Source: Candidatus Levyibacteriota bacterium (GTDB lineage Bacteria; Patescibacteriota; Microgenomatia; Levybacterales; UBA12049). From it: a stretch of 64,000 nt of DNA. Below, piece after piece: positions 1 to 64,000 of this stretch (its first letter is position 1; every line of letters starts with the position of its first letter). The stretch covers positions 4,112-68,111 of the forward strand of contig JACPLF010000003.1 of NCBI GenBank assembly GCA_016186645.1, read 5' to 3'. Under the pieces are notes generated by a model that saw only the letters and a program-made list of their open reading frames with translations, was not told where the DNA came from and searched no databases. The translations under genes were made by a program, and so were the position numbers.

Positions 1-27
1 GAAACATTTTTTACCACAATTGGCTGT

Positions 28-393
28 ATGGACGGCAGGGCGCAAGATGTTGTTGCGGAGTTTGGCCAGAAAAAATTTGGCGCAGAATTCCCGGATACAA
101 TAACAGAAGCAGGATTGGTTGGAAAATTGGTTCAAGAGAACATAGATCAAGGCTTGATTGATTCAATTAAAAATAAACTTGATATATCTCTTCAAAAGCA
201 TCATTCAAAAGGAATTATAGTTCACGGCCACCAAGAATGCGCAGGAAATCCAGTTAGCGATGAAAAGCATAAAGACGATATCCGAAAATCTGTTCGAGTG
301 ATTCAATCGCTTGTTAATTTTTCTCCAATTGTTGGGGTCTTTGTAAAACGCTTTTCAAAGAATCCTTCCAAATGGGAAATCGAAGAAGTATAA
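28..393 (+). CDS. hypothetical protein (121 aa) with an HGHQECAGNP motif; function unknown
   Basis: ORF track; lies upstream of folC; no family recognised. Confidence 0.35.
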   Translation: MDGRAQDVVAEFGQKKFGAEFPDTITEAGLVGKLVQENIDQGLIDSIKNKLDISLQKHHSKGIIVHGHQECAGNPVSDEKHKDDIRKSVRVIQSLVNFSPIVGVFVKRFSKNPSKWEIEEV

Positions 394-400
394 TACTCCC

Positions 401-1957
401 ATGAACATTACAAGCTATGAAGAGGCGATAAATTATCTGGAAGGATTTATTGGGAAAGTTGTTTTTAAAATCAACAAAGAGTTTTTGAAAAAGCGTGACC
501 CCTTGCAGAGGATGAGAATTCTGCTTTCACTTCTTGGAAATCCGCAGGAGAAGTTTAGATCAGTTTTGGTTGGGGGGACATCTGGAAAAGGGTCAACTGC
601 TTATTTAATTTCCCATATCCTAACAGTTGCTGGTTACAAAACAGGATTCACGGTTTCTCCGCATCTTCAGAAAGTTAATGAGAGGCTTCAGATAAATAAC
701 AAGTCAATTTCTAACGAGAACTTTTTAATATTGTTCAAAAGTATAATACTACCAAGTATTAGACAAATGTCAAAAATGGAAGTTGGCCCGCCGTCGTATT
801 TTGAAATTTTGGTTGCAATGGGGTTTAAACATTTTGCAGATCAAAAAGTGGATATTGCAGTTGCGGAGGTTGGGATGGGAGGAGAGTTTGACGCAACAAA
901 TACCTTAAATCCATTGATTGCAGTTCTTACAAATGTGGGATTGGATCACACCAATATTTTGGGAAAAACTGTTTCGAAAATCGCGCGAACCAAAGCTGGC
1001 ATAATTAAAACTGGCGCCACCCCTTTGGTAGTTGTGTCGGGGGTAAGGCAGCCGACGGTTATTAAGATTGTTGAAGATAGATGCAGAAAAGTGGGGGCAA
1101 AGCTCAATTTATTGTGGAGGAATTTTGGATATAAAATAAAAAAGATAAACCATGAAGGATCAGTTTTCGATTTAACAGTATCAAGCGGCCGCGGGCTACA
1201 GTTAAATGATTTGAGCTTGTCTTTTTTGGGAGATTATCAAGTTGAGAATGCGTCGCTGGCAATTAAAACAATTCTAGAACTTAGAGAATTAGGATTTTCC
1301 CACAACGCTCGCGCTTCGAGGGACAAGAAAATTTCAGACAGTGCAATTAGAAAAGCCTTAAAAACATCCTTTTTCCCGGGAAGATTCGAGGTGATTCATG
1401 TCGCTCAACAACCGCGCGTTTCAGATGACGCTCGGCAAACTGATTCAAATCCTTCTCCCAACTCGGCCTCGCTAAGTAAAAGTCGGCTCCAATCAAGAAC
1501 CCAGCCGACTTTTAGTTCATCTGAAAGCGGATTGTCTCGCTCCAACCATACGCTCATTTTAGATAGCGCGCATAATCCGACAAAAATGCGTGCGTTTTTG
1601 GCAACGCTTAAAAAACTTTATCCAAAAGAGAAAAAAGTTTTTCTTGTAGGATTTAAATTTGACAAAGACATACAAAAAATGCTCAAGCAAATTATAAAAG
1701 TTGCGGACGAAATTATCATCACAGAGTTTAATAGGGCAACAGATATGAATTTACACGCGTCTGCTGACGCAGAAAGTATTAAGTATCAAGTATTAAGTAT
1801 CAAGTATTCGGGAAAAATAATTGTTGAAAAGGATTCAAAAAAAGCACTGAAAATAGGAATTAAAACAATTCAACAATTTAACAATGAAACAATTTTAGTG
1901 GTTACGGGGTCTTTGTATTTGGTTGGTGAAATTAGAGGGTTATTGACAAAGTTTTAA
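401..1957 (+). CDS. folC: folylpolyglutamate synthase / dihydrofolate synthase (Mur ligase family)
   Basis: VGGTSGKGST P-loop and VGLDHTNILG motifs typical of FolC/Mur ligases. Carries GC-rich low-complexity inserts (1302-1322 and about 1420-1560). Confidence 0.85.
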   Translation: MNITSYEEAINYLEGFIGKVVFKINKEFLKKRDPLQRMRILLSLLGNPQEKFRSVLVGGTSGKGSTAYLISHILTVAGYKTGFTVSPHLQKVNERLQINNKSISNENFLILFKSIILPSIRQMSKMEVGPPSYFEILVAMGFKHFADQKVDIAVAEVGMGGEFDATNTLNPLIAVLTNVGLDHTNILGKTVSKIARTKAGIIKTGATPLVVVSGVRQPTVIKIVEDRCRKVGAKLNLLWRNFGYKIKKINHEGSVFDLTVSSGRGLQLNDLSLSFLGDYQVENASLAIKTILELRELGFSHNARASRDKKISDSAIRKALKTSFFPGRFEVIHVAQQPRVSDDARQTDSNPSPNSASLSKSRLQSRTQPTFSSSESGLSRSNHTLILDSAHNPTKMRAFLATLKKLYPKEKKVFLVGFKFDKDIQKMLKQIIKVADEIIITEFNRATDMNLHASADAESIKYQVLSIKYSGKIIVEKDSKKALKIGIKTIQQFNNETILVVTGSLYLVGEIRGLLTKF

Positions 1958-2691
1958 GAAGTTGGTTTTGGCGGGGAGATTTTAGTAAAGAGAACCTCTC
2001 CAGTTTCTGTAATTCTAAATTCGAATTCGGGAAGGTTAAAAGGAAGAATGATGTCGTCATCTGAATGAAGATTAATAAAAGGAGCAAGAGAGGAATCTGT
2101 TCTTTCTAATAAAGCTCCTTTTTTGATCTCTCCATTTACAGAAAAAGCCCTAATTTCTCGAACATACGCCTTTTCAGAACTCGTGGCAATAGTGGGACTA
2201 AATCGACTCCACTCTTCATTTTGTATTGGGCCGGGTCCTATTGGATCTAAAATCGCAATCCAGTGTGGCCATTTAAAATTTTTGAAATTCGTTCTTTCTT
2301 GTTCTGTAAAAAAACTTGGCAATGACTTATTATGATAAATTCCGCCGTTACCTGGCCGGTGAAAGTGTTGTGCGGTAACTAAGCCATGTCCATATATAAT
2401 TGGAGAGTATTCTTCTTGACACTCATAACAAATACCTTTTTCAGATATTAGTGGAGATATAAAAACAGGGGTTTCAGCCCAAATGCCAAGCCGTTCTGCT
2501 TGTTGTGGAGTTATTAATTTCAGTTGTTTCCAGAAAACAAATTCTCCTTTTTCCGCTTCCTGCTTTATTTGCAATTCTCTTTGTTCTAAATTCTGCTGCA
2601 ATAGTCTTTCCCTAAATGTTTCTCGTAAGCCTCGTTGTTTTTCTCTCCTCGCTAATTTTCTTTTTCTATCGATTCCGCGTTCTGGTGACAT
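1954..2691 (-). CDS. hypothetical protein (about 245 aa); the ORF is open to 2904, but the start is assigned to the ATG at 2691
   Basis: On the minus strand TGCTATAAT (2699-2707) lies 7 nt upstream of the ATG at 2689-2691. That is the same leaderless architecture seen at many genes here. The longer ORF would overlap dcd on the opposite strand. Confidence 0.45.
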   Translation of the reverse strand: MSPERGIDRKRKLARREKQRGLRETFRERLLQQNLEQRELQIKQEAEKGEFVFWKQLKLITPQQAERLGIWAETPVFISPLISEKGICYECQEEYSPIIYGHGLVTAQHFHRPGNGGIYHNKSLPSFFTEQERTNFKNFKWPHWIAILDPIGPGPIQNEEWSRFSPTIATSSEKAYVREIRAFSVNGEIKKGALLERTDSSLAPFINLHSDDDIILPFNLPEFEFRITETGEVLFTKISPPKPTS

Positions 2692-2755
2692 AGGGGGTAT
2701 TATAGCACAATATTGCCCTCTTTTAAAAAATTTTTCTTCGTGATAAACTTGCGAT

Positions 2756-3325
2756 ATGGTTCTTTCGGATCGGGATATTAAGAAGGCTTTAAAATCTAAA
2801 AAAATTGTCATTGCACCTTTTCCTGATCTTGAGACACAGCTTGGTTCCTGTTCCATAGATCTTCGGCTTGGAAATACTTTCAGAGTTTTTGAGTACAGCC
2901 GCAATGCCTACATAGATCCCTCCAAAAAAGATTATACAAAAGAAATCACACGAGAGGTGAGGGTCAAAAAGGGAGAACATTTTGTCATACAGCCCGGAGA
3001 TTTTGTCTTGGCTGTAACTTGGGAAAACGTAAAAATTTCAAGTGATCTCATGGGAAGATTGGAAGGCCGTTCGTCTTTGGGCAGACTTGGACTGGTTGTT
3101 CATTCAACAGCAAGCGTGTTTGAGCCGGGATGGGATGGTAAATGCGTTTTGGAATTGGGTAATTTGGGCAGAATGGCGATATCGCTTACGCCGGGCATGA
3201 GAATTTGCGCAATGACATTTGAGCAGATGTCAACCAAAGTTGAAGTCCCTTATGCTAAGAAAAAAGGAGCCAAATATATTGGGCAAAAAGGTCCGGATGA
3301 GAGCAAAATGCACAAGGAAAATTAG
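2756..3325 (+). CDS. dcd: dCTP deaminase
   Basis: N-terminus MVLSDRDIKKAL...IDLRLGN is the canonical dCTP deaminase/dUTPase-fold signature. Confidence 0.85.
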   Translation: MVLSDRDIKKALKSKKIVIAPFPDLETQLGSCSIDLRLGNTFRVFEYSRNAYIDPSKKDYTKEITREVRVKKGEHFVIQPGDFVLAVTWENVKISSDLMGRLEGRSSLGRLGLVVHSTASVFEPGWDGKCVLELGNLGRMAISLTPGMRICAMTFEQMSTKVEVPYAKKKGAKYIGQKGPDESKMHKEN

Positions 3326-3338
3326 TAATTAGAAATTT

Positions 3339-4010
3339 ATGCTTTATCATGTTGAGCTGGACATTGATTTGAAAAGAAATCCATACAAAGGTTTGTACAT
3401 CGTGTTGGAAGGTATTGATGGGTCTGGCAAGACAACGCAGGTCGAGCGGCTAGCAAAATATTTTGAGAAAAAAGGAAAGAAAGTTGTGAGCACGCGGGAA
3501 CCTCGAAAAGAAGGAATAATTGGCGATATTGTGCAGCAGGTCCTTACGAAGAAAATAAAAATGTCTTCTATTGCACTCCAATATTTATTTTCAACAGATA
3601 GAGTTTTGCATCACGAGGAAGTCATAATCCCAGCTCTTAAGGCTGGAAAAATTGTTATTTCCGATCGGTGTTTCTGGTCCGCAATTGTTTATGGAATTTT
3701 GGACAGGGTGAAGAGTTACGACTCAGAAATTGCAAACTTTTTGTATATCAGCCAATCCATTCTTTCAATGTATCACCAATTTATAGTTCCTGATTTTACT
3801 TTTGCCTTAAGGGTAAAGTTGGAAACAGCATTTGCCAGAATTTCAAAAAAAGATGACAAGATAGAAATTTACGAAGACCGCGAAAAACTAAAACGGGTAA
3901 TTAAAGGCTATGATTGGCTCGCCAAGCAGTTCCCCAAAGAAATTACAGTTGTGGATGGGGAGGGAGAAGTTGAGGAAGTAACTAAGAAAATAATTGAAAA
4001 ATTGACCTAA
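3339..4010 (+). CDS. tmk: thymidylate kinase
   Basis: EGIDGSGKTTQ P-loop characteristic of dTMP kinase. Confidence 0.9.
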   Translation: MLYHVELDIDLKRNPYKGLYIVLEGIDGSGKTTQVERLAKYFEKKGKKVVSTREPRKEGIIGDIVQQVLTKKIKMSSIALQYLFSTDRVLHHEEVIIPALKAGKIVISDRCFWSAIVYGILDRVKSYDSEIANFLYISQSILSMYHQFIVPDFTFALRVKLETAFARISKKDDKIEIYEDREKLKRVIKGYDWLAKQFPKEITVVDGEGEVEEVTKKIIEKLT

Positions 4011-4118
4011 TTAACCTAATTGCTCTAATTCCTAAGTTGGAGTTTGGCCCGTCTTGCCGGCGAGGCAGGGAATTGATTAGGTTAATTAGAGTAATTAGTA
4101 ATTAGTAATTAGAAATTT
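4003..4118. repeat. family 1 MITE-like element, copy 1, between tmk and the dcd paralog
   Basis: cctaattaacctaatt ... aattgattaggttaattag TIRs. GC-rich core ggcccgtcttgccggcgaggcaggg, then (gt)aattag x4. Confidence 0.65.
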
Positions 4119-4125
4119 TAAGAAT

Positions 4126-4701
4126 ATGATTTTGGGGCCGAAAGATTTATTAAAATTAGTCAAAACAAAAAAGCTCGTTGAGGGTTTGTCAGAAAGAGAA
4201 CTGACCAATCCTGAAGGAGCTGGGTTTGATTTGCGCTTGGGGGAAGTTTATTCAATTTCCGGCAACGCTTTTTTGGGCGAAACGCATCGGAAAACCGCGG
4301 ACATAAAATTAGTTGCACAATATAGACATATAAAAAAAATAAGCGATCGCATTAAAAAATCAGATATTAAGACCCAAAAAATTGAGATTAAGCCTGGAGA
4401 TTTTTTCCTGGTCAAGACAATCGAATCGGTAAATATGCCCCAAAATTTAACCGCGAGCATAACTCCAAGGTCTACAACTTACCGCTCGGGTTTGTTTCTT
4501 CGCACGGGAAATGTGCAGCCCGGTTACTGCGGGGGATTGATTTTTGGTTTGAAAAACGAAGGACCAATAACAGTCGAAATCGAAATGGGCGCGAGATTTG
4601 TCCACATCCAGTTTTCGCAAGTCAAAGGCGGGGGAAACATGTACCGCGGCCAATGGCAAGGCGGCCGAGTAACCGCGAGAAAAAAGGAAAAACAGGTTTA
4701 G
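4126..4701 (+). CDS. dCTP deaminase/dUTPase-family paralog
   Basis: MILGPKDL...GFDLRLGEVY N-terminus and C-terminal beta-jellyroll motifs (PGYCGGL). Contains an in-frame copy of the AGCGATCGCAT element at 4342-4352. Confidence 0.7.
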   Translation: MILGPKDLLKLVKTKKLVEGLSERELTNPEGAGFDLRLGEVYSISGNAFLGETHRKTADIKLVAQYRHIKKISDRIKKSDIKTQKIEIKPGDFFLVKTIESVNMPQNLTASITPRSTTYRSGLFLRTGNVQPGYCGGLIFGLKNEGPITVEIEMGARFVHIQFSQVKGGGNMYRGQWQGGRVTARKKEKQV

Positions 4702-4719
4702 TTTTTGCCATTTTGACCA

Positions 4720-4748
4720 TTGACAAAGTTGTAACGGTTGTGTATACT
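4720..4748 (+). promoter_or_regulatory. consensus sigma70 promoter TTGACA-N17-TATACT driving dinJ-yafQ
   Basis: -35 at 4720-4725 (a second TTGACC at 4713-4718). TG then TATACT at 4741-4748. Confidence 0.6.
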
Positions 4749-4827
4749 TCTGTTATCCCAGCAAAATTCTTACTTGCGCCCGAATACTACGTGTTCGCGT
4801 CGCAAGAGCGAACGTGCGGGACAAGCT

Positions 4828-5103
4828 ATGCAGACTGTAATTCATATTAGAGCGGACAAGGAAGTTAAGAAAAATGCGGTTGAGGCTGCCAAGGCACTTG
4901 GTTTGAGCTTGAGTGACGTTATTAATGCCGCGCTTCGCAATTTTATAAGGACCAGAGAGGTAATTTTTTCCAACACTCCGCAAATGACTCCGGAGCTCGA
5001 AAAGTATTTGGGTAAAATAGATAAGGATATTAAGCATAGGAGAAATCTGGTTGGTCCTTTCTATAGCGCCAAGGAAATGGACGAATACCTCGATTCCAAA
5101 TGA
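4828..5103 (+). CDS. dinJ: DinJ/RelB-family antitoxin
   Basis: MQTVIHIRADKEVKKNAVEAAKALGLSLSDVINAALRNFI matches the DinJ N-terminal RHH region. The stop overlaps the downstream toxin start (ATGA). Confidence 0.8.
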   Translation: MQTVIHIRADKEVKKNAVEAAKALGLSLSDVINAALRNFIRTREVIFSNTPQMTPELEKYLGKIDKDIKHRRNLVGPFYSAKEMDEYLDSK

Positions 5104-5357
5104 TAATTCAATTACACAAAACCTTCAAAAAACAATACGAAAAACTAACTAAAGCACAAAAAATAAAATTTAAAGAAAGAAGGAGTATTTTTCTTCAAGA
5201 TGAATTTAATCCTGTTCTTAATAACCACGCTTTGAAAGGCAGGTATCAGGGATACAGGAGTATAAATGTTACAGGAGATATAAGGGTGATTTATGAAAAC
5301 AGCTCAGAAGACGTAGTTTTTGTAAAAATAGGCTCCCACAGCAAGCTGTACGGATAA
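5100..5357 (+). CDS. yafQ: YafQ/RelE-family mRNA interferase toxin
   Basis: 85 aa with LKGRYQGYRSINVTGDIRVIYE...VVFVKIGSHSKLY, a RelE/YafQ fold signature. Translationally coupled to the antitoxin. Confidence 0.8.
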   Translation: MIIQLHKTFKKQYEKLTKAQKIKFKERRSIFLQDEFNPVLNNHALKGRYQGYRSINVTGDIRVIYENSSEDVVFVKIGSHSKLYG

Positions 5358-5457
5358 ATAGTCTTATTGCATCGGGGGAGAAAGTTTGTTACATTAGAAA
5401 AGCAAAATAAAAAACTTAAGCGGAGAATATCAATATCTTGATTTACTGAAAGACGTT

Positions 5458-6366
5458 TTGGAAAACGGAGTTAAGAACGTGGATCGGGGGACTGGTGCAG
5501 TTTCTTTCGGCGTTTTTGGAAGACAAACCCGTTATGATTTGTCAAAAGGTTTTCCTCTTTTGACTACGAAAAAAGTCTATTGGAAAGGAGTTTTGCACGA
5601 GCTTTACTGGTTCATAAAAGGGGATTCAAATATTAAATATCTGGTGGACAACAATGTTCATATTTGGGACGATTACCCATATAAAATTTATAATTCAAAA
5701 TCTAGAATTCAGAATTTACAACCATTAACCAAAGAAGAATTTGTTGAAAAGATTAGGACGGATGATAAATTTGCAAAAAAATGGGGAGAATTGCCAAGAA
5801 TTTATGGAGAAATGTGGCGACGCTGGCCCGCCCGCAATCGAACCATAGACCAATTAGGATGGGTTATTAAAGAGATCAAAGAGGACCAATATGCGCGAAA
5901 TCTGATTGTGACTTCATGGAATCCTGAATATTTATATACAATGGCAATCAACAAAGATGCCTCCCGTTTTCCGATTTGCCACAACATGTACCAAATATCA
6001 GTTAAAGGTGGGAAATTAAATTTGCAGTTATATCAGAGAAGCGCAGATTTGTTTCTCGGCGTGCCTTTTAATATTGCTTCTTATGCCCTTTTGACAATTA
6101 TTCTGGCCCGCGTCACAGGATATAAGCCCGGAGAATTTGTTCATACTTTCGGAGATGCACACATTTACAAAAACCATATAGAGCAGGTTAAAGAGCAGCT
6201 TTCTCGGAAGCCCTATCCTTTTCCAACAGTAAAAATTGATCCAAAAGTCAAAAAACTTTCGGATTTTCAGCCGTCGCTAGTTTATTTAGAGAATTATAGC
6301 TCTCGTCCTCCGATTAAAGGCGAATTAACTGTCGCAGGGGGGCTATATGAAGGAAAGAAAAAATGA
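5458..6366 (+). CDS. thyA: thymidylate synthase (the annotated TTG start is uncertain; see findings)
   Basis: The ThyA N-terminal helix EYQYLDLLKDVLENG lies in-frame upstream of the TTG and after a TAG at 5395-5397. The downstream protein has the ThyA signatures RRWPAR, SWNPE and the catalytic PICH. Confidence 0.85.
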   Translation: MENGVKNVDRGTGAVSFGVFGRQTRYDLSKGFPLLTTKKVYWKGVLHELYWFIKGDSNIKYLVDNNVHIWDDYPYKIYNSKSRIQNLQPLTKEEFVEKIRTDDKFAKKWGELPRIYGEMWRRWPARNRTIDQLGWVIKEIKEDQYARNLIVTSWNPEYLYTMAINKDASRFPICHNMYQISVKGGKLNLQLYQRSADLFLGVPFNIASYALLTIILARVTGYKPGEFVHTFGDAHIYKNHIEQVKEQLSRKPYPFPTVKIDPKVKKLSDFQPSLVYLENYSSRPPIKGELTVAGGLYEGKKK

Positions 6367-6896
6367 AGGTTAGTATCATAGCAGCCATAGGGCAAAATAG
6401 GGAATTGGGGAAAAATAATAAATTAATCTGGCATATTAAAGAGGATTTACAACGATTTAAAAGTCTCACCAAAGGTCACCCAATCATAATGGGGCGAAAA
6501 ACATGGGACTCTTTGCCTTTCAAACCCTTGCCGAGTAGAACAAATATTATTATTACTCGGGATGAAACCTTTGCCCCTCATGAAAATCATCACAAATTTA
6601 GCAATTGCAAAAGTTGTGAGGGTTTAGGATTAGCTGTTGTTTACTCCTTAGTCCAAGCAGTTGAACTTGCAAAAAATTCACCGGGAAGCGAGAATGTTTT
6701 TATTATTGGCGGAGGGCAAATTTATAAAGAAGCGATTGAAAAAGGATTGGCGGATAAACTTTATTTAACTCTTGTTGACAGGACTTTTGATGCAGATACT
6801 TTTTTCCCTGATTATTCGCAGTTTAAGAAAATAGTTTTTGAGGAAGAACACGACAGCGGAGGATGCAAATATAGATTTTTGGAATTGGAACGATAA
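6363..6896 (+). CDS. folA: dihydrofolate reductase
   Basis: MKVSIIAAIGQNRELGKNNKLIWHIKEDLQRFKSLTKGHPIIMGRKTW is the classic DHFR N-terminus. There is a 4-nt overlap with thyA. Confidence 0.85.
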   Translation: MKVSIIAAIGQNRELGKNNKLIWHIKEDLQRFKSLTKGHPIIMGRKTWDSLPFKPLPSRTNIIITRDETFAPHENHHKFSNCKSCEGLGLAVVYSLVQAVELAKNSPGSENVFIIGGGQIYKEAIEKGLADKLYLTLVDRTFDADTFFPDYSQFKKIVFEEEHDSGGCKYRFLELER

Positions 6897-6915
6897 ATAG
6901 TTTATAATTATACCC

Positions 6916-8259
6916 ATGACTGAACTGGGAATCGGGCGAAAAGAAATACTCTCTCAAAGAGAAAGACTATCGGATGAACAGTTGGGCAATTTAATTTCTG
7001 CAGTAGGAAACCTTGAAGGAAAAGCAATTACTCTTCTTTTGATGGAACAAGGAAGAATCTATTCAAAGGGGAACCTTTATCATAAATTTATGGGAGCGCA
7101 AGAAGAAAGAATCGGATGGAAACCTGATCGTGCTATTCCTTTTCAATATTGTCAATTTTCTCTTCTTCCAATTGGTCTTGTTGCACTCGGGGAAAAAGAT
7201 CATGATCTTAAAACCTGGGGATATGGAGTAACTCCCTATGGAGAAGAAGAAGGTATTCCATTGGCAGGACTTCTTCTTGATTTCTCAGAAAAACACCCTG
7301 AATTCTCTTTATCGCAGGTTTTTGGGTCAACGAATTCACCCTCTCAGCCTAAAAATATCCAAACACCTGAAGGTGAGACTGAATTTAAATCTAGATCCCC
7401 TATTCTAAGACTTAAAATCTTCCGGAAGCTTATCGCAGCTAAACTGCCTATAAGAGAATCAGATCTTGCCAGTACAATAGGAGAAAATGCTGGAATGATA
7501 GGTCGACATTTAGCTCTCCTTGCAGATTCGCATATTATTTCCTACGAATCGATAAGAAAAGACCAGCCACAATCCTTCTATGCGCTTTCTTCAGAAAAAC
7601 CAAATGAGAGGCTAACACAGCATAGCGCCTTTTCTTCCCTAACTGAAAAAGTATACAGCTTCTTTCTTAACTTAGGTCCATCAAAACAAATAACTCTTGA
7701 GGATATAACAGACTCTCTTATTGCTGCTAACTCTGAAATGGGAAAATTAAATAAACAGGCTTTAAAGCGCAGGATTAGCACGATCTGTAGTTATCTTGCA
7801 AAACAGCACTATCTTGTACAAGGAAAATTTAAAGAAGGTTTAGAATCAGAAATTACTCTTTCAGATACTCAAAAAGCAACTCTTCTTGAGCTCGTTGCTC
7901 TTATAAATAGATTTCAAGGACAAGAGCCAGAAATTCTTGAAGAGGGAAGAAGAAAAGCTATGAAAATCATTCATAATCCCCACAGGGTATCTCATCTTCT
8001 GAGAAAAGCTAAAGAAAGCTCAGGACGCGCCAATAAGCTATCCCAAGGAGAGGGTGCGGATTTTGTTCTGTCCCTAATAAAAGAGCATCCAGGAGCAAGC
8101 GTTGAAGATATTTTCAAATTCCAGGATAGGAAACCAAGACTTTCAATGGCAAATATAGGCGTTATCGTTCATCGTCTTAGAGGAAACGATAGAGTCTCTG
8201 TTTCAAGAAGAACAGTGAAAAACCGTTTTACAGCAGTGGATTCAGAAAGGGAGAATTGA
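6916..8259 (+). CDS. hypothetical 447-aa protein with several tandem winged-helix (ArsR/MarR-like) modules
   Basis: Repeated segments of the form xxDLASTIGENAGMIGRHLALLADSHIISYE. TATAAT at 6903-6908 lies 7 nt before the ATG. Confidence 0.5.
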   Translation: MTELGIGRKEILSQRERLSDEQLGNLISAVGNLEGKAITLLLMEQGRIYSKGNLYHKFMGAQEERIGWKPDRAIPFQYCQFSLLPIGLVALGEKDHDLKTWGYGVTPYGEEEGIPLAGLLLDFSEKHPEFSLSQVFGSTNSPSQPKNIQTPEGETEFKSRSPILRLKIFRKLIAAKLPIRESDLASTIGENAGMIGRHLALLADSHIISYESIRKDQPQSFYALSSEKPNERLTQHSAFSSLTEKVYSFFLNLGPSKQITLEDITDSLIAANSEMGKLNKQALKRRISTICSYLAKQHYLVQGKFKEGLESEITLSDTQKATLLELVALINRFQGQEPEILEEGRRKAMKIIHNPHRVSHLLRKAKESSGRANKLSQGEGADFVLSLIKEHPGASVEDIFKFQDRKPRLSMANIGVIVHRLRGNDRVSVSRRTVKNRFTAVDSEREN

Positions 8260-8274
8260 TTCTAATTTACATAT

Positions 8275-9591
8275 ATGAAGGCATTGGAAGACATTGATTC
8301 GCAGATTTTTGCACTTATAAAACAGGAAGAAAAACGCACGGCATCCACTTTGGAGATGATTCCTTCCAATAATTATCCAAGTAAAGCAGTTCTTGAGGCG
8401 CTTGGTTCAATATTAAACTACAAATATTCCGAGGGCTATCCGAAAAAACGTTATTATCAAGGGCAAAGAATTGCTGATCAAGTAGAGATTTTGGCTCAAG
8501 AGCGGGCAAAAAAACTTTTTGGTGTACCCCATGCAAATGTACAGCCATATTCAGGAAGTCCTGCAAATACAGCAGTATATTTTGCGCTTTTAGAACCTTT
8601 TAAGGACAAAATTATGGGTTTATCCCTGGCATATGGCGGACACTTAACTCACGGATCTCCTGTTAGTTTTTCCGGAAAATACTTTAAAGTTGTTCCTTAT
8701 CAATTGGGGAAGGATGGACGTTTTGATTATGAAGAGATAGAAAAATTGGCAATTGCGGAGAAACCAAAAATCATTGTTTGCGGGGCAACTGCATACCCAA
8801 GAATTATTGATTTTAAAAGATTTGGGCAAATCGCAGACAAAGTTGGGGCGTATTTGCTCGCGGATATTTCTCACATTGCAGGTTTAATTATTGCTGGAGT
8901 TCACCCATCGCCAGTTGATCACGCCCATATTATCATGACTACAACACACAAAACATTGCGAGGCCCGCGGGGGGCGATGATTATGGTTACAGAAAAAGGA
9001 CTTAAAAAAGACCCGGAATTGGGGAATAAAATTGATAAGGCGGTTTTTCCAGGTTTGCAGGGAGGACCTCATGACAATCAAACAGCGGCAATCGCAGTTG
9101 CCCTTCGGCTGGCTTCGGGTAAACAGTTTAAAGTTTACATTGAGCACGTAGTGCGAAATGCAAAAGTGCTGGCTCAAGAGCTTGTTAAATTCAATTTTAA
9201 ATTAGTAAGCGGTGGAACAGACAATCACTTATTGTTAATTGATTTGTCCAACAAAAAAGTAAATGGCGCAGTTGCGGCTTTGGCTTTGGAAGTTGCGGGC
9301 ATTGTAATTAATAAAAACGCAGTGCCGGGTGACTTAATGCCTCCTTTTTATCCTTCCGGAATTAGATTAGGAACGCCCGCAATCACAACTCGCGGCATGA
9401 AAGAGCGGGAAATGGTAAAAATTGCAAATTGGATAAATGAGACGATTAATGAAGTTTCAAATCGGGTTTTGCCTGCGAATAAAGAACAACGAAAGGAATT
9501 TTTCAAAAATTTCCGTGAAGAAGTTTTCAAAAACAAAAAACTATTACAAATCGCCAAAGAAGTGAGGGAGCTTTGCTCAAAGTTTCCTTAA
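8275..9591 (+). CDS. glyA: serine hydroxymethyltransferase
   Basis: Full-length SHMT; the PLP-lysine region is in THKTLRGPRG. Confidence 0.95.
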   Translation: MKALEDIDSQIFALIKQEEKRTASTLEMIPSNNYPSKAVLEALGSILNYKYSEGYPKKRYYQGQRIADQVEILAQERAKKLFGVPHANVQPYSGSPANTAVYFALLEPFKDKIMGLSLAYGGHLTHGSPVSFSGKYFKVVPYQLGKDGRFDYEEIEKLAIAEKPKIIVCGATAYPRIIDFKRFGQIADKVGAYLLADISHIAGLIIAGVHPSPVDHAHIIMTTTHKTLRGPRGAMIMVTEKGLKKDPELGNKIDKAVFPGLQGGPHDNQTAAIAVALRLASGKQFKVYIEHVVRNAKVLAQELVKFNFKLVSGGTDNHLLLIDLSNKKVNGAVAALALEVAGIVINKNAVPGDLMPPFYPSGIRLGTPAITTRGMKEREMVKIANWINETINEVSNRVLPANKEQRKEFFKNFREEVFKNKKLLQIAKEVRELCSKFP

Positions 9592-9673
9592 GACTTTTAA
9601 TCCGGGCATTTAATCACCAATTTTTAGAATTCAAACTGCTCTCAAAAACAAATTTAGACATCTGATTATTTAC

Positions 9674-9684
9674 AGCGATCGCAT
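9674..9684. repeat. AGCGATCGCAT (HIP1-like 11-mer) copy; five identical copies in the window
   Basis: Copies at 4342-4352, 9674-9684, 23653-23663, 34208-34218 and 40775-40785. Each continues into similar A-rich ATCA(G/T)A context. Confidence 0.7.
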
Positions 9685-9713
9685 AAAAAAATCAGATAAC
9701 TAAATGTAAATTT

Positions 9714-9867
9714 ACCCCGTTACCCAATGTCCCATCCGTTAGGATGCGGGTTTCTAGTGGCGTGAAGCGAAAATTCAATAATGCCCGGACCCGCTTCGCC
9801 CAAGCTCCCGCCTAGACTCGGCGAGGCTGGTCAGCGAGGCGAGCCGTAAGGTCGTGGGTAACGGGGT
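9714..9867. repeat. 154-bp MITE-like element with 13-bp perfect terminal inverted repeats; the interior carries a 57-mer that is also present inside dnaX
   Basis: ACCCCGTTACCCA at 9714-9726 and TGGGTAACGGGGT at 9855-9867. Interior 9788-9844 matches 25870-25926 at 55 of 57 positions. Confidence 0.7.
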
Positions 9868-9978
9868 TTACTGAATTCCTGTTATTGTAAGACTGAGGTG
9901 TCAAGCTAACACACCCCAGGGGTGTACGAGGGGAGTGTTCTGTCAGGAAAAAGTCGAGTTGAAAATGAAATCATCTTA

Positions 9979-9987
9979 TGCTATAAT
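9979..9987 (+). promoter_or_regulatory. extended -10 promoter TGCTATAAT, 8 nt upstream of the ATG at 9996 (leaderless start)
   Basis: Sequence tgctataat ccgatagt ATG. Confidence 0.5.
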
Positions 9988-9995
9988 CCGATAGT

Positions 9996-11522
9996 ATGAT
10001 AGGCACAAAGGAAGCAGTTTCTCGTACATTTCCAGAAACTCTAAGTGGAGAGCAAAACAGCTTCGTAGGTTTTATTGACCAAAATAGAGATCTTTTTGAG
10101 AGACATACTTCTTCGACTTATGAGTTAAGAGATGAACGAGATGGCTGGAGAAATTCTCCCACGATAAGTGAAGTGGCGCATAAGCACGCAGTTCTGTCAC
10201 TGCCTCTTAGGGGGGGGCATAATGCGTCTCCTCCAAACACCAGAGAATGGAAGCGGCATGAAGAGAGGATAAGAGATGCTATCGATAGGGAAATCTTTAG
10301 CAGCCCTGATGGAAAAAATACTTTGCCTGCAAAGCGACCGCCTCTTGATTCAATTTGGGCGAAAACAACTCCTTTACAAAGAGCTGAAATACAAGAATTA
10401 ATGGGCAGGACTGAAGAATTTCAAGCAGACTTCCTTGCGGCAATAGCGCCTTTAGCCGCAGAAGTTGAACAATTAAAAGAGGAATTATTTTCCAATTTCA
10501 AAAATTATCTGTTTTCAGATCCTGACGGCATTTTCGCCGTTAGAGATTTCCTAACAGATAAAAAATTCGCGTCTCAGAGAGAAACCATAAGACCTTTTCT
10601 TGCCAGTTTTGTTCAGAGTGAAGATAAGTTAGCAAAAGACGGCAAGAGAGGAATATTGGGCGAGACAGTTAAAAAGTGGGCAGATGAAATTTCGAAAAGA
10701 GTAACTCCAGTTCTTGTTGACGAATTTGTTGAGTCTATTAGAAATCCTAATGTTCTTGAATGGCTGGAATTTGCAGCAAATATGCCTATAAGCGTTCTGG
10801 GTACAACTGAGGAAAGGGATAAAGATTTGATAAGAGATAGCATTGTCAGTTTTCTTAAGAGCCGTCCGGATGTTTCTTTTTGGCCGCCAGAACTCAAAAA
10901 AGCATTATCCTCTTTTGCTTCATCTAAATATGCTACCGCGCGTTCTTCTGTAGAAAAGGGGTTAGAAGGGTTTAGAAGACCGTTGAGTTCAAAACCGGCA
11001 CCGCAGATCCATCTGGAACCAGAAAAGAAAATAGAAGGGGCGCCTGTTCAGGAAGATGCCAAAAAAGAACCAGATGATAAAAAAGGTGCATCAGAAAAGG
11101 CTGAAAAAAGAAAATATCCGATTGGGATATTGACAAAAGAAAGCGGATCGTCGCATGGGTTTGACATTAGGGTTTTAACAGAAGAGGAACTGAAAGATTT
11201 TTTACGAGAAAAGGCTGATTCTTTTGCTTCTTCGGATTTAAAAATGGCGGGAGATTTTAGAACTATAGTTGCCAGTCTGCGAGAGGATCCTTATGGGTTT
11301 GGCACAAAAAAACTCAACAACATGTCTGTTGGAATTGGTAAAACAAAAAGTTCTCCCATTCGAAGCATGGATCCTGGAAAAAGAATCGGCCTTCATCTTG
11401 AACATCCGGAATCGCAGAAAATTAGAATTGCTTATGTTATTTATGGAAGCGGAGACGATAAAGTAATTGTTATTGAAGGAATTTATAGTCATGATGATTA
11501 TGACAGTAAATTTGGAGCATAG
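9996..11522 (+). CDS. hypothetical 508-aa protein with a C-terminal RelE/ParE-like toxin fold
   Basis: C-terminal about 100 aa (LKDFLRE...DPYGFGTKKLNN...IRIAYVIYGSGDDKVIVIEGIYSHDDY) follows the RelE/ParE pattern. The N-terminal 400 aa are unrecognised. The gene is GC-richer than the flanking sequence. Confidence 0.5.
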   Translation: MIGTKEAVSRTFPETLSGEQNSFVGFIDQNRDLFERHTSSTYELRDERDGWRNSPTISEVAHKHAVLSLPLRGGHNASPPNTREWKRHEERIRDAIDREIFSSPDGKNTLPAKRPPLDSIWAKTTPLQRAEIQELMGRTEEFQADFLAAIAPLAAEVEQLKEELFSNFKNYLFSDPDGIFAVRDFLTDKKFASQRETIRPFLASFVQSEDKLAKDGKRGILGETVKKWADEISKRVTPVLVDEFVESIRNPNVLEWLEFAANMPISVLGTTEERDKDLIRDSIVSFLKSRPDVSFWPPELKKALSSFASSKYATARSSVEKGLEGFRRPLSSKPAPQIHLEPEKKIEGAPVQEDAKKEPDDKKGASEKAEKRKYPIGILTKESGSSHGFDIRVLTEEELKDFLREKADSFASSDLKMAGDFRTIVASLREDPYGFGTKKLNNMSVGIGKTKSSPIRSMDPGKRIGLHLEHPESQKIRIAYVIYGSGDDKVIVIEGIYSHDDYDSKFGA

Positions 11523-11609
11523 GACTCCGGATAGACTTTTAGGACTTCTTCCGCCAACTGGCGGATTTGACTTTCTCGGCTTTAATTGTTATTCTCCGAT
11601 TATAAATTT

Positions 11610-11960
11610 ATGTCAAAAATAGAACGCTTAAGAGAAGAAATAGCTGGCTCAGGCCTATTAAACCATCATACATTAGACGTTATCGGAGTAAAACATAGAC
11701 GTTTTTATGGCGACGAAGAAAGTAAGGGCCATAGAGCAGAACAGCGAAGAGCCCAATTTGCGCAAGGATTCCCAGGGATGCAATTTAATCGTGCATTAGG
11801 AAAAATGCTTGATGGAACCGCAACTCAAGAGGATGTAGAATACGTTTTTAGTAACGTTCATCGATATGAACAAGTGATTGAAAGATGTAAAACGGAAAAA
11901 CGGTCAGTTACAATTACAATTGTTGATTTTACTCCACCCAATTCTGAAAATTTATCCTGA
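11610..11960 (+). CDS. hypothetical protein (116 aa); possible partner of the upstream RelE-fusion gene
   Basis: ORF track (11586 TTG or 11610 ATG). GC-richer than the flanking sequence. Confidence 0.4.
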   Translation: MSKIERLREEIAGSGLLNHHTLDVIGVKHRRFYGDEESKGHRAEQRRAQFAQGFPGMQFNRALGKMLDGTATQEDVEYVFSNVHRYEQVIERCKTEKRSVTITIVDFTPPNSENLS

Positions 11961-11974
11961 CACACTATGTATAT

Positions 11975-12003
11975 TTGTATTATTCTTGGCAATCTATTAT
12001 AAT
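11975..12003 (+). promoter_or_regulatory. sigma70-like promoter TTGTAT-N17-TATAAT upstream of rpsB
   Basis: -35 at 11975-11980, -10 at 11998-12003. Followed by the structured leader 12072-12142. Confidence 0.5.
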
Positions 12004-12071
12004 GCTTATATTCTAACACTCTGATTTTTATCCCTGTCCCGACGAATCGGGAAATAATCAGAGGAGGATAA

Positions 12072-12142
12072 CCCGCCTAAGCTTGCTTTGCAGCTTTTCA
12101 GTATTATTCATACACGCTGCAAAGAGCGCTTTAGCGGCGGGT
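12072..12142. repeat. CCGCCTAAG...CTTTAGCGGCGG palindromic element (family 2), copy in the rpsB 5' leader
   Basis: Arms cccgcctaagc and gctttagcggcggg, with an inner gctttgcagc/gctgcaaagagc hairpin. Homologous copies at 23554-23614 and 23768-23910. Confidence 0.6.
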
Positions 12143-12154
12143 AAAGGGAGAAAT

Positions 12155-12973
12155 ATGAGAGAAATTACACTGGAAGAATTATTGGAGGCAGGCTGTCATT
12201 TTGGCCACCAGGTCACAAGAAGCAATCCCAAGGCTCGTGATTTTATATTTGAAGCCCGCGATAATATCCACATTATTGATTTAGCCAAAACAAAAGAAGG
12301 GCTCGTTGAGGCCGCCGCTTTTGTCAAAGATTTAGCATCCAAAAATGGAACTTTGGTAGTTGTCGGAACAAAAAGACAGGCAAAAGCGATTGTGGAAGAA
12401 GCCCTACGCCTTGCTCAGGATAAAGGAGCAGGGGAAGGACTTTATTATATAACTAACCGTTGGGTTGGAGGACTTTTGACAAATTTCTCCGAGGTTTCCA
12501 AAAACTTTAAAAAATATGCAGATTTCGTAACTGATTTGCAGGATGACGAAGTAAAAGCAAGATATACAAAAAAAGAAATAGGCGGGTGGGAGAAAGAAAG
12601 CCGCAAGTTGGAAAATCTTTACGGCGGAGTTGCGAAAATTACAAAAAAACCTGATGCATTATTTATTATCGACTCCCATTTGGAAGATTTGGCAGTTAGG
12701 GAAGCTTTAGCTACACATATTCCAACTGTCGGAATAGTTGATACAAATGCAGACCCGGCTGTTTTAGACTATCCAATTCCTGCCAACGACGATGCAGTCG
12801 GTTCGATAAAATTAATCGTAAGCTATATAATTGATGCGTGGATAGAAGGCCGCAAGGAAGCCGAACTAAGAATTAAGAATGAAGAATTAAAAGTTAAAAA
12901 AGAAGCTGAAAAGGCAGAAGCAAAAGCATCTAAGGTACAAGTTAAAACCGTTGCAAAAAAGAAAAAGAAATAA
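12155..12973 (+). CDS. rpsB: 30S ribosomal protein S2
   Basis: MREITLEELLEAGCHFGHQ N-terminus. SD AAGGGAG at 12144-12150. Confidence 0.95.
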   Translation: MREITLEELLEAGCHFGHQVTRSNPKARDFIFEARDNIHIIDLAKTKEGLVEAAAFVKDLASKNGTLVVVGTKRQAKAIVEEALRLAQDKGAGEGLYYITNRWVGGLLTNFSEVSKNFKKYADFVTDLQDDEVKARYTKKEIGGWEKESRKLENLYGGVAKITKKPDALFIIDSHLEDLAVREALATHIPTVGIVDTNADPAVLDYPIPANDDAVGSIKLIVSYIIDAWIEGRKEAELRIKNEELKVKKEAEKAEAKASKVQVKTVAKKKKK

Positions 12974-13002
12974 TTGTTAAATTGTTACATTGTTAAATTG
13001 TT
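12973..13002. repeat. tandem 8-bp AAATTGTT-type repeats (about 4 units) between rpsB and tsf
   Basis: taattgttaaattgttacattgttaaattgtt. Similar arrays at 23078-23150 and inside pepP at 62513-62545. Confidence 0.6.
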
Positions 13003-13458
13003 ATGATAGGCTTGGAACTTCTAAGAAAACTTCGAAACGAGACACAGGCGGGGATTGCCGATTGCAGGAGGGCTTTGGAAGAATCGAATAATGATTATAA
13101 AAAAGCACTCGTTTGGCTTAGAGCTCACGGATTGGAAAAAGCCGCCAAAAAGAAAGACCGCCAGACCTCTCAAGGATTAGTAGAATCATACATTCATCAA
13201 AATGGACGGGTTGGAGCGTTGGTGGAAGTTTTGTGCGAGACCGATTTTGTTGCCCGAACAGACGAATTCAAACATTTTGTACACGAAATTTGCATGCAGG
13301 TCGCAGCAATGAAACCAAAAGATGTACCAGCACTTTTGAAACAGGAATACATTAGAGACGGTTCAAAAACTATTGAAAGTTTGATAAAAGAAACAATCGC
13401 AAAGTTAGGTGAAAATATAGTTGTCAAAAGACTCCAAAGATTTGGAATAGGAGAATAA
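13003..13458 (+). CDS. tsf: elongation factor Ts (short form)
   Basis: UBA-like N-terminus (GIADCRRALEESNNDYKKALVWLR) and a dimerisation core. At 151 aa it is the truncated form seen in reduced genomes. Confidence 0.8.
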   Translation: MIGLELLRKLRNETQAGIADCRRALEESNNDYKKALVWLRAHGLEKAAKKKDRQTSQGLVESYIHQNGRVGALVEVLCETDFVARTDEFKHFVHEICMQVAAMKPKDVPALLKQEYIRDGSKTIESLIKETIAKLGENIVVKRLQRFGIGE

Positions 13459-13483
13459 ATTTCTGCCCAAAGGGGGTGAAAAT

Positions 13484-13963
13484 ATGTCTATTAAAGAAGC
13501 ATTACAAAGGAGAGAAACGGAAAGAGTAGGGAGAATCCCGCAAACGGACCTGACCGGGGAAGCTCGTCTATTAAGAGTTGCGGCAGATCGTAGACTTCTT
13601 GACAAGGCGAAAGTTCCCGCACTATTAGATGAATTAATGGAAGTTATTAAGTCAGAGTTTCCAGATGTGGAAAAGATGACAGTCATCAGCCCAGAAGACG
13701 CGTCCCTGTCTATCGTATGGAATCGTAGAGATGAAATACTATCTGGTGCCACACCAGAGATGGTTCCAATCTGTTGGGTAAACAAGATAACGATTATGCC
13801 GGATTCACAGGCTTCTGAACTAGCTATTGAGGGGTATGAGACAGAAATATTGACAAGAAAACAATGGGGCAATCATGGGGTTTTAGAAGGTGCTATTGTT
13901 CGGGCGTACAGGAACCCATCGCATGTTGTTGATATTCCGACTACAACCATGGTCCCACATTGA
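13484..13963 (+). CDS. hypothetical protein (159 aa), GC-richer than its surroundings; sits where pyrH usually lies
   Basis: Strong SD AAGGGGGTG; no family recognised. Confidence 0.5.
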   Translation: MSIKEALQRRETERVGRIPQTDLTGEARLLRVAADRRLLDKAKVPALLDELMEVIKSEFPDVEKMTVISPEDASLSIVWNRRDEILSGATPEMVPICWVNKITIMPDSQASELAIEGYETEILTRKQWGNHGVLEGAIVRAYRNPSHVVDIPTTTMVPH

Positions 13964-14223
13964 AAGTAGGAGGTCGATGTACATTGAGTTCCTACATGGA
14001 AAGTGGAAGCACGAAGGCGTCAACTAGATTGATTAAATAGTCCTTTTTTACTAAATCTAGCAAATCAATTAGTGTTTCGTTGTCTAGACAACGAAACAAC
14101 TGTGTTTGGGTAACCCAGTGTTCAGATACGAAACAACACCGGGTGTTGACTAGGTTTGAACATCGGGATTTCTAATACCCCAATTGCTAATAATTCTTTT
14201 ATTTGTTATTCTATGTAAGAATT

Positions 14224-14784
14224 ATGGATAACACGGTTTCGGAAATGCGGAGTAAGATGCAAAAAGCATTAATGATTTTGCAAGAAGATTTCTCAACAGT
14301 TCGCACAGGACGAGCCATGCCGTCTTTGGTTGAAAACGTTATAGTTAGTGTTTACGCTGGAGCGCAAAGACTTAGAATTAAAGAGCTTACTACAATTTCT
14401 GCGTCCGATCCTCAGACTTTGGTTCTTACGCCATTTGACCCATCAATTGCTTCGGAAATACAAAAAGGAATAATGACAGCCAATATCGGGCTTACTCCAT
14501 CATCGGATGGAAATATCATCAGGATTTCGATTCCGCCTTTGTCTGAGGAGCGAAGACGCGATTTGATAAAACTCATGAAGCAAAAACTTGAAAATGGAAA
14601 AGTCGCGATTCGCCAGATTAGGCAGGACGCAAGAAATATTGTCAGAAAAAAACATAATGACAGAGAAATTTCTGAGGAGCAAATGTATAGAACAGATCAG
14701 GATATACAAAAAATAACAGATGAAATTATTCTTGCAGTTGATGAGATGGGAAGGAAGAAAGAAGCGGAACTTCTTCAGATATAA
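14224..14784 (+). CDS. frr: ribosome recycling factor
   Basis: Full-length RRF signature throughout. Confidence 0.9.
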   Translation: MDNTVSEMRSKMQKALMILQEDFSTVRTGRAMPSLVENVIVSVYAGAQRLRIKELTTISASDPQTLVLTPFDPSIASEIQKGIMTANIGLTPSSDGNIIRISIPPLSEERRRDLIKLMKQKLENGKVAIRQIRQDARNIVRKKHNDREISEEQMYRTDQDIQKITDEIILAVDEMGRKKEAELLQI

Positions 14785-14856
14785 GATTTACGAATTATGA
14801 TTTACGATTCTTAATTCTTAAATCCTAAATCTTAAATCATCTAGAGTATTCCAATT

Positions 14857-16041
14857 ATGTTAATTACAATACTCGTTTTTCTACTTATTTTAAGCATTCT
14901 CGTGTTGATCCATGAAGCCGGGCATTTTTTTGTTGCGAAAAAATTCGGAATAAAAGTTGAGGAGTTTGGCTTTGGTTTTCCGCCAAGAGTGTTTAGTTTT
15001 AAAAAAGGAGAAACCATTTATTCTATAAACTGGCTGCCAATCGGGGGATTTGTAAAATTGTATGGGGAAGATGAAGCCCCCCTTCGCTCAGATTCTCCTC
15101 GTGGTCTACGTCCACGCAGTCGAAACTTCGCTTCGGAGGGGCAAGCATTTTTTGCGAAGAGCGCTTGGCAGAGAGCGACAGTAATTATTGCAGGAGTTGT
15201 AATGAATGCTGTTTTGGCTGCTGTTATTTTCTACATCTTTCTTGGCGTTTCAGGATTCAAAACAGAATTACCCCTTCTTTCTGATTATAAATTCGTAGGG
15301 GTAAATCAGACAAATCTACAGCAGGTAGTAATTTCAGCCATTGCTAAAAACTCACCCGCGGAAAAACAAGGGTTAAAGCCTCTCACTAAAGTTATTTCTG
15401 TAAATGGGCAAGAAATTAAAGATTCAAAAGAATTTATAAGTATTGTTGGTTTGAACAGAGGCAAAGAAATTGAGATTGCGTGGAGCAATTTGCAAACTAA
15501 CGAAACTCATAAGACCAAAGTGACTCCTCGAATAAATCCTCCGAAAAATGAAGGGGCATTGGGTGTCGGACTGTTTTCGCTTTCCACTGCGGTTTTGAAT
15601 TATGAAACTCCAATTCAAAAAACTTTTTCAGGCATAATTCACCCTATAAATTTAATGTCCTACAACCTAAACGTAATGGGGAATTTGGTAAAGTCATCTT
15701 TTGAAAAAAAGACCACAGAGCCAATCAGTCAGGGTATATCCGGACCTGTTGGAATCGCTTCTCTAACCGGAAGTATTTTGGAAATACAAAATTTAAAAGA
15801 AAAATTATTAGGCCTTCTTAACCTGGCAGGCATTTTGTCTATTTCTTTGGCATTTTTCAATGTGTTGCCGATACCGGCCCTTGATGGAGGAAGATTGTTT
15901 TTTATTTTGATTGAAGCTGTAATAGGAAGGAAAGTGAATCAGAGAATCGAATCTTTTACTCATTCAGTCGGAATGGCTCTTCTTCTTGGCCTAATGCTTC
16001 TTATTACGTTTAAAGATATAGGAAAACTATTTATCAAATGA
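14857..16041 (+). CDS. rseP: RseP-like site-2 zinc metalloprotease (M50) with a PDZ domain
   Basis: HEAGHFFVAKKFG motif and the C-terminal LDGG region. Carries a GC-rich in-frame insert at about 15071-15150. Confidence 0.85.
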   Translation: MLITILVFLLILSILVLIHEAGHFFVAKKFGIKVEEFGFGFPPRVFSFKKGETIYSINWLPIGGFVKLYGEDEAPLRSDSPRGLRPRSRNFASEGQAFFAKSAWQRATVIIAGVVMNAVLAAVIFYIFLGVSGFKTELPLLSDYKFVGVNQTNLQQVVISAIAKNSPAEKQGLKPLTKVISVNGQEIKDSKEFISIVGLNRGKEIEIAWSNLQTNETHKTKVTPRINPPKNEGALGVGLFSLSTAVLNYETPIQKTFSGIIHPINLMSYNLNVMGNLVKSSFEKKTTEPISQGISGPVGIASLTGSILEIQNLKEKLLGLLNLAGILSISLAFFNVLPIPALDGGRLFFILIEAVIGRKVNQRIESFTHSVGMALLLGLMLLITFKDIGKLFIK

Positions 16042-16709
16042 AAAAGGTTACCATAATTACAGTAGAAAATCAGCAAGAAGGCTTGGCTGCTGCAAAGTAT
16101 TTGCTATACAAAAAAGTTGACGATCAAACACTGCTTCTTCTCTCGGGGGGATCAACCCCAAAAGATTTGTACGAAACTATAGCGCAGGAAAAAAAGTTAA
16201 CGGCTAAAGCAGTTGGAATGGTTGATGAGAGGAAAGATAGAAGCAATTATAAAATGATAATGTCAACAGGATTATTGGATTATCTTAAGAATCTGAAAAT
16301 AAAATTTTACCCAATGATTTCTGCATCGTATTACGATAGGGACATACATAAACTTATAGGTTCATCTAAAAATAAAGCAGCTGTTATGGGTATTGGAGCA
16401 GATGGACACACAGCCGGCTTGCCAGCCGGAACTCAAATCTCAAATCTTAAATCTCAAAACTACGTAATAGATATAAATAATTTTCCTGGGGAGTTTAGAA
16501 AAAGAGTTACATTAACATTTAGAGCTCTTTTGAAAATGGATTTACTAATTGTCCTAGCTTTTGGCGAAAACAAAAAAGAGGCTTTGGAAAAAATGTTTGA
16601 CCCTTCGGCGGACTCAGGGCAAGAAGCGATTGAAGAAATTCCTGCAAGATTTTATCTTCGTCCCGATATTGCTCCTAAAACCCTTTTAATTACTGATCAG
16701 AAGATATAG
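16038..16709 (+). CDS. pgl: 6-phosphogluconolactonase
   Basis: GIGADGHTAGL motif of the NagB/DevB family. Confidence 0.7.
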   Translation: MKKVTIITVENQQEGLAAAKYLLYKKVDDQTLLLLSGGSTPKDLYETIAQEKKLTAKAVGMVDERKDRSNYKMIMSTGLLDYLKNLKIKFYPMISASYYDRDIHKLIGSSKNKAAVMGIGADGHTAGLPAGTQISNLKSQNYVIDINNFPGEFRKRVTLTFRALLKMDLLIVLAFGENKKEALEKMFDPSADSGQEAIEEIPARFYLRPDIAPKTLLITDQKI

Positions 16710-16718
16710 AATAATATT

Positions 16719-18146
16719 ATGAATTCTCCTTTTGTAATGATAATCTTCGGCGCGACAGGAGATTTGATGCAAAACAAGCTTCTTCCGGCGCTTTTTTCTC
16801 TTTTTTCTCAAAAAAAACTACCAGAAGAATTTCACATAATCGGTTTTTCAAGAAGAGAATTATCGGATAATGAATTCACTAATTTATTTATAGGCCTATC
16901 TTCAAAAGAGGGCTGGGGAGATTTTGCAAAGCACTTACAATATCAACGAGGCTCATTTGAGGATGTGAATGGCTACAGCGAGCTTATAGAAAAATTAAAC
17001 ACATTTGATAAAAAACTTGGTGCATGCATCACTCGCTTTTTCTATCTTGCCACACCTCCACAGCATTATGAATCAATATTAAATTTTCTACAAAAGACTA
17101 AGCTTTCCGAGGGATGCGGGCAAAGAAGCAGTAAGTGGACAAGAATAATTGTTGAAAAACCTTTTGGAAAAGATTTGGAAACTGCAATTGCATTGGATAA
17201 AAAACTATCGGAAATTTTTGAAGAAAAACAGATTTTTAGAGTCGATCATTATTTGGGAAAAGAAACAGTCCAAAATATTCTGGCATTTCGTTTTGCAAAT
17301 GGAATTTTTGATCCGGTCTGGAACAAGCAATATTTGGATCATGTTCAGATAACATTTGCCGAGAAAAAAGGAATTGAAGGACGGGGAAATTTTTTTGACG
17401 GGGTTGGAATTCTTCGGGATGTTGGGCAAAATCATTTAATGCAGTTAGTGGCTAGCGTTGCCATGGAACAGCCAAAGAGCTTCACAAAAGAAGATCTTAG
17501 AGATGAAAGGGCAAAGGTTATAAAAGCCCTTAAGTACATAGAGGAAAAAGATGTAAATAATCAGGTTGTCCGCGGTCAGTACAAGGGTTATTTGTCGGAA
17601 AAAAATATTCCTCCAAATTCAAATACAGAAACATTTGCTGCAATTAAATTTTTTGTAAATACACCTCGCTTTCAAAATGTTCCTTTTTATGTTAGGGCAG
17701 GAAAGAAGATGCCAAGAAATACAGTTGAAATTTCGCTTATCTTTTTACAGACATGTCACATTTTATTTAAAGAATATGGATGTCCGGAAATTGGAAACGT
17801 TCTGACTATAAAAATCCAGCCGGATGAAGGAATTTCTATAAGAATGATTGCGAAAAAGCCCGGAATAAAATTAGCTCTTGAGCCGGTAACTATGGATTTC
17901 ACTTATCAAGAAGCATTTATGACAAAAGGAGTAGAAGCTTATGAGAAAGTTTTGTTGGATATTTTTGCCGGCGATCAAATGCTATTTAACCGGTCGGACG
18001 AATTATCCAGCTCCTGGGAATTTATCACAAAAATTCTCAACGGGTGGAAGGATAATGAATCAGGAATCATGAATTATGAGCAGGGAACTTGGGGACCGCA
18101 AGAAGCAAATGCGCTTATCGAAAAAGACGGCCGCAAATGGCTATGA
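16719..18146 (+). CDS. zwf: glucose-6-phosphate 1-dehydrogenase
   Basis: GATGDL NADP site, RIIVEKPFG and DHYLGKE motifs. Confidence 0.9.
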   Translation: MNSPFVMIIFGATGDLMQNKLLPALFSLFSQKKLPEEFHIIGFSRRELSDNEFTNLFIGLSSKEGWGDFAKHLQYQRGSFEDVNGYSELIEKLNTFDKKLGACITRFFYLATPPQHYESILNFLQKTKLSEGCGQRSSKWTRIIVEKPFGKDLETAIALDKKLSEIFEEKQIFRVDHYLGKETVQNILAFRFANGIFDPVWNKQYLDHVQITFAEKKGIEGRGNFFDGVGILRDVGQNHLMQLVASVAMEQPKSFTKEDLRDERAKVIKALKYIEEKDVNNQVVRGQYKGYLSEKNIPPNSNTETFAAIKFFVNTPRFQNVPFYVRAGKKMPRNTVEISLIFLQTCHILFKEYGCPEIGNVLTIKIQPDEGISIRMIAKKPGIKLALEPVTMDFTYQEAFMTKGVEAYEKVLLDIFAGDQMLFNRSDELSSSWEFITKILNGWKDNESGIMNYEQGTWGPQEANALIEKDGRKWL

Positions 18147-18155
18147 AATAGGATT

Positions 18156-19043
18156 ATGAAATTAGGATTTATAGGGCTTGGCAAGATGGGTGGGCGAATG
18201 GTGCAAAAACTTTTAAGCGAAGACCATGAAGTTGTGGCGTGGAATCGTTCGGAGCACGAATTAAAAAATGTAGAGACCGTTAAGCAATTAATAAAAAGTT
18301 TAAAGGCTCCTAGGATAGTTTGGTCCATGGTGCCCTCAGGGGAAGCGACAGAGGAGATTTTGAAAGAGGTTTCAAAGTTTGTAAGTGAGGGAGACATTGT
18401 GATTGATGGGGGGAATTCTAATTTCAAAGATACGCAAAGGAGATTTGAAGATTTTCAAAAAAGAGGAATTAGGTTTTTGGGGATTGGAGTAAGCGGAGGA
18501 GTAATTGCTGCAACTAAGGGTTATCCGATGATGGTTGGCGGGGACAAAAGCGCTTATGAGCACATTTCTCCAATCCTGGATTCATTATCAAAGCCTCATG
18601 GTGGGCATGAATATTTTGGTATTGGCGGAGCAGGACATTTTGTAAAAATGATTCACAACGGTATGGAATATGGAATTATGCAAAGTCTTGGAGAAGGATT
18701 TGGAGTCTTGGAGAAGTCTTCCTATAATTTGGATTTATTAAAAGTTGCAAAACTTTACCAGAAAGGAACTCTTGTGTCCGGATTTATGCTGGACCGCGCA
18801 GTTGAGGTTTTATCCAATCCCTCAATACTATCTAGTATTGAGGGTAAGATTGCAGAGTCAGGAGAAGCAAAATGGACTATTGAAGAAGCAAAAAAAGAAG
18901 GAGTGGATGTTGAAATTATTGAAAAATCTTTGGAATTTAGACGAAAATCTCAGACAGACAAAAAGATTCAAAACTCATTTTCCGCAAGAATGGTAGCAGC
19001 TCTGCGTAATGCCTTCGGAGGACATGAGGTGAAGAAAAAATAG
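18156..19043 (+). CDS. gnd: 6-phosphogluconate dehydrogenase, short (YqeC-like) form
   Basis: GLGKMGG Rossmann motif and the GGNSNFKDT region. Confidence 0.75.
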   Translation: MKLGFIGLGKMGGRMVQKLLSEDHEVVAWNRSEHELKNVETVKQLIKSLKAPRIVWSMVPSGEATEEILKEVSKFVSEGDIVIDGGNSNFKDTQRRFEDFQKRGIRFLGIGVSGGVIAATKGYPMMVGGDKSAYEHISPILDSLSKPHGGHEYFGIGGAGHFVKMIHNGMEYGIMQSLGEGFGVLEKSSYNLDLLKVAKLYQKGTLVSGFMLDRAVEVLSNPSILSSIEGKIAESGEAKWTIEEAKKEGVDVEIIEKSLEFRRKSQTDKKIQNSFSARMVAALRNAFGGHEVKKK

Positions 19044-19703
19044 TTAAAATTCTGCCTTCATCTCTCCTTCTATAAAATCTCTAAAGACAGAAGCTTGTTC
19101 TTTTGGTGATTCATGAACAGTAATTGTACCAAGCAGTTGCGTAAACGGATCTAAATTTCCTAATTGCTTTAGAACTTGATCTGTTGTTTTTCCATGACCT
19201 ATTATCTCATGTAATGTAGCTCTATTTCTACGCCTTTCAGTAATACAAGTTATTGATATTTCTGGATTTATCTTTTGTATCTCTAGCAGTCTTACTAAGT
19301 CTAGCACAGTAGGCTTTTTAATAGTTACCTGTGCTTTCAAATGCGGCTCTTGTTCAAATATGGGTATATATTTTTCCTCATCCGCTTCTATCAGCAATAC
19401 TTGTTTTGCTTGCTTGATTTGTTCGATAATTCCAGACAAAAAATTATCACGCTCCTCCTCTGACAAACCTTGTACTTGCCTTCGTAAGTTCTCAAACGTT
19501 TTTATTTCACCTCTTCTACCATCAGGACGCCCATCTATGAGAATAAGTGTGCGTTCTCCATCGCTATCTATTTGCCATTGCAAAAGTTCTCTCCAGTAAG
19601 ATTCACCGAACCTATCTGGTTTAGTATGATTAATGCCCATTACTGCATCCCTGTTGTTATTTGCTAATGTAAAAAGAGATTCTGGTGATGGCATAATTTG
19701 CAA
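19044..19703 (-). CDS. hypothetical protein (219 aa)
   Basis: ORF track. A minus-strand TATAAT lies about 5 nt before the ATG (leaderless-type). Confidence 0.45.
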   Translation of the reverse strand: MQIMPSPESLFTLANNNRDAVMGINHTKPDRFGESYWRELLQWQIDSDGERTLILIDGRPDGRRGEIKTFENLRRQVQGLSEEERDNFLSGIIEQIKQAKQVLLIEADEEKYIPIFEQEPHLKAQVTIKKPTVLDLVRLLEIQKINPEISITCITERRRNRATLHEIIGHGKTTDQVLKQLGNLDPFTQLLGTITVHESPKEQASVFRDFIEGEMKAEF

Positions 19704-19743
19704 TTATATAACAACTTTTGAAAATATGCTATACTTTTGTTGA

Positions 19744-20996
19744 ATATGCGTTACTCTAAGCTATTTGGGAAAACCATAAAAAATGCGCCGAATGATGAGG
19801 TCAGTCTAAATTCCAAGCTCTTAACCCGCGCCGGATTCATACGTCGTGAAGTTTCCGGAGTGTACAATTATCTGCCCTTAGGCTTAAGAGTAATTGAAAA
19901 AATTTCCAATATAGTCCGGGAGGAAATGCATGCAATCGGCGGACAGGAATTGTTGTTAAGCGCTCTTCAAAATAAACAGTCTTGGGAGAAAACAGGCAGA
20001 TGGAAAAGTTTTGATGTGCTTTTCAAACTCACAAGTGTTTTGGATCGGGAGTATCCTTTGGGGCCTACACATGAAGAAGTAATTATTCCTTTAGCAAAAC
20101 AATTTATAAGCTCGTACAAAGATTTGCCTTTTAGTGTTTATCAAATTCAGACAAAATTTAGAGATGAAAAAAGAGCCAAAAGCGGAATTTTAAGAGGCCG
20201 TGAGTTCCTGATGAAAGATTTATATTCATTTCATGCAGATGAAAAAGATTTCAAAAAATATTACGAAACTGTAAAAAAAGCATACAAAAAAATTTTTAAA
20301 CGTTTGGGACTTATCGCTATTGAAACAGAAGCAAGCGGAGGATCATTTAGTAAAGTTTCTCATGAATATCAAGTTATTGCCGCGGCGGGAGAGGATGAGA
20401 TTATTTATTGCCCGGGCGGAGATTTTTCTGCAAACAGTGAAATAAGTCCTGTTAAGGAAGGAAAACAGTGTGACTTGGGCCATGGAGCCTTAAAAAAGGT
20501 AAAAGCAATTGAAGTTGGGAATATTTTCCCTCTTGGCACAAAGTTTTCCGATGCTTTTGGATTGACTTATAAAAATAAAGAAGGCAAAGATATTCCTGTT
20601 GTCATGGGATGTTATGGGATTGGCATCTCAAGACTGATGGGTACAATTGCCGAAGTTCATAATGATGAAAAAGGAATTGTCTGGTCAAAAGAGGTTGCGC
20701 CGTATGACGTTCACTTGGTCCACCTCGGAGGAGTCGAGGCCGCTGCCTCGCCACCGTCCGAGGTGATACGTTTTGCGGATGAAGTTTATGAAACACTGAA
20801 GAAGAATGGAGTTGAAGTTTTGTGGGATGATCGGGAAGAGTCTCCAGGAACTAAATTCGCAGACGCAGACCTCATCGGAATTCCAGTTCGGTTGGTTGTT
20901 AGTAAAAGAAATGGCGACAAGGTCGAGTTTAAAAATAGAAATTCAGAAAAATCAGAGCTTTTAAGTTTGGGAGAGACTGCTAAAAAATTAAGGTAA
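19744..20996 (+). CDS. proS: prolyl-tRNA synthetase, minimal form with no editing insertion
   Basis: Class II motifs and MRYSKLFGKTIKNAP N-terminus. ATG at 19744 (the ORF track begins at the TTG at 19737). TGCTATACT at 19725-19733. Carries an in-frame hairpin insert at 20721-20765. Confidence 0.9.
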
Positions 20997-21599
20997 AAAG
21001 GGAACTTTGAAGTTGAAGATTTTTGTCCAGAAAAGCGTGTAGATCACAATGAAAATCAATCCCGCAATTCCAAATAAAATAGGTATCATTATCCCGCTTT
21101 TCTTTTTGATAGCAATAGTTTGAGCTTGAGGCTGGGGCTGGGGAGCTGAAAAATTTGCTGAAGAAGGAGAAGCTGTAACTTCTGAGTTCATTTGAACAAA
21201 GTTAGAAGCTTGCGGCTGCGTGGGGATAGCTAGGTCGGGTGTTGGAATAGGTTCAGGCTGAGGATGAATTGCAGGCTGAGGCTCGGGTATTGAAGGTTGT
21301 GGCTCGGAAATAGGCTCAGGTTCATTCGTAGGGGCTGGAGGCGGCTGAATAGGCTGAGTTGGTATTGGTTCTGGTTGAGGCATTGGTGTTGGAGCAGGAG
21401 TTGGATTGGGCATAGGAGGTGTAGTTCCGCCGGCTGGCGGAGTAAGAGTTTGAGTCTGAATTGGCTCGCCTCGGGGCGAAGCCACGCCAAAGGCGGGCGA
21501 AGGAGGCTGAGTTTGCGGTTGGGGCACAGGTGTTCCCATTACGCGCTGATAGGCTTCTCTTAATTTCGGATCGAGCTGGGACAGTTTTTGCGGATCCAT
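20988..21599 (-). CDS. proline-rich tail-anchored membrane protein
   Basis: PQPEPIPT repeats and a C-terminal TM helix. Contains the 18-mer CTCGCCTCGGGGCGAAGC (21465-21482) on its antisense. Confidence 0.5.
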   Translation of the reverse strand: MDPQKLSQLDPKLREAYQRVMGTPVPQPQTQPPSPAFGVASPRGEPIQTQTLTPPAGGTTPPMPNPTPAPTPMPQPEPIPTQPIQPPPAPTNEPEPISEPQPSIPEPQPAIHPQPEPIPTPDLAIPTQPQASNFVQMNSEVTASPSSANFSAPQPQPQAQTIAIKKKSGIMIPILFGIAGLIFIVIYTLFWTKIFNFKVPFLP

Positions 21600-21639
21600 A
21601 TTTTTATATTTTTATTAGAATCTTTGAAGTTAGATATTA

Positions 21640-21762
21640 TTGATGTCTTTGATTCTGAATCTTTGAATTTTTGATTTTCTTGAATTCAAGATATCAATAA
21701 CTCAAGGTCAAAAACATCTCACTTCTAATTTCAAGAATTCCTTACATAAATATAGTCTTTTA
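21640..21762. repeat. family 3 palindromic intergenic element, copy C
   Basis: Homologous to 27505-27628 and 52480-52596 (tcttgaattc...atcaaa...gtcaagg...atcta...ttcaa). Confidence 0.55.
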
Positions 21763-21809
21763 TTTTGATTAATTTGTCAAGGGGTGCAGTCTGCTGTATA
21801 CTTAAAAGC

Positions 21810-22091
21810 ATGAATCCCGTTAAAGATCGCTTTTATTATGTTTACATTTTACAAAGTTTGAAGAGCAACAAATGGTATACTGGCTACACAAATGAATTAC
21901 GCAAGCGTTTTAATCAACATCAAGAAAATAAATCTACATATACAAAAGGACGAGGACCTTTTAATCTTATATATTATGAAACATCGTTGAGAGAGGAGGA
22001 CGCTATAGCGAGAGAAAGATATCTTAAAAGCGGGATGGGCAAACGATATCTTAAAAATAGATTAAAACGCTCGCTATCTTTAACGGGATGA
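21810..22091 (+). CDS. GIY-YIG family nuclease (small, UPF0213-like)
   Basis: YYVYILQS...WYTGYTNELRKRFNQH. The TATACT -10 lies 7 nt before the ATG. Confidence 0.75.
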   Translation: MNPVKDRFYYVYILQSLKSNKWYTGYTNELRKRFNQHQENKSTYTKGRGPFNLIYYETSLREEDAIARERYLKSGMGKRYLKNRLKRSLSLTG

Positions 22092-23077
22092 AAATCGTTG
22101 TAACTCACAGTTCGCCGGACATGGATGCCATAACTTCTGTCTGGCTTATCAGAAAATTTTTACCAAATTGGAGCGATGCCCTAGTTAGGTTTGTACCAGC
22201 GGGAGAAAGGTTTACTTTTCGGAAAACTCAGAATGCTCAGAGCTCCAGCGTTTCTGACGGTCAGACTATCAGACAATCTGACTCTCCGAGTTCTTCAGAG
22301 TTTTCTGAAGTTGTCGAAAATATTGGCGAGGATGAAGTTATCCATGTTGATACTGGATTGGGACCTCTGGATCATCATCAGACTGCATCGGATGAAGTAT
22401 GCGGAGCAAGCCTGACGTTTGACTTCGTCAAACGAGTTCAAAATTCAAAATTCTCGCCTCGGGGCGAAGCGGGCAAAATTCAAAATTTGGAAAGCAAAAA
22501 GTGGAACGACAGAATGAAGGCAGTAGGGAGGATGGTGAAAGTTGTTGTTGATATAGATCATTTTAAGGAAGTTTTCCGCAAGGACCCTTTGGCTGACTAT
22601 CATGAATTTGACCTTGCAGGTATTTTGGATGGGCTCAAGCTCGAGCTTCCGGGTCAAGATGAATTATATGTTGCAGAAGTTAGCAAATCTTTGGATGCAA
22701 TTTTGCATGGGTTTGAAAATAGGATTTGGGCGGAAAAAGAAATCAGGGAAAAAGGGAAAAAATTTAAAACGCGCTTTGGCCGCGGAATTGGTTTAGAGAC
22801 AATAAATGATTCGGTTGTAAAATTGGCTCAAAAAATGGGATATGTAATTGCTGTGAGAAAAGATCCAAGAAAAGGGTACGTCCGAATAAAAGTGAGGCCG
22901 GATAGTAAAATTGATTTGACTTTAGTCTACGAGAAGTTTAGAAAAATCGACCCGGATGCCACGTGGTTTCTTCATGTTTCCAAAAAAATGCTTCTCAACG
23001 GTTCGGTAAAAAATCCCAAGATGAGGTCTACCAAGCTTTCTTTGAATGACATAATTAGAGTTCTAGAAAAGATATAA
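22088..23077 (+). CDS. DHH-family phosphoesterase (nanoRNase/NrnA-like)
   Basis: HSSPDMDAITS, DTGLGPLDHHQ. Overlaps the GIY-YIG stop. Carries in-frame repeat inserts at 22261-22300 and 22452-22469. Confidence 0.75.
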   Translation: MKIVVTHSSPDMDAITSVWLIRKFLPNWSDALVRFVPAGERFTFRKTQNAQSSSVSDGQTIRQSDSPSSSEFSEVVENIGEDEVIHVDTGLGPLDHHQTASDEVCGASLTFDFVKRVQNSKFSPRGEAGKIQNLESKKWNDRMKAVGRMVKVVVDIDHFKEVFRKDPLADYHEFDLAGILDGLKLELPGQDELYVAEVSKSLDAILHGFENRIWAEKEIREKGKKFKTRFGRGIGLETINDSVVKLAQKMGYVIAVRKDPRKGYVRIKVRPDSKIDLTLVYEKFRKIDPDATWFLHVSKKMLLNGSVKNPKMRSTKLSLNDIIRVLEKI

Positions 23078-23150
23078 TTGTTATATTGCTAAATTGTTAT
23101 ATTGTTAAATTGTTTTTGGTTCCTAGCAATATAGCAATTTAACAATAAGC
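23078..23150. repeat. tandem 8-bp AAATTGTT/ATATTGCT repeats with an inverted partner
   Basis: attgttatattgctaaattgttatattgttaaattg ... caatatagcaatttaacaat. Confidence 0.6.
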
Positions 23151-23171
23151 GAAGCGATAGCGAGCGAAACA

Positions 23172-23537
23172 ATGGAAAACTGTGTTTTTTGCAAAATCAG
23201 AGATAGAATTATCCCGAAAGAATTCACTTACGAAGATGAATCGGTGATGGTTTTTCCGGATATAAATCCAATTAAGCCTGTTCATCTTTTGATTGTTCCC
23301 AAAAAACATATAGAAGACTTTTTAATGATAAATGATCCCTACAACGCTCGCGCTTCGAGGGGCGAGGCAGGTAAATTATTAATTATGAAGTTAATAAAGA
23401 TAACTCAAAAAATGATAAAGAAGTTCGGATTAGAAAATAAGGGATACAGGGTTGGAATAAACGGCGGAGGAGCCCAAATCATAAACCATCTTCACTTCCA
23501 TCTCCTAGGCCCCATGGGTAAAGCTGCTGCGATGTAA
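23172..23537 (+). CDS. HIT-family (histidine triad) nucleotide hydrolase
   Basis: NHLHFHLLG histidine triad. Contains the 21-mer ACAACGCTCGCGCTTCGAGGG (23341-23361), identical to a stretch in folC. Confidence 0.85.
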   Translation: MENCVFCKIRDRIIPKEFTYEDESVMVFPDINPIKPVHLLIVPKKHIEDFLMINDPYNARASRGEAGKLLIMKLIKITQKMIKKFGLENKGYRVGINGGGAQIINHLHFHLLGPMGKAAAM

Positions 23538-23553
23538 GAAGTTCCCGCCTAAG

Positions 23554-23614
23554 CTTACCGTTCGAACACGTCAGACGTGTTTCATGGAGCGCTTTAGCGG
23601 CGGGCAAGTAGTTT
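23554..23614. repeat. family 2 palindromic element, copy b
   Basis: cccgcctaagctt...gcgctttagcggcggg with an inner aacacgtcagacgtgtt hairpin. Confidence 0.6.
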
Positions 23615-23767
23615 TTATTTGATTTCCGATCAAAAGATATATGACTACAATCAGCGATCGCATAGTAATATCATACATTATCTATGATCATAGCTGTAAC
23701 GCTTGAGTGGATTAAATGGGTATTTACTCTATTTTGGGTTTGGAGTAGAATAGAAAGTGGTAACGTG

Positions 23768-23910
23768 TCCGCCTAAGTTCAGTATTCGCCTTTCCCGCCT
23801 GCAACGCTTTGCGAAGCAATGCGGGCAGGTCAATTCTATTCGCGTAAAGCGACGTGGTCGCCACGCGACTTTACGTCGAATACGGCTCATACTTCACTTT
23901 AGCGGCGGAC
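23768..23910. repeat. family 2 palindromic element, copy c (longer, with extra internal hairpins)
   Basis: tccgcctaag...cactttagcggcggac. Internal cgtaaagcgacgtgg/ccacgcgactttacg pair. Confidence 0.55.
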
Positions 23911-23970
23911 GTAAGAAACTGTAATTCCAAATTAAAATTTGGAAACAGTTTCTAACGGAGGTGATTATTT

Positions 23971-24153
23971 ATGGTGGTAGTTAGAAGAATGCCGGGAGAC
24001 AGCGATGATACGCTGATTCGGAAATTTCAAAGAAAAGTCTTAAACGAAGGAATTATTTCCGAGGCAAAAAGACGTGCTTTTTACCTGAAACCTTCTTTGG
24101 CCCGAAAGCAAAAGGTGCAGGATAACCGAAGAGCAAAAAAGATGTGGGCGTAA
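23971..24153 (+). CDS. rpsU: 30S ribosomal protein S21
   Basis: Basic 60-aa protein whose C-terminal ARKQKVQDNRRAKK resembles S21. Confidence 0.85.
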   Translation: MVVVRRMPGDSDDTLIRKFQRKVLNEGIISEAKRRAFYLKPSLARKQKVQDNRRAKKMWA

Positions 24154-24155
24154 TT

Positions 24156-24542
24156 ATGGAGCAGGTTAATATCCCCATTTTTGTAGAAAGCAGATATAGA
24201 GTCAATAGGAAACGCATTAAACAAGCTGTTTCCAAAGTGCTAATGAAGCACGAAATCAAAGGCCCTGTGGAGGTTTCTGTTGCTATTGTTGGAGATCGGA
24301 AAATGCGCGCTTTAAGCAAAAAATATAAAGGTGAGGACAAGACAAGAAATGTTTTATCATTTTCACTGTCCGAAGGTGAATCAGCACATTTGGATAACGA
24401 AGTTTTAAGACTCGGAGACATTGTCCTGTCCTACCCGCAAGTTATAAAAGAAGCATCGGAAGAAGAAATGCTTGTGGATGATAAAATTGATGAACTCATT
24501 GAACACGGAATGCTCCACCTTTTGGGAATCAATCATGAGTGA
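24156..24542 (+). CDS. ybeY: rRNA maturation endoribonuclease YbeY
   Basis: NVLSFSL, LGDIVLSYP and HGMLHLLGINHE motifs. Confidence 0.8.
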   Translation: MEQVNIPIFVESRYRVNRKRIKQAVSKVLMKHEIKGPVEVSVAIVGDRKMRALSKKYKGEDKTRNVLSFSLSEGESAHLDNEVLRLGDIVLSYPQVIKEASEEEMLVDDKIDELIEHGMLHLLGINHE

Positions 24543-24544
24543 AA

Positions 24545-24697
24545 TTGACCTAATTGCCCTAATTAACCACGTCAAACGTGGCAGGCCTAATTTCTAAGCT
24601 GGAACTTGGCCCGCCTTGCCCGTTTCGACTCAACGAGGCGAGCCGGGCGAGGCAGGGATTTGATTAGGTCAATTAGAAATTAGAATAATTAGAAATT
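24545..24697. repeat. family 1 MITE-like element (TTGACCTAAT/ATTAGGTCAA TIRs) followed by AATTAG tandem repeats
   Basis: Homologous to 4003-4118. Confidence 0.65.
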
Positions 24698-24704
24698 TAG
24701 GTGT

Positions 24705-26291
24705 ATGGTTTTTTATCGAAAATATCGTCCGCAAAAAATAGAAGAGCTGGATAGTAAAGAAGTTAGGGACAAACTTCATAGTGTTTTGGGAAGCTCCTCT
24801 GTTTCTCATGCTTTTCTTTTTACAGGCCCCAAAGGTTTGGGAAAAACCTCAGCTGCAAGAATTGTCGCAAAAGTCCTAAACTGTGAAAAGGTGAGAAATG
24901 AGAAAGGAGAAATGAAAAATAAAGATAAAACTTCCCATCTCTCATCTCTCACTTCTCATTTCCGTGCGGTTGAGCCGTGCAATAAATGTGAACAATGCAT
25001 CTCGATTACACGCGGAACAAATCTAGACGTTTTGGAAATAGATGGTGCTTCAAATAGGGGAATAGATGAAATAAGAGATCTTAGGGAAAAAGTAAAACTT
25101 TCTCCAGCCGGGAGCCGCAAAAAAGTTTATATTATCGATGAAGTTCACATGTTAACCGCAGAAGCGTTTAATGCGCTTCTTAAAACTTTGGAAGAACCGC
25201 CAAGTCATGTTGTTTTTATTCTCTGCACAACAGAACCTCACAAAGTGCCAAGCACAATTCTGTCCCGTTGTTTACATATTCAATTTAGAAAAGCAACAGA
25301 GGCAGAACTGGTCAGATCGTTTGAAAGAATAATTAAAGCGGAAAAAATAAAAGCCGACAAAGAAGCCTTAGATTTAATCGCTAGTCTTTCAGACGGTAGC
25401 TTTAGAGACGGATCAAAACTTTTGGAAGAAATAGCTCTTTTGGCAGGACGTAAAAAAATTGCAAAAGAATTGATAGAAGAAAAATATTATGTATCAAGTA
25501 TTAAGTATCATATTAGAGCGATGGTGAAATGTTTGGATGCGAAAGACACAAAAGGAGGACTTGAACTTGTTTCAAAGCTGACAGAACAGGGCATTGACAT
25601 GAAGTTTTTTATTGAAGAATTAATACAGACTCTCCATAGTTTGTTACTTCAAAAAGTAGGGATTAAGAATGATCAAGAATTGGAAGTTCAAATTCTAGAC
25701 TTTGATATCAATGGAATCAAAAGACTGGTAGAATTATTTGCAAAAGCGCACAGCGAATTAAAATATGCGGTTTTGCCCCAGATTCCTTTGGAGCTGGTGA
25801 TTGTGGAATGGGGAATCCAGAAAACTCAGAATACTCAGCAATCCGGCAATTCTGATAATCAGACGATCAGACCCGCTTCACCGAAGCTCCCGCCTAGACT
25901 CGGCGAGGCTGGTCAGCGAGGCGAGCAATCTGATTCTCCGAGTATTCAGAAAATGGTGAAAGCACAAAAAAATGAAATACCGCTTAATGTTGCTCAGCAG
26001 AATATGATGGGGTACAGTGAGAATAATGCGTTGTGGGTCTCTTTGATAGATAGAGTGAAGGCTTACAATCATTCTATTGCCGGGGTATTGCGCGGATGCA
26101 GGATAAAAAGTTATGATGGTAAGAGTTTAATAATAGAAGCAAATTTCAAATTCCATAAAGATAAATTAGGGGAAATAAAAACACAACAGGTTTTGGAAGA
26201 AGCATGCAAAGAAATTACGAAGAAAAATGTTAAAGTAGAAGTGATGATGAAACCCGCCGTCGCTAAAGCTTTGGCGGGCGATGGGAGGTGA
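24705..26291 (+). CDS. dnaX: DNA polymerase III subunits gamma/tau
   Basis: MVFYRKYRPQKIEEL, GPKGLGKTS P-loop, a zinc module with CNKCEQC, and a box VII LSRC sensor. Carries nested GC-rich repeat inserts at 24930-24965 and 25857-25943. Confidence 0.9.
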   Translation: MVFYRKYRPQKIEELDSKEVRDKLHSVLGSSSVSHAFLFTGPKGLGKTSAARIVAKVLNCEKVRNEKGEMKNKDKTSHLSSLTSHFRAVEPCNKCEQCISITRGTNLDVLEIDGASNRGIDEIRDLREKVKLSPAGSRKKVYIIDEVHMLTAEAFNALLKTLEEPPSHVVFILCTTEPHKVPSTILSRCLHIQFRKATEAELVRSFERIIKAEKIKADKEALDLIASLSDGSFRDGSKLLEEIALLAGRKKIAKELIEEKYYVSSIKYHIRAMVKCLDAKDTKGGLELVSKLTEQGIDMKFFIEELIQTLHSLLLQKVGIKNDQELEVQILDFDINGIKRLVELFAKAHSELKYAVLPQIPLELVIVEWGIQKTQNTQQSGNSDNQTIRPASPKLPPRLGEAGQRGEQSDSPSIQKMVKAQKNEIPLNVAQQNMMGYSENNALWVSLIDRVKAYNHSIAGVLRGCRIKSYDGKSLIIEANFKFHKDKLGEIKTQQVLEEACKEITKKNVKVEVMMKPAVAKALAGDGR

Positions 26292-26298
26292 GCGATTT

Positions 26299-26583
26299 AT
26301 GATAAATCCATTCAAACAAATCGGTGAAATTAAAAAAATGCGCGATCAGGCCATGCAAATTCAAAGAGAACTTCAAGGAGAAGAAGTTGATATTGAAAAA
26401 AACGGCGTTCATATTGTTATATCCGGAGACCAAAAAATAAAAGTTTTGGAATCGAATGGCCGTTCCGATGACGATGTAAAAGAAGCGGTTAATGAAGCAA
26501 TCAAAAAATCTCAGGAAGTAGCGGCGCGAAAACTCCAGCAAATGGGCGGAGGTCTTGGTGGACTTTTGGGCGGGGGACAATAA
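26299..26583 (+). CDS. ybaB: YbaB/EbfC nucleoid-associated protein
   Basis: Strong SD GGGAGGTG. MINPFKQIGEIKKMRDQAMQIQ. Confidence 0.8.
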   Translation: MINPFKQIGEIKKMRDQAMQIQRELQGEEVDIEKNGVHIVISGDQKIKVLESNGRSDDDVKEAVNEAIKKSQEVAARKLQQMGGGLGGLLGGGQ

Positions 26584-26599
26584 GTGGTACAATAAGTGG

Positions 26600-27502
26600 A
26601 TGAAGATTTTTTCTGGTACTTCAAATAAGCCGCTTGCGGAAAATTTGGCAAAAGATTTAGGTATTGAGCTTTCTCCTCTTGAGGTTTTTATATTTCCTGA
26701 TGGGGAGAAAAGGATTAGAATTCTTGATAAAGTTTTGGATGAAGATGTTTTCGTCGTGCAATCTACCTCAAAGCCTGCGGATGAAAATTACATGGAATTA
26801 TTTTTTATTATTGATGCTCTCAAAAGATCGGGCGCAAAATCCATAACCGCGATTGTCCCGTATTTTGGCTACCAAAGGCAAGACCATCAATTCCGCGATG
26901 GGGAAGCTGTTTCTGTGAAAGTTGTTGCGGAAATTTTGGAAAAAGTCGGAATCAATAAATTAATTGCCTTGGATCTTCATTCGATCAAAATAGAGCAGGC
27001 TTTTGATATTTCTGTTATTCATCTGTCTGCGCTTTCTATTTTCGCAAAATTCATAAAAGAAAAAGTATGGGATAAAAATTCAACTCTTGTATCGCCTGAC
27101 ATGGGGGGTATAAGAAGAATTAAGATTTTGTCGAAAATGCTTGGTGATATGCCTTATTCTATTATTGAGAAAAACAGAGATTTGGCAACTGGTTTTGTGT
27201 TTGCGAACAAAATTGAGGGGAAAATTGGCAAAAGAGCAATTATAGTTGACGATATGATTTCGACAGGTGAAACTATTGATAAAGCAGCTTCTCTTTTGAA
27301 GAAAAATGAAGCAGAAGATATAGTTGTATTCGCAACTCATCCTGTTTTTTCCGAAATTGCCCCAAAAATTCTTCAGGAATCTGGGGTTAGTTCTGTTTAT
27401 GTAACAGATACAATTTTTGTACCAAAAGAAAAAAGATTCCCAAAACTAAAAATATTGTCAGTAAGCGAACTGATATCAACAGAATTAAAGAAGAATTCTT
27501 GA
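26600..27502 (+). CDS. prs: ribose-phosphate pyrophosphokinase
   Basis: MKIFSGTSNKPLAE N-terminus and the IVDDMISTGET PRPP-binding loop. Confidence 0.9.
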   Translation: MKIFSGTSNKPLAENLAKDLGIELSPLEVFIFPDGEKRIRILDKVLDEDVFVVQSTSKPADENYMELFFIIDALKRSGAKSITAIVPYFGYQRQDHQFRDGEAVSVKVVAEILEKVGINKLIALDLHSIKIEQAFDISVIHLSALSIFAKFIKEKVWDKNSTLVSPDMGGIRRIKILSKMLGDMPYSIIEKNRDLATGFVFANKIEGKIGKRAIIVDDMISTGETIDKAASLLKKNEAEDIVVFATHPVFSEIAPKILQESGVSSVYVTDTIFVPKEKRFPKLKILSVSELISTELKKNS

Positions 27503-27504
27503 AG

Positions 27505-27628
27505 ATGGAAGTGAGAATTTCTTGACTTTGATTTCTTGAATCGTTGATGTTCTTGAAGTCAAGAATTCTAAACATCAAATGTTCAAAATCAAAAATGTCA
27601 AGGACATCTAATTTCAAAAGTTCAGATT
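27505..27628. repeat. family 3 palindromic intergenic element, copy A, directly upstream of recR
   Basis: ttcttgaagtcaagaattc palindrome. Homologous to 52480-52596. Confidence 0.6.
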
Positions 27629-28237
27629 ATGAAAATACCTAAAGCCATACAAAGCCTAATTGAGTCTTTTGAGAAACTGCCGGGCATTGGGCAGAAAACT
27701 GCCCAGCGCCTCACTTTTTATCTATTGCATATTCCGCAAGGCGAGTTAGATAACTTTGCCAATTCAATCCAGAATCTTAAAAAAGGAACAATTATTTGTT
27801 CTATTTGTTTTTCAGTTGATGAGGCCGACCCATGCAGTATTTGTGAGAATCGAGAGCGTGATAAGTCTATTATTTGTGTTGTTGAAGAGCCGTTGGATGT
27901 TTTGGCGCTTGAGAAAAACGGTAAATACCATGGTGTATACCATGTTCTGCATGGGAAAATAGATCCGCTAAACAATATAGGTCCGGACGAAATTTATATA
28001 AAGCAATTATTGGATAGAATTATGAATCAAGAATCAGGAATTAAGGAGGTAATATTAGCTACAAACCCGACAATGGAAGGAGAGGCGACGGCAATGTACA
28101 TAGCAAAACAACTCAAATCTCAAATCTCAAATCTCAAAATTACGAGGATTGGGAGAGGGCTGCCAACAGGCGCGGATATTGAATACGCGGATGAGTTAAC
28201 TCTTCAACGAGCCATGGAAGGCAGGCAAAATTACTGA
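27629..28237 (+). CDS. recR: recombination protein RecR
   Basis: LPGIGQKTAQRL HhH, C4 zinc finger and Toprim. Confidence 0.9.
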   Translation: MKIPKAIQSLIESFEKLPGIGQKTAQRLTFYLLHIPQGELDNFANSIQNLKKGTIICSICFSVDEADPCSICENRERDKSIICVVEEPLDVLALEKNGKYHGVYHVLHGKIDPLNNIGPDEIYIKQLLDRIMNQESGIKEVILATNPTMEGEATAMYIAKQLKSQISNLKITRIGRGLPTGADIEYADELTLQRAMEGRQNY

Positions 28238-28249
28238 TAATATTAAACT

Positions 28250-28580
28250 ATGAATGATGATACGATTTTGGGCGGAGTTTTAAATCAACTGGGACAAACT
28301 GCAAAAAAAAGCTGGACAGCAGATTGTAAAAATACCTGAAGAAATGGCAAATGATGCGGGCGGTCAGATTGGTTCTGCAAAGCATCAGTGGCAGTCAGAT
28401 GAGGAAAGAATAAAATTCTTAAGATACCTTTACGGTTCGGATAAAGACGCAAATCCTTCGGATGGAAAACCTACGGAGTTTGAAGAGAAATTAAAGGAGA
28501 AGGATTTGGCGATTCCTAAGTCGGAACAGGAATTGGATGAGTTTTTGGCAAAGCCTTTGCCCCGAAAAACAGCGGGTTAA
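28250..28580 (+). pseudogene. frameshifted paralog of the 29519-30016 gene; an A8 homopolymer at 28303-28310 breaks the frame
   Basis: The frame from the ATG at 28250 stops at 28337-28339. Removing one A gives a read-through product collinear with the paralog (…KIPEEMA…QWQSDEERIKFLRYLYG…). Confidence 0.55.
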
Positions 28581-29002
28581 GAAAACAAATCTAGTGTCGT
28601 AGCCGCATTTGGATCGTTTACTTTCTGCACCAGCTTCTCGTCCGCCGAAATTAAAATAATCCTATTTTCCGCTGCCAAAGTAACATATGCGCTGTCATAA
28701 GCGGAAATTTTATATTTATGGCAATTTTTCAAAGATTTTAAGAGCAGGTCATGCGTCGCAATCGTTTGCGGACTTGCTTTTAAAACCATTCTCAAAAGCT
28801 TTCTTGATTGAACGTAAGATAATTTATTCTTTAACATTGCTGAAGCAAAACCATTAACGATTTCATATTCCCAAATTTCCGGAGCAAGAAGCAAAATATC
28901 ACCCTTTTCCGATAGGGTGAGCAAATTTCTTGCTTTCTCTGAATCTTTTTCCTCAAAGACCCACTTGAGGCAAACCGAAGCATCAACAACAACCTTTCTC
29001 AT
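28577..29002 (-). CDS. vapC: PIN-domain toxin VapC
   Basis: VVDASV...SAYDSAYVTLA...ILISADEKL PIN acidic residues. Confidence 0.8.
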   Translation of the reverse strand: MRKVVVDASVCLKWVFEEKDSEKARNLLTLSEKGDILLLAPEIWEYEIVNGFASAMLKNKLSYVQSRKLLRMVLKASPQTIATHDLLLKSLKNCHKYKISAYDSAYVTLAAENRIILISADEKLVQKVNDPNAATTLDLFS

Positions 29003-29238
29003 TCAAACTTTCTTCCGCTTTTAATCAAATCCAGAGCGGAAATGTTAATTTTAACCGCAGATTTTTTAAATTTTTCAGCCATATTAATCTGAATAGAACT
29101 AGTTAACTGTTTGTTTTTATATAAGGATACGGCATGTCTAATTAATGCTGCTGTACTTTTTCCTTCAGAGAAAGCCAAGAGTTTAATCTTGTTGTATTCA
29201 TCGGCAGGAAATCTTAAATTGGTTGCAATTGTGTCCAT
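28999..29238 (-). CDS. vapB: RHH (CopG/VapB-like) antitoxin
   Basis: MDTIATNLRFPADEYNKIKLLAFSEGKSTAALIRHAV. The start region contains CCATGGTA direct repeats at 29236-29255. Confidence 0.65.
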   Translation of the reverse strand: MDTIATNLRFPADEYNKIKLLAFSEGKSTAALIRHAVSLYKNKQLTSSIQINMAEKFKKSAVKINISALDLIKSGRKFE

Positions 29239-29518
29239 AGCACCATGGTACCATGGTACCATTTCCCTGTCAAGAGCTAATTTCACTTTGAATTCACTTT
29301 AAGGATTTAGAGTTATTATTCTAAACTTTTTGGAGGGAGGCGGGGATGGAAACTTGTCAAGACATATTATTTGGTTTTTCGGCGTATCTATTGTAAAGCC
29401 AACCATTATCAAGTTACTAGTTTCAAAAAAAATAGAAGGAGATGATATGATTGGGGAGTGAAAAAAGCGCTGAAAAATAATAGTTGGAATTTGACCTAAT
29501 TTTAAGTAAACTTATGTT

Positions 29519-30016
29519 ATGGAGGATACGACGATTTTGGGATCCACACTTGGACAGTTGGGGCAGACGGTTAAGAAGGCGGCAAAGCAGGTTGTAAAAA
29601 TACCTGAGGAGATGGCAAGGGATGTGAGTGAGCAGGTTGGGGCAGTAAAAGAACCTGCAGAAAACAAGGCGCAAGAAAATAAGCCTCAACAGCAATGGTC
29701 TTCGGATGACGAAAGGATAAAATATTTAAGAGGCCTCTATGGCAAATCAGATATGCCTCAAGATAAATCCCCGGAGGAGCAGAAAAAATTATTAGAGCTT
29801 CGTCAGCAACTGCACAAAGAAAATTATTATGATCCGACGTTTAATCGGCCGCAAAATCCGCCAGCTGGCGGAGAAGAGCGTGCTGCGGAGAAAGTAGAAA
29901 ACGAGAAAAAGGAAGAAATACAGGATTTGCAGCAAAAAAAAGCGGAAAAACCGCCTCCTCTGGCTGTTGTCCGAGAGCGAAATAAAGCAGAAATGTTCCG
30001 CGGCGCATCAGGATAA
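29519..30016 (+). CDS. hypothetical charged protein (165 aa), intact paralog of 28250-28580
   Basis: Shared motif QWSSDDERIKYLRGLYG. Confidence 0.5.
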   Translation: MEDTTILGSTLGQLGQTVKKAAKQVVKIPEEMARDVSEQVGAVKEPAENKAQENKPQQQWSSDDERIKYLRGLYGKSDMPQDKSPEEQKKLLELRQQLHKENYYDPTFNRPQNPPAGGEERAAEKVENEKKEEIQDLQQKKAEKPPPLAVVRERNKAEMFRGASG

Positions 30017-30017
30017 A

Positions 30018-30075
30018 TCCTTAGGTGTCTAGCTTGTACATACCTGGTGTGTGCACTGTGTGTGTGCACTCTTGA
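30018..30075. repeat. family 4 element (AGGTGTCTAGC...GTGTGCAC hairpins)
   Basis: Homologous to 41257-41300 and about 9893-9945. Confidence 0.55.
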
Positions 30076-30092
30076 GAAATTAGCCTCAAAAC

Positions 30093-30121
30093 TTGACATA
30101 CAACCAAGGGAATGTTAAACT
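30093..30121 (+). promoter_or_regulatory. TTGACA-N17-TAAACT promoter, 7 nt upstream of the ATG at 30129 (leaderless)
   Basis: -35 at 30093-30098, -10 at 30116-30121. Confidence 0.55.
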
Positions 30122-30128
30122 ATAAGAT

Positions 30129-30506
30129 ATGAGAAGTTTGGAAGTTGGAAGACAAGCTGCAAAATATACATTTAATACCGCAAAAGAAATCTCTGGAATT
30201 GGTAGAGCTCAAAGAGCATATAAGCAAGAATTATCTACAGGCCATGTTGAGTCAGTTCTTTATGGAGCAGTTAACGGTTTAGTTAGTGTTGCTGCGCCTT
30301 TAGCCATGAAATCAGTGGAGAATGGAAAAGGCATTTTTCCAGGATTTTTAATTGACATTCCAGTTAACGCTTTAGCTTTAAGTTTCTTGCGTGCAGGGGA
30401 TATTCAAGCTGCATTTATTACGAAGATTGGTTATAATGTCCTAGTCCAGTTAGCCCCTGACGTAGCTAAATTGGCTAAAGGAAGATTTTTTCAGCGGGCA
30501 AAATAA
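30129..30506 (+). CDS. hypothetical protein (125 aa)
   Basis: ORF track with a leaderless promoter. Confidence 0.45.
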   Translation: MRSLEVGRQAAKYTFNTAKEISGIGRAQRAYKQELSTGHVESVLYGAVNGLVSVAAPLAMKSVENGKGIFPGFLIDIPVNALALSFLRAGDIQAAFITKIGYNVLVQLAPDVAKLAKGRFFQRAK

Positions 30507-30561
30507 TATTTTCCTCAGCTTTCTTCTGGCGAGACCTCTTGTTTAATAGTATAATTACCTC

Positions 30562-31950
30562 ATGTTAAAGATTTACAATACATTAACCCGGAAAGTGGAG
30601 GATTTTAAGCCTCTGAATCCGCCGGTTGTAAATATGTACACTTGCGGGCCCACAGTTTATGATTATCAGCATATTGGCCATATGCGGCGTTATGTTGGCG
30701 ATGACATTCTTGTCCGCACTTTGGACTTTAATAATTTCAAAGTAAAGCAGGTCATGAATATTACGGATGTCGGCCATTTGACATCGGATTCAGATACAGG
30801 AGAAGACAAAATGGAAAAGGGAGCGCGCAAATTTGGGATGAGTGTTTGGGATATCGCCAAAAAATTTGAAAAGCAATTTTTTGATTCCGCCCGCGCATTA
30901 AATATTAGGAAACCAGATATTTTGATGCATGCTACAGATTATATAAAGGAACAAATTGTTTTTATCCAGACTTTGGAAAAGAAGGGCTTCACTTACAAAA
31001 TTGATGATGGAGTATATTTTGACGCATCTAAGTTTCCGGATTACGGAATTCTGACAGGTCAGAGGTCGGAAGAGTTAAAAAAAGGAGCACGAGTAGAATT
31101 TGTTAAGGGTAAGAGAAATGTTACAGATTTTGCTCTTTGGAAGTTTTCTCCAAAAGGCGAAAAAAGACAAATGGAATGGGAGAGTCCGTTTGGCTTAGGT
31201 TTTCCGGGATGGCATATTGAATGTTCTACAATGGCAATAAAAGGCTTGGATACAGAGACTTTGGATATTCACACAGGCGGAATTGACCATATTGCAATTC
31301 ATCACACCAATGAAATTGCGCAATCAGAGGGAGCAACCGGCAGGCAATTCGTAAAATATTGGGTGCATCATAATTTTCTGCATGTTGATGGAGCGAAAAT
31401 GAGCAAGAGTATTGGTAATATTTTTACAGTTGAGGAAGTTGTCAGAAGGGGATTTGATCCATTGGCTTTAAGATATTTGTATTTGCAGACTCATTACAGG
31501 CAGGAAATGAATTTTACCTGGGATGCTTTGGAGGGAGCGCAAATTGCGTACAAAAGGTTGATTGATGAAGTTTCTAAGTTTAAAAATCCAAAAATCGGCT
31601 GCGCAGAATTTGAAGGGAAATTCTTGGACGCGATAAATGATGATTTGAATATGGCCAAAGCCTTATCTGTTGTTTGGGATTTGATCAAATCCGATTATCC
31701 GGATAGCGCCAAAGCAGAAAGCATTTTGAAAATGAATCAGGTTTTGGGTCTTGATTTGGAAAAAGCGAAAGAAAAGAAAAAGAAAATAAAAATCGTTGTT
31801 CCGCAAGAAGTGCAAATACTTATTGAAGAACGTAACAAGTTGAGAAAACAGGGGAGTTATACTCAGGCAGATCACATCCGCAACAAGATTAAAAAATTAG
31901 GTTTCAATATAAAGGATACAAAAAAGGGAGTGATAGTTGAGAAGATTTAG
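30562..31950 (+). CDS. cysS: cysteinyl-tRNA synthetase
   Basis: CGPTVYDYQHIGH HIGH motif and KMSKS. Confidence 0.95.
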   Translation: MLKIYNTLTRKVEDFKPLNPPVVNMYTCGPTVYDYQHIGHMRRYVGDDILVRTLDFNNFKVKQVMNITDVGHLTSDSDTGEDKMEKGARKFGMSVWDIAKKFEKQFFDSARALNIRKPDILMHATDYIKEQIVFIQTLEKKGFTYKIDDGVYFDASKFPDYGILTGQRSEELKKGARVEFVKGKRNVTDFALWKFSPKGEKRQMEWESPFGLGFPGWHIECSTMAIKGLDTETLDIHTGGIDHIAIHHTNEIAQSEGATGRQFVKYWVHHNFLHVDGAKMSKSIGNIFTVEEVVRRGFDPLALRYLYLQTHYRQEMNFTWDALEGAQIAYKRLIDEVSKFKNPKIGCAEFEGKFLDAINDDLNMAKALSVVWDLIKSDYPDSAKAESILKMNQVLGLDLEKAKEKKKKIKIVVPQEVQILIEERNKLRKQGSYTQADHIRNKIKKLGFNIKDTKKGVIVEKI

Positions 31951-32930
31951 TTTTTTGTTTTTAGAAATTCTAATGTTTCCTTCGCATTTTGAAACTTCAT
32001 AAGTTCTGTTCTCACATTACTTGCGTTTGGCATGCTCGCCTCGCTGAAGCTTTGGCGAAGCGGGCCGGAGATGTAGATTTTGTAGAACTTTTTCATAATG
32101 GAGAAGTTTTTAGTTTTGCCCCAAGTTTTGTCAAAAAGCGTAATGTGCGTAATTAATAATTTTAATTTTTCTTGATAAGAAATGCTTGCTGGGTTTATGG
32201 ATTTATTATAAATCCAAAGGTTGTCAAAAATTCCCCGTCCTATCATAATTCCATCAACTTTATATCTCTTGTATTTTTCCATTGCATCGTCAAGACTTTT
32301 TACATCGCCATTTCCGATAATTAGGGTTTTGACTTTCATAGCATCTCTCAATTTAACAACTTTTCCGATTTCATCCCAGTGGGCCGGAACATCTGACATT
32401 TCCGCAGCTGTCCGGCCATGAATTATAAGGCAATCAAGATTTAATCCCAGCAAAAATCTTGCCCATTTTTCTGTTTGAATATTTTTAATTCCGATTCTGG
32501 TTTTAACGCTTACAGGGAGACCACTGGCGCCCTCCCGTGTTGCCAAAATAATTTCTTTGGCAAGTGCATGGTTGTTTATTAAAGCAGCACATGAGCCTTT
32601 TTTTACAACTGATTTTTCCGGACACCCCATGTTGATGTCAATCCCATCAAAACCTCTGAGTCTTATTAATTTTGCAGTTTCAAAATAATTTTTGGGATTG
32701 TTTCCCCAAATCTGCGCAACAATCGGGTGTTCAATATCTGTAAATTTTAATCTTTTCCCAACTTTGTCCCGGCCTTTTGAACACATGCCTTCGACATTTG
32801 TGAACTCTGTAAAAAAGACATCGGGTTTTCCACATCTTGCAATTATTTGTCGGAAAACCGTATCAGTCACATCTTCCATTGGGGCCTGAATCAAAATCGG
32901 TTTTTTAAGACTAGTCCAAAAGTTCTTCAT
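31947..32930 (-). CDS. dus: tRNA-dihydrouridine synthase
   Basis: APMEDVTD..., INMGCPEKSVVKKGSCAAL motif. Confidence 0.85.
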   Translation of the reverse strand: MKNFWTSLKKPILIQAPMEDVTDTVFRQIIARCGKPDVFFTEFTNVEGMCSKGRDKVGKRLKFTDIEHPIVAQIWGNNPKNYFETAKLIRLRGFDGIDINMGCPEKSVVKKGSCAALINNHALAKEIILATREGASGLPVSVKTRIGIKNIQTEKWARFLLGLNLDCLIIHGRTAAEMSDVPAHWDEIGKVVKLRDAMKVKTLIIGNGDVKSLDDAMEKYKRYKVDGIMIGRGIFDNLWIYNKSINPASISYQEKLKLLITHITLFDKTWGKTKNFSIMKKFYKIYISGPLRQSFSEASMPNASNVRTELMKFQNAKETLEFLKTKN

Positions 32931-32948
32931 AAAATTTAGGAGTACAAA

Positions 32949-34046
32949 TTAGAGCTTGGCAGGATTTATGCGAATTATTTTGTCATCCGCCCCATCGGGA
33001 ATTCCGCGGCCGTCCCGATTGGAAGTTGTAATATAAAGTAAATTGTCAAGACCAGCAACAACCTCCCTAATTCTTCCAATTTCGCCTTTGAGATAAGGGG
33101 TAAGGGTTTTACTTTCAATATTATATTCATACAGCGCTTGCCCTCTTAATCCCGCAAAAAATATCGAACCATCATAGTAAGCTGCGCCGCTTGGAGCCCA
33201 AGTATCTGGGCCGCTGTTAATTACTGGAGTTTTCATTCCGTTTTTTGTTTGATCTCCGGCAATTTCCGGCCATCCATAATTTTTGCCATTCTCAATTATG
33301 TTTAATTCATCGGTTGCACTGGCGCCGTGTTCTGTTTCCCACAATCTGCCAGTTTCATCCCAAGTAATTCCCTGCGGATTTCTGTGCCCGTAACTAAAAA
33401 CTTCAGTACCCTCATCTGTTACTCTTAGAATTTTTCCGGCTAAAGAATTTTTATTTTGCGCCAAAGATGGGTTTTGGGAATCCCCGGTTGTGATGTACAA
33501 AAATCCATCAGGACCAAATTTTATCCGTCCTCCATTATGAAAAACGTTGCCTGGAATTTTGTCTACTATTATAGTTTTGTCCGAAAAAGAATTATTGTCA
33601 AACTTAAATCTTACAACTCGGTTAAGAGTTTGATTCCCATTTGCTCCATAAGTATAATATAAATAAACAAAATGATTGTTGGAAAAATTGGGATGAATTG
33701 TTATTCCCAAAAGTCCGCCTTCACCAAACTGTTTGACGTCATCAATAGTCGCTATCGGGTCGGGGAGTAACTCTCCCATTTTGTCGATCAATCTTACCCG
33801 TCCAGGCCTTTCTGTAAGAATAATACTTCTGTCTGGGAGGAAAGTTAAAGCCCATGGAACTTCAAGATTATCTGCGACTGTTGAAAGGCGAGGCGCTTTG
33901 GTTGCATCAACTACTGATATTGTCTGCATCTCGCCAGTTTTTATAAAAGGAATTTTAGCATGTTTCTGAAGGTACTGAGAATAAAAGACAGCACCAATAA
34001 GACCTAGAGCCAAAACAATCAATAAAATCAATTTAGCTTTTGACAT
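32949..34046 (-). CDS. PQQ-dependent soluble glucose/sorbosone dehydrogenase-family beta-propeller (secreted or membrane-anchored)
   Basis: N-terminal TM/signal, GGLLGI, HNGGRIKFGPDGFLYITTGD and YGHRNPQGITWD motifs. Confidence 0.7.
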   Translation of the reverse strand: MSKAKLILLIVLALGLIGAVFYSQYLQKHAKIPFIKTGEMQTISVVDATKAPRLSTVADNLEVPWALTFLPDRSIILTERPGRVRLIDKMGELLPDPIATIDDVKQFGEGGLLGITIHPNFSNNHFVYLYYTYGANGNQTLNRVVRFKFDNNSFSDKTIIVDKIPGNVFHNGGRIKFGPDGFLYITTGDSQNPSLAQNKNSLAGKILRVTDEGTEVFSYGHRNPQGITWDETGRLWETEHGASATDELNIIENGKNYGWPEIAGDQTKNGMKTPVINSGPDTWAPSGAAYYDGSIFFAGLRGQALYEYNIESKTLTPYLKGEIGRIREVVAGLDNLLYITTSNRDGRGIPDGADDKIIRINPAKL

Positions 34047-34244
34047 ATTAAATATTATATTTATTCTAAGTTTAAACTGCAATCATAAGAAAAAATAAAA
34101 ATTGCACATAAAAAAATAAGAGTTTTATACTTTTTCAGCGCGCAAGTAATACCTGCAAAGTGTTTATTAAAAGCACCAAAGACAAAATTAGGTATATAAC
34201 TACTTAAAGCGATCGCATCAAATTATTATATACGTAAATGTTAG

Positions 34245-37200
34245 ATGGTCTGTAGGATTTTCCCCATTGCAGACTATACCTTCTTGCACTACAGTTTAAT
34301 AGTGAGATTATTTGCTCGTAATCTTTTATTCATCATTTCTTTCATTTTCCTTTTGTTATTTCCCTCAAATGTAAGCGCGGCAGAATTGCAGCCGGGAAGC
34401 GTTTGGCAGTGGAATGATGCATCCGCCTCTGCAGTTACTCAAAAACAAGGTTTAAGCAATGTAGCTTCTGTTAGTATAGGTCGTGATCATAGTCTTGCTT
34501 TGGAAAGTGACGGTACTGTGTGGGCATGGGGAAATAACCAATACGGGCAGTTGGGTAATGGAGAGAGCGGAGGAAGCCTTGTTGATCCGGTTCAAGTAAA
34601 ACTTTTGGGAGGTGGTTATCTGACGGATGTTAAAGGTATTTCCGCAGGATACAAATGGAGCATTGCCATTAGAAATGATGGGACAGTTTGGGTGTGGGGC
34701 TACGATGGATATGGAGCAAGAGGAGCAGGAGTAGGAAATAATGACAGTGACAGCAAGCTTCTCGTAGCAACGCAGGTTAAAGGTCCAAGCAACTTTCTGC
34801 AAATTGTTGCAATAGCCGCAGGAGATAATCACAGCATTGCGCTAAAAGCCGACGGAAGTGTCTTTGCATGGGGATTAAATAATAATGGGCAAGTGGGTAT
34901 CGGCTGTTATTTATATAATTGTAGTCGAATCGATAGTCCAGTTAAAGTTCTCGACAATGCTATTGCAATTGCCGCAGGCGGACATCATACCCTTGCGGTG
35001 AAAGCAGATCAAACGGTTTGGGGATGGGGAAGAACAAGTGAAGGACAGTTGGGATCTATCACCGGTAGTTTTGGAGTTCAGGGGTCTCCTATCCAAATTC
35101 CAGGAATTTCCGGAATAAAAAATGTTTGGGCAAAAACAAACTGGAATGTCGCTTTGTCTAATAATGGAAGCCTATTCGGTTGGGGACATGGGAGTTATAC
35201 ATATTCTGGCGATAGAAATCCGAAACAAGTATCTGGTTTAGGCGAGGTAACGTTGGCGGCTGTTGGACAAACGATTTTTGCTCCAGTTGGTATTGCTGTA
35301 AAAGGCGATGGGACGTTATGGTGGTGGAATGCCGAAAATAATAGTAATCCAACACAGATTTCAACCCTTTCAAACATCGGCTCTGTTGCAGTCGGTTTGT
35401 TTACTCCTAGTCTTGCTTCGGTTTTCCTTCCAGCTCCAACCCCAACTCCGACACCAACACCTACTCCCAAAACTCCTTTAATCTTAATTCCCGGCATCGG
35501 AGGGTCAGAGTTGAAAGTTGTCGAGGAAACATATTGGTTAGAAAAAGATGATGGGCATGGAGGAAATTTTAATTATATTTATCCTACGGACGAAACAGTT
35601 TGGCTAAATGAAGACAAAGCAAAGGATTTTGGTGAAGATGACTATTTTGATGTTTTGAGAATGAAAAATGATGGTATAACTTCCGAAGCAAATATAGGGA
35701 TTACTGAAAACTTGCTAGGTAGAGCTTACCAGGGGACAATAGATTTTTTTATTTCCAACGGTTACGAATTAAATAAAAATTTTTTTGTTTTTCCTTATTA
35801 TTGGAGAAAAGATATTGCATTAACAGCATTACTTCTTAATGAAAAAATAAATGAAATAAAAACACAAACGGGGAGTCAAAAAGTGGATATTGTTGCTCAT
35901 AGTATGGGAGGACTGGTGGCTAGAAATTATATATCCGATGTGACAAAAGCTCAAAATGTCAGAAAATTATTTACTTTAGGAACCCCGCATCTGGGGTCAG
36001 TGGATTCGTTAAAGAATTTGAGATACGGCGCTTGCCTAACTCCTTTGCCTATATCATTAGGCCCATTGTGCCTAGGAATAGCAGATACAGAAACAAATGA
36101 TGTTGTTCAGAATATGGTTAGTGTATTTCAATTAGTACCAAGTCAAGCTTATTTTAATTTTTATTCCGGAGAAGATAATCAGCACCCATTTCCCTATAGA
36201 ACAGAATCAGGAACTTTGAACTATATGCAAATTAAAAATTTATTAACCGGTCTTAATTTTAACACGCCTCTTTTTAATCCCTCTGAAGCTTTTCATACTC
36301 TGGATAATTCGTTATTCAGTACGAATGGCGTTGATGTAACGTTAATTGCAGGTTCCGGCCAAAAAACTTTGGGGCAAATTGTTGAAGAAAAAAGGACTTC
36401 CTTGTTGGGAATTCCATATATTCATAAAGACACAATTAATATCAATGGCGATGGGACAGTTTCGCTTTTTAGCGCTTCTCTTAACGACTCCGATAATGGT
36501 ATTTCTTTTTTGGGTAATGCAAAAGTTTTTTATACGAAGCAGGATCATGGTAATCTGGTTTCTTCGGGGTCAGCATTAAATCTCATAAAAAATATTTTAA
36601 ACGATGATAATCAGTTGCCTGTTGGAGTTTCTGCCCAACCCTATTTTTTCAGTGGAAGTCAAATTTCCGTGCATTCTCCTGTTAACATTCATGTTTATGA
36701 TTCATTGGGAAACCATACTGGCCCAACAAGCAATGGAGATTTTGAAGCGAATATTCCAGGAAGTTCTTACGATACTTTGGATGATGCTAAATTTATTTGG
36801 CTTCCGGATAACGGACAGTATGATATTAAATTTGAAGCAACTGATCAGGGTAGTTTTGATTTCAAAATCAGAAAATATGAAGATGATGAAAATACGGAAA
36901 CTATACTCTATAAAGAAATTCCATTAGCCAATAATACAAAAGCGGAAACTTCATTTGATACTCAATCTTCAGAAGTTCCCATTATTAGAATTGATGAGGA
37001 TGGAAATGGCAATTTTGACTTTAATATAGAGCACTTCAGTATTTTGGAAGGAGATGCAAATTATGATTATACTCCTCCAACTATCTCCTCAGCTGTTAAT
37101 CCAAAATCTATCTGGCCGCCAAACAATAAGATGGTTAATGTAAATATTACAGGCGCTATAACTGATGAGAATCCATATTTAGTAACAATCTTGGTTGATG

Positions 37201-37400
37201 ATGAATATGACTTAATTGAACCTTCAATAACTATCCAGAATCAGACAAATATTAATGAAACTATAAAGTTGGAAGCTTCAAGAAAAGGTGGCGATAAAGA
37301 TGGGAGGAAATATACAATAAAAATATTGGCTACGGATCTGGCTGGAAATACTTCGCTTTCTATTGCAGAAGTAATTGTTCCGCATGACCAGAGGAAATAA
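34245..37400 (+). CDS. 1051-aa secreted multidomain protein: RCC1-like repeats, PT linker, alpha/beta-hydrolase lipase domain (GHSMGG), C-terminal Ig-like region
   Basis: Signal peptide. GRDHSLALESDGTVWAWGNNQYGQLG repeats x6-7. PTPTPTPTPTP at about 35437-35470. VAHSMGGLVARNY. C-terminal KYTIKILATDLAGNTS. Confidence 0.75.
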   Translation: MVCRIFPIADYTFLHYSLIVRLFARNLLFIISFIFLLLFPSNVSAAELQPGSVWQWNDASASAVTQKQGLSNVASVSIGRDHSLALESDGTVWAWGNNQYGQLGNGESGGSLVDPVQVKLLGGGYLTDVKGISAGYKWSIAIRNDGTVWVWGYDGYGARGAGVGNNDSDSKLLVATQVKGPSNFLQIVAIAAGDNHSIALKADGSVFAWGLNNNGQVGIGCYLYNCSRIDSPVKVLDNAIAIAAGGHHTLAVKADQTVWGWGRTSEGQLGSITGSFGVQGSPIQIPGISGIKNVWAKTNWNVALSNNGSLFGWGHGSYTYSGDRNPKQVSGLGEVTLAAVGQTIFAPVGIAVKGDGTLWWWNAENNSNPTQISTLSNIGSVAVGLFTPSLASVFLPAPTPTPTPTPTPKTPLILIPGIGGSELKVVEETYWLEKDDGHGGNFNYIYPTDETVWLNEDKAKDFGEDDYFDVLRMKNDGITSEANIGITENLLGRAYQGTIDFFISNGYELNKNFFVFPYYWRKDIALTALLLNEKINEIKTQTGSQKVDIVAHSMGGLVARNYISDVTKAQNVRKLFTLGTPHLGSVDSLKNLRYGACLTPLPISLGPLCLGIADTETNDVVQNMVSVFQLVPSQAYFNFYSGEDNQHPFPYRTESGTLNYMQIKNLLTGLNFNTPLFNPSEAFHTLDNSLFSTNGVDVTLIAGSGQKTLGQIVEEKRTSLLGIPYIHKDTININGDGTVSLFSASLNDSDNGISFLGNAKVFYTKQDHGNLVSSGSALNLIKNILNDDNQLPVGVSAQPYFFSGSQISVHSPVNIHVYDSLGNHTGPTSNGDFEANIPGSSYDTLDDAKFIWLPDNGQYDIKFEATDQGSFDFKIRKYEDDENTETILYKEIPLANNTKAETSFDTQSSEVPIIRIDEDGNGNFDFNIEHFSILEGDANYDYTPPTISSAVNPKSIWPPNNKMVNVNITGAITDENPYLVTILVDDEYDLIEPSITIQNQTNINETIKLEASRKGGDKDGRKYTIKILATDLAGNTSLSIAEVIVPHDQRK

Positions 37401-37405
37401 AGCAA

Positions 37406-37654
37406 TTATTTTTTCGACTTTGATTTATTGAGGAATATTTTCCAAATTCCCCAAATAACAACAAACCAGAAAGCGATATCTAGAACCAAAACTGAATAGT
37501 TTGTGCTTGCAGTGCCGAATAAAGCATAGGAACCAAATTTAAATGGTAATCCGGATTGATTTGCGGAAGGATTAGCTAAAGCATCTATAATGGCAAATCC
37601 ATAAGTCGCAACTATACTTAATATCGAAATAACCACGAGTGATTTTTTGGTCAT
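37406..37654 (-). CDS. small membrane protein (82 aa)
   Basis: Two predicted TM helices; convergent with the large gene. Confidence 0.4.
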   Translation of the reverse strand: MTKKSLVVISILSIVATYGFAIIDALANPSANQSGLPFKFGSYALFGTASTNYSVLVLDIAFWFVVIWGIWKIFLNKSKSKK

Positions 37655-37840
37655 AACTTTTCTTGATAATTTACTCTACACATTTACCATATCACAAAAT
37701 CCATTTGTCAACAACTGGTCGTTGCTCATTTAACTAAATACAGCGGCCGCTGTCTATATTTAAATGCCTAATTTTGCAAGAAAAATCTCTGTTGACATAT
37801 GAAGTTGGAGAGACTACTATAATTAATATGGAGAATTCAG

Positions 37841-38533
37841 ATGGCTGCTGCTAAAAAAACTGCAAGTACCACGTCAAACGCGGCTCATGCAGAAGCACAG
37901 AAAAAAACTGAAGCACAGAGCGAGAAAAAGGAACCAGTGGTTGTTGCAGATACTGTGATAGAAACCACAGAAAGAGTTGAAGTAATCGAAGAGACAACCC
38001 CAGAGCCCAAATCAGATCCTTTAACTGATTTTAAAGCAAAAATGAGCGAGGAAGAAAAGCAGCCGGCCGGGAGCAGCCCGCCTCAAAAAAATTTCATGTG
38101 GCCGATACTTTTTGTTTTTGCAGTCGCTCTTCTAATGTTAGGGGGAATTTTTCTTTATAAAAATAATATAAAAGTCGAGAAGATTAATGTTGTCACACTA
38201 ACTCCTACTCCAACAGTCATGCCCGAACCAACCAAGGCGGTCGATCTGACAAAATATGAAATTGAAATTCAAAATGGAAGCGGAATCAGCGGAGAAGCAT
38301 CAAGACAGCAGGAGAATCTGGAATCAGAAGGATTTACGGTATCTTCTATAGGTAATGCGGATAATTCAGATTATACAGAGACAATTATTCAGGCAAAGGA
38401 AACAGTAGAGGCAGCTTTTCTTGATAAATTAAAAAGCGTTCTTGAGGAGTCGTTTGTTGTTGGTGAGACGGAAGAATTGCCGCAGGACGCAGACTCTGAT
38501 GTAATTGTAATCTTGGGCAGTGAAACAAATTAA
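37841..38533 (+). CDS. membrane protein with a LytR_C-like C-terminal domain
   Basis: Single TM. EIEIQNGSGISGEASRQQENLESEGFTV...VIVILGSE. Confidence 0.6.
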   Translation: MAAAKKTASTTSNAAHAEAQKKTEAQSEKKEPVVVADTVIETTERVEVIEETTPEPKSDPLTDFKAKMSEEEKQPAGSSPPQKNFMWPILFVFAVALLMLGGIFLYKNNIKVEKINVVTLTPTPTVMPEPTKAVDLTKYEIEIQNGSGISGEASRQQENLESEGFTVSSIGNADNSDYTETIIQAKETVEAAFLDKLKSVLEESFVVGETEELPQDADSDVIVILGSETN

Positions 38534-38542
38534 TACCCCTCC

Positions 38543-39559
38543 ATGAAGAAATTGGGAATCGGTCTTCTTATAATTTTAATAATCTTGGGATTATTTTTTA
38601 TTTTAAAAGATGTTGATCGCCAAAAAGAAAGAGTAAAAGAAAAACCCCTTGCCAAATATACTTTTGAAAACCTAAAGAAGAAACAGTTTCTGTCACTTCC
38701 TGTTGCTCTTGGACATGTTTTAGACGAAGATGAAAATATTATTTCTCAAATGTTTTATTTCAATATTCGCGAAACGATAGATGGAAAAAGCATGCATAGA
38801 AAAGTGAGCGGGCTTATAAATGTTCCAAAGCTTGAAGGCACGTATCCTGTTATTGTCATGATGCGGGGATTTGTCCCAAAGGAAATTTATACAACAGGAA
38901 TTGGTACGCAAAGAGCAGGAGAATTTTTCGCGCAAAATGGTTTTATAACTATAGCGCAGGATTTTTTAGGTTACGGACAGTCAGAGAATCCGTCAGGGAA
39001 TTCAATAGAGGAAAGATTTCAAACACATACAACAACTCTTACCCTTCTGTCTTCTCTGGTTAATTTAAATAATGGGCTTGATGCAAGTTATTCGGGAAAA
39101 ATTAAAGCAGATACTTCAAAAGTTGGGATTTGGGGACATAGCAACGGAGGACAGATTGCATTATCAGTCCTTGAGATAACCGGGAAAAATTATCCAACAG
39201 TTCTTTGGGCGCCTGTTTCAAAACCTTTTCCATATTCTATATTTTTCTTTATGGATGACTTTGATGATCATGGAAAGGCGTTAAGAAAGGTAGTTGCAAA
39301 TTTTGAAAATGATTACGATATTGAGCTGTATTCACCAAGTAATTTTTATTCTTGGATTAATGCCCCAATCCAAATTCACCAAGGGACAGCAGATGATTCA
39401 GTGCCTCCTAAATGGTCGGATCAGCTGAATAAAGATTTGGAAAAATTGGGAAAATATATAGAATATTTTGTTTATCCGGGAGCAGATCATAATTTATTGC
39501 CTGGTTGGGAAACAGCAGTGCAGAGGAGTTTGGATTTTTACAAACAGAAACTGCTATAA
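38543..39559 (+). CDS. secreted alpha/beta hydrolase (S9/dienelactone-hydrolase-like)
   Basis: GHSNGG nucleophile elbow and a GADHNL histidine motif. Confidence 0.65.
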   Translation: MKKLGIGLLIILIILGLFFILKDVDRQKERVKEKPLAKYTFENLKKKQFLSLPVALGHVLDEDENIISQMFYFNIRETIDGKSMHRKVSGLINVPKLEGTYPVIVMMRGFVPKEIYTTGIGTQRAGEFFAQNGFITIAQDFLGYGQSENPSGNSIEERFQTHTTTLTLLSSLVNLNNGLDASYSGKIKADTSKVGIWGHSNGGQIALSVLEITGKNYPTVLWAPVSKPFPYSIFFFMDDFDDHGKALRKVVANFENDYDIELYSPSNFYSWINAPIQIHQGTADDSVPPKWSDQLNKDLEKLGKYIEYFVYPGADHNLLPGWETAVQRSLDFYKQKLL

Positions 39560-39567
39560 TCCACAAT

Positions 39568-40221
39568 ATGTTTAAGATACAAAAATTCGATCTTTTGGTT
39601 TCTGTTTACATATTCTGCATATGCGTTGCAGAGCTGATGGGTGGAAAAACATTTCCTCTTTTGACAATTGGAACATTCAAGCTAAATGCCAGTGTAGCAA
39701 TTTTTGTCTTGCCTCTTATTTTTACGATTAATGATGTGATTACGGAAGTTTATGGAAAAGAAAGAACAAGAAGCGTTATTAGATCAGGATTATTTATTAT
39801 TTTTTTAATTTTTGCATTTTCTATATTTGCCACAAGTCTTCCTCCATCAATGAGATTTGTTGCTTCCGAAAAAGCATACGATACAATCTTTGGTTTGTCT
39901 GCCAGAATTGCAGCCGCATCCTTAACAGCTTTTACATTGGCTGAATTTATGGATGTTTTTATATTCGCAAAAATAAGAGAGATATTGGGAAAAAAAGCGT
40001 TGTGGCTTAGAAACAATGCATCTAATTTTGTTTCGCAATTTGTAGACACGTCTGTTTTTATGTTCTTGGCATTTTATGCATTTGACAAAGGTTTTGGCGA
40101 TAATTTTGCTTTTTTAGTTAGTTTAATTCTTCCATATTGGTTATTAAAATGTTTCATGTCAATTATAGAAACACCTCTTGTTTATCTGGGAGTTAATTGG
40201 CTTAAGAAAGAGAAAAAATGA
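39568..40221 (+). CDS. yhhQ: queuosine-precursor transporter YhhQ (VUT/DUF165 family)
   Basis: FTINDVITEVYG motif. TGCTATAAT at 39552-39560, 7 nt before the ATG. Confidence 0.75.
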   Translation: MFKIQKFDLLVSVYIFCICVAELMGGKTFPLLTIGTFKLNASVAIFVLPLIFTINDVITEVYGKERTRSVIRSGLFIIFLIFAFSIFATSLPPSMRFVASEKAYDTIFGLSARIAAASLTAFTLAEFMDVFIFAKIREILGKKALWLRNNASNFVSQFVDTSVFMFLAFYAFDKGFGDNFAFLVSLILPYWLLKCFMSIIETPLVYLGVNWLKKEKK

Positions 40222-40766
40222 AAGTCATAATGGTTGCGGTCTCCTCAATAAATGGCAAAATTACAAGAGGTTTGGATCCCAATATTTACTCCTGGACTTC
40301 CAAGGAAGACACGAAGTTCTTCTTCTCTTTAATAAAAAAACACAGTCTTATCGTAATGGGCTCAAAGACTTACGAAACAGTAAGAAAAGTTATTAAACAC
40401 GAAAAGGATAAATTAAGAATAGTTCTAACAAGAGAACCTAAAAAATATTCAGAAGAGGCAAAAAAGGGAATGTTGGAATTTACCAATGAAAATCCCTCAA
40501 AACTTATAAAAAAAATGGAAAGCAGGGGATATAAAAAATTGTTAATTGTTGGCGGTGGAACGATTAATACTTTATTTTTAAAATCAAAACTTGTGAATGA
40601 AATATATTTAACCTTCGAACCAAAAATCTTCGGCTCAGGAAAAAATTTAATAAAAGAAGAAAACCTTGATATTACATTAAAATTAATTAGCGCCAAAAAA
40701 CTCAATCGCCAGGGCACTACGCTTTTGAAATACAGAGTGAGTAAAATGAAAGGCTATGACATATGA
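40218..40766 (+). CDS. dihydrofolate-reductase-like (RibD C-terminal domain) protein
   Basis: MKVIMVAVSSINGKI...LIVMGSKTYE...LLIVGGGTINT. 4-nt overlap with yhhQ. Confidence 0.7.
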   Translation: MKVIMVAVSSINGKITRGLDPNIYSWTSKEDTKFFFSLIKKHSLIVMGSKTYETVRKVIKHEKDKLRIVLTREPKKYSEEAKKGMLEFTNENPSKLIKKMESRGYKKLLIVGGGTINTLFLKSKLVNEIYLTFEPKIFGSGKNLIKEENLDITLKLISAKKLNRQGTTLLKYRVSKMKGYDI

Positions 40767-40839
40767 TTATTTTAAGCGATCGCATGATAAAATCATACAT
40801 CAGAAATGTTAGATGTGACATAATTAGCTTTATTAATTT

Positions 40840-41247
40840 ATGAAAGATAATAAAGATTTGAAAAACGTAACGGAAGGGGAATGGAAGAAAAGGTTAACGC
40901 CGGAGCAATTTAATATTTTAAGAGAGAAGGGAACAGAAGCGCCATTCTCAGGCCGATTTTATAAAAATTTTGAAAAAGGAATGTATGAATGCGCTGCCTG
41001 TGGGCAGGAACTTTTTGCGTCAAGTACCAAATTTGATTCTGATTGCGGGTGGCCGAGTTTTGACAGAAGTTTGGAAGGAAATATAGAGCTTAAAAATGAC
41101 AATAGTCTTGGGATTCAAAGAACGGAAGCCTTATGCAGTAATTGCGGGTCGCATTTGGGCCATGTATTTGACGATGGGCCCAAAGAAACCACGGGTAAAC
41201 GCTTCTGTATAAACTCAATCTCTCTTAACTTCACGTCTTATAAATAA
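40840..41247 (+). CDS. msrB: peptide-methionine (R)-S-oxide reductase
   Basis: Two CxxC pairs and GHVFDDGP. Confidence 0.9.
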   Translation: MKDNKDLKNVTEGEWKKRLTPEQFNILREKGTEAPFSGRFYKNFEKGMYECAACGQELFASSTKFDSDCGWPSFDRSLEGNIELKNDNSLGIQRTEALCSNCGSHLGHVFDDGPKETTGKRFCINSISLNFTSYK

Positions 41248-41256
41248 TCAACAATG

Positions 41257-41300
41257 AGTCGTTTTCCTAGGTGTCTAGCCTGTACAAACCTGGTGTGTAC
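41257..41300. repeat. family 4 element, copy 2
   Basis: cctaggtgtctagcctgtacaaacctggtgtgtacagg. Confidence 0.55.
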
Positions 41301-41400
41301 AGGAGTGTACAATAAAACCGACATTTGCCGTTTTTCCTACTTCTGTCCTGACCATAGCATTGCATTATAACACGGTCAATTTTTTGGTACAATACAGCTT

Positions 41401-42336
41401 ATGGATTTAGGAGCAATTATTTTAACAATCCTCGGGCTTTCACTTTTTGAAATCATCACGAGTGTTGATAATGCGATTATCAATGCGGAAGTGCTAAGGG
41501 GCATGTCTCAAAAGGCCAGGCGCTGGTTTCTCCTGTGGGGTTTTCTTTTTGCCGTTTTTGTGGTTAGGGGACTTCTGCCTCTTCTTATTGTATGGATAGC
41601 AAATCCAGGGCTTGGTCTAATTGGTATTTTCTTTGCGGCATTTTCTCAAGATCCTAAAATTGCAGAGGCAATTGAAGCAACTTCACCCCTTCTCCTTTTG
41701 GGAGGAGGAGTATTCATGGTTTTTCTATTTTTCAATTGGCTATTCTTAGAGCCTAAAAATTATGGTTTGAGAGGGGAAAGGTTTTTCCATTCTCAAGGAG
41801 CTTGGTTTTTCGCTATTGTTTCTATTCTTCTTATGATCATAGTTTGGTTTGCTCTCAAAATTGACCCTATGCTTGCTTTTGCGGCAGTTGGCGGATCAAC
41901 AGCATTTTTTATTATTCATGGGTTTAGGCAATATGCAGAGGAACAGGAAAGAAAACTTATCGCGGGCAACATGTCAGACGTAAGTAAAATTGCTTATCTT
42001 GAAGTATTGGATTCGACATTTTCTATAGACGGAGTAATAGGAGCTTTTGCTTTTACTTTTTCAATACCGTTGATTCTTTTGGGAAACGGTCTTGGAGCAT
42101 TGGTTCTTAGAAAGCTCACAATCAGCAATATCGAAAGAATAAAAAAATATAAATACTTGAAAAATGGAGCGATGTATTCGATATTGTTTTTGGGTGCAAT
42201 TATGATATTGGATAGTTTTGGATTCTATATTCCTCACTACATTTCACCAGCGATAACTTTTGGGACAGTCGGATATTTCTTCTTCAAATCCAAAGCCGAG
42301 TATCAGACGGTACCCGGCAAAACAGAAATTAGTTAA
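41401..42336 (+). CDS. TerC/DUF475-family integral membrane protein
   Basis: EIITSVDNAII motif. TGGTACAAT at 41385-41393, 7 nt before the ATG. Confidence 0.7.
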   Translation: MDLGAIILTILGLSLFEIITSVDNAIINAEVLRGMSQKARRWFLLWGFLFAVFVVRGLLPLLIVWIANPGLGLIGIFFAAFSQDPKIAEAIEATSPLLLLGGGVFMVFLFFNWLFLEPKNYGLRGERFFHSQGAWFFAIVSILLMIIVWFALKIDPMLAFAAVGGSTAFFIIHGFRQYAEEQERKLIAGNMSDVSKIAYLEVLDSTFSIDGVIGAFAFTFSIPLILLGNGLGALVLRKLTISNIERIKKYKYLKNGAMYSILFLGAIMILDSFGFYIPHYISPAITFGTVGYFFFKSKAEYQTVPGKTEIS

Positions 42337-42401
42337 TATAATTTCGGGATTGACATTTGTAAATCTTTAAATGTAATATAAATTTAGGAGGTGAAATAAA
42401 A

Positions 42402-42521
42402 ATGGCAAAGGCAAAAAATGATTCGGTCATTCTTTCAAAGAATGCATTTATCGGATTAATACTTTTCGTCGTAGCATGCACAATTTTCGCGGTCTACGCT
42501 TATACAGGATACGTTAGGTGA
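42402..42521 (+). CDS. small membrane protein (39 aa), not in the ORF track
   Basis: Strong SD AGGAGGTG at 42386-42393. MAKAKNDSVILSKNAFIGLILFVVACTIFAVYAYTGYVR. Confidence 0.5.
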   Translation: MAKAKNDSVILSKNAFIGLILFVVACTIFAVYAYTGYVR

Positions 42522-42626
42522 AATGACCAAATCGTCATGATTTTGTCCAACACGTGTCAAGCCCCTCAATGAATTCTCCATTACTATGAGCGTTATTAAT
42601 ATTACTGTGATATAATCAATAAATAG

Positions 42627-45278
42627 ATGACACCTGAAGCACAACCTGCAATTTTAAATGGTGAGGCAATACATCAAGAGTTTCCTCTGACTGTTTTCCT
42701 GGAAGACAAAAGAGCAAAAAGCGTAGATATTGTAGGCGGAAAAGCAGCAAGCCTTGCAGAGCTTGGTACGATCCCCGGTATAAAAGTCCCCGAAGCTTTT
42801 GTCATAACGACTTCTCTGTCAGCTGAGATTCTAGTACAAAACCCCGACATAAAAGCAGGAATTGAGGGTTTGGATGAAATGTCTGCTAGGTGGTTAAAAG
42901 CCACATTAACTGAAGATAACGAAGGAGCAGAAGCTTTGGAAAAGCAGATAACAGCTGCGGGCGACGCGTTGAAAAAAAAGATGGGAATTGCAAAAATCCC
43001 GGATTCAGCCCAACGCCAAATTGAAGAAGAATACGATCAATTATGCAAAAGGGTTGGGAAAGAAAATGTAGCTGTTGCAGTCCGCAGTTCAGGCATATCT
43101 GAAGATAGTAGAGATAATAGCTTTGCCGGACAATATGATTCTTTTCTTCATCAACAGGGGAAAGAAGAAGTTTTAGATGCTATTAAAAAATGCTTAGCTT
43201 CTCAATTTACAGATAGAGCAATCGAATATAGAAATGGAGGAAGACTTAAAATCTCCCAGGAGGAATTGGCGGACAATAAAGATATTGATACTGCAATTAA
43301 AGCAAGCGAAAGACTTTCTCACGCGGAGTCAAAATTAGCAGTTATTGTTCAAGAAATGGTAAATGCATCTAGCGCAGGAGTAGGTTTTTCAGTTGACTCA
43401 AAAAGCGGCGCTCCATTTATACATATTGATATAAATTATGGTTTGGGCGAATCGGTCGTAAGCGGGAGTGTAAGTCCGGATTCTTACGACATTGATCCCG
43501 AGACAGGTGCAATAGTTGGCCGTAATCTAGGAGGTAAAGAAGTAAGAACATCATATGTGCGGAGAGGAACAGAAGAGGTTAAAGTTGCGGAGCAAGACAG
43601 AAATAGATTTGTTCTTACAGACGAACAAGCTAAAAAATTAGCGGGCAAAATTGCAGCCATAAGAGAGGTTTATGGCAGAGAAGTTGATACTGAATTCGCA
43701 ATAGATTCCCAAGGAGAAATTTATTTTCTTCAAGCAAGACCCGAAACTATTGCATCAAACAAAGACGATAGGATAGTGGAAATGCGAAGAAAAATCGTTC
43801 CCGAAGAAGTCGCTGAAAAGGAAGAACCGATTTTTAAAGGAGGTATAACTGGATGTCCGGGAGTTGCAACGGGAATTGTTGTTGTTGCTAATACCATGGA
43901 TGAGGCAAAAATGGTAATTGAAGCACGTGAAAATAGAAATAGGAAGATTATTTTGGTGACTGAAAGAACAGATCCTGATTGGGTTTCTCTGATGAGAGAC
44001 CTTGGAGGTATTGTTACTAGAGTTGGAGGAGCAACATGTCATGCGGCAATTGTAAGCCGAGAACTTGAACTTCCATGCATCGTAGGTGCAGGCGACACAA
44101 CTGAACTTGCTAAACATAAAGGTCAGTTAATTACGTTAGACGCGAACGAACGGAGAATTTATAAAGGTGAGCTTTCTCTTAAGGAAGTAGGGGAAGATAT
44201 TGACGTTGCCGAGCTTTTAGGAAGTCCAACTAAAACTCCGATAGGACTTATTATTTCCAATCCGGACATGGCAAGAAAAATGCACGCGTTATCAGAACTT
44301 GGGCCAAATTTTATGATTTCACTTTTGCGCATAGAATTTCTGTTGGAGGATATTGGCGTACATGTCAACGCATTGGTTGATTTTGACAAAGGAAAAATTT
44401 CACCAGATTCTGATCTATTTAAAAGAATTGCAGAAAAGATTGCCGGATATGGCAGCGGAGAAGAATATTTCAAAACAAAACTTACAGAAGGCATAGCAGC
44501 TTTTGCCGCGTTGTTTCCCAATAGTCCTATAACTTTAAGAACTACTGATTTTAAGACCAATGAATATGGGAGTTTAATTGGCGGAAATGAATATGAGTCT
44601 GAAGAAGCCAATCCTATGATGGGATGGAGAGGTTTGGTCCGATCCTTGTCTCCTGAAAATAGAGAAGCATTTAAATGGGAATTGAAGGCAATTAAGAAAG
44701 CTCGTGAAATGGGGTATAAAAATATTAAATTAATGTTCCCGGTAGTCCGCGATCCCAAAGAATTAACAGGAGATCCGGAACTTGATGCAATAGGTTTTAA
44801 GGGAGCTTTTGAAATTATGCAAGAGGTTGGGATGGGCAAAGGCGTAGATGGCTTGAAAGTTGGAATAATGGTAGAAGTTCCAACTAACGCCGTAAGAATA
44901 CGTGACTTTATTGATGCAGGTATTGATTTTGTTTCTTTTGGAACAAATGACCTTACTCAGTTTACTTTGGCAGCAGACAGAGATAATGAGAAAATTCAAA
45001 GTCTTTCTTGGTACGGAGAAACAAATCCCGCTGTAGTTAGTTTGGTCAAGGAAGTAATAAGGGTATGTAAAGAGCGCGGGATAGAAACAGGAATTTGCGG
45101 CCAAGCTCCATCCAACAAACCTGAATTTGCCAAAATGCTAATTGAAGAGGGCATAGGATCAATCGGAGTAATGCCCGATATGTTCCTGCCAACACATAGA
45201 CTTACAGGGGAAGTGGAGCAGAGTCGGAAAGTTCAGGCCACCTCAACCCCCACGAGAGTTGAGTTTATGAACCGCTGA
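42627..45278 (+). CDS. ppsA: PEP-utilising enzyme: phosphoenolpyruvate synthase / pyruvate phosphate dikinase-like
   Basis: ATP-grasp N-terminus (VGGKAASLAEL), phospho-His GGATCHAAIVSRELELPCIVG, C-terminal GTNDLTQFTLAADRDN. Confidence 0.6.
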   Translation: MTPEAQPAILNGEAIHQEFPLTVFLEDKRAKSVDIVGGKAASLAELGTIPGIKVPEAFVITTSLSAEILVQNPDIKAGIEGLDEMSARWLKATLTEDNEGAEALEKQITAAGDALKKKMGIAKIPDSAQRQIEEEYDQLCKRVGKENVAVAVRSSGISEDSRDNSFAGQYDSFLHQQGKEEVLDAIKKCLASQFTDRAIEYRNGGRLKISQEELADNKDIDTAIKASERLSHAESKLAVIVQEMVNASSAGVGFSVDSKSGAPFIHIDINYGLGESVVSGSVSPDSYDIDPETGAIVGRNLGGKEVRTSYVRRGTEEVKVAEQDRNRFVLTDEQAKKLAGKIAAIREVYGREVDTEFAIDSQGEIYFLQARPETIASNKDDRIVEMRRKIVPEEVAEKEEPIFKGGITGCPGVATGIVVVANTMDEAKMVIEARENRNRKIILVTERTDPDWVSLMRDLGGIVTRVGGATCHAAIVSRELELPCIVGAGDTTELAKHKGQLITLDANERRIYKGELSLKEVGEDIDVAELLGSPTKTPIGLIISNPDMARKMHALSELGPNFMISLLRIEFLLEDIGVHVNALVDFDKGKISPDSDLFKRIAEKIAGYGSGEEYFKTKLTEGIAAFAALFPNSPITLRTTDFKTNEYGSLIGGNEYESEEANPMMGWRGLVRSLSPENREAFKWELKAIKKAREMGYKNIKLMFPVVRDPKELTGDPELDAIGFKGAFEIMQEVGMGKGVDGLKVGIMVEVPTNAVRIRDFIDAGIDFVSFGTNDLTQFTLAADRDNEKIQSLSWYGETNPAVVSLVKEVIRVCKERGIETGICGQAPSNKPEFAKMLIEEGIGSIGVMPDMFLPTHRLTGEVEQSRKVQATSTPTRVEFMNR

Positions 45279-45557
45279 TTTTTGGCAAAACCTTTAGACT
45301 TTTTGAAGCAGGGAGTTTTGGAGGAGTTGGTCTGTTTTTGTTTGCACCTGAGTTAGAATCTCAACCATCTTTTCAAAAATCTCAAAACTCGGTCTCATCT
45401 TTGCTGTTGACCTTAAATATTTTCTGTCTTCTTCGCTCATATTAAAAACATTTTATATTATATTTTCTCGTCCGGCTTGACACGATTCGGACATTTCCAA
45501 GACAGCTTTTATTTTTTAATTATTTTTGGTATACTTTCTCTAGAAGTAGGTGAGAAA

Positions 45558-45941
45558 ATGAAAAAACAGCGGACAATAGAATGGATTTTACGGCTTGCTG
45601 TTGCCGGCGAATTTATTGGACATGGAGTTTTTGCTATTCAAGGAAAAAAGCAATGGATCGGCTGGTTTTCAAATTTTGGAATTTCTGACGTAGGAATCGC
45701 GACACAACTTTTGTTTTTGATTGGCGTAATGGATGTATTTCTTGCAATTCTTATTTTGATAAAGCCAATTCGCGGCGCACTCCTCTGGATGACATTTTGG
45801 GGGTTTTGGACCGCTCTCATAAGACCACTGGTGGGTGAGCCAATATGGGATTTTATTGAGAGATGGGCAAACTGGGGAGCGCCATTGGCACTGCTCTATA
45901 TTGTAGGATTTCCAAAGTCTATAAAGGACTTGATAAGCTAA
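45558..45941 (+). CDS. small integral membrane protein (DoxX-like)
   Basis: SD AGGTGAG; three or four TM helices. Confidence 0.5.
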   Translation: MKKQRTIEWILRLAVAGEFIGHGVFAIQGKKQWIGWFSNFGISDVGIATQLLFLIGVMDVFLAILILIKPIRGALLWMTFWGFWTALIRPLVGEPIWDFIERWANWGAPLALLYIVGFPKSIKDLIS

Positions 45942-46038
45942 GATGAAAATTTACACTTGCCCGATACTCCCATAAATCCAAATTGCTTTTGAGATAAAAT
46001 TCCCCAACTCCACATTTGAATTTGATAGAATAAGGTAA

Positions 46039-46761
46039 ATGGGGATTTTATTTTTTGCATCAGCTTTTATTTCAGAAATAATAGGGACAGTAGCGGGATT
46101 TGGATCTTCAACTGTTTTTTTACCTTTAGCGCTTTTGTTTTTTGATTTCAAAACCGCATTGATTCTGGTTGCTTTATTTCATGTTTTTGGAAATTTTGGA
46201 AGAATCAGTTTTTTTAGACATGGATTAGGTAAACGCACGCTCCTAATTTTTGGAATTCCCAGTGTGGTTCTTACTTTTCTAGGCGCATTATTAGTTAACT
46301 ATACCCCTCAAGATTTCTTAAAAGGCATTCTTGGAGTTTTTCTTGCAATTTATTCGATATTGTTTTTGTACAAAGATGATTTGAAAATAAAACAATCTCT
46401 TTCAAGCTCCATAATTGGAGGGGGACTATCGGGTTTTTTGGCTGGTCTTATAGGAACAGGGGGAGCCTTAAGAGGAGCATTTTTAACAGCTTTTGGATTA
46501 TCTAAAGAAAAATATATTGCAACAGCCGCGGCAATAGCGCTGGCAGTGGATTTTACAAGAATTCCTGTATATTTTGCACAGGGATTTTTGAACAGGGAAT
46601 TTTATGCGTACATTCCATTCTTGTTTGCAGTTGCGCTTGCAGGATCATTTACGGGGAAACAGATAATTAAAAAAGTTCCTCAAAAAAAGTTCAAGAAGAT
46701 AGTTCTAGTCGCAATTTTAATAGTCGGAATTAAATTCGTATACGATTTTCTGTCCCACTGA
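46039..46761 (+). CDS. TauE/SafE (DUF81) family anion exporter
   Basis: Duplicated 4-TM repeats with GAGGGxL motifs. Preceded by AAATTCCCCAAC and a TGATAGAAT -10. Confidence 0.75.
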   Translation: MGILFFASAFISEIIGTVAGFGSSTVFLPLALLFFDFKTALILVALFHVFGNFGRISFFRHGLGKRTLLIFGIPSVVLTFLGALLVNYTPQDFLKGILGVFLAIYSILFLYKDDLKIKQSLSSSIIGGGLSGFLAGLIGTGGALRGAFLTAFGLSKEKYIATAAAIALAVDFTRIPVYFAQGFLNREFYAYIPFLFAVALAGSFTGKQIIKKVPQKKFKKIVLVAILIVGIKFVYDFLSH

Positions 46762-46793
46762 AGGCGGTGAAATTCCCCAACCCATCCAGATTT

Positions 46794-46802
46794 TGCTATA
46801 AT
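46794..46802 (+). promoter_or_regulatory. extended -10 TGCTATAAT, 6 nt upstream of the ATG at 46809 (leaderless NYN transcript)
   Basis: The same architecture occurs at 2699-2707(-), 9979-9987, 39552-39560, 47452-47460, 48927-48935 and 41385-41393. Confidence 0.55.
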
Positions 46803-46808
46803 TTTATT

Positions 46809-47309
46809 ATGAGTTTTAAAACTTACGCTTTTATTGATGCTTCAAATATAATTTACGGAACCCGTGATGAAGGATGGAAAGTAGATTTTAAAAAAATGAT
46901 AAAGTACCTTAAGGAACGTTTCAAATGCCGAAAAGTTTACTATTTTGCAGGTTTTGAGAAAAATAATATTAAACAAAGGAATTTTTATAAAATTTTGGAA
47001 AAGTTAGGATACGAATTGATACTCAAAAAAGTTAAAATTTATCGTCAGCCGGATGGGGGAACAACTAGAAAAGCGAATTGTGATGTTGACTTGACTTTTT
47101 ACGCCATGAGAGACATTGACCTGTTTGATAGAGCGATATTCTTTTCCGGGGATGGGGATTTTGAAATACTTCTTAAGCACTTCATTAAAATGAAGAAAGA
47201 TGTACGCGTATTTGCCAATGCAAAAAGAACAGCACGGGGAATAAAAAAGCTAAAAGGAATTCAGTTTAATGACCTTGGCGTTTTAAAGGAGACAATCAAA
47301 AGGAAATAA
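46809..47309 (+). CDS. NYN-domain (LabA-like) protein
   Basis: YAFIDASNI...CDVDLTFYAMRD...FFSGDGDFEIL. AAATTCCCCAAC at 46770-46781 and TGCTATAAT at 46794-46802. Confidence 0.7.
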   Translation: MSFKTYAFIDASNIIYGTRDEGWKVDFKKMIKYLKERFKCRKVYYFAGFEKNNIKQRNFYKILEKLGYELILKKVKIYRQPDGGTTRKANCDVDLTFYAMRDIDLFDRAIFFSGDGDFEILLKHFIKMKKDVRVFANAKRTARGIKKLKGIQFNDLGVLKETIKRK

Positions 47310-47316
47310 AAAAAGG

Positions 47317-47346
47317 CGGAGATTACGAACATCGCCGCCTTACGTT
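47317..47346 (+). terminator. probable intrinsic terminator after the NYN gene
   Basis: aaggcgg...ccgcctt stem followed by ACGTTTT. Confidence 0.4.
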
Positions 47347-47466
47347 TTATAAACCTATATTAACATAGTAGTACTTAAAAATCAATAGGTGAAAACTTCC
47401 AGGTGAGAGATAAAATTCCCAACCCAATCCCATCTCTTAAATCCAAAATTCTGCTATAATCTTTTT

Positions 47467-48195
47467 ATGAATTTGTCTGTGAGTTGGAAAAGTAATTACA
47501 AGCTACCCCTGAGTTTTATAGTATTTTTTGTGCTGATGTTTTTCTTCATAGGAGAGCAGCTTGTGGCATTACCAATTTATTTAATTGGTCCGGGAATTGG
47601 TGGGGAAGGTCCCGATAAGCTTCATATACTGGATTTGGCTCTACGTGACGGGTTGCTGCATCGTCCGTTTGCCTACCTTATTATTGGCACAGTAATTTGG
47701 ATTCTGTATAGAATATTTACGTGGCCACTGGCTTGGTTTATAGGTGCGGCTCTTTGGATATTGGAACAACAGACATTAACCCCGCTTGATCAGCGCCCGA
47801 CACTTATTAATGCAATAGTCTTTACATCTACTTTCTGGGTTCTCCTTACATTAGCTCCATATTTTGTTTTTAGGTGGGTGGATAAAAAATGGGAAAGAGT
47901 AGGCAGGAAAAATATCATCTTAATTATGTTTTTAATAAATCTTTTGCTTTTTGGATTTTTTGCATATCAAATTTATGTTCTGCATAACTCATATCGTGGT
48001 TTCCATAAAGATAAAGGCCAGCAAGGCTCATCAGATTCTGTGCGAGTGCTGCCTCCAAATACCTGTCCTGACCGTTTGATTACAAAAAAAGGCAAACAAA
48101 CAGTTATCTATTGGGATGAAAGGACTCTTCCGGTATCTGCCGATGAACAAAAATGGGTGGAGCAAAATTGCCCGGGAGCGATAGAAAGTAATTAA
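47467..48195 (+). CDS. hypothetical polytopic membrane protein with a Cys-containing C-terminal domain
   Basis: AAAATTCCCAACCC at 47412-47425. TGCTATAAT at 47452-47460, 6 nt before the ATG. Confidence 0.5.
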   Translation: MNLSVSWKSNYKLPLSFIVFFVLMFFFIGEQLVALPIYLIGPGIGGEGPDKLHILDLALRDGLLHRPFAYLIIGTVIWILYRIFTWPLAWFIGAALWILEQQTLTPLDQRPTLINAIVFTSTFWVLLTLAPYFVFRWVDKKWERVGRKNIILIMFLINLLLFGFFAYQIYVLHNSYRGFHKDKGQQGSSDSVRVLPPNTCPDRLITKKGKQTVIYWDERTLPVSADEQKWVEQNCPGAIESN

Positions 48196-48198
48196 TTC

Positions 48199-48207
48199 TG
48201 CTATAAT
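48199..48207 (+). promoter_or_regulatory. orphan TGCTATAAT promoter copy with no + strand ORF downstream; would read antisense into the PIN toxin gene
   Basis: ctgctataatcttct is identical to the ychF promoter core at 48927-48941. Confidence 0.35.
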
Positions 48208-48211
48208 CTTC

Positions 48212-48607
48212 TCACAACAGTTTCAAAAAGTTTTTTGGGGAGATGATTTTTGTTTTTTTATAATTTCCAAGTTTCAATACCAGTTTGTCTCCGCTTATTA
48301 AATAATCTGCTGTGGATTCCTCTGCCAGCTCCAAAAGAAAATTGTCCTGGGGATCTTTGCATATGGAAATCTTCTTTTTGGGAATAAATTTTTCGGTATT
48401 GATATCTAATGCTTCTTCAATGATTTTCAACGATTGATTTGATAAGAAAAATTTATTTTTTAGTTTGCTGATAATCTCTGTTTTCAACTCCGGTGATAGG
48501 CAGAATATGTATTTTTTATTTATCCATGCTTCAATTATTTTCCGGGGATTTCCGCCAAATAAAAAACCCGAAATAAATACATTCGTATCTACGACAACTT
48601 TATGCAT
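48212..48607 (-). CDS. PIN-domain protein (toxin of a Phd/PIN pair)
   Basis: VVVDTNVFISG...LISGDKLVL. Confidence 0.75.
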   Translation of the reverse strand: MHKVVVDTNVFISGFLFGGNPRKIIEAWINKKYIFCLSPELKTEIISKLKNKFFLSNQSLKIIEEALDINTEKFIPKKKISICKDPQDNFLLELAEESTADYLISGDKLVLKLGNYKKTKIISPKNFLKLL

Positions 48608-48863
48608 TTTTTATGATCGAGTAGGCATCCTTTTCAAAGCGGGGAGTACGTAGTGATTTTTTTCTAAGATATTGTTTAAATTTTTTCTCTCCTTCACGGA
48701 AAATTTCTTTGAATTTGAGTTGAAAAAGCTGGTCGTAGGGATAGACAACTACAGAAGGATTGCTGTCTTGTACTATAACAACAGGTTCTTTTGTAGCTTT
48801 TATTTGCTCAATAAGCTTTGCCAGGCTATTCCTCGCATCGGTAATACTTATGATCTGTAACAT
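48600..48863 (-). CDS. Phd/YefM-family antitoxin
   Basis: ISITDARNSLAKLIEQIKATKEPVVIV. Minus-strand TTGACA-N17-TATAAT promoter (48896-48901 and 48873-48878) 9 nt before this ATG. Confidence 0.7.
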   Translation of the reverse strand: MLQIISITDARNSLAKLIEQIKATKEPVVIVQDSNPSVVVYPYDQLFQLKFKEIFREGEKKFKQYLRKKSLRTPRFEKDAYSIIKNA

Positions 48864-48943
48864 ACATAGTACATTATATGGTACATTATGCGTTTTGTCA
48901 AGCGGCATTTTTAAATTCCAAAATTTTGCTATAATCTTCTGAT

Positions 48944-50059
48944 ATGAATTTGAGCGTTGGAATTATAGGGTTACCTAACGTTGGGAAAAGTACTTTGTTT
49001 AATGCGCTGCTGAAAAAACAGCAAGCATTTGTTGCGAATTATCCTTTTGCAACAATTGAGCCAAATGTTGGGATAGTGCCGGTGCCGGATGAACGTCTAA
49101 ATAAATTAGCGGAAATTACAAAAATTGAGGCAAAAATGTCAGAACTTCCGCCCATTAAACCCGCGACAGTGAATTTTGTAGATATTGCAGGTTTGGTAAA
49201 AGGCGCTAGTGAAGGCGCGGGGTTGGGAAATAAATTTTTGTCCCACATCAGGGAGGTTTCGATAATCGCTCATGTAGTCCGTGCGTTTGAGGATCCTAAT
49301 ATTATTCGGGAAGGAAGTGTTGGTCCAAAGGAAGATTATGAAGCGATCGAAACGGAGCTCATTCTGGCGGATCTACAAACTATCGAAGCCGCGCAAAGCC
49401 GCGTTAAAAGATTTGCAAGAGAAACGGAAAAATCAGCAATTGAAAAATTGTTTAAAGGTCTTAATGAAGGAAAACCGGCAAGAGAAATTATTTTAACACC
49501 GGAGGAGCAAGAATTTGCCAAAACATTTTTTCTTCTTTCTGGTAAACTCGAATTAATTGTATTAAACGTCGAGGAAAAAGATTATAACGAAAAATCAATC
49601 GAAGCGATTACTCAAAAATATAAGGAGATGCTGAAACAAGTTCAGCATGACAACGAAGAAAATATAGTTGTAATTTGCGCAAAGATCGAGTCGGACCTAT
49701 CGGAATTGTCAGAGGCAGAGCAGAAAGAATATCTGCAAGGATTGGGATTAAAAACTTCGGGGCTTGAAAGACTTATTCAAAAAGCATATCAGACATTGGG
49801 ATTAATTTCGTTTTTAACAGCAGGTGAAAAAGAAGTGCGTGCTTGGACCATTGAAAAAGGCATTAAAGCAGTTGATGCGGCCGGCGTAATTCACACGGAT
49901 TTTACAAAAAACTTTATAAAAGCAGAAGTTGTTGCATGCGAAGACTTTATAGGTTTAGGGGGTTGGAAAAAATCAAGAGAGTTAGGAAAAGCGTGCCTTG
50001 AAGGCCGGGATTACATCATGCAAGACGGAGATGTGGTTGAATTTAAAATTGGATCTTAA
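48944..50059 (+). CDS. ychF: ribosome-binding ATPase YchF
   Basis: GLPNVGKSTLFNAL..., TGS domain at the C-terminus. TGCTATAAT at 48927-48935. Confidence 0.9.
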   Translation: MNLSVGIIGLPNVGKSTLFNALLKKQQAFVANYPFATIEPNVGIVPVPDERLNKLAEITKIEAKMSELPPIKPATVNFVDIAGLVKGASEGAGLGNKFLSHIREVSIIAHVVRAFEDPNIIREGSVGPKEDYEAIETELILADLQTIEAAQSRVKRFARETEKSAIEKLFKGLNEGKPAREIILTPEEQEFAKTFFLLSGKLELIVLNVEEKDYNEKSIEAITQKYKEMLKQVQHDNEENIVVICAKIESDLSELSEAEQKEYLQGLGLKTSGLERLIQKAYQTLGLISFLTAGEKEVRAWTIEKGIKAVDAAGVIHTDFTKNFIKAEVVACEDFIGLGGWKKSRELGKACLEGRDYIMQDGDVVEFKIGS

Positions 50060-50071
50060 GCTTTACTGCAG

Positions 50072-50530
50072 TTAGCTTTCGCGAGGAATTTCTCGAACAG
50101 CTCTTCCTTGTAGCGAAGAGGGTGAGGGATTAAGTTTTGCACCAACTGGTGCAAATTCTTGTGGAGGCGCATCATCATTTTCAACTCTGAAAGTTACTTC
50201 TCTTTTTCCATTTTTAGCTTTGAACGTAACTGAATTATCTCCATTTGGGAATATCGGAAAGCTACGCATCTGGTTGGGAACAACTTGTATCTTTTCACCG
50301 GATGCGTTGTATATTTCTATTGGCTTTTTTCCTATCCATACTACTACAACTGCTGAGTGGCCGACTTCTTCGACTTGGACGTCTGCGACTTGTATCTCGC
50401 CGAACATAGGGTCATTGATGATTACTCTGCTTTTGTCAAACACTACGTTTCCCCTTTTAATAATAATGGGTTCTTTCGTCTTTTGCCAAAAGTGTCCTGT
50501 TGGTCTTTCAATTGTTTCAGATACCACCAT
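50072..50530 (-). CDS. hypothetical protein (152 aa) inside a small insertion at the ychF 3' end
   Basis: ORF track. Flanked by ychF terminus copies at 50015-50059 and 50565-50608. Confidence 0.45.
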   Translation of the reverse strand: MVVSETIERPTGHFWQKTKEPIIIKRGNVVFDKSRVIINDPMFGEIQVADVQVEEVGHSAVVVVWIGKKPIEIYNASGEKIQVVPNQMRSFPIFPNGDNSVTFKAKNGKREVTFRVENDDAPPQEFAPVGAKLNPSPSSLQGRAVREIPRES

Positions 50531-50564
50531 ATCCCATACTTGGATTGTAGATCAAAAAAATTCT

Positions 50565-50608
50565 TAATGCAAGATGGGGAAGTAGTTGAGTTTAAAATCG
50601 GGCGCTAA
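50565..50608 (+). other. diverged duplicate of the ychF 3' terminus (encodes LMQDGEVVEFKIGR-stop)
   Basis: About 70% nucleotide and 11/13 aa identity to the ychF end at 50015-50059. Confidence 0.6.
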
Positions 50609-50673
50609 TTATCTATAAATTTCTACCTTTGGACTATTGACAAAATTACCCGATCGGAGGAAAATGTCTGTAG

Positions 50674-51306
50674 ATGGACAATGACAAAATAGACCAATTA
50701 GCAAAAATATTAGTTCGTAAAATAGATAAAGAAGTTTTTGAGAGAAAATATGCGCCCGTTAAAACAATCCTGAAGCTCGTTGGCGCCGGAGCGTTTTTAA
50801 TGGCTGCTATGATTATGCCAGGTTTGCCTTTGGCGCTCAAGCCATTTATGGATGAAAAAAGAAAAGAAGAGTATGAAGTCTGGAAGAGATTTAATATACC
50901 TTATCTAAAAAGAACGCTATTGAGATTGGAAAAGCAAAAGTTAGTTGAAATAGCAGATGAAGACAGTAGGCAAGTTGTTAAGATTACCAATCAAGGAAAA
51001 CAAAAAATTATTAAGATGGCACTGGATGAACTTACTGTTGAAAAACCGAAAATATGGGACGGAAAATGGAGACTTGTTAGTTTTGATTTACCTGAAACTA
51101 AGGCTCAACAAAGAAAAAGATTCGTAGAGTATTTGAGCGTGTGGGGGTTTTACCCCCTACATAAAAGTGTTTATTTACATGCTTATCCTTGTTTTAAGCA
51201 AGTAGAGTTTCTGAGAGAATATATGAATGTTGGAGAGTACGTCAGGAATTTTACCGTATCTAAAATAGAAAACGATAAATTATTCAAAGATTTTTTTGGA
51301 GTCTAG
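50674..51306 (+). CDS. hypothetical 210-aa protein with a Cas2/VapD-like (PaaX-like) segment; flanked by about 30-bp direct repeats
   Basis: WRLVSFDLPETKAQQRKRFVEYLSVWGFYPLHKSVY follows the Cas2 beta-alpha-beta pattern. Repeats at 50637-50668 and 51310-51342 share AATTACCCGATCGG. Confidence 0.4.
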   Translation: MDNDKIDQLAKILVRKIDKEVFERKYAPVKTILKLVGAGAFLMAAMIMPGLPLALKPFMDEKRKEEYEVWKRFNIPYLKRTLLRLEKQKLVEIADEDSRQVVKITNQGKQKIIKMALDELTVEKPKIWDGKWRLVSFDLPETKAQQRKRFVEYLSVWGFYPLHKSVYLHAYPCFKQVEFLREYMNVGEYVRNFTVSKIENDKLFKDFFGV

Positions 51307-51444
51307 CTCTGGACAGAATTACCCGATCGGCGAAATTTGTCCAGATTGAAGATATTTAATTTAATTAAAGATATTTGTAAAATATAAATATAGCTGTATG
51401 AATATAAGCGTAAGTGTAAAATGTGATTTGGGAAAATATAAACT

Positions 51445-52149
51445 GTGAATATGATAGATAAACTTAGAAAAGAGATTAAGAAAGCGGCAGATCCTAAGAA
51501 GGCGGAAGTTTCGCAGAGGTTTTTCAAGACAGGGAGGGGAGAATATGCGGAAGGGGATGTATTTTTAGGAATCACAGTTCCGGAGTCTCGCAAAATTGCA
51601 ATTAAGTTTAAAGATATTTCTTTTACCGAAATTGTTAAGCTTCTCAGATCAAAAATTCATGAAGAAAGATTAATTGCGCTTCTGGTCCTCGTTAATAATT
51701 TTAATATGGGTGATGAAAAGATGCAGGAAAAGATTTATAAATTTTATCTGAAAAATATAAAATATATAAATAACTGGGATTTTGTTGATTTGTCCGCGGA
51801 TAAAATAGTAGGCGGCTATTTGATTAGAAAACAAAAGGATATATTATTTAGACTAGCAAAATCGAAAAATATTTGGAAAAGAAGAATTTCAATAATTGCA
51901 ACTTATTATTTCATTAAAAACAATAAGTTTGAGGAAACCTTAAAAATTTCAGAGATTTTACTTTTTGATAACCATGATTTAATCCAAAAAGCAGTTGGAT
52001 GGATGCTTAGAGAAGTCGGCAATAGGGATTTGAAAATGGAAATTGGGTTTTTGAATAAACATTACAAAAAAATGCCCCGCACCATGCTTCGCTACGCCAT
52101 CGAAAAATTCCCTAAGAAGCATAGAATGTTATATTTGAAGAGAAATTGA
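51445..52149 (+). CDS. alkD: DNA alkylation repair enzyme (AlkD/HEAT-repeat family)
   Basis: Tandem HEAT-like helical repeats consistent with the AlkD family fold. Confidence 0.7.
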   Translation: MNMIDKLRKEIKKAADPKKAEVSQRFFKTGRGEYAEGDVFLGITVPESRKIAIKFKDISFTEIVKLLRSKIHEERLIALLVLVNNFNMGDEKMQEKIYKFYLKNIKYINNWDFVDLSADKIVGGYLIRKQKDILFRLAKSKNIWKRRISIIATYYFIKNNKFEETLKISEILLFDNHDLIQKAVGWMLREVGNRDLKMEIGFLNKHYKKMPRTMLRYAIEKFPKKHRMLYLKRN

Positions 52150-52197
52150 GCTTTTAAGCCTTGCTTTTTGGGCTGAAAATGTGCTAGGATTGTTTCG

Positions 52198-52473
52198 ATG
52201 AGATCATACGAATTGATTTTGGTCACAAAAACGTCTTTAACTGATACTTTGAGGAAAAAACTAATTGCAGGAGTAAAAATCTTGTTAAAAGACTTAAAAA
52301 TTGTAAAAGAGAATGAAATAGGGCAAAAAACCTTGGCTTACAAGATAAAAAGAGAAGCGAACGGATTTTATTGGGATTTTGCAATGGAGGGGGAAAAAAT
52401 CCCAGCGGATTTTGAGAAAAAACTTTTGGAAAACGACAATATTTTAAGACACTTATTGCTGAGAACTAAATAA
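52198..52473 (+). CDS. rpsF: 30S ribosomal protein S6
   Basis: MRSYELILV...; conserved gene order with ssb and rpsR. Confidence 0.8.
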   Translation: MRSYELILVTKTSLTDTLRKKLIAGVKILLKDLKIVKENEIGQKTLAYKIKREANGFYWDFAMEGEKIPADFEKKLLENDNILRHLLLRTK

Positions 52474-52479
52474 GATATA

Positions 52480-52596
52480 TTGAAGTTGGATAGTCGGATA
52501 TTCTTGATCTTGAACTCTTGAATTCTTGAGATCAAGACATCAAAGATTCAAAATCAAAGACGTCAGGAATATCTAGCATCAAAAATTCTAAATTTT
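52480..52596. repeat. family 3 palindromic intergenic element, copy B, directly upstream of ssb
   Basis: tcttgaattcttgagatcaaga...ttcaaaatcaaagacgtcaggaatatcta. Confidence 0.6.
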
Positions 52597-53121
52597 ATGG
52601 CGCGAAGTCTGAATAAGGTACAATTGATTGGAAATTTGACACGAGATCCGGAACTCCGATATACACCAAACGGCACAGCTGTTTGTAGCTTTGGTTTGGC
52701 TACCAACAGAAGCTGGAAGACAGACAGCGGAGAGAAGCACGATGAAGCAGAGTTTCACAATATTGTTTCATGGAACAAATTAGCCGAGTTGTGCAGTCAA
52801 TTTTTGGTTAAGGGCAGAAAAATATATGTTGAAGGAAGGCTTGCAACAAGAACTTGGACGGGGCAGGATGGAGCACAAAGAAACAAAACCGAAATTGTGA
52901 TCTCAGACATGATACTTTTGGATTCAAGAAGACCGGAAGGGGAAATTGAGAGTCAGCCGGCTGTTCCGGTCAAAAGTGAGGAGACAAAGGAGACAAAAGT
53001 GACAGAGGAGCCAGAGAAAGAAACGAAAAAAGTTTTAGCGGGAGAAGAAAAGAAACCAAAAGTAGAAAAAGTTGCGGAGGCGCCTGCGGAAGAGGTTGTT
53101 CCGGATGATATACCTTTCTAA
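52597..53121 (+). CDS. ssb: single-stranded DNA-binding protein
   Basis: OB fold and the C-terminal DDIPF tail. Confidence 0.9.
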   Translation: MARSLNKVQLIGNLTRDPELRYTPNGTAVCSFGLATNRSWKTDSGEKHDEAEFHNIVSWNKLAELCSQFLVKGRKIYVEGRLATRTWTGQDGAQRNKTEIVISDMILLDSRRPEGEIESQPAVPVKSEETKETKVTEEPEKETKKVLAGEEKKPKVEKVAEAPAEEVVPDDIPF

Positions 53122-53139
53122 CAATTAACAATTGACAAT

Positions 53140-53364
53140 ATGAAGAAAACAATTAGAAAGCCAAGAAGAAAATTTTCAGTTCCAAAGGTCTGTTATTTCT
53201 GTGAGTCGAAAAAAGAGCCCTCTTTCTGGGAAATGGGAACCCTTCAGAAATTTTTAACAGAAAGAGGAAAGATTATTCCAGGATCACGAAATGGACTTTG
53301 TATCAAGCACCAAAAAAGAATGGGCTCCAGCATAAAACACTCAAGGCACTTAGCGCTGATGTGA
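53140..53364 (+). CDS. rpsR: 30S ribosomal protein S18
   Basis: CYFCESKKEPSFWEMGTLQKFLTERGKIIP. Confidence 0.85.
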   Translation: MKKTIRKPRRKFSVPKVCYFCESKKEPSFWEMGTLQKFLTERGKIIPGSRNGLCIKHQKRMGSSIKHSRHLALM

Positions 53365-53384
53365 TAAGATAAAAGGGTCCTCTT

Positions 53385-54665
53385 ATGAAGATTAAATCCT
53401 TACAGCTTATTGTAATAATTTTAATTGCAGGTTTGATAGGCTACTATGTCGGCACCAACAATGTAAAAGTCTCCTGGAAAAATTTCAAACCGTCAGCTTC
53501 TGTAATAAATAAAGAAGCACCAGCGTCTCTCTCAAATGCTGACTTTTCTATTTTTTGGAACGTTTGGGGAAAATTAGAGACGAATTACTATGATAAAACA
53601 AAACTTGATCCTCAAAAAATGTTAAATGGCGCGATCGAAGGGTTGACGGCAAGCCTTGGTGATCCTTACACAATGTATCTTCCTCCAGTGCAAAATACCA
53701 ATTTTAAAGACGGTTTGGCTGGACAATTCTCTGGGATTGGCGCAGAATTGGGAACTAAGGAAAAACAAATTATTGTAATAGCTCCCCTAGCTAGTTCTCC
53801 TGCTGAGAGAGCAGGATTAAAAGCAGGAGATTTCATACTCAAAGTCGATGGGGAATCAACCCTTGATTGGACCTTGCCCTTTACAGTTAGCAAAATTAGG
53901 GGCCCTAAAGGAACAAGCGTTACTTTGTCAATCCTGCACAAAGATTCAAGCAAGCCCTTAGATGTAAAAATCATAAGAGATACGATCACTGTAAAAAGTG
54001 TTACTGGATGGATAAAACAAATAAAGGAAATCGAAAGTATCTCAAATAAAAGTCTTAAGGATCATGAAAATGACAAAGTTGCGTATATCAAGCTTTCTCA
54101 GTTTGGTGATTCGACAAATAATGATTGGACAGCCATCGTAAATGATATTAGCCTCAAGATGCAGACAGACAAAGCAATAAAAGGTTTAATAATTGATCTT
54201 AGAAATAACCCCGGGGGATATCTTGCCGACGCAGTTTATATTTCATCTGAGTTCCTAAAACAGGGGACACCTGTTGCACTGGAGGAGAACTCTCAAGGAC
54301 AAAGACATACGCTTCCCGTAAAACGAAAAGGCCTCATGTATGATGCTCAAATTGTTGTTCTGATAAACAAAGGAAGTGCTTCCGCCAGCGAAATTGTATC
54401 AGGCGCATTGAGAGATAATAAAGTCAACGGTAAAAGCAGAGCAATTCTTGTTGGAGAAACAACATTTGGAAAAGGTACAATACAACAGGCAGATGATTTG
54501 GGAAATGGAGCAGGTCTTCATACGACTATTGCTAAATGGCTGACTCCAAATGGCATCTGGGTTAACGGCGCAGGACTTAAGCCGGATATGGAAGTTAAAT
54601 TGGATGAAAAAGACCTAAGCCGCGATTCACAGCTTGAAAAAGCAGTTCTAGAGTTGCTAGAATGA
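53385..54665 (+). CDS. ctpA: carboxyl-terminal processing protease (S41)
   Basis: PDZ domain, then DLRNNPGGYL and the S41 catalytic region. Confidence 0.85.
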   Translation: MKIKSLQLIVIILIAGLIGYYVGTNNVKVSWKNFKPSASVINKEAPASLSNADFSIFWNVWGKLETNYYDKTKLDPQKMLNGAIEGLTASLGDPYTMYLPPVQNTNFKDGLAGQFSGIGAELGTKEKQIIVIAPLASSPAERAGLKAGDFILKVDGESTLDWTLPFTVSKIRGPKGTSVTLSILHKDSSKPLDVKIIRDTITVKSVTGWIKQIKEIESISNKSLKDHENDKVAYIKLSQFGDSTNNDWTAIVNDISLKMQTDKAIKGLIIDLRNNPGGYLADAVYISSEFLKQGTPVALEENSQGQRHTLPVKRKGLMYDAQIVVLINKGSASASEIVSGALRDNKVNGKSRAILVGETTFGKGTIQQADDLGNGAGLHTTIAKWLTPNGIWVNGAGLKPDMEVKLDEKDLSRDSQLEKAVLELLE

Positions 54666-54671
54666 TAATCT

Positions 54672-55781
54672 ATGAGGAAGTTAATTTTAATTGTCGTTGT
54701 TCTGATTGCAGCATTAGCATTTTCCAATGGACTTTCTGCCTCGCTTCCTACTCTTTCTAAAATTTTCCTAAATAAAGAGATAGTTTTGCCTCCGGAGAAA
54801 GTTAAAATAGTTTCGGAAGAATCGGTGGTAATTGATATAGTTGAAAAAATCTCCCCGTCGGTTGTAACAGTTGGCGTAGAGCAGAGAATTATTAACTTCG
54901 ATCCGTTCGATCTTTTTGCGCGTCCCCAAAGTAGGCAGGAAGAACAAGATATAGGGTCTGGGTTTATTGTTTCTTCAGATGGATTGATTGTTACTAATAA
55001 GCACGTGGTTAGTGTTCCGGGAAAGTATAAAGTAATCACGCATGATGGTCAAAAATACGACGTTGAAAGCATTTATAGAGATCCTATAAATGATATAGCT
55101 ATTGTAAAAATTAATGCAACAGGATTAAAGCCGGTTGAGATGGGAGACTCGTCAAAAATAAAAGTGGGGCAGCTAGTGGTTGCGGTGGGTACTCCTTTGG
55201 GAGAATTTAGAGGCAGTGTTACACAAGGAATAGTAAGCGGAATCGGACGAGGCATAACAACAGGATCTCCCTACGGCTCCTTTGCAGAAAAACTTGACGA
55301 TGTAATACAAACAGATGCTGCTATAAATCCCGGCAACAGCGGAGGTCCGCTGGTTAACTCATCAGCTCAGGTAATTGGGGTTAATACCGCAGTTGCAAGT
55401 GGGGCGGAAAATATCGGATTTGCTCTCCCAATAAATATCATAAAGGAGAGCATTGAAAACTTCAATAAAAATGGACAGTTCAATAGGCCTTATCTTGGAA
55501 TAGCATACAAAATTTTGACTCGCGATGTGGCCGTGCTCAACGATGTCCCTCAAGGCGCATATGTTCAGGATGTTGTTAGCGATTCTCCGGCAGAAAAAGC
55601 AGGAATACAAGAAGGGGATATTATAATTGATATTGACGGAAAGAAGATAACTGAAGGTGTCAATGAAGTTGCGACTGTAATTGCAGGACACAAAATAGGT
55701 GATGTCATAAATATCAATATTTGGAGAAATGGCAAAACATCCAAAGTCAAGGCCACTTTAGTTGCAGCTCCCAATCAATAA
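54672..55781 (+). CDS. htrA: HtrA/DegP-family serine protease with a PDZ domain
   Basis: TNKHVV, NPGNSGGPL catalytic triad context, C-terminal PDZ. Confidence 0.9.
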   Translation: MRKLILIVVVLIAALAFSNGLSASLPTLSKIFLNKEIVLPPEKVKIVSEESVVIDIVEKISPSVVTVGVEQRIINFDPFDLFARPQSRQEEQDIGSGFIVSSDGLIVTNKHVVSVPGKYKVITHDGQKYDVESIYRDPINDIAIVKINATGLKPVEMGDSSKIKVGQLVVAVGTPLGEFRGSVTQGIVSGIGRGITTGSPYGSFAEKLDDVIQTDAAINPGNSGGPLVNSSAQVIGVNTAVASGAENIGFALPINIIKESIENFNKNGQFNRPYLGIAYKILTRDVAVLNDVPQGAYVQDVVSDSPAEKAGIQEGDIIIDIDGKKITEGVNEVATVIAGHKIGDVININIWRNGKTSKVKATLVAAPNQ

Positions 55782-56710
55782 TGAATTTTCAAAAGAATGT
55801 TTCACTTTCGGATTTCAGCAATTACAAAATAGGCGGACCTGCTAAGTTATTTGTTGAAGTTGGAGCCACGGAAGAATTAAAAGAAGTCCTAAAACAAATT
55901 GAGGGCAATGAGAAAATTTTTATTTTAGGCGGGGGAACAAATATTCTGATAGGAGATAAAGGTTTTGATGGGTTAGTGATTCACAATAAAGTTGAAGGCA
56001 TAAATTTATTGGAGAATGGTTTGGAAGTAGGAAGCGGAGTGGTGGTTAAAGACCTTATGAATTTTTGTATAGAAAATTCTTTGTCCGGTCTTGAATGGGC
56101 GGGAGGACTTCCGGGAACAATTGGAGGAGCTATTCGAGGTAATGCCGGGGCTTTTAAAGGCGAAACAAAAGATAGTGTCGTGCAAGTTAAGAGCTTGGAT
56201 CTAAAAACTTTAAACGAAAAAGAAAGAAACAACGAGGAGTGTAGTTTTGGCTATCGGGATAGCATATTTAAGTCAGGAATAGCAGCTGCGGAATTTATTA
56301 CATCCGTAGTTTTAGAATTAACGCAGGGAAACAAAGAGGAAATAAAACAAAGTATTCAGCAAAAAATAGATTATAGAATTAATCGTCACCCCATAGACCT
56401 TCCCAATATTGGAAGTACTTTTAAAAATATTCCTTTAGACCTATTGTCTTCGGAGCTGCAAAAAGAATTTGCGCCATTTGTAAAAACAGATCCTTTTCCT
56501 GTAGTTCCTACTACAAAGCTCTTAGCCTTAGCTGGTTTAAAAGGAAAAAGAATAGGGGATGCAATGATATCCGACAAACACCCGAATTTTATTGTCAATC
56601 TGGGTAATGCAAAATCAGAGGATGTAAAAATCCTTATTGAAATTGCAAAAGAAGCGTTAAAAGAAAAATACGGAATACTTCTTGAGGAGGAAATTCAATA
56701 TCTGGATTAG
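55781..56710 (+). CDS. murB: UDP-N-acetylenolpyruvoylglucosamine reductase
   Basis: FAD-binding GGGTNIL. ATG at 55781 overlaps the htrA stop. Confidence 0.8.
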   Translation: MNFQKNVSLSDFSNYKIGGPAKLFVEVGATEELKEVLKQIEGNEKIFILGGGTNILIGDKGFDGLVIHNKVEGINLLENGLEVGSGVVVKDLMNFCIENSLSGLEWAGGLPGTIGGAIRGNAGAFKGETKDSVVQVKSLDLKTLNEKERNNEECSFGYRDSIFKSGIAAAEFITSVVLELTQGNKEEIKQSIQQKIDYRINRHPIDLPNIGSTFKNIPLDLLSSELQKEFAPFVKTDPFPVVPTTKLLALAGLKGKRIGDAMISDKHPNFIVNLGNAKSEDVKILIEIAKEALKEKYGILLEEEIQYLD

Positions 56711-56721
56711 GCGTTCTGCTT

Positions 56722-57660
56722 TTATCGCGTCAGTTCAATAATCACGAAGATAACGTAAAATCCCAATAACACAAGCCCATTTGTTCTTGAGATATAATTT
56801 TTGGTACGGAAGAAAAAATAGAATGATCCAAGAGCGGTAAGAATAAATAGAAAAGTAATAATAAAGTTGTCTACTGTCAATATTTCTCCGCCATGTAAAA
56901 GCGTAAAAATACCAAACAAAAGGGTATTTGCTGCCGCAGATCCCATATAATCTCCCATTGCTATCTCTCTTTTTCTGGAAATAACGCTTCTTACAGCTAG
57001 GGATAATTCCGGCAAGTTCGTTCCAAGAGCTATTACAAAAAGGCTGATGTAAAATGCAGAAATATTAAAAATGCCTGCAAAATAAGTTGTCTTATCTACA
57101 ATTATACTGCTTGATGCAAAAACAATGCCTATACCTAAAAGTATTTTGAGAATGTCTTTGTAGGAATAAGCTTTTACATTAAAAAGTTGCCCATTACTCC
57201 TGTCAAAAATTCCATTTTTTCTTTCCACAAAAAAAAGCAAAACAACATACAAGAAGACAAGCATGAAGCCTTCTAAGGTACTCACTTTTTTATCCAATAT
57301 AAATAATGAGGGCGTTAGAATGACTACCAGGCTTATCAAGAGAGTTTTGTTGTCAAGCTCATTTTTTAGGCTTATTCCATTTCCCAAGACTGCCAGTAAA
57401 GGAATAATAACTAGAAATATCACAACAATTCCGCCAAGTAAATTTCCGACAAAGATTTCAGGGCGATTGCCCGCTACTGCCTGAAGGCCAACTGAGAATT
57501 CAGGTATTGAAGTCAATATTCCCAAAAAAACAAAAGAAAAAGCAAAAGGAGACAATCTTAATTTGCTGGAAAATTTACTAGTCGAGGAAACAACCAGGCC
57601 TGCGCCAAGCCAAATGAAAATGAAAGCAAGAAAATAGAGAATTAGATTTAAACCAAACAC
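56722..57660 (-). CDS. CaCA-family cation/Ca2+ antiporter (YrbG-like)
   Basis: GTNLPEL alpha-repeat motif. Confidence 0.75.
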   Translation of the reverse strand: MFGLNLILYFLAFIFIWLGAGLVVSSTSKFSSKLRLSPFAFSFVFLGILTSIPEFSVGLQAVAGNRPEIFVGNLLGGIVVIFLVIIPLLAVLGNGISLKNELDNKTLLISLVVILTPSLFILDKKVSTLEGFMLVFLYVVLLFFVERKNGIFDRSNGQLFNVKAYSYKDILKILLGIGIVFASSSIIVDKTTYFAGIFNISAFYISLFVIALGTNLPELSLAVRSVISRKREIAMGDYMGSAAANTLLFGIFTLLHGGEILTVDNFIITFLFILTALGSFYFFFRTKNYISRTNGLVLLGFYVIFVIIELTR

Positions 57661-57667
57661 AAATCTA

Positions 57668-58558
57668 TTATATAAAGGAGTTGATTACTTCGTCAATCTT
57701 TCCCCCCATAAGAACGGGAAGGTTGTGCCAAGATTTATTAATTCTGTGATCTGTTAATCTGTCTTGGGGGAAATTGTAGGTTCTGATTTTCTCAGCTCTC
57801 ATGCCGCGTCCCACTTGTGTAGATTTCAAAGAAGAAATTTCTTTGTTTTGTTTTTCAACTTCTGCCTCCCAAAGTTTGGAGCGAAGAAGTTCCATTGCAA
57901 TTTCTCTATTTTGCGCCTGAAATCTTTCTGTTTGGGCAGTAACAATAATTCCGGATGGTTTATGTTTCAATCTTACCGCAGTTGAGACTTTGTTAACATT
58001 TTGCCCTCCATGTCCTCCGCTTCTATATGCTTCAAATTCTATATCGTCAGGATTTATATGCAGGTCAATATCGTGAAATTCGGGCAAAACATACACAGTT
58101 GCGGTAGATGTATGAATTCGGCCGCGTTTCTCAGTTAACGGAGTTCTTTGTACTCTATGAACTCCTGCCTCAAATTTGAAAGTTTTAAAAGGCCGGGAAG
58201 TTGAATGTCCGCCAGATGGCGGAGCGGAAATTTTAATAACTCCTTCATCAATTTGCTCTGCTCTAAATCCTTTAAGTTGCGCAAATCGCAAATACATCCG
58301 GAGCAATTCTTCTTTCCACAATTTTGCTTCCTCGCCGCCGGCAGCGCCTTTTACTTCCATGATGACATTTCGGCTGTCCAAAGATTCTCCTGAATCAGCG
58401 TCTTTATTAACTGCTTCAACAAGCGCTTTTTTTTGAGATTCCAACTCTACAATTTCTTTTTCTGCCATTTCTTGCAAAGCGGGATCAGAGAGAAGGCTGC
58501 GTGTTTCTTCAATTTTTTTTCCGAGCATCTCTATTTGGACAATTCTGTAATCGTACAT
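57668..58558 (-). CDS. prfA: peptide chain release factor 1 (N-terminally shortened)
   Basis: PLT (PxT) anticodon motif and GGQ. Confidence 0.85.
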   Translation of the reverse strand: MYDYRIVQIEMLGKKIEETRSLLSDPALQEMAEKEIVELESQKKALVEAVNKDADSGESLDSRNVIMEVKGAAGGEEAKLWKEELLRMYLRFAQLKGFRAEQIDEGVIKISAPPSGGHSTSRPFKTFKFEAGVHRVQRTPLTEKRGRIHTSTATVYVLPEFHDIDLHINPDDIEFEAYRSGGHGGQNVNKVSTAVRLKHKPSGIIVTAQTERFQAQNREIAMELLRSKLWEAEVEKQNKEISSLKSTQVGRGMRAEKIRTYNFPQDRLTDHRINKSWHNLPVLMGGKIDEVINSFI

Positions 58559-58567
58559 GGGGTTTAT

Positions 58568-58867
58568 CTATTTTATTGCCATGAGCATTTCGCGCAAGGT
58601 TTTAGGCTCGGTATCTTTTTGTTTTTGTTCGGCCTCTTTTTTGACTTTTTTTGTAAGATATTGTTTGGCAATATTTTGTTTGTTTTGGAATTTCTGAATT
58701 CGGGACGCGCTGTCTACAAATTTTTGCTCACCCGTATAAAAAGGATGGCATTTGTTGCACAATTCAACCTTGATAATCTCAAGCGTTGAGCCTGTTGTAA
58801 ATCTGTTGCCGCAGGCACAAATAACCTGCGCATTGTCAAAATATTGCGGATGAATATTTGCTTGCAT
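58568..58867 (-). CDS. rpmE: 50S ribosomal protein L31 with a C-terminal extension
   Basis: IHPQYF...CxC...CNKCHPFYTG zinc ribbon. The start is taken at MQANIHP. Confidence 0.75.
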   Translation of the reverse strand: MQANIHPQYFDNAQVICACGNRFTTGSTLEIIKVELCNKCHPFYTGEQKFVDSASRIQKFQNKQNIAKQYLTKKVKKEAEQKQKDTEPKTLREMLMAIK

Positions 58868-58915
58868 AGTGCTATAATTATACCCTGTTTTTGCCAAATT
58901 GGCAAGATCAAAATT

Positions 58916-60256
58916 ATGGTTAACTTAGAGATGCAACCTAGATCGGGAGAATTCTATATAGTTCGCTTGGCTGCAATAAAAAAATTTGCCAACATGGGAC
59001 TAAGCGGAAGGGAAATATCCTTTGCTGTAGAGATTGAAACAGGAATAAGGGTTGATCCGCACGACGTAGCAAGGCTAGTCTTTGCAGCAAGAAAAAGGGG
59101 AACATTGCGTTGGTTAACAAAGGAGGAAAAGAAAGATATAGCCAAAACTACGGCTAACCCCTGGTATCATATAGATGAGGTAATACGTAAAGATGTGGAA
59201 GCAATCATTAGTAACATAACCGCTTTGCAAAGAGAAGGCAAGCCCCTTCCCAATGATAGGTTGGCATTAGTAGAATTTAGACCTTCAAAAAAGAATCCAC
59301 TACTTAGGGAAGAAGAGGAAGGGGTTCTTGTAGGCAATAAAAGAGTTTTTTCAGACGGTAGACATCTTCCTACATTTAAGGGTCTGCATGTGACAGAGAG
59401 GCAAAGACAGGGTCTTATAGAAAGAAATAAGTTACCAAGACCCAGGGAGCAGGTCATCAAACAAAGTACTGTATGGCCTAAAGTTAAACCCCTACGCGAG
59501 AGATTGGGTTTGCCTGGCGAAATAGCAGAAATAACGGGATTCACAAAACAACAAGTGAGAACGGCAATTAGCTGGAATAGATTTAGGCCTGAGTGGAATA
59601 GGATACCCCCATTGACATCCGAGCAGGTGGCAGAATTGATGAGCAAATCAGGAAAAACTAAGAAGCCAAGAAATCCAGAAGACAGAGAATTACCGACCCA
59701 GGATGAGAAAAACAGCCTAGAATTCGCACGGATAGTTTTTGACTCTGGATGGATCACGGAAGATCTCAAAGATTGGCGCAAATTAAATTTTTTATATAAT
59801 GAAAGCAAAAGAGATTTGCCGGAGAGTTTCGCAAAACGTCTCAGGCTTGAAGTTTTTTTAAGAGCTCAATTAAATGCAGATAATGGAAATAAGGAGTTAA
59901 TGAATAAGTATGTCGAATACGGATTGGAAATAGATGAGAATTGGTTTAATGAATTGGCTGCCGAAGAGGAATTTATTACAAGAATAGTTAGAGGAAAAGA
60001 AGATAGAGACAGATTATTTTTAGATTTATTTGCTAGGGTTAGAAGAGAATTTGCAAGAACAGGAGATATACGATCTCTTAATAATAGTGAGTTGACATCA
60101 ATCATGAAGCAGGATCCGACCATTAAAACCAGATTAGCCCCAGAAATGGCTAAAATTGTTCAAGCTACACCAGGAATTAAGAAAGAGACTTCTGCAATTT
60201 GTCCTCCTAATGGAGAGATGAGTATGGCTGATATCATGGGGTGGGATTCTAGATAG
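58916..60256 (+). CDS. hypothetical 447-aa protein with two HTH-like segments; GC-richer than neighbours
   Basis: EIAEITGFTKQQVRTAISWNRF. A palindrome TTGCCAAATTGGCAA (58893-58907) lies in the leader. The upstream TATAATTATACCC 13-mer is shared with 6903-6915. Confidence 0.45.
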   Translation: MVNLEMQPRSGEFYIVRLAAIKKFANMGLSGREISFAVEIETGIRVDPHDVARLVFAARKRGTLRWLTKEEKKDIAKTTANPWYHIDEVIRKDVEAIISNITALQREGKPLPNDRLALVEFRPSKKNPLLREEEEGVLVGNKRVFSDGRHLPTFKGLHVTERQRQGLIERNKLPRPREQVIKQSTVWPKVKPLRERLGLPGEIAEITGFTKQQVRTAISWNRFRPEWNRIPPLTSEQVAELMSKSGKTKKPRNPEDRELPTQDEKNSLEFARIVFDSGWITEDLKDWRKLNFLYNESKRDLPESFAKRLRLEVFLRAQLNADNGNKELMNKYVEYGLEIDENWFNELAAEEEFITRIVRGKEDRDRLFLDLFARVRREFARTGDIRSLNNSELTSIMKQDPTIKTRLAPEMAKIVQATPGIKKETSAICPPNGEMSMADIMGWDSR

Positions 60257-61466
60257 TAATTTCATTAAAAATGTTTTTTTCAGCTATAGTTTTTTGTGAG
60301 CGGGTTTTCATGTTTTTTAAAGTTACCATATTTTTTGCCGCTTCGTCCGGGCCAATGATTACAACAAACGGAATTCCTTTTTGATCAGCATATTTTAATT
60401 GTTTTTCCATTTTAGAATTTGGGTCGAGCCAAAGTTCGCAGGGAATTTTATTTTCATCCAAAAAATTAATAATTTCTAAAGATTTTTGAATTAAGTTTTC
60501 ACTAAAGACAGTAACCAAAACTTTTACAGGAGCTTTTAAATCGGGCAGTAGTCCATTTTCTTCCAGCAGTTCGATAGTTCGGTCAAATCCCAATCCAAAT
60601 CCAATGGCAGGCTGATTATTTCCAAACATGCCAATCAAATTATCATAACGTCCACCGCTGCAAATGGATCCGGCTGAATTTTTTACAACTGTTTCAAAAA
60701 TTATTCCCGTGTAATAATCCAAGCCCCGTGCCAACGTTGGCTCGTATTTTACTTTTGAAACATCTTGACCCATCATTTTCAAATACTTAAGGATTGGTTT
60801 TATATTTTCTGTTATTGGTTTTTCCTGTAATGTTGTTAATGCAAGTTTTGCATCATCTGATGTCATTCCTTTTTCTACCATTTCAGAAAGCACAGTGCTT
60901 TCGCCAACTTTTTCTAATTTATCTATTGCAGCGATTATTTTCTTATTCAAATTTTCAAAATTTGTTCTATCATTAATTTTAATAGTGACATCGAGTTTCA
61001 AATTTTTGTAAATTTCCAAAACCAAACTTAATATTTCTGCATCTGCAAGGGAAGTGGACATACCCACAATATCCGCATCACATTGTAAAAATTCTCTATA
61101 TCTTCCTTTTTGTGTATTTTCCGCTCGCCAGACATTTTGGATTTGATATCTTTTGAAAGGCATCGGCAGGACTTGTGGTGAGCTTGCCGAACCATATTGG
61201 GCTACAACACGGGCTAAAGGAACAGTCTGATCGTATCTCAAAGCTACTTTTCGCTTGCCATTATCAACAAAACGATACATTAATTTATCGCCCTCATCTC
61301 CGTATTTGCCCAGCAAAATCTCCTCGTATTCAAGGCTTGGCGTTTCCAAAGGCTCAAAACCATAGGACTCAAATACCTTTTTCAAGGTATTTATTACAAA
61401 TTGCCGTTTTCTCGCCTCTTGAGGCAAGAAATCCCGAAAGCCTTTTAGTGTTTGCGGTTTAATCAT
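60249..61466 (-). CDS. hisS: histidyl-tRNA synthetase
   Basis: Class II HisRS motifs (…RYDQTVPLAR…; GGRYDNL). Confidence 0.9.
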   Translation of the reverse strand: MIKPQTLKGFRDFLPQEARKRQFVINTLKKVFESYGFEPLETPSLEYEEILLGKYGDEGDKLMYRFVDNGKRKVALRYDQTVPLARVVAQYGSASSPQVLPMPFKRYQIQNVWRAENTQKGRYREFLQCDADIVGMSTSLADAEILSLVLEIYKNLKLDVTIKINDRTNFENLNKKIIAAIDKLEKVGESTVLSEMVEKGMTSDDAKLALTTLQEKPITENIKPILKYLKMMGQDVSKVKYEPTLARGLDYYTGIIFETVVKNSAGSICSGGRYDNLIGMFGNNQPAIGFGLGFDRTIELLEENGLLPDLKAPVKVLVTVFSENLIQKSLEIINFLDENKIPCELWLDPNSKMEKQLKYADQKGIPFVVIIGPDEAAKNMVTLKNMKTRSQKTIAEKNIFNEITI

Positions 61467-61519
61467 AGTTTTATCTTATCATTTTTGTCTTTTGAAGTAA
61501 AAGCCTAAAAAACGGGAAA

Positions 61520-61945
61520 TTAATTGTGGTTTTGGAGAAACGGGTTAATAAGTTTAATTTCTTTGAATTTTTTAAAGTCGCGGATGTTATCTGTGGCAAT
61601 TACGGCAATTCCATTGGAAAGAGCGGTTGCGGCAAGGTAAGCATCAAATATCTGGTCAGAAACAAGCGCATTTTTCTTAATTAAAAATAATGTTATTGAA
61701 TAGGTTTTCTCATCAGGGAATATGACACGGCAAGTTTTTGTAATATTATTAATTGCATTTAGCGCATCTTGAATTTTCATAGAAGAGGGAAATTTAGGAT
61801 GGGTAAGTACACGTAGGGTTTCGAAGATATTCTGATGAGCAACTTCTAAATCGCCTATATTATTTTGCAGAAAATTTTGAGCAGTTACATGTTTGGAGGA
61901 ACGGCGATTGATTGCGTAAATCAAGATATTTGAGTCAACAAGCAT
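61520..61945 (-). CDS. vapC: PIN-domain toxin VapC
   Basis: MLVDSNILIYA...ATDNIRDF. Confidence 0.8.
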   Translation of the reverse strand: MLVDSNILIYAINRRSSKHVTAQNFLQNNIGDLEVAHQNIFETLRVLTHPKFPSSMKIQDALNAINNITKTCRVIFPDEKTYSITLFLIKKNALVSDQIFDAYLAATALSNGIAVIATDNIRDFKKFKEIKLINPFLQNHN

Positions 61946-61950
61946 ACAAT

Positions 61951-62178
61951 TTAAGGCTCGGGGTAAAAATCTTCTCTTCTCAAATTATCAAGATTGACGC
62001 CCAAATCATGAGTTTTAAATACTATCCTTTTTGCTTGTTTTTTAGCATCCTTTTCAAGATATTGCTCCAAAGCACTGTTAAAAATAGCTTGCAAGCTTGT
62101 ATTTTCATCAAACGCTTTTTTTTCTGCGCGTTTTTTTAAATTCTCTTTTAATCTTAGTGTGGTTCTAATAAGCTGCAT
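61951..62178 (-). CDS. vapB: RHH antitoxin VapB
   Basis: TTLRLKENLKKRAEKKAFDENTSLQAIFNSALEQYL. Confidence 0.7.
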   Translation of the reverse strand: MQLIRTTLRLKENLKKRAEKKAFDENTSLQAIFNSALEQYLEKDAKKQAKRIVFKTHDLGVNLDNLRREDFYPEP

Positions 62179-62222
62179 ATCTAATTAGTATAGCATAAAT
62201 ATGACAATATGTCAAGAGCTTT

Positions 62223-63341
62223 CTAAAGTTCGATAAGATTCTTTGGGGAATGGGTGAGAAGACGAGGGCCTTTCTTTTCTAAGACTACCAAATCCTCAAT
62301 CCTAACACCGCCAAGGTTTGGAATGTAAATTCCCGGTTCAATTGAAAAAACCATCCCAACTTTTAAAATATCTTTGGATTTTGGAGAGAGACGGGGCGCT
62401 TCATGAACATCGATCCCGATTCCATGACCGAGAGAATGGGGAATAGTTTTGTATCCTTTGGATATGATGTGTTCTCGGGCAATTTTATCAATTTTAGATG
62501 CCTTAATGCCTTTATCCAATTGCTTTATTGTTAAATTGCTAAATTGTTGAATTGCTTTTTTTTGCGATTCCAAAACTGTTTGGTACATCCTTTTTTGTTC
62601 GGCTGTTGGTTTTCCGAAGAAAATTGTGCGGGTCATGTCAGAACAATAATTATTTAATTTAACCCCGAAATCCAACAAAACAAACTGACCACTAGACGCT
62701 AGACGCTGATTGCTGGTTTGGTGGTGGGGGATGGCGGAGTTTTTTCCAAACGCAACAATGGGCTTAAAAGAAATATCGCCGCCTTGTTTTTTTATGAAAA
62801 ATTCTATTTCATTCGCTATTTCTTTTTCCGAGACTCCTAGTTTAATCTTCTTTAAGATATAATCAAAAGTTTTGTCGGAAAGCACGCACGCTTTTTCTAT
62901 TTTTGAAACTTCTTCTTTATTCTTTATTGCACGTAAGTTATTTAAACTAAAATGATTTAAATCATTAAAGCGAGAAGATAATTTTTTATGTTCCAAAAAG
63001 GTAAGATTATTTCCCTCAAAGCCCATGCGTTTGACGCGATATTTTTTGATAAGCTGTTTAAGCGCTTTTTCAAAAGATAGTTTTGAAGAAATCTCAATCG
63101 ATTTAAAATTATGTACCAATTTTTTTATGGCTTGAGAATATCTCCCGTCAGTCAAAATATATTGTTGATTTTTGGCCCGCTTCGCCGCGAGGCGAGTAAT
63201 AAATAAATATGCTTCGCGTTCTTCTTTGGAAAACCCTGAATAATTTGTCAGATATACTATATTGGAAAAAGATGAAATTAAAACTGCATCCAATTTCTTT
63301 TTTGCAAATTCCTGTTTAAGTTTTGCAAGAGGAGTACTCAT
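62223..63341 (-). CDS. pepP: Xaa-Pro aminopeptidase (M24B)
   Basis: Pita-bread HSLGHGIGIDVHE and metal ligands. Contains in-frame AAATTGTT repeats (62513-62545) and a GC-rich CGCTTCGCCGCGAGGCGAG insert (about 63176-63200). Confidence 0.85.
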   Translation of the reverse strand: MSTPLAKLKQEFAKKKLDAVLISSFSNIVYLTNYSGFSKEEREAYLFITRLAAKRAKNQQYILTDGRYSQAIKKLVHNFKSIEISSKLSFEKALKQLIKKYRVKRMGFEGNNLTFLEHKKLSSRFNDLNHFSLNNLRAIKNKEEVSKIEKACVLSDKTFDYILKKIKLGVSEKEIANEIEFFIKKQGGDISFKPIVAFGKNSAIPHHQTSNQRLASSGQFVLLDFGVKLNNYCSDMTRTIFFGKPTAEQKRMYQTVLESQKKAIQQFSNLTIKQLDKGIKASKIDKIAREHIISKGYKTIPHSLGHGIGIDVHEAPRLSPKSKDILKVGMVFSIEPGIYIPNLGGVRIEDLVVLEKKGPRLLTHSPKNLIEL

Positions 63342-63342
63342 T

Positions 63343-63984
63343 TTATTGCTTTGAACGTTCTAAAGAAGAATTTACTTTTGGACTCACTGGAATTTCAGGG
63401 AAAAATATAACACGAGTTGCTGTCATACGATTTTCATCTTCCAAGTCTTTCACTCCCGAAACAACAATATTATAGTTTTCTTTGATCTTTGAAAATCCAG
63501 AGCGAATATAGCCTTCTTCTAGAGTATAGGAAGATGTTCTTGTTATATTTTCTATGTCAACAGTCATTTGTGCACCAGTCTCAGTTGTAATGCTTAAGGA
63601 AAAATTCTCACTGTCAATTGCTGCAACTCCTCCGTGGATTATGAAAGGAGTAGTTACTACGTTGACGAACCTTGCCAAGATTCTGCGGGACTCTTTGTTG
63701 TAGAGCCCGAGTACTCCGATGATTGAGTCTTTTGTAATATCTGAAATACCAAAAGTTCCTTTAAAAGCAGGATTTGAGAATTTGGTTAGCTCGTCAACAT
63801 CTACGAATCGAGTATTGTTTTGTAAATCAGTAACAGAGATTTGGGTATTTGTAACATCGCTAACTGTGCCGATTATTCCGCGTTTTTCAACCAGTTTTAA
63901 TTGCGCAACGCGGGATGCAATATTGGTGATTAGTTGATCTCTTATTTCCTGAAGCTTATCAGCGGATGTAGGGTTTGGAGTCAC
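63343..63984 (-). CDS. hypothetical protein (213 aa)
   Basis: ORF track; near the window edge. Confidence 0.4.
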   Translation of the reverse strand: MTPNPTSADKLQEIRDQLITNIASRVAQLKLVEKRGIIGTVSDVTNTQISVTDLQNNTRFVDVDELTKFSNPAFKGTFGISDITKDSIIGVLGLYNKESRRILARFVNVVTTPFIIHGGVAAIDSENFSLSITTETGAQMTVDIENITRTSSYTLEEGYIRSGFSKIKENYNIVVSGVKDLEDENRMTATRVIFFPEIPVSPKVNSSLERSKQ

Positions 63985-64000
63985 AGCATGCGCCGAAGGC

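Follow-up and report, generated by a model that had tools for sequence, protein, structure and literature searches.

A 21-nucleotide GC-rich hairpin repeat that probably acts as miniature mobile DNA within protein-coding genes of CPR bacteria

The stretch of DNA analysed here (hereafter the window; 64 kb from a member of Candidatus Levybacteria, with a GC content of 35-41%) carries an ORF for a proline-rich protein on its minus strand (20988-21599) and, close by on the plus strand, an ORF for a DHH-family phosphoesterase (22088-23077). Each of the two ORFs harbours the same 18-mer, CTCGCCTCGGGGCGAAGC, which stands out as a GC island and occurs exactly twice in the whole 64-kb window, at 21465-21482 (+) and at 22453-22470 (+), the latter being one base downstream of the position (22452-22469) originally assigned to it. 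A further copy with one mismatch is found at 63179-63196 (-). The starting observation, that one and the same 18-mer is read in-frame by two genes of opposite orientation, is borne out: the phosphoesterase gene reads it within ...NSKFSPRGEAGKIQN..., the proline-rich gene reads its reverse complement within ...FGVASPRGEPIQ..., and both predicted products contain SPRGE. A chance or purely compositional match between two GC-rich stretches, for which nothing but the short length of the match could be adduced, can be dismissed, as three matches compare with 0.01 expected, none of 100 dinucleotide shuffles reaches three, and more than 110 further copies are found elsewhere. The two copies noticed at the outset both belong to a large family of nested repeats.

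The 18-mer belongs to a longer unit of 21 nt, CTCGCCTCG-N-GGCGAAGCGGG (equivalently TCGCCTCGNGGCGAAGCGGGY), of which it forms the core and whose GC content is 81%. Folded as single-stranded DNA, the unit pairs TCGCC with GGCGA in a 5-bp stem, leaving a loop of 4 nt and, at the 3' end, the tail AGCGGG; the predicted energy is -5.0 to -5.6 kcal/mol (z = -1 to -2). In an alternative pairing, available on either strand, the arms are 9 nt long and contain a wobble pair and a C-A mismatch. The near-palindromic nature ascribed to the element is thus genuine, but it amounts to a short stem and loop. The asymmetry of the arms, i.e. the wobble pair and the mismatch, is retained in every copy, which indicates that the sequence has been copied rather than merely selected for pairing. 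The unit starts with CTCG and ends with CGGG, and it lacks the GTAG/CGTC tetranucleotide tag; in being an imperfect palindrome of a length between 20 and 40 nt, it resembles REPs. The further claim that both orientations give an open and similar peptide holds as well, since the core TCGCC-TCGN-GGCGA specifies S-P-R-G-E in one frame of each strand.

A search of the 64-kb window with half-sites retrieved seven copies with the arms of the element, five of them in coding sequence (table 1). The density of copies in the window is hence about one per 9 kb (seven in 64 kb), compared with five in 580 kb of sequence from relatives. Related words are over-represented in the window, namely CGAGGCGAG (seven occurrences against 0.12 expected), GGCGAGGCAG and GGCGAAGCGGG, with CTCGCCTCG ... 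GGCGAAGCGGG as the common arms. The upstream 18-mer constitutes the first 18 bases of a 42-nt composite in the proline-rich gene. The 54-nt composite in the linker of DnaX splits an AT-rich palindrome at ATCAGA^CAATCTGA, an intact paralogue of which is present in the DHH gene (22262-22291). No tRNA genes and no Rfam families were detected in the window, and an Rfam search of the spacer with one of the composites (9560-10010) was likewise negative. A role of the intergenic copies as intrinsic terminators was considered and rejected, there being no terminator-like sites at 3950-4150 or 24500-24720.

Table 1. Copies of the 21-nt element, their composites and related palindromic insertions in the window.
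Feature	Coordinates	Strand	Remarks
21-nt element, loop G, DHH phosphoesterase gene	22453..22473	+	encodes SPRGEAG (aa 123-129)
Heptanucleotide array (TTCAAAA)n, left part beside the DHH element	22437..22452	+	without the 21 nt the array has four perfect units, like L157 and L007
Heptanucleotide array, right part beside the DHH element	22474..22488	+	
42-nt composite, proline-rich gene (gene on -)	21465..21506	+	loop-G element-like palindrome with an extra 21 nt centrally; read PPSPAFGVASPRGE
21-nt element, loop C, Xaa-Pro peptidase gene	63176..63196	-	read TRLAAKRAKN
10-nt-loop variant (CTCGCCTCG-ctgaagcttt-GGCGAAGCGGG), tRNA-dihydrouridine synthase gene (gene on -)	32035..32064	+	read GPLRQSFSEAS
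54-nt composite, DnaX linker	25872..25925	-	element arms with a second palindrome, CCCGCCTAGACTCGGCGAGGCTGG, centrally; read PASPKLPPRLGEAGQRGE
54-nt composite, intergenic	9790..9843	-	52/54 bases identical to 25872-25925
Outer palindrome GGCCCGCCTTGCC...GGCGAGGCAGGG with central element-like insert, intergenic	24608..24657	-	folds at -18.3 kcal/mol, z = -4.3
Insert-free ('empty') paralogue of the 24608-24657 outer palindrome	4046..4070	.	
Older, diverged 36-nt GC-rich palindromic insertion, HIT gene	23337..23372	+	PYNARASRGEAG
Nested GC-rich palindrome, variable loop of prolyl-tRNA synthetase (ProRS)	20727..20763	+	GGVEAAASPPSE
30-nt palindromic insertion, DnaX C-terminus	26256..26285	+	AVAKALAGDG; not in L157
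GC-rich palindromic insert, RseP	15076-15142		

The DHH gene provides a clear view of how a copy came into being. A search with its protein product, which is identical to NCBI HYW62_00525 from a Candidatus Levybacteria bacterium, led to 35 syntenic loci, mostly labelled Candidatus Levybacteria, and in both protein and codon alignments SPRGEAG (21 nt) is missing at the orthologous position in all 35. Among the 120 matches listed, SPRGE-bearing homologues are restricted to the query itself (P0001) and P0057. The closest relative (P0003, from locus L157; 74% amino acid identity) reads ...GAATTCAAAATTCAAAATT|CAAAATTCAAAATTTGGAAAGC..., that is, the flanks of the window copy without the 21 nt, and the window site, once these 21 nt are taken out, aligns without gaps to three further loci (L001, L005 and L007). 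The uninterrupted flanks in L157 and the gap-free alignment of the emptied site together indicate that exactly 21 nt were inserted into the DHH gene and that no target duplication was produced; the boundary of the insertion can be drawn at either of two positions one base apart (CTCGCC...GCGGG or TCGCC...GCGGGC).

A gene-by-gene comparison of the window with L157 uncovers numerous GC-rich indels of 9-54 nt, in both directions, and the 42-nt composite of the proline-rich gene corresponds to an insertion of 14 codons relative to L157, L002 and L009. The insert in the HIT gene is missing from L001, L002 and L008; it is present in a diverged form in L157 and must therefore be older, and a different palindrome occupies the same site in L009. 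The case for recent movement is strengthened by the single-stranded DNA-binding protein SSB, for which a cluster includes two proteins with the sequence ...ILLD-SPRGEAG-SRRPAG... and a 98% identical protein from Gottesmanbacteria that lacks exactly those seven residues. At the DNA level, the aligned block at the site differs between the filled (L080) and the empty (L163) locus by the 21 nt and one substitution, with a few additional substitutions some 80 nt further upstream; the junction can be placed with an uncertainty of 2-3 nt, and no target duplication is seen. Nearly identical DNA with and without the 21 nt points to a recent indel. GAPDH genes, too, exist as alleles with and without an insert. 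As for the direction of these polymorphic events, outgroups suggest insertion rather than precise deletion for the DHH case only.

Some loops have been struck repeatedly and independently: a locus whose DHH protein is 63% identical to that of the window (L156) has a loop-C element at the homologous position, a metagenomic ProRS orthologue (L037) has the canonical 21-nt element in the very loop that is variable in the window ProRS, and the HIT site of L009 received a different element. The two 18-mer copies of the window, in turn, probably arose within this lineage as sister members of a rare subfamily, judging from their shared loop G, which was encountered in just one of the 111 low-GC metagenome copies listed.

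The distribution of the element was surveyed by scanning metagenome contigs with the exact pattern CTCGCCTCGNGGCGAAGCGGG, the sequence base of the whole analysis being contigs and loci rather than complete genomes. At least 120 contigs matched. At least 111 distinct copies are located in contigs with a GC content of 31-51%, and 107 of these have loop C, the commonest form among the metagenome copies; the matches listed also include seven copies in high-GC contigs, which are probably unrelated to the element. A scan of 2.9 million viral contigs yielded zero matches and so lends no support to carriage by phages. Ten element-bearing proteins were sought in a protein collection and all ten were found. 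Taking the taxon labels of these proteins from their cluster mates (at least 90% identity), we could link the element to Candidatus Woesebacteria, Shapirobacteria, Roizmanbacteria and Gottesmanbacteria; insert-free mates in the GAPDH cluster are labelled Staskawiczbacteria. The recipients include core housekeeping proteins, such as ProRS, DnaX, SSB, GAPDH, peptide deformylase and SmpB. The element is mobile or has been so recently, is widespread in CPR bacteria of the Microgenomates type, and resides mostly within genes. Neutral selfish DNA is not usually so alike in several candidate phyla, and the near-identity of the 21-mer could thus point to a function; part of this conservation is due to ascertainment, as the scan demanded an exact match.

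Classified by ORF length, 70 of the 113 distinct copies listed (at least 62%) fall wholly inside long ORFs; another 20 are ambiguous, and the remaining 23 lie outside any long ORF. Merging copies with similar contexts left 67 independent coding copies, among which all six frames of the element are used, though very unevenly: the SPRGEAG frame accounts for 31, PASPRGE for 12, RLAAKR for 11, LASRRSG and PLRREAS for six each, and RFAARR for one. The two SPRGE frames thereby make up 43 of the 67 copies against one third expected (binomial p = 2.4e-7), and in each orientation the SPRGE frame is the commonest one (31/48 forward, 12/19 reverse). The orientations themselves are unequally represented, with 48 forward and 19 reverse copies (p = 5e-4). 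We considered the possibility that the frame bias simply results from target preference combined with codon structure. However, a model in which the observed flank preference is applied to the genes of the window gives 15% for SPRGEAG and 22% for RFAARR, compared with the observed 46% and 1.5%, respectively, and is rejected (chi-square p = 2e-11). With the flank and codon model discarded, selection on the encoded peptide, favouring the two SPRGE frames, becomes the likelier cause of the bias.

How the element persists in coding sequences had been attributed to its palindromy, an explanation that does not withstand comparison with shuffled sequences. The 21-nt unit has indeed no stop codon in any of its six frames; the same is true, however, of 72% of composition-matched shuffles, as opposed to 14% of random 21-mers from the window, so the lack of stops is a by-product of GC richness. 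Nor does openness in all frames extend to the longer relatives (30-54 nt), which have stops in one to four frames and are nevertheless found in coding sequence. The persistence of the element in genes is explained more directly by a length that is a multiple of three, by GC richness without stops, and by the tolerance of the loops in which it resides. AlphaFold models the DHH protein with a mean pLDDT of 84 and places SPRGEAG (aa 123-129) in a coil between two helices (106-121 and 131-157); the 10-residue block around it has a pLDDT of 59, compared with 91 and 80 for the neighbouring blocks. Alignment to PDB entries 5uvm and 6d6j puts the HIT insert at a gap lying between strand and helix, and the copy in the peptidase (63176-63196) falls in a gapped part of the alignment to PDB 3q6d.

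Insertion sites are not random either. Of 110 metagenome copies listed, 100 have T or G at position -2, 88 have G or A at position -1, and 103 have C or T at position +1, which amounts to a preference for K-R before the element and Y after it. Many metagenome copies are centred in other palindromes (e.g. cctgcctg[E]ccggcaggcagg), and there are copies within relatives of the element as well as forms nested several times over, with tandem CGAAGCGGG units in their arms; nesting is seen in L051, L052, L068, L069 and L120 and, in the window, in the 54-nt composites and in the comparison of 24608-24657 with 4046-4070. Nine of the 110 copies have an identical 7-mer on both sides, against 0.55 expected under shuffled pairing. 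This could be mistaken for a 7-bp target duplication, a notion we reject on two grounds: the length of the array in the window equals that in the relatives once the 21 nt are removed, and an addition of 21 + 7 nt would break the reading frame, which excludes such a duplication arithmetically for the in-frame copies. In fact, all nine copies sit in heptanucleotide tandem arrays whose periodicity is restored by removing the element. In 644 kb of Levybacteria DNA, 0.86% of the sequence consists of period-7 arrays, so that 0.95 of the 110 copies would be expected in them and the excess is about ninefold (Poisson p = 7e-7), the coverage having been estimated from genomes other than those of the copies.

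Taken together, these data are best accounted for, at a probability that we put at roughly 0.78, by regarding the 18-mer as the core of a 21-nt GC-rich hairpin repeat, non-coding in itself, that acts as miniature mobile (selfish) DNA in the AT-rich genomes of CPR bacteria. New copies arise as exact 21-nt insertions with no target-site duplication, preferentially at sites with K-R/Y flanks and often at the centres of palindromes (relatives of the element included) or in AT-rich heptanucleotide arrays, and genes are not avoided. Adding seven GC-rich, stop-free codons, insertions into surface loops are tolerated and persist as 7-residue extensions; selection on the peptide may then favour the two SPRGE frames, of which the symmetric core provides one per orientation. 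Exact ends, no duplication and a bias towards hairpin centres and slippage-prone arrays suggest that the DNA receiving the element is transiently single-stranded, the insertion being performed either by a putative sequence-specific enzyme acting in trans or by microhomology-guided template switching. We favour copying via a single-stranded or hairpin DNA form, catalysed in trans by such a putative enzyme. What counts against a mobile element is that it has neither the terminal inverted repeats nor the target duplication of classical transposons, and that no mobilizing enzyme emerged from the Pfam scan of window ORFs or from a search for Y1 proteins in 1.3 Mb of sequence, in which the single Y1 gene retrieved is not flanked by the element. 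Seven window ORFs of unassigned function have no Pfam matches, and three other scanned ORFs of the window match PaaX_M, GIY-YIG and NYN, none of which is a transposase. The GIY-YIG gene (21765-22091), suggestive as a partner by virtue of its position between the two 18-mers, was rejected: the same gene occupies the same site in the element-free locus L008, and it is rare in element-bearing contigs. No parent IS element was detected in the 1.3 Mb examined.

These same facts may be read in favour of a spread that involves no dedicated enzyme at all, with copies arising by template switching during replication or repair at forks stalled by hairpins or slipped heptamer arrays and guided by 1-3 nt of microhomology. 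Such a process would leave no terminal repeats or target duplication, would be expected to favour hairpin centres and slippage-prone arrays, fits the ambiguity of 1-3 nt at both clean filled/empty junctions, and could turn the K-R/Y preference into a reflection of microhomology with the flanks of the donor; the fruitless enzyme searches agree with it as well. We nevertheless find it rather unlikely, if by no means far-fetched: microhomology of 1-3 nt is weak, and the constant length of 21 nt with exact ends in over 100 copies from several phyla is a better fit to sequence-specific cleavage than to template switches of variable length. An enzyme that naturally comes to mind is a RAYT (an IS200-like Y1, HUH transposase), the element then being a repeat of the REP/REPIN type. 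The imperfect 21-nt palindrome, with its conserved asymmetry, would suit the chemistry of IS200/IS605-type elements, as would the lack of a target duplication, and homologues of Y1 transposases do occur in Microgenomates, Moranbacteria and other Patescibacteria. REP, BIME and REPIN repeats are, however, extragenic, bear a GTAG/CGTC tag and flank their RAYT gene (PMC3733652, PMC3116915), whereas the element is tag-free and mostly intragenic. With E. coli RayT as the query against every ORF in the 1.3 Mb (about 20 kb for each genome), we retrieved a single Y1_Tnp protein (PF01797, 36 bits) encoded on an element-bearing contig (L117/L160), and its gene lies 1.5 kb from the element with no flanking copies. 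Two of four RAYT loci examined (L159 and L162) are flanked by GTAG-tagged REPs instead of the element, the REPs of CPR RAYTs being GTAGGGGCGACC...GGTCGCCC and GTAGGGGACGC...GCGTCCC. No classical GTAG-tagged REP was found in the window. The element hence does not appear to be a RAYT-type REP, and we deem its mobilization by a RAYT improbable.

Two further explanations were considered. The repeat might be a functional DNA signal maintained by selection or drive, such as a competence uptake sequence or the binding site of a conserved protein. The identity of the 21-mer across several candidate phyla would be in keeping with this, and so would the facts that it is found in either orientation and that its copies inside genes favour certain frames, as is reported for the Neisseria DUS and the Haemophilus USS. 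Uptake sequences, however, originate by point mutation and are spaced at about one per kb, whereas the element arises by clean 21-nt insertions and is far sparser even in the window, not to mention its relatives. Moreover, its abundance differs widely between close relatives, and nested self-insertion is typical of selfish repeats; we thus consider a DNA signal very improbable. Still less credence can be given to the idea that SPRGE(A/P) is a selected protein motif with the identity of the DNA as a by-product, even though the strong excess of SPRGE frames in both orientations would speak for it. A third of the coding copies are read in other frames (RLAAKR, LASRRSG, PLRREAS and RFAARR), other copies are in no long ORF or, like those at 9790-9843 and 24608-24657, clearly intergenic, and the insertion sites are loops modelled with low confidence. 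The nucleotide identity is perfect, synonymous positions included, in genes as unrelated as those for peptide deformylase, GAPDH, SSB and glycosyltransferases.

If the element is indeed mobile DNA, the proteomes of CPR bacteria (Patescibacteria) are being altered by a mobile cassette of seven codons, even in core housekeeping proteins, and the phenomenon of selfish DNA in protein genes extends from Rickettsia to a large and mostly uncultured radiation, with a unit at least five times smaller. It would then become an experimentally tractable question which factor recognizes a 21-nt hairpin and inserts it with no duplication of the target, and the frame bias could be exploited as a natural experiment on which 7-residue loop insertions are tolerated. 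On the practical side, the inserts and the heptamer arrays would disturb alignments, orthology calls and phylogenies of CPR bacteria, and could serve as strain-level markers. One may speculate further, on admittedly slender odds, that the 21-nt unit, among the smallest mobile DNAs known to us, is moved by a novel activity directed to hairpins or single strands and common to CPR phyla, that the same activity or a repair deficit causes the excess of heptamer arrays, and that CPR proteins are continually remodelled by 7-codon cassettes; or else that the conservation across phyla reflects a function at the DNA level.

A full-text search of the literature revealed no paper with the 21-mer, its complement or SPRGEAG, and none linking palindromic in-frame repeats or heptanucleotide arrays with CPR bacteria; we therefore found no prior description of the 21-nt element. 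In its behaviour, it comes closest to the small dispersed repeats of cyanobacteria, the Rickettsia palindromic elements (RPEs), mitochondrial GC clusters and the hairpin elements of sponges. Cyanobacterial small dispersed repeats are reportedly about 21-27 nt long, palindromic and dispersed in many copies, and are said to occur both in genes and between them, often nested; we know of no enzyme that they encode. The element is likewise about 21 nt long, palindromic, nested and present in many dispersed copies, but its hosts are CPR bacteria from several candidate phyla and not cyanobacteria, to which the families SDR1-8 belong, and it is GC-rich in an AT-rich genome, mostly coding and frame-biased. 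RPEs are said to be palindromic selfish DNA residing in-frame in genes and translated as extra segments on the protein surface. They are about 100-150 bp long and restricted to Rickettsia, and to our knowledge no transposase is associated with them. The element is similarly in-frame in protein genes relative to their orthologues, but with its 21 nt (up to 54 nt in composites) it differs by length and host, RPEs being roughly 5-7 times longer. The GC clusters of yeast and fungal mitochondria (PMC4478555) and the repetitive hairpin-forming elements of sponges (PMC2800124) are short GC-rich hairpins that have invaded AT-rich genomes, form composites by merging and shuffling, and are polymorphic for presence or absence (PMC4478555; PMC2800124), with a putative target-site duplication in the case of the mitochondrial GC clusters (PMC4478555). 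Our element is likewise a GC-rich hairpin that forms composites in an AT-rich genome, yet GC clusters are organellar and mostly intergenic, whereas the element is bacterial, mostly intragenic and inserted without duplication. Finally, compared with a classical MITE, it has no terminal inverted repeats or target duplication, the whole unit being a single short hairpin.

Tandem arrays with a period of seven nucleotides show a strong and period-specific excess in the window and the loci of relatives L001-L035, with 185 such arrays in the 644 kb, compared with 33-37 arrays for periods 6, 8 and 9 and six in shuffled DNA. Many of them lie in coding sequence. At the array site in the DHH phosphoesterase gene, the period remains constant at 7 among orthologues while the units differ (TTCAAAA, TTCAGAR, GTCAAAA, AACTCAC, CAATTAA), which implies that these arrays undergo concerted turnover. 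We found no paper linking heptanucleotide arrays to CPR bacteria in a full-text literature search. The array in the 6-phosphogluconolactonase gene is a further insertion hot spot: where the window has the array alone, the closest relative, L157, carries a 30-nt palindrome (encoding PHFAKASRGE), and a 35-nt palindrome occupies the matching site in another relative, L007.

Other repeats are likewise read in frame within genes. A second GC-rich element of ~100 nt, longer than the 21-nt unit, occurs in different genes of different Levybacteria and encodes the peptide RGPVxxFPPxSARS...LRAVGSPSS..TP, and a third repeat of ~126 nt (QPRVSDDAR...SLSKSRLQ...FSSSESGL) is common to unrelated genes in two genomes. 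Within the window itself, the AT-rich palindromic 30-mer CAGACNATCAGACAATCTGAYTCTCCGAGT is in frame in both the DHH and DnaX genes, the DnaX copy being interrupted by the 54-nt GC-rich composite. Several contigs contain a repeat with the terminal inverted repeats TGTCATTCTGAG...CTCAGGATGACA, the centre of which is taken up by the 21-nt element in two of them (L148 and L113). The intergenic copy of the 54-nt composite is enclosed by a long hairpin, ccccgttaccca...tgggtaacgggg, in a 400-nt spacer that matched no family in an Rfam search; an RNA gene that has escaped recognition may lie here, or the spacer may consist of nested repeats alone.

The relative L008 carries the window's small GIY-YIG nuclease gene (PF01541) at the corresponding position (84% identity), but L001, L157 and most other relatives lack it there, and because of this patchy presence it looks like a mobile gene. 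Single Y1/RAYT genes are set among ribosomal and translation genes in CPR bacteria (Microgenomates group, Patescibacteria group), those of the loci L159 and L162 being bordered by classical GTAG-tagged REP hairpins.

Positions of the repeats and associated genes in the window and in relatives' loci or metagenome contigs (L handles)
Feature	Sequence	Position	Context
Heptanucleotide arrays (examples)	window	1774-1808, 4090-4117, 12863-12890, 24892-24959, 28016-28138	
Heptanucleotide array	window	22437-22488	DHH site
Heptanucleotide array	window	16432-16458 (within 16413-16458)	6-phosphogluconolactonase
Hot-spot site with 35-nt palindrome	L007	1275-1339	6-phosphogluconolactonase
~100-nt element	L002, L010		DHH
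~100-nt element	L001, L009, L019, L021, L028, L034		DnaX
~126-nt repeat	window	1409-1534	FolC-like gene
~126-nt repeat	L002		DnaX linker
CAGACNATCAGACAATCTGAYTCTCCGAGT	window	22262-22291	DHH
CAGACNATCAGACAATCTGAYTCTCCGAGT	window	25860-25871 + 25926-25943	DnaX
TGTCATTCTGAG...CTCAGGATGACA repeat	L148, L153, L115, L113		
TGTCATTCTGAG...CTCAGGATGACA repeat	L002	about 2883-2938	
TGTCATTCTGAG...CTCAGGATGACA repeat	L012	about 339-395	
Spacer with long hairpin	window	9592-9995	intergenic
GIY-YIG gene	window	21765-22091	between proline-rich gene and DHH
Y1/RAYT and REP	L159	10486-10580, 11291-11325	
Y1/RAYT and REP	L162	9945-9972, 10544-10565	
AATTGTTA array	window	12972-13003	just beyond end of ORF 12083-12973
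AATTGTTA array	window	23076-23114	just beyond end of ORF 22088-23077 (DHH)
AATTGTTA array	window	62527-62554	within ORF 62223-63341
GCGATCGC	window	4343, 9675, 23654, 34209, 40776	

Octanucleotide arrays of one common unit, AATTGTTA, are found at three sites in the window. The palindrome GCGATCGC, known as HIP1 in cyanobacteria, occurs five times against 0.28 expected. Across 1-64000, every 2-kb interval except one has a positive GC skew, the cumulative skew rises near-monotonically, and the + strand carries nearly all genes, a combination of skew and gene orientation that is consistent with a single replichore with strong strand asymmetry.

Follow-up and report, generated by a model that had tools for sequence, protein, structure and literature searches.

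A probable three-level nest of small hairpin-forming repeats within dnaX of a Candidatus Levybacteria genome

The dnaX gene of a Candidatus Levybacteria genome contains a segment that we regard, at a probability of about 0.78, as a three-level nest of small, non-autonomous, hairpin-forming repeats, which are mobile into loops and have been retained in frame. All positions refer to the window, i.e. the whole stretch of 64 kb that was analysed (Table 1). The repeats form dispersed families, in which a given copy may be found in one close relative and missing from another, and copies also vary in presence within one groundwater population. CPR/Patescibacteria are commonly portrayed as having streamlined genomes with little mobile DNA. 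In contrast to this view, at least seven genes of the 64-kb window carry in-frame GC-rich hairpin units, among them dnaX, the tRNA-dihydrouridine synthase gene (Dus) and the genes for prolyl-tRNA synthetase and the HIT protein. Such repeats explain many odd CPR peptides (PASPKLQRGE, PLRQSFSEAS, ARLAEALAKR and similar ones), and repeat-derived peptides can mislead orthology, domain and structure analyses. With filled and empty sites, nesting intermediates and a candidate ssDNA nuclease family at hand, they also offer a tractable case for the long-open question of how RPE-, REP- and GC-cluster-like hairpins move. Searching the literature on CPR together with palindromic, RPE, MITE or REP repeats or the characteristic peptides, we did not find a prior description.

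Table 1. Positions of the repeats and of associated genes in the window.
Feature	Position	Strand	Remarks
154-nt intergenic element holding the second 57-mer	9714-9867	+	13-nt terminal inverted repeats ACCCCGTTACCCA / TGGGTAACGGGGT
Second copy of the 57-nt composite (31-mer with nested 24-mer)	9788-9844	+	Intergenic, between glyA (8275-9591) and ORF 9996-11522
93-aa single-domain GIY-YIG nuclease gene	21810-22091	+	Directly upstream of DHH; Pfam GIY-YIG, E = 8.7e-15
Uninterrupted outer element, in frame in DHH-family gene (22088-23077)	22218-22309	+	Encodes RKTQNAQSSSVSDGQTIRQSDSPSSSEFSE
22-nt GC hairpin unit (GCCCGCTTCGCCCCGAGGCGAG) in DHH gene	22453-22474	-	TTCAAAAT repeats on flanks; encodes SPRGEAG
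36-nt GC-rich insert in HIT gene (23172-23537)	23336-23371	+	Encodes PYNARASRGEAG; missing from L002 HIT orthologue
Intergenic composite hairpin upstream of dnaX	24540-24700	+	AT-rich repeat arms, F2-type GC hairpin, 25-nt nested GC insert (24621-24645)
dnaX (DNA polymerase III gamma/tau), host gene of the nested insert	24705-26291	+	ORF; Pfam AAA/DNA_pol3 domains
Left arm of ~90-nt AT-rich outer element in dnaX	25818-25872	+	Encodes QKTQNTQQSGNSDNQTIR; 25820-25872 is 79% identical to DHH 22222-22274
5' half of 30/31-nt GC hairpin module (CCCGCTTCACCGAAGCT), middle layer	25872-25888	+	Matches 31-mer family
Innermost 24-nt GC hairpin CCCGCCTAGACTCGGCGAGGCTGG (F2 family)	25889-25912	+	In 31-mer loop (AAGCT^TCAG)
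3' half of 31-mer module (TCAGCGAGGCGAGC)	25913-25926	+	
Right arm of outer element in dnaX (AATCTGATTCTCCGAGTATTCAGAAAA)	25927-25953	+	Encodes QSDSPSIQK; 25926-25943 is 94% identical to DHH 22274-22291; family alignment
Simple intact 31-mer in Dus gene (31947-32930, -)	32034-32064	-	Encodes (G)PLRQSFSEAS

The product of the dnaX gene is a 100% match to an NCBI Levybacteria DnaX. An earlier note on this DNA had reported that a 57-nt stretch of the gene (25870-25926) recurs in an intergenic region, and the match holds at 55 of the 57 positions, with both copies on the + strand. A search of the window with a 55-nt pattern and up to three mismatches retrieves these two sites only, and the same pattern has no match in 100 dinucleotide shuffles. 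As had also been claimed, the GC block in dnaX is flanked by ...CAGACGATCAGAC and AATCTGATTCTCCGAG, the two halves of an outer element, and the identical flanks are joined without the block in the DHH gene (CAGACTATCAGACAATCTGACTCTCCGAG at 22262-22290). Compared with this DHH copy the net insert in dnaX amounts to 54 nt (18 codons), at 25872-25925 or 25873-25926, and the GAC at the left end of the 57-mer is also part of the outer element. In the other outer copies examined (window, L002, metagenome matches) the centre CAGA(C/A)AATCTGA is unbroken. The notion of a second element inside the dnaX copy is thereby supported and needs an addition, as the 57-mer is itself a two-level nest: a 24-nt hairpin, which is not part of the standard 31-mer, lies within the loop of a 30/31-nt hairpin (CCCGCTTCGCCRAAGCTTCAGCGAGGCGAGC). 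The source organism is a small-genome groundwater bacterium, Candidatus Levybacteria; its genome had been called AT-poor, but it is AT-rich (38% GC), and the window has 36-40% G+C.

The outer element had been taken for a 29-nt unit, but its length is about 90 nt. It constitutes, as proposed, a dispersed family that lies in frame in housekeeping genes. The DHH copy is an imperfect palindrome with 69% self-complementarity, and the syntenic DHH orthologue in the related contig L002 is about 27 codons (~81 nt) shorter at this site. Only 6 of 120 DHH orthologues carry the element, which also occupies the DHH site of L095 and L098. Further in-frame copies are located in radA and guaA of related metagenome contigs (L091 and L094, respectively), others between genes or in short ORFs, and a 19-mer of the dnaX left arm (GAAAACTCAGAATACTCAG) recurs in L002 and nine metagenome loci. 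Only two of the six frames of the element are open, both of them forward, and the four in-gene families seen (dnaX, DHH, radA, guaA) share the forward orientation and a single frame. Its structure has a period of 8 nt. In dnaX the element sits in a hypervariable linker, where about 21 of 120 orthologues have related peptides. Therefore, this insertion is older or recurrent and not unique to the genome, and the outer layer in dnaX could be old and in part vertically inherited. The PASPKL...QRGE peptide of the GC block, on the other hand, is found in none of the 120 dnaX orthologues.

Several other GC-rich hairpin units are scattered over the window. F2-related units are located at 4046-4070 and 24606-24657 and also in L030. 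A homologue of the intergenic composite hairpin that precedes dnaX is present at 3999-4125, without the 25-nt insert. Part of the HIT insert is repeated at 1299-1322 within a Mur-ligase-family gene, and the L002 DHH orthologue is shorter at the position of the 22-nt hairpin. The 13-nt terminal inverted repeat noted for the intergenic 154-nt element is real (9714-9726/9855-9867), and Rfam has no match for this element. Motifs of the GC family exceed expectation by a factor of about 10 or more (GAGGCGAG, 8 copies where 0.9 are expected; GCGAGGCGAG, 4 vs 0.02). Just one such motif was found in about 57 kb of relatives (L001, L002, L091, L094), and judging from this count the motifs appear to be lineage-specific. 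When folded as DNA, the DHH copy has z = -2.55, the 154-nt element z = -2.86 and the composite hairpin upstream of dnaX z = -5.87. Only weak structure is seen for the coding copies in dnaX, with z = -1.3 for the dnaX composite and z about 0 for the 57-mer alone.

The 31-mer, with a stem CGCTTCGC/GCGAGGCG and a 10-nt loop, is spread far beyond the window. We found 91 copies in 87 GTDB stretches, mostly from CPR phyla, but also in MAGs that according to their record titles belong to Gammaproteobacteria, Bdellovibrionales, WOR-3, Elusimicrobia and others, and the module is letter-identical in dozens of genomes from different phyla. Long ORFs contain about 40 of these 91 copies, in all five open frames; host ORFs include those for LeuRS, IleRS, acetyl-CoA synthetase and alanine racemase (alr). 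Taken together, GC modules are found in frame in dnaX, Dus, HIT, LeuRS, IleRS and alr, as well as between genes. A census of diverged copies by blastn-short revealed that differences are confined to loop positions 12-22. Neither IMG/VR nor the INPHARED phages nor the PLSDB plasmids contain the 31-mer (0 matches), and a phage or plasmid vector was rejected on these grounds.

Comparisons of filled and empty sites give a closer view of individual insertions. The Dus orthologue of L001 (~90% protein identity) lacks exactly the 10 codons (30 nt) of the 31-mer, the empty site reading TTCCG-AC-ATGCC and the filled one CTCCG[...]CATGCC. Compared with L002, the HIT gene has gained 36 nt and the DHH gene about 81 nt through the outer element. 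The contigs L099 and L095 are 99.4-100% identical over 1.47 kb and have a single length difference: in the middle of the DHH outer element, 31 nt in L099 correspond to 1 nt in L095. This copy, an outer element with the simple 31-mer alone at the central position (P0125/L099), represents a nesting intermediate. The length of in-gene copies is always a multiple of 3 nt, and their frames are stop-free. No duplication of the target accompanies the insert at the Dus site or in the L099/L095 pair, the two filled/empty comparisons, and a clear target consensus did not emerge; these results thus do not establish classical transposition, and gene conversion or template switching would produce an identical pattern.

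In other genomes, too, the 31-mer usually sits at the apex of another hairpin, and at least 10 distinct host hairpin types carry it at their centre. Once joined, the flanks of the copies form more stable folds than random sites do (-11.2 vs -7.1 kcal/mol, p = 5e-10). Part of this apex signal is pseudo-replication, because composites such as GTCATTCCCG[31]GAAAGCGGGAATCC are multi-copy in their own right. The commonest hosts in other genomes are SRM-type hairpins (GTCATTCCCG...CGGGAATCC). Insertion into the loop at AAGCT^TCAG is recurrent (L011, L018 and the window), the 31-mer is nested in itself in L012, L015, L027 and L085, and L016 has the reciprocal nest, a 31-mer inside an F2 hairpin. It is suggested that hairpin loops are a general safe harbour for more insertions.

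From these observations we propose the following course of events. An AT-rich imperfect palindrome of Levybacteria, about 90 nt long, would have come to lie in frame in the variable linker of DnaX. The GC-rich module of 30/31 nt would then have entered the small central loop of this outer element (TCAGA-CAA-TCTGA) and would in turn have received, in its own loop, a 24-nt GC hairpin from a second family. The resulting composite of 57 nt would later have been copied as one unit, which would account for the second copy at 9788-9844. We infer that exposed hairpin loops receive the elements in the form of single-stranded DNA hairpins, by movement or by copying, and that either a trans-acting host or mobile enzyme or template switching is responsible. 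Selection may retain in-frame copies alone, in tolerant surface loops and linkers. An AT-rich genome would tolerate GC-rich sequence, as the latter contains few stop codons. Most likely, the coding copies are selfish or neutral passengers and not functional peptide additions. The in-frame nested repeats and an inner module that is letter-identical in dozens of unrelated bacteria point to selfish DNA in the style of Rickettsia.

A mobilising enzyme was sought both in the window and beside the 31-mer. A Pfam scan of about 30 window proteins revealed no transposase, RAYT or IS200 family, and an all-vs-all comparison of 1007 ORFs from the 87 loci (635 kb) yielded no protein family recurring in more than six loci, so that a recurrent neighbour protein was rejected as the mobilising enzyme. 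The top cluster of neighbour proteins has the appearance of a spurious ORF and may represent the translation of a tRNA gene. Rfam at gathering thresholds returned nothing for the whole window, relaxing the threshold to E <= 5 for 9560-10020 gave a single chance miRNA match, and ARAGORN found no tRNA; an origin from a structured RNA or tRNA was rejected on these grounds.

The modules might also have spread without any transposition, through template switching or ectopic gene conversion from one existing hairpin to another; we hold this to be unlikely on balance, yet a serious possibility. A polymerase would stall at an extruded hairpin, jump to a similar GC stem, copy the interior and return, and the nests and mosaics would be by-products of replication or repair. 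The lack of a target-site duplication at Dus and in L099/L095, where 31 nt replace 1 nt, is in agreement with such a process, as are the lack of a transposase, junctions that often have short CCCG or C microhomology, insertion sites in the loops of hairpins with similar GC stems, and short-period tandem repeats beside many copies, which suggest slippage. However, the Dus site offers a weak 3-bp palindrome alone and no related stem, other copies lie in AAACTA-type or GAATGAC-type repeats without a priming stem, and letter identity of the 31-mer across phyla requires horizontal input or sequence-specific recognition. More speculative, and somewhat improbable in our judgement, is that the 31-mer (CCCGCTTCGCCRAAGCTTCAGCGAGGCGAGC) and F2 represent an ultra-small, currently active element that crosses phyla among CPR and other small-genome bacteria of common habitats, and that inserts as an ssDNA hairpin into hairpin loops, without target duplication and possibly driven by small mobile GIY-YIG nucleases of the Ssn or UPF0213 type. 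If this were true, DNA would be mobile in a way that is new, and essential CPR proteins would systematically acquire in-frame peptide insertions from such cross-phylum modules. Far less credible is that the segments are low-complexity linker evolved in place by slippage or selection for flexible peptides and resemble each other by convergence or chance. Length and composition of the dnaX linker and the DHH loop are indeed hypervariable across orthologues, and an 8-nt periodicity is typical of slippage. Yet a coding and an intergenic site share 55 of 57 positions with no match in shuffles, identical DNA is used in five frames and is found on either strand as well as between genes, contigs of 99.4-100% identity differ in the presence of copies, and the 19-mer and the overall element are common to four unrelated genes. 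An assembly or binning artefact, i.e. chimeric joins at GC-rich hairpins of metagenome assemblies, is the most improbable explanation. All sequences stem from MAGs or metagenome contigs, many of those with GIY-YIG genes are very short, and repeats are known to break or mis-join assemblies. Against this, the reading frame and the flanking orthologous sequence are intact in every coding copy, the elements occur in assemblies from many independent studies and assemblers, and their absence from IMG/VR and the phage and plasmid collections argues against a reagent or vector contaminant.

It is doubtful, too, whether small single-domain GIY-YIG ssDNA nucleases related to Ssn recognise the GC hairpins as their sites, and whether the hairpins owe their spread and conservation to such a partnership, with ssDNA nicked beside or within hairpins, the repeats modulating transformation or recombination, and the 93-aa GIY-YIG protein of the window as partner. 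In L033 an SRM-type hairpin with the 31-mer in its loop lies 31 nt upstream of a small GIY-YIG gene, and a comparable hairpin, whose loop holds another insert, precedes a related gene in L053. These two genes, which we take to be Ssn-like, are of a sequence type different from the window gene. A bare 31-mer is located 22 nt upstream of a UPF0213-like GIY-YIG gene in L019, and GC hairpins occupy both flanks of such a gene in L077. Moreover, 6 of about 11 GC-element loci of the window fall within 5 kb around the GIY-YIG gene. The gene itself behaves like a mobile cassette, being found with 85-91% identity in contexts that are otherwise unrelated and having terminal inverted repeats that covary. 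At 7 occurrences vs 3.7 expected, CCCGTTA was not significantly enriched and was dismissed as a terminal motif common to this cassette and the 154-nt element. SsnA binds and cuts ssDNA at NTS/SRM hairpins, and cleavage survives changes and extensions of the loop (Chenal et al. 2025, PMC11893778); many genomes hold the 31-mer in just such loops. The published SRM pattern (HGTCWY N0-2 YYVSBRH N0-5 WNVSBRG N0-2 RNCYNB; PMC11893778) has 8 matches in 635 kb of GTDB loci vs 0 in the control, but 0 in the window (~0.07 expected), so that canonical SRM membership of the window repeats was rejected. The window protein, for its part, is nearest to UPF0213 (BH0048, 1zg2, the best solved structure, E = 9e-11) and would at most be a putative member of the Ssn clade cd10448, and Ssn is not known to insert DNA. 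Only 5 of the 87 loci with the 31-mer contain a GIY-YIG gene, and no GC-family motif lies within 2.5 kb of the 85-86% identical cassettes (five loci, three distinct contexts), which led us to reject an association of GC elements with close GIY-YIG homologues. As a candidate trans-acting factor for the repeats the GIY-YIG protein is only a lead.

Returning to the reading of nested mobile hairpins, the behaviour of the repeats may be compared with that of known systems. Rickettsia palindromic elements (RPEs), reportedly described by Ogata and co-workers in 2000, are about 100 nt long and lie in frame in genes and between them. We know of no dedicated transposase for RPEs. By analogy, the RPE-like behaviour proposed in the earlier note appears well founded, with palindromic repeats in frame in genes (dnaX, DHH, radA, guaA) as well as in intergenic regions. 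Both systems comprise palindromic, non-autonomous repeats of about 100 nt in surface loops of housekeeping gene products of a reduced AT-rich genome. The likeness drawn here is one of behaviour, and as the host is a CPR bacterium, Candidatus Levybacteria, the outer element is at most an RPE analogue. Moreover, several families occur here, with GC-rich inner modules of 24-31 nt, mutual loop nesting and letter identity across phyla.

REP, BIME and REPIN sequences are extragenic and species-specific, have a conserved 5' tetranucleotide of the GTAG type and flank a RAYT gene (IS200/IS605-like Y1 transposase). They share with the present repeats a size of 20-40 nt, GC-rich imperfect palindromes, mosaic clusters and a supposed role as ssDNA-hairpin substrates of a trans-acting enzyme. 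The copies described here, in contrast, are often intragenic (~40 of 91 31-mers in long ORFs), cross-phylum and nested instead of side by side, and a RAYT was seen neither among the ~30 window proteins nor as a recurrent neighbour in 635 kb. NTS/SRM repeats (dRS3/NTS of Neisseria and the Ssn-related motifs, SRM) are likewise short hairpins with many copies in distant bacteria, enriched in symbionts (PMC11893778); a small GIY-YIG gene adjoins some 31-mer copies, and the loop is dispensable for Ssn. However, a GTCAT 5' flank is missing from the 31-mer, no canonical SRM occurs in the window, whose GIY-YIG protein is UPF0213-like, and NTS are rarely intragenic (2%; PMC11893778), as opposed to ~40% of the 31-mer copies in long ORFs.

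Yeast mitochondrial GC clusters (PMC4478555) and the repetitive hairpin elements of sponge mitochondria (PMC2800124) are also GC-rich hairpins spreading in AT-rich, compact genomes, with substitutions concentrated in loops, merged or shuffled composites and occasional insertions into genes. The traits of GC clusters recur here, as an analogy only, in a genome of 38% G+C, loop-confined substitutions and merged units. Those systems are organellar and unrelated in sequence, and for yeast clusters (e.g. GC42) a putative AG target-site duplication has been reported (PMC4478555), whereas none was seen in our comparisons. The cross-phylum bacterial distribution of such GC hairpins is new. MITEs such as Correia elements are similarly small, non-autonomous and dispersed, with inverted-repeat ends, and in this respect the 154-nt element with its 13-nt terminal inverted repeats is MITE-like. 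The GC modules and the outer element differ from MITEs, as neither a target-site duplication was seen in the filled/empty comparisons nor a parent IS among the window proteins scanned or recurring near the copies; since the modules are hairpins, their stems act as inverted repeats.

The match between dnaX and an intergenic site holds: 25870-25926 agrees with 9788-9844, within the 154-nt TIR element (9714-9867), at 55 of 57 positions and on the + strand in both. A 55-nt pattern with up to three mismatches matches these two sites alone, and none in 100 shuffles. The shorter element is intact in the DHH gene, as the earlier note had stated, with the dnaX flanks in joined form at 22262-22290. Relative to that copy, dnaX carries an insert of 54 nt, i.e. 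exactly 18 codons (PASPKLPPRLGEAGQRGE), between the Arg and Gln codons of ...QTIR/QSDSPS.... The nested repeat in dnaX is confirmed, and its interpretation as in-frame insertion of a repeat family that received a second element is supported, with corrections to the base composition, to the size of the element and to the 57-mer, which is composite.

Coordinates of genes and repeat features in the window
Feature	Position	Strand	Remark
dnaX	24705-26291		GC block stands between CAGACGATCAGAC and AATCTGATTCTCCGAG
DHH-family gene	22088-23077		weak Pfam DHH match
GIY-YIG protein, 93 aa	21810-22091	+	directly upstream of DHH
31-mer (third, shorter copy)	32034-32064	minus	in Dus gene; CCCGCTTCGCCAAAGCTTCAGCGAGGCGAGC
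Periodic-repeat/palindrome loci	12965-13010, 23069-23114, 62511-62556; 14808-14842, 16430-16464, 28110-28144; 21615-21740, 27493-27623, 52516-52591
AT-rich hairpin family, five copies	4311-4375, 9643-9707, 23635-23680, 34177-34241, 40744-40808		centred on AGCGATCGCAT (GCGATCGC palindrome)
Third GC hairpin family (CCCWACAACGCTCGCGCTTCGAGGG)	1299-1322; 23341-23364		in Mur-ligase-family gene (401-1957); in HIT gene
More GC palindromes	20717-20766; 21460-21509; 63170-63199		in proS; in Pro-rich ORF; in M24 peptidase gene
Toxin-antitoxin-like pairs, several in 64 kb	4738-5357; 28577-29286; 48212-48908; 61520-61945		RelB/YafQ Pfam-supported; PIN/VapC-like ORFs recognised by eye

A GC block does lie within the dnaX outer element, an AT-rich palindromic repeat, but the 57-mer is not the single unit it was taken for. 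The copy in the tRNA-dihydrouridine synthase gene (Dus) comprises a 31-mer only, and the 57-mer is this 31-mer with CCCGCCTAGACTCGGCGAGGCTGG placed between AAGCT and TCAG. Folded as ssDNA, the 31-mer has an 8-bp stem (CGCTTCGC/GCGAGGCG) and a 10-nt loop, within which the 24-mer insertion point is located. The 24-mer belongs to a second family, F2 (GCCCGYCT-loop-GGCGAGGCWGG), found also at 4046-4070 and upstream of dnaX; the latter copy holds its own 25-nt nested GC insert, which the copy at 3999-4125 lacks. The dnaX segment is therefore an outer element containing a 31-mer that contains an F2 hairpin, and because two copies of the composite exist, it was copied after the nest had formed. G+C is 36-40% along the whole window, so the phrase 'AT-poor' was wrong: the host genome is small and AT-rich, and GC-rich islands are conspicuous against it. 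The window DnaX is 100% identical to a Candidatus Levybacteria MAG protein (CPR/Microgenomates). Neither tRNAs nor Rfam families were found in the 64 kb of the window.

The outer element is a genuine dispersed family of about 90 nt. The likeness of its dnaX and DHH copies stands, whereas the 29-mer extent assigned to it does not, as similarity reaches far past it (left arm, 79% identity, 22222-22274 vs 25820-25872; right arm, 94%). Its DHH copy is imperfectly palindromic, with 69% self-complementarity across 93 nt (DNA fold z = -2.55). About 27 codons are missing at the DHH site of the syntenic contig L002 (gene order DHH-HIT-S21-YbeY-dnaX), and only 6 of 120 DHH orthologues have the element. 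A metagenome scan with a 26-base degenerate left-arm pattern yielded nine loci, with in-frame copies in radA (L091) and guaA (L094), copies at the same DHH site in L095 and L098, and the rest in intergenic or short-ORF positions. In-frame insertion into housekeeping genes is borne out by its absence from the L002 DHH gene and its presence in radA and guaA.

Two of the six frames of the outer element are open, both forward, and the copies in dnaX, DHH, radA and guaA are all forward and in the frame giving QKTQN...SDSPS, which is what would be left by purifying selection on random insertions. In dnaX it sits in a hypervariable linker preceding the C-terminal domain, where orthologue groups show at least four different repeat-derived peptide types. 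The QKTQN type occurs in about 21 of 120 orthologues; the closest ones (67-73% identity) have another type. In other genomes, these peptide types recur in the variable loop of DHH, and the dnaX linker and DHH loop are permissive sites struck repeatedly by several palindromic families. A second variable insert in dnaX (~24900-24990, RNEKGEMKNKDKTSHLSSLTSHF) lies in the N-terminal region between the Walker A region and the zinc-binding CxxC motif; it is common to orthologue P0004 and absent from P0002. In orthologue P0029, an analogous AT-rich element holds a nested GC-type peptide (IPTPPRLRGAGK), a second example of nested architecture.

Searching GTDB species-representative genomes for CCCGCTTCNCCNAAGCT-N(0-30)-TCAGCGAGGCGAGC with exact stems, we found 91 copies of the 31-mer in 87 stretches. 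Most are from CPR (Saccharibacteria, Daviesbacteria, Woesebacteria, Roizmanbacteria, Blackburnbacteria and many Parcubacteria groups); others, by their given labels, come from MAGs of Gammaproteobacteria, Bdellovibrionales, WOR-3, Elusimicrobia, Planctomycetia and Bacteroidetes, and from one isolate. Despite the exact-stem search, further copies that blastn detected in these loci vary at loop positions only. About 40 of the 91 copies lie within long ORFs, including those for LeuRS, IleRS, acetyl-CoA synthetase and alanine racemase (two copies), and all five stop-free frames are in use; in-gene copies are frame-filtered. IMG/VR, INPHARED phages and PLSDB plasmids contained no copy.

Comparison of filled and empty sites places insertion or deletion of these dispersed repeats in the recent past. 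The DHH orthologue P0125 (contig L099) has an outer element with the simple 31-mer alone (PASPKLQRGE), positioned centrally as in the window dnaX. Contig L095 stems from the same aquifer well; its identity to L099 is 100% across 224 nt and 99.4% across 1250 nt, yet where L099 has these 31 nt it shows a single A. The 31-mer is thus present in some members of a single population and absent from others, which makes its insertion or excision recent. In L001, the Dus orthologue (~90% protein identity) is shorter by exactly 30 nt and has no duplicated flank, and the HIT orthologue in L002 is without the 36-nt GC insert. Neither the Dus nor the L099/L095 comparison shows a target-site duplication. 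GC-family motifs number about 19 in the window vs one in ~57 kb from relatives, and individual motifs exceed Markov expectation roughly 9- to 200-fold.

Copies tend toward hairpin loops. The 31-mer is typically central in a host-specific palindrome, of which we counted at least ten distinct types, including GTCATTCCCG...GAAAGCGGGAATCC and its reverse, GTCATTCTGG...CCAGAATC, GACCCTGAGCTTG...CGAAGGGTC, F2 hairpins, other 31-mers and the Levybacteria outer element. When the flanks are joined in silico, they fold better than random positions in the same loci (-11.2 vs -7.1 kcal/mol; p = 5e-10); since some composites are multi-copy (one MAG, for instance, has at least ten that are nearly identical), the sites are not all independent events. 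Other copies lie within 7-8-nt tandem repeats (AAACTA..., GAATGAC...), and the DHH GC unit of the window is flanked on both sides by TTCAAAAT repeats. The elements may be handled as ssDNA hairpins and put into exposed loops, by a trans-acting enzyme or through template switching. No transposase was found among ~30 window proteins scanned, nor a recurrent neighbour gene beside the 31-mer among the ORFs of the 87 loci.

One candidate for such an enzyme is a GIY-YIG nuclease. For small single-domain nucleases of this type (Ssn), Chenal et al. (2025, PMC11893778) report binding and cleavage of ssDNA at NTS/SRM hairpins (CGTCATTCCCGCGMAVGCGGGAATCYRG), whose loop is dispensable and extendable, and a likeness of NTS-ssnA-NTS to an IS. 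Outside the window, the 31-mer is hosted most often by SRM hairpins. In L033, a small GIY-YIG gene has one of these, with the 31-mer nested in it, 31 nt upstream; in L053, a related GIY-YIG gene is preceded by a comparable hairpin whose loop insert differs; and in L019 a UPF0213-like GIY-YIG gene follows a bare 31-mer at a distance of 22 nt. Six of about 11 GC-element loci of the window fall within 5 kb around its own GIY-YIG gene. However, the published SRM pattern has no match in the window, the window protein is closest to UPF0213, no GC elements occur within 2.5 kb of its close homologues in other genomes, and Ssn is not known to insert DNA. A partnership with the GC elements is therefore unlikely enough that we keep it as a lead only.

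In its own right, the window GIY-YIG gene, like those of L100, L104, L105 and L106, resembles a very small mobile cassette. Its homologues, in unrelated gene contexts, share 85-91% identity, against at most 74% for dnaX and DHH orthologues. DNA similarity begins exactly at the ATG and stops exactly at the TGA. The two ends of the ORF make up a terminal inverted repeat of 13-17 nt (ATCCCGTTAAAGAT / ATCTTTAACGGGAT), in which changes compensate one another from genome to genome (L100: TTAGAGAC / GTCTCTAA). The window copy has a stop codon that overlaps the start of DHH (ATGA). In L019 (4300-4800, Elusimicrobia MAG), a GIY-YIG gene stands between duplicated 5' halves of a tRNA gene (TTGCCGAGTGGTGAAATGGTATCACGC), and the 31-mer interrupts the remnant on the upstream side; the arrangement resembles a cassette that has integrated into a tRNA gene. 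A UPF0213-like GIY-YIG gene in L022 (3270-3560) lies within 18-nt inverted repeats (CCCGTAATTTAACTTTAA / TTAAAGTTAAATTACAGGG) and adjoins tRNA genes, an IS-like layout.

Among known systems, Rickettsia RPEs appear closest in behaviour. REP/BIME elements are alike in size, structure and mosaic formation, but the window elements depart from the extragenic location of REPs, and they lack the target-site duplication of MITEs. NTS/SRM-Ssn is similar in hairpin type and possible partner, though not in the SRM pattern. Yeast mitochondrial GC clusters are likewise GC-rich hairpins in an AT-rich genome, with loop-biased substitutions and merging units (PMC4478555). Our literature search found no earlier description of such elements in CPR bacteria. 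New are the multi-level nesting in loops, the large burden of in-frame copies that the housekeeping genes of a CPR genome bear, and a module of 30 nt that is conserved across phyla and polymorphic within one population.

In L038 (850-2350, MAG labelled Gammaproteobacteria), an alanine racemase-like gene, read by eye, has two in-frame SRM-type hairpins with the 31-mer in the loop, a composite present at no fewer than ten sites in that MAG. The five AT-rich hairpins of the window are mostly intergenic, with one inside ORF 4126-4701 and one just upstream of the TIR element. Intergenic regions are made up of 7-8-nt periodic repeats (ATTGTTAA, ATCTCAAA and the like) together with long AT-rich palindromes common to several loci; some copies extend into coding sequence, e.g. 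AACTCAAATCTCAAATCTCAAATCTC in recR, which codes for QLKSQISNLKI.

Follow-up and report, generated by a model that had tools for sequence, protein, structure and literature searches.

Upstream of ychF in the MAG of an uncultured Candidatus Levybacteria (CPR) bacterium, three consecutive promoters are preceded by copies of one C-rich element, and one of the genes that they serve begins with the same codons as ychF itself. The question raised by this arrangement, which lies in the 64,000-nucleotide stretch that we analysed (the window), is whether the shared sequences mark a regulon, as an earlier note on this DNA had suggested, or have some other origin. We consider it probable that the repeats are scars left where genes were repeatedly inserted at the promoter and start of ychF, and that they represent reusable promoter units and not a classical regulon.

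The region at 45.9-49.0 kb belongs to a hypervariable island of accessory genes, built of single-gene units, and forms its end next to ychF; across related genomes, synteny shows a conserved core on the 3' side of ychF and hypervariable content on its 5' side. The genes at this end, together with a hairpin that was spotted by eye in the sequence and missed by a simple scan, are as follows.

46809-47309, + strand: NYN gene, with its ATG served by promoter P2 (below)
47311..47350, + strand: terminator-like GC-rich hairpin followed by a T-run, 3' of the NYN gene
47467..48195, + strand: membrane-protein gene with no Pfam match (the 47467 gene), its first five codons (MNLSV) ychF-derived and its homologues conserved only from W(K/R)SNYKL on
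48944..50059, + strand: ychF (YchF/OLA1-type GTPase), conserved anchor gene bordering the variable island

The suggestion that a promoter and start had been duplicated together proved to be well founded. The 47467 gene and ychF both open with ATGAATTTG (MNLSV) after near-identical cores, and the two regions form a pair of paralogous units.

47431..47481, + strand: unit A, AAATCCAAAATT + TGCTATAAT + 6 nt + ATGAATTTGTCTGTG, the displaced ychF promoter and five ychF codons, now heading the 47467 gene
48906..48958, + strand: unit B, AAATTCCAAAATT + TGCTATAAT + 8 nt + ATGAATTTGAGCGTT, the promoter and start serving ychF now

Units A and B are identical at 29/36 upstream and 11/15 coding positions, far above the means of 14.9 +/- 2.8 and 6.4 +/- 1.7 obtained with 14 leaderless promoters, so that the pair lies about 5 SD over other promoter pairs and its likeness runs into coding sequence. 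A repeat finder gives them 82% identity over 38 nt, 1475 bp apart. The element AAATTCCAAAATT reported before ychF is indeed present, one nucleotide from where it had been placed (48913-48925); we rejected its reading as a shorter form of the C-rich motif, and in an alignment its counterpart in the 47467 promoter is the proximal AAATCCAAAATT (47439-47450). Ancestrally, YchF begins with MNLSV: orthologues conserve the N-terminal sequence MNLSVGIVGLPN, and ychF of one relative (L001) opens with ATGAATTTGTCTGTC, which is identical to the 47467 start at 14/15 positions. Of the homologues of the 47467 protein, 22 were read; all start differently and none has MNLSV, and thus the 47467 gene captured the old ychF promoter along with five codons.

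Relics of the ychF 5' end, like unit A, recur in at least eight other genomes. Counting them upstream of the live ychF (in L198, 3' of NYN, the conserved neighbour of ychF), we found relics in L100, L004, L008, L084, L104 (two), L198 (two) and L007, and L096 has a candidate longer duplicate about 0.9 kb upstream of its tblastn-mapped ychF. L104 and L198, in which NYN is followed by a ychF 5' relic, have a hairpin identical to the one at 47311..47350. The L004 insert is flanked by perfect 21-nt direct repeats (21/21) that lie 2063 bp apart, and in L100 the live ychF starts with the new N-terminus MELRVGIVG behind another promoter. The ends of the inserts show homology between three genomes, and a junction nucleotide is common to the inserts of type A (L198, L100, L004), as one is to those of type B (L008, L198, L007). 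The window junction, after ychF codon 5, is unlike both and unique among those compared; its in-frame fusion may have arisen from a later deletion and not from the insertion itself.

The promoters of these units are of the extended -10 kind. The pattern TAnA[AT]T stands 5-10 nt before the start codon at 15/50 window gene starts, compared with 3.6% of all ATG triplets, and has a TGn extension at 10 of these 15 (our summary tally alternatively assigns the full TGnTAnAAT extended -10 to all 15/50 starts, 10 being the weaker count). Shine-Dalgarno-like sites occur at just 4/50 starts, and the same TTCTGYTATAATCTTTTYATG pattern was found in related genomes. TGn lies directly 5' of the TAnAAT hexamer in TGATAGAAT at 46023 and in TGCTATAAT at 46794, 47452, 48199 and 48927; TGCTATAAT has 8 exact occurrences in the 64 kb, four of them within 46794-48935. 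The gaps from the -10 to the ATG, without a Shine-Dalgarno site, are 7 nt (TauE), 6 nt (NYN), 6 nt (47467 gene) and 8 nt (ychF). Units A and B apart, these promoters are the following.

46023..46041, + strand: promoter P1, extended -10 TGATAGAAT + 7 nt + TauE ATG, predicted leaderless
46794..46811, + strand: promoter P2, TGCTATAAT + 6 nt + NYN ATG

The placement of the -10 predicts that window genes are commonly leaderless. Extended -10 promoters and leaderless mRNAs are known in Actinobacteria, in Deinococcus and in the 'group C' genomes of GeneMarkS-2. The arrangement here resembles that of Actinobacteria and Deinococcus in having TGn-TAnAAT 6-8 nt from the start, no Shine-Dalgarno site and often no -35, and differs in that the leaderless mRNAs are predicted from sequence. 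A full-text literature search gave no relevant match for leaderless extended -10 promoters in Levybacteria.

Another copy of the promoter core (48199-48207) had been described as lacking an ORF and pointing antisense into the PIN toxin gene, and this is what we find; 4 nt separate its end from the PIN stop codon on the opposite strand. It borders a toxin-antitoxin cassette that lies between the 47467 gene and ychF.

48194..48212, + strand: orphan promoter core AATTCTGCTATAATCTTCT, no ORF, antisense to the PIN gene
48212..48863, - strand: type II toxin-antitoxin cassette, PIN_3 toxin 48212-48607 and Phd/YefM antitoxin 48600-48863
48873..48901, - strand: the cassette's own promoter, TTGACA, 17 nt, TATAAT (12/12 matches), 9 nt to the antitoxin ATG

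The antitoxin gene comes first, the two genes overlap at 48600-48607, and the domain matches are PIN_3 PF13470 at 6.9e-20 and Phd/YefM PF02604 at 5.6e-10. The orphan core holds the same position, 4 nt from the PIN stop, in the toxin-antitoxin cassettes of two other genomes and is missing from three more distant homologous cassettes, so its conservation is limited to close relatives.

The repeated C-rich motif is equally real, and all of the sequences described in the earlier note are present with small coordinate errors. The 12-mer first noticed is the core of a longer 16-mer, TAAAATTCCCCAACCC, of which the window has these copies.

45991..46010, + strand: copy 1 with a GAGA prefix (GAGATAAAATTCCCCAACTC), 53 nt past the stop codon of a DoxX-like gene
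46768..46783, + strand: copy 2 (TGAAATTCCCCAACCC), 6 nt past the TauE stop codon
47407..47425, + strand: copy 3 (GAGATAAAATTCCC-AACCC, one C short)

Before TauE the motif is AAATTCCCCAAC and lies at 45997-46008, seven nucleotides from the 46004-46015 that had been given; before NYN it is exactly where it was placed, at 46770-46781; and before the membrane-protein gene it is found at 47413-47425 as AAATTCCC-AACCC, one C short of the form described. The exact 12-mer occurs in the window at copies 1 and 2 only, and similarity extends beyond the length first reported, GAGATAAAATTCCC being exact at 45991-46004 and 47407-47420. Neither the other ~62 kb of the window nor its other leaderless promoters have a copy.

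Among about ten related genomes there are 26 copies, which carry 25.7 bits over 16 nt against about 4 bits per flank (n=26), giving the element sharp edges. It is conserved across the clade, at 16/16 positions among genomes whose YchF proteins are 20-30% different, with some genome-specific variants (CCCCAAAC in L001, a GAGA prefix in L104). In eight genomes, 22/22 copies share the strand of ychF and are found in the 10 kb upstream of it, a zone that makes up 45% of the sequence examined; the naive P for this bias in position and strand is ~6e-15, in a survey that drew on 64 kb of this genome and on stretches of roughly 20 kb from relatives and was biased towards ychF neighbourhoods. Two further copies (L208, L210) are in loci whose fetched stretch does not include ychF. 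The 22 copies stand at the 5' edges of unrelated accessory genes, and in 20/22 a co-oriented gene or ychF relic comes next. The element precedes NYN in three genomes and ychF or a ychF relic in at least five, with unalignable intervening spacers.

Could all of this be chance, the similarities merely following from strong consensus promoters in an AT-rich genome? Some observations would suit that reading: the window shows no enrichment of TGCTATAAT when up to one mismatch is allowed (29 observed vs 21.9 expected), several genomes have the TTCTGYTATAATCTTTT consensus again at unrelated genes, and a sigma-70 pattern scan found no excess of promoter-like sites in the region. However, the excess of the A/B pair over other promoter pairs and its extension into coding sequence, the strong positional and strand bias of the 16-mer, and the complete conservation of an element that is not part of the -10 consensus make chance barely credible.

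A true regulon, in which a transcription factor or alternative sigma factor encoded nearby would use the 16-mer as its operator or activator site and co-regulate TauE, NYN and the membrane protein to a shared physiological end, is unlikely. The position of the motif before three consecutive promoters, its retention upstream of NYN in three genomes and its genome-specific variants, which could reflect co-evolution with a factor, are in its favour, but the genes behind the motif (TauE, NYN, membrane protein, beta-helix, TspO, MazE, HigB-like, hydrolase, acyltransferase and YchF) are functionally unrelated and differ between genomes. The element is neither palindromic nor repeated, unlike most operators. 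Its distance to the -10 is also variable: from the start of the 16-mer to that of the hexamer it is 31, 29 and 44 nt for copies 1, 2 and 3, and across genomes a -10-like hexamer starts 21-67 nt after the first base of the 16-mer in 20/22 copies (21-48 nt in 16; by another tally the start-to-start range is 24-67 nt), without helical phasing. The window has no alternative sigma factor near the region, RpoD-like genes being found only in some relatives and downstream of ychF. The sole regulator-like gene nearby encodes a PaaX-like protein (50674-51306, 600 nt past ychF), which would fit a regulon, but it is not conserved in other motif-bearing loci. Co-regulation of the motif-bearing genes by some factor is possible.

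We have also considered that the 16-mer belongs to the unit before it, as a 3'-end signal (a C-rich Rho-loading or protein-roadblock site) that blocks read-through. The upstream gene is co-oriented in 20/22 copies, and in 12 of those the 16-mer starts 6-20 nt past the stop codon; moreover, this role suits two copies (L100 292 and 1349) that have convergent genes on either side and thus no gene that a promoter could serve. The element is C-rich and G-free, as Rho-loading sites are. Known Rho-loading sites are far longer than 16 nt, however, the upstream gene is divergent at two copies (L098 5046, L100 2438), NYN already has its hairpin and T-run about 60 nt before the 16-mer, and the window's other genes are not followed by one, so that we regard this role as very unlikely.

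Most likely the 16-mer is a protein-binding promoter element, and the main rival is a recombination site. We infer that it is a cis element which helps or controls -35-less promoters or insulates them from the upstream gene; as part of a portable promoter, it would make any shared regulation a by-product of module ancestry and not of gene function. Its variable distance to the -10 speaks against direct contact with RNA polymerase. In the scheme that we propose, each island unit would be headed by a module consisting of TAAAATTCCCCAACCC, a variable spacer of 12-35 nt, TGnTAnAAT, 6-8 nt and ATG, a -10-to-ATG spacing that predicts leaderless mRNAs. Incoming DNA would bring along, or become linked to, a new promoter and new first codons for ychF (48906-48958), and the resident promoter and first five ychF codons (47431-47481) would be displaced upstream; in this genome those codons would have joined the reading frame of the membrane-protein gene that came in. 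Between that gene and ychF lies the PIN/Phd cassette, which has a promoter of its own, and the orphan core is at the cassette's PIN-proximal edge. The A/B duplication, the most recent, excludes the 16-mer, and thus the spread of the 16-mer needs a separate or older process.

The recombination reading, in which cassettes would be exchanged at or beside TAAAATTCCCCAACCC by a recombinase encoded elsewhere and the link with promoters would be secondary, amounts to integron-like or Xer-module-like accretion anchored at ychF. The information-rich, asymmetric and sharp-edged character of the 16-mer suits it, as do the co-orientation of all 22 copies and their confinement to the variable island. In a cassette shared between genomes homology starts exactly at the 16-mer, several copies follow a cassette end ...TCGA or ...GAGA, and the two copies between convergent genes need no promoter. 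Island cargo in related loci includes toxin-antitoxin pairs, Fic and GIY-YIG genes, all typical of cassette arrays. Against it, neither the window nor any of the inserts examined (including those of L004, L008, L100 and L104) yielded an integrase or recombinase, and no recombinase domain turned up in the window's genes between 34 and 58 kb or in the scanned ORFs of related islands; an HTH_17 (excisionase-like) gene is present in L198 only, among the inserts examined. The mappable breakpoints fall in ychF codons 2-10, away from the 16-mer, which the latest window duplication leaves out. No inverted-repeat (attC- or dif-like) structure is evident, judging from the unconserved flanks, no CPR-like viral contig searched has the 16-mer, and a -10 hexamer follows most copies at short range. 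An attachment signal is thus possible, but we do not think it likely.

That mobile elements use ychF has independent documentation: in Actinobacteria it is the integration site of pipolins carrying large serine recombinases (PMC11551731). As described there, pipolins carry a piPolB polymerase and a recombinase, unlike the inserts here, in which neither was seen, and the text as read describes no promoter or start duplication and no 16-mer.

A tentative and rather doubtful extension of the recombination reading is that CPR bacteria have an undescribed system of cassette accretion, with TAAAATTCCCCAACCC as its junction signal, which stacks small accessory cassettes co-oriented at the ychF promoter. 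If so, a gene elsewhere would supply the recombinase, or else a nuclease such as the co-occurring NYN protein, every event would recycle a leaderless promoter so that newcomer and ychF both stay expressed, and the system would work like an integron without integron parts. The island resembles integron arrays in its small, mostly co-oriented accessory cassettes beside a fixed anchor, in a short conserved signal at each junction, and in a reverse-oriented toxin-antitoxin cassette with its own promoter. It differs from integrons (attI/attC, IntI) in that no IntI-like gene is found between 34 and 58 kb of the window or in related islands, and in its asymmetric junction motif of 16 nt, compared with the 60-140-nt imperfect palindrome of attC (junction conservation is limited to 16-18 nt, attC being judged lacking from unconserved flanks). 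Every unit here also has its own -10 near the ATG, whereas integron cassettes are promoterless and depend on a common promoter.

Putative mobile promoters, and the propagation of promoters in prokaryotes, have reportedly been described. Like these, the units here are near-identical upstream regions before non-homologous genes, both within a genome and across relatives; unlike them, they are confined to one island, are co-oriented with the anchor gene, include start codons (leaderless) and have a separate 16-nt upstream element.

The SXT/R391 integrative conjugative elements are said to insert into the 5' end of prfC. As in that system, the target encodes a conserved translation-associated GTPase and is entered within its first codons, the insert provides a new promoter and N-terminal codons with which the gene stays functional (MELRVGIVG in L100, unit B in the window), and the old promoter and 5' end remain as a direct repeat (A/B in the window, 21/21 in L004). 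Unlike SXT/R391, the inserts here are small and cargo-only, the window's 1.5-kb insert holding the membrane gene and PIN/Phd only, with no genes for an integrase, an excisionase or conjugation. The target here is ychF, in CPR hosts, and in the window the displaced promoter and start have been recruited in frame by the incoming gene.

The evidence best supports reading the region 5′ of ychF as a variable island whose units have a portable promoter module in common. The genes concerned, as assigned by Pfam, are the following.

Genes in and around the variable region (window positions)
42627, PEP synthase-like gene
45477, DoxX-like membrane protein (weak match)
46039, TauE
46809, NYN-domain protein
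47467-48195, plus strand, membrane protein with no Pfam family (the 47467 gene)
48212-48863, minus strand, PIN_3/Phd-YefM pair
48944, YchF
50674-51306, plus strand, PaaX-like protein (PaaX_M domain, 2.2e-16)

YchF is 77-82% identical to its best public genome and metagenome matches, which are Levybacteria-like. For the 47467 and PIN products, proteins with 100% identity are on record at NCBI from a Candidatus Levybacteria MAG (79.5-kb contig), and identical PIN/ychF contigs occur in SRR12113420 and SRR12113430. A known RNA element is ruled out as the identity of the motif or region, since Rfam gave zero matches in 45200-49200 at E <= 1 and zero window-wide at gathering score, and the window holds no tRNAs. 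None of the genes near the region is regulator-like except the PaaX-like gene just 3′ of ychF, for which the related loci have no counterpart. RpoD-like sigma-factor genes (~480-570 aa) lie between ychF and the rpsF-ssb-rpsR block in L083 (two copies) and L091, and the window has none. We also note a 1051-aa protein at 34245-37400 (+) with RCC1-repeat (beta-propeller) and lipase/LCAT-like alpha/beta-hydrolase domains, an unusual pairing in a small CPR genome. The source genome was read over these 64 kb, and its relatives were sampled around ychF or the island genes.

All four promoters in question (TauE, NYN, the 47467 gene and ychF) have TGnTAnAAT 6-8 nt ahead of the ATG. Across the window, TAnA[AT]T occurs 5-10 nt upstream of 15 of 50 gene starts versus 3.6% of all ATG triplets, with a TGn extension in 10 of those 15, and a Shine-Dalgarno-like sequence is found at just four of the 50. 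The consensus TTCTGYTATAATCTTTTYATG is found again at unrelated genes of several related genomes. Such extended -10 promoters look leaderless, apparently as a genome-wide trait; canonical TTGACA-17-TATAAT promoters are present elsewhere in the window too. Other low-complexity intergenic repeat families lie 5′ of window genes at 3339, 4126 and 24705; at 20988 (-), 21765, 27629 and 52597; and at 13003 and 23172 ('aattagaaattagaataattag', 'caaagattcaaaatcaaagacatc', 'ttgttaaattgtt'); in addition to the family studied here, the source genome contains several others in promoter regions.

Because leaderless consensus promoters are widespread, some likeness between any two is expected, and it was therefore measured. 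Pairs drawn from 14 leaderless promoters agree on average at 14.9 ± 2.8 of 36 upstream positions and at 6.4 ± 1.7 of 15 coding ones. Highest in both measures is the 47467/ychF pair (29/36 and 11/15), and next after it ranks the orphan core, a promoter core without an ORF at ~48194-48212 (23/36 and 22/36). There are eight exact copies of TGCTATAAT in the window, four of them inside 46794-48935, and ATGAATTTG opens both the 47467 gene and ychF, its only other occurrence in the window being at 22602 without promoter context. A repeat finder pairs 47431-47468 with 48906-48943 at 82% identity. With the pair ranking first in both measures and this repeat between them, the promoter-plus-start duplication proposed in the earlier note is real and spans ~51-53 nt (47431-47481 and 48906-48958). 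The shorter motif placed before ychF, AAATTCCAAAATT, does occur at 48913-48925; it is part of the duplicated unit and aligns with AAATCCAAAATT (47439-47450), not with the C-rich motif.

The direction of this duplication is indicated by the proteins. Many YchF orthologues have MNLSVGIVGLPN as their conserved N-terminus, just before the P-loop, and the ychF of L001 opens with ATGAATTTGTCTGTC, which agrees at 14 of 15 positions with the opening of the 47467 gene. Across Microgenomates the 47467 protein has a family of 69 homologues; the 22 N-termini examined vary (MPIHWKS..., MPFNWKS..., MSFWKS...), none begins MNLSV, and conservation starts at W(K/R)SNYKL. The homologue in L108 has another promoter. 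From the conservation of MNLSV in YchF, its absence from these 22 homologues and the different promoter in L108 it follows that the 47467 gene captured the ychF promoter and five ychF codons. In the closest NYN relative (L198 9440-9490, 89% identity) NYN starts MNLKTY after TTCTGCTATAATCTTTTTATGAATCTG, and it appears likewise to have taken over a ychF-type promoter and its first three codons.

Searching the related loci with the pattern "-10, 5-9 nt, ATGAAYYTN" recovered relics, ychF-like promoters and starts that are broken off after 2-10 codons and lie mostly 0.7-7.4 kb upstream of the live ychF.

Relics of the ychF 5′ end in related loci (a slash marks the break)
L100: relic MNLSVGI/; live ychF at 4320, with a new N-terminus (MELRVGIVG) and a different promoter; 1.8-kb insert with small genes
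L004: relic MNLSVGI/; live ychF at 10001
L008: relic MNLSVGM/; live ychF at 7896
L084: relic ATG at 304; live ychF at 1026
L104: two relics, MNLS/ and MNLSVGIVGL/; live ychF at 7923
L198: two relics, one on each side of NYN; ychF outside the stretch examined
L007: one relic; live ychF at 10001

L096 appears to carry a more extended duplicate of this 5′ end, ~0.9 kb ahead of the ychF mapped by tblastn, and in L004 a perfect 21-nt direct repeat, TATGAATTTATCTGTAGGGAT, flanks a 2.06-kb insert. From the junction onward, the inserts of three distantly related genomes have a homologous left end of ~150 nt (L198 10060-10230, L100 2500-2640, L004 7958-8100; e.g., ATCACCCAGAGAGACGAGTTTGGRAGRATA), which contains no ORF and has no significant Rfam match, and which may represent an arm of an element or else a small RNA. 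L008, L198 and L007 have another insert type in common (GGTaCGAACACAAC...). The L198 insert, >10 kb long, includes an HTH_17 excisionase-like gene and a restriction-modification pair; an integrase was looked for in and near the inserts examined and none was found. ychF is a documented integration site of pipolins in Actinobacteria (PMC11551731).

Mapping of gene order places a conserved core 3′ of ychF (rpsF, ssb, rpsR, an S41 protease and an HtrA-like protease) and a hypervariable stretch 5′ of it. NYN lies immediately upstream of ychF in L001, L097 and L201 and of a ychF relic in L104 and L198, an arrangement that is widespread and probably ancestral. At 21765-22091 (+) of the window, a small GIY-YIG (URI-type) gene ends in ATGA, overlapping the start codon of the gene that follows (22088). 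A homologue in L104 (7628-7926) shares this 3′ end and fits precisely into the gap separating a ychF-type promoter (TCCTGCTATAATCTTCTAATATGAAT) from ychF; the gene resembles a selfish element that inserts at the start codons of leaderless genes.

The C-rich 12-mer AAATTCCCCAAC is exact at 45997-46008 and 46770-46781 and nowhere else in the 64 kb, and a third copy at 47413-47425 is one C short. The copies described upstream of TauE, NYN and the 47467 gene are thus present, the first at 45997-46008 rather than 46004-46015, and the similarity is longer than first described, with 45991-46004 and 47407-47420 both reading GAGATAAAATTCCC. Related genomes show the 12-mer to be the core of a 16-mer, TAAAATTCCCCAACCC, often with GA in front. 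Its 26 non-redundant copies hold 25.7 bits over 16 positions and ~4 bits per flank; nine copies in five genomes are identical at all 16, while YchF there is 20-30% different and the adjoining spacers are unalignable. On the YchF tree the motif-bearing genomes are widely scattered and include the deep-branching L104; the motif-less L081-L084, L090, L092 and L093 form one nested clade, of which L092 and L093 keep degenerate versions at ychF.

Two further words were seen near promoters. AAATCCAAAA / TTTTGGATTT recurs beside the C-rich motif (window 45968-45987, 46014-46023 and 47439-47450; L001 2441-2458 and 9275-9310), sometimes as an inverted pair (10 bp, perfect, with a 14-nt loop in L001; 9/10 around 30 nt at the TauE promoter), and could be an operator half-site. 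'ggccccgcctcctcacccATTCCCCAAa' is conserved just 5′ of a promoter in three genomes (window ~62230-62260, L090 ~20586 and L093 ~19995, all on the minus strand); it has ATTCCCCAA in common with the motif, differs in its G+C-rich left half, and has no Rfam or tRNA match.

In the eight genomes with both the motif and ychF in view, every one of the 22 copies is on the ychF strand and no more than 10 kb upstream of that gene, a zone that makes up 45% of the sequence examined (naive P ~6e-15). This island-bound distribution, with no copy in the other ~62 kb of the window and its at least 10 other leaderless promoters, rules out a DNA-uptake sequence. A chromosome dif or terminus site was also rejected, as the motif is not dif-like and GC skew is positive throughout the window. 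Nor did a phage or plasmid attP emerge: the 37 viral-contig matches to the 16-mer all come from unrelated higher-GC phage without CPR-like promoter context and are put down to chance.

The gene upstream of the motif is co-oriented in 20 of the 22 cases, the motif often starting 6-20 nt past its stop codon; downstream of the motif stands a co-oriented gene or a ychF relic, again in 20 of 22. A -10-like hexamer starts 21-67 nt from the first base of the motif in 20 of 22 (21-48 nt in 16); spacing to the -10 that ranges from 12 to >50 nt rules out a fixed -35 element. Convergent genes flank two of the copies (L100 292 and 1349). Where two genomes have the same cassette, the motif marks the start of homology and the sequences to its left are unrelated (seen for a beta-helix gene shared by L001 and L091, and for NYN shared by L001, L091 and the window), and the beta-helix cassette ends 4 nt past its stop codon. 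Additional copies lie beside a toxin-antitoxin cassette in the Levybacteria genome L208 and in the L210 locus, where ychF is not in view. The regulon suggested by the earlier note is not supported as a functional one, given the mixture of genes behind the motif: TauE, NYN, the membrane protein, beta-helix/NosD-like, DUF5674, a 1286-aa DUF5667 protein, acyltransferase, serine hydrolase, MazE, TspO, a Gp49/HigB-like protein and YchF. NYN is found in 6/6 motif-bearing loci with enough upstream sequence and in 0/8 motif-less loci compared, and also without the motif in L198, L201, L212 and L214; we claim no causal link.

We favor the 16-mer as a putative protein-binding element of the promoter module, because the -10 follows it so regularly, because it is conserved in place 5′ of NYN and ychF, and because its variants are specific to genomes. 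Its sharp edges, very high information content, location at cassette boundaries, strict co-orientation and two promoter-less copies would also suit a recombination signal, and this is a serious rival that would define a new cassette system if true. We nevertheless judge it unlikely: no recombinase was found in the window or the inserts examined, the 16-mer is without an inverted repeat, the breakpoints mapped fall in ychF codons, and the most recent duplication leaves the 16-mer out.

The earlier note's third promoter core without an ORF is present at 48199-48207, ending 4 nt before the minus-strand PIN stop codon. The promoter of the PIN_3/Phd-YefM cassette itself is a perfect TTGACA-17-TATAAT with the antitoxin ATG 9 nt on. 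Homologous cassettes (PIN 78-80% identical) occur in L091 and L103 at locations other than the window's, and both have AAATTCTGCTATAAT at the same position, with 4 nt between the end of its -10 and the PIN stop codon; this identical spacing weakens the idea that the orphan core is a plain ychF-promoter relic. In L091, as in the window, there is another core at the antitoxin side of the cassette, and it heads the next gene. The core at the PIN end is absent from the more distant cassette homologues in L208, L210 and L212 (70-76% identity). One possible reading of the orphan core is a lineage-specific antisense promoter, firing at the toxin stop codon; the other is a footprint left by a cassette landing inside, and duplicating, consensus promoters.

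In the best-supported reading, the promoter module would have been kept and multiplied through repeated insertion at the ychF promoter and start. CPR bacteria, whose genomes are tiny and whose regulators are few, have no genetics, and little is known of how they acquire genes and express the new ones. Our observations point to a concrete route of gene gain, in which foreign genes are inserted at a single hot spot, the ychF start. In a leaderless system promoter and start codon together take only ~50 bp, so an incoming gene could easily seize the resident promoter and start, after which a copy would rescue the essential neighbor gene. The 16-mer with an extended -10 and ATG is a compact candidate promoter for expression work in Patescibacteria, and the module could serve as a marker for variable islands in MAGs. 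For annotation, short "genes" starting MNLSV 5′ of ychF are relics, and the N-termini of island genes can be chimeric. Among known systems, the closest analogy to the ychF inserts is SXT, which integrates into the 5′ end of prfC and supplies it with a new promoter and N-terminus.
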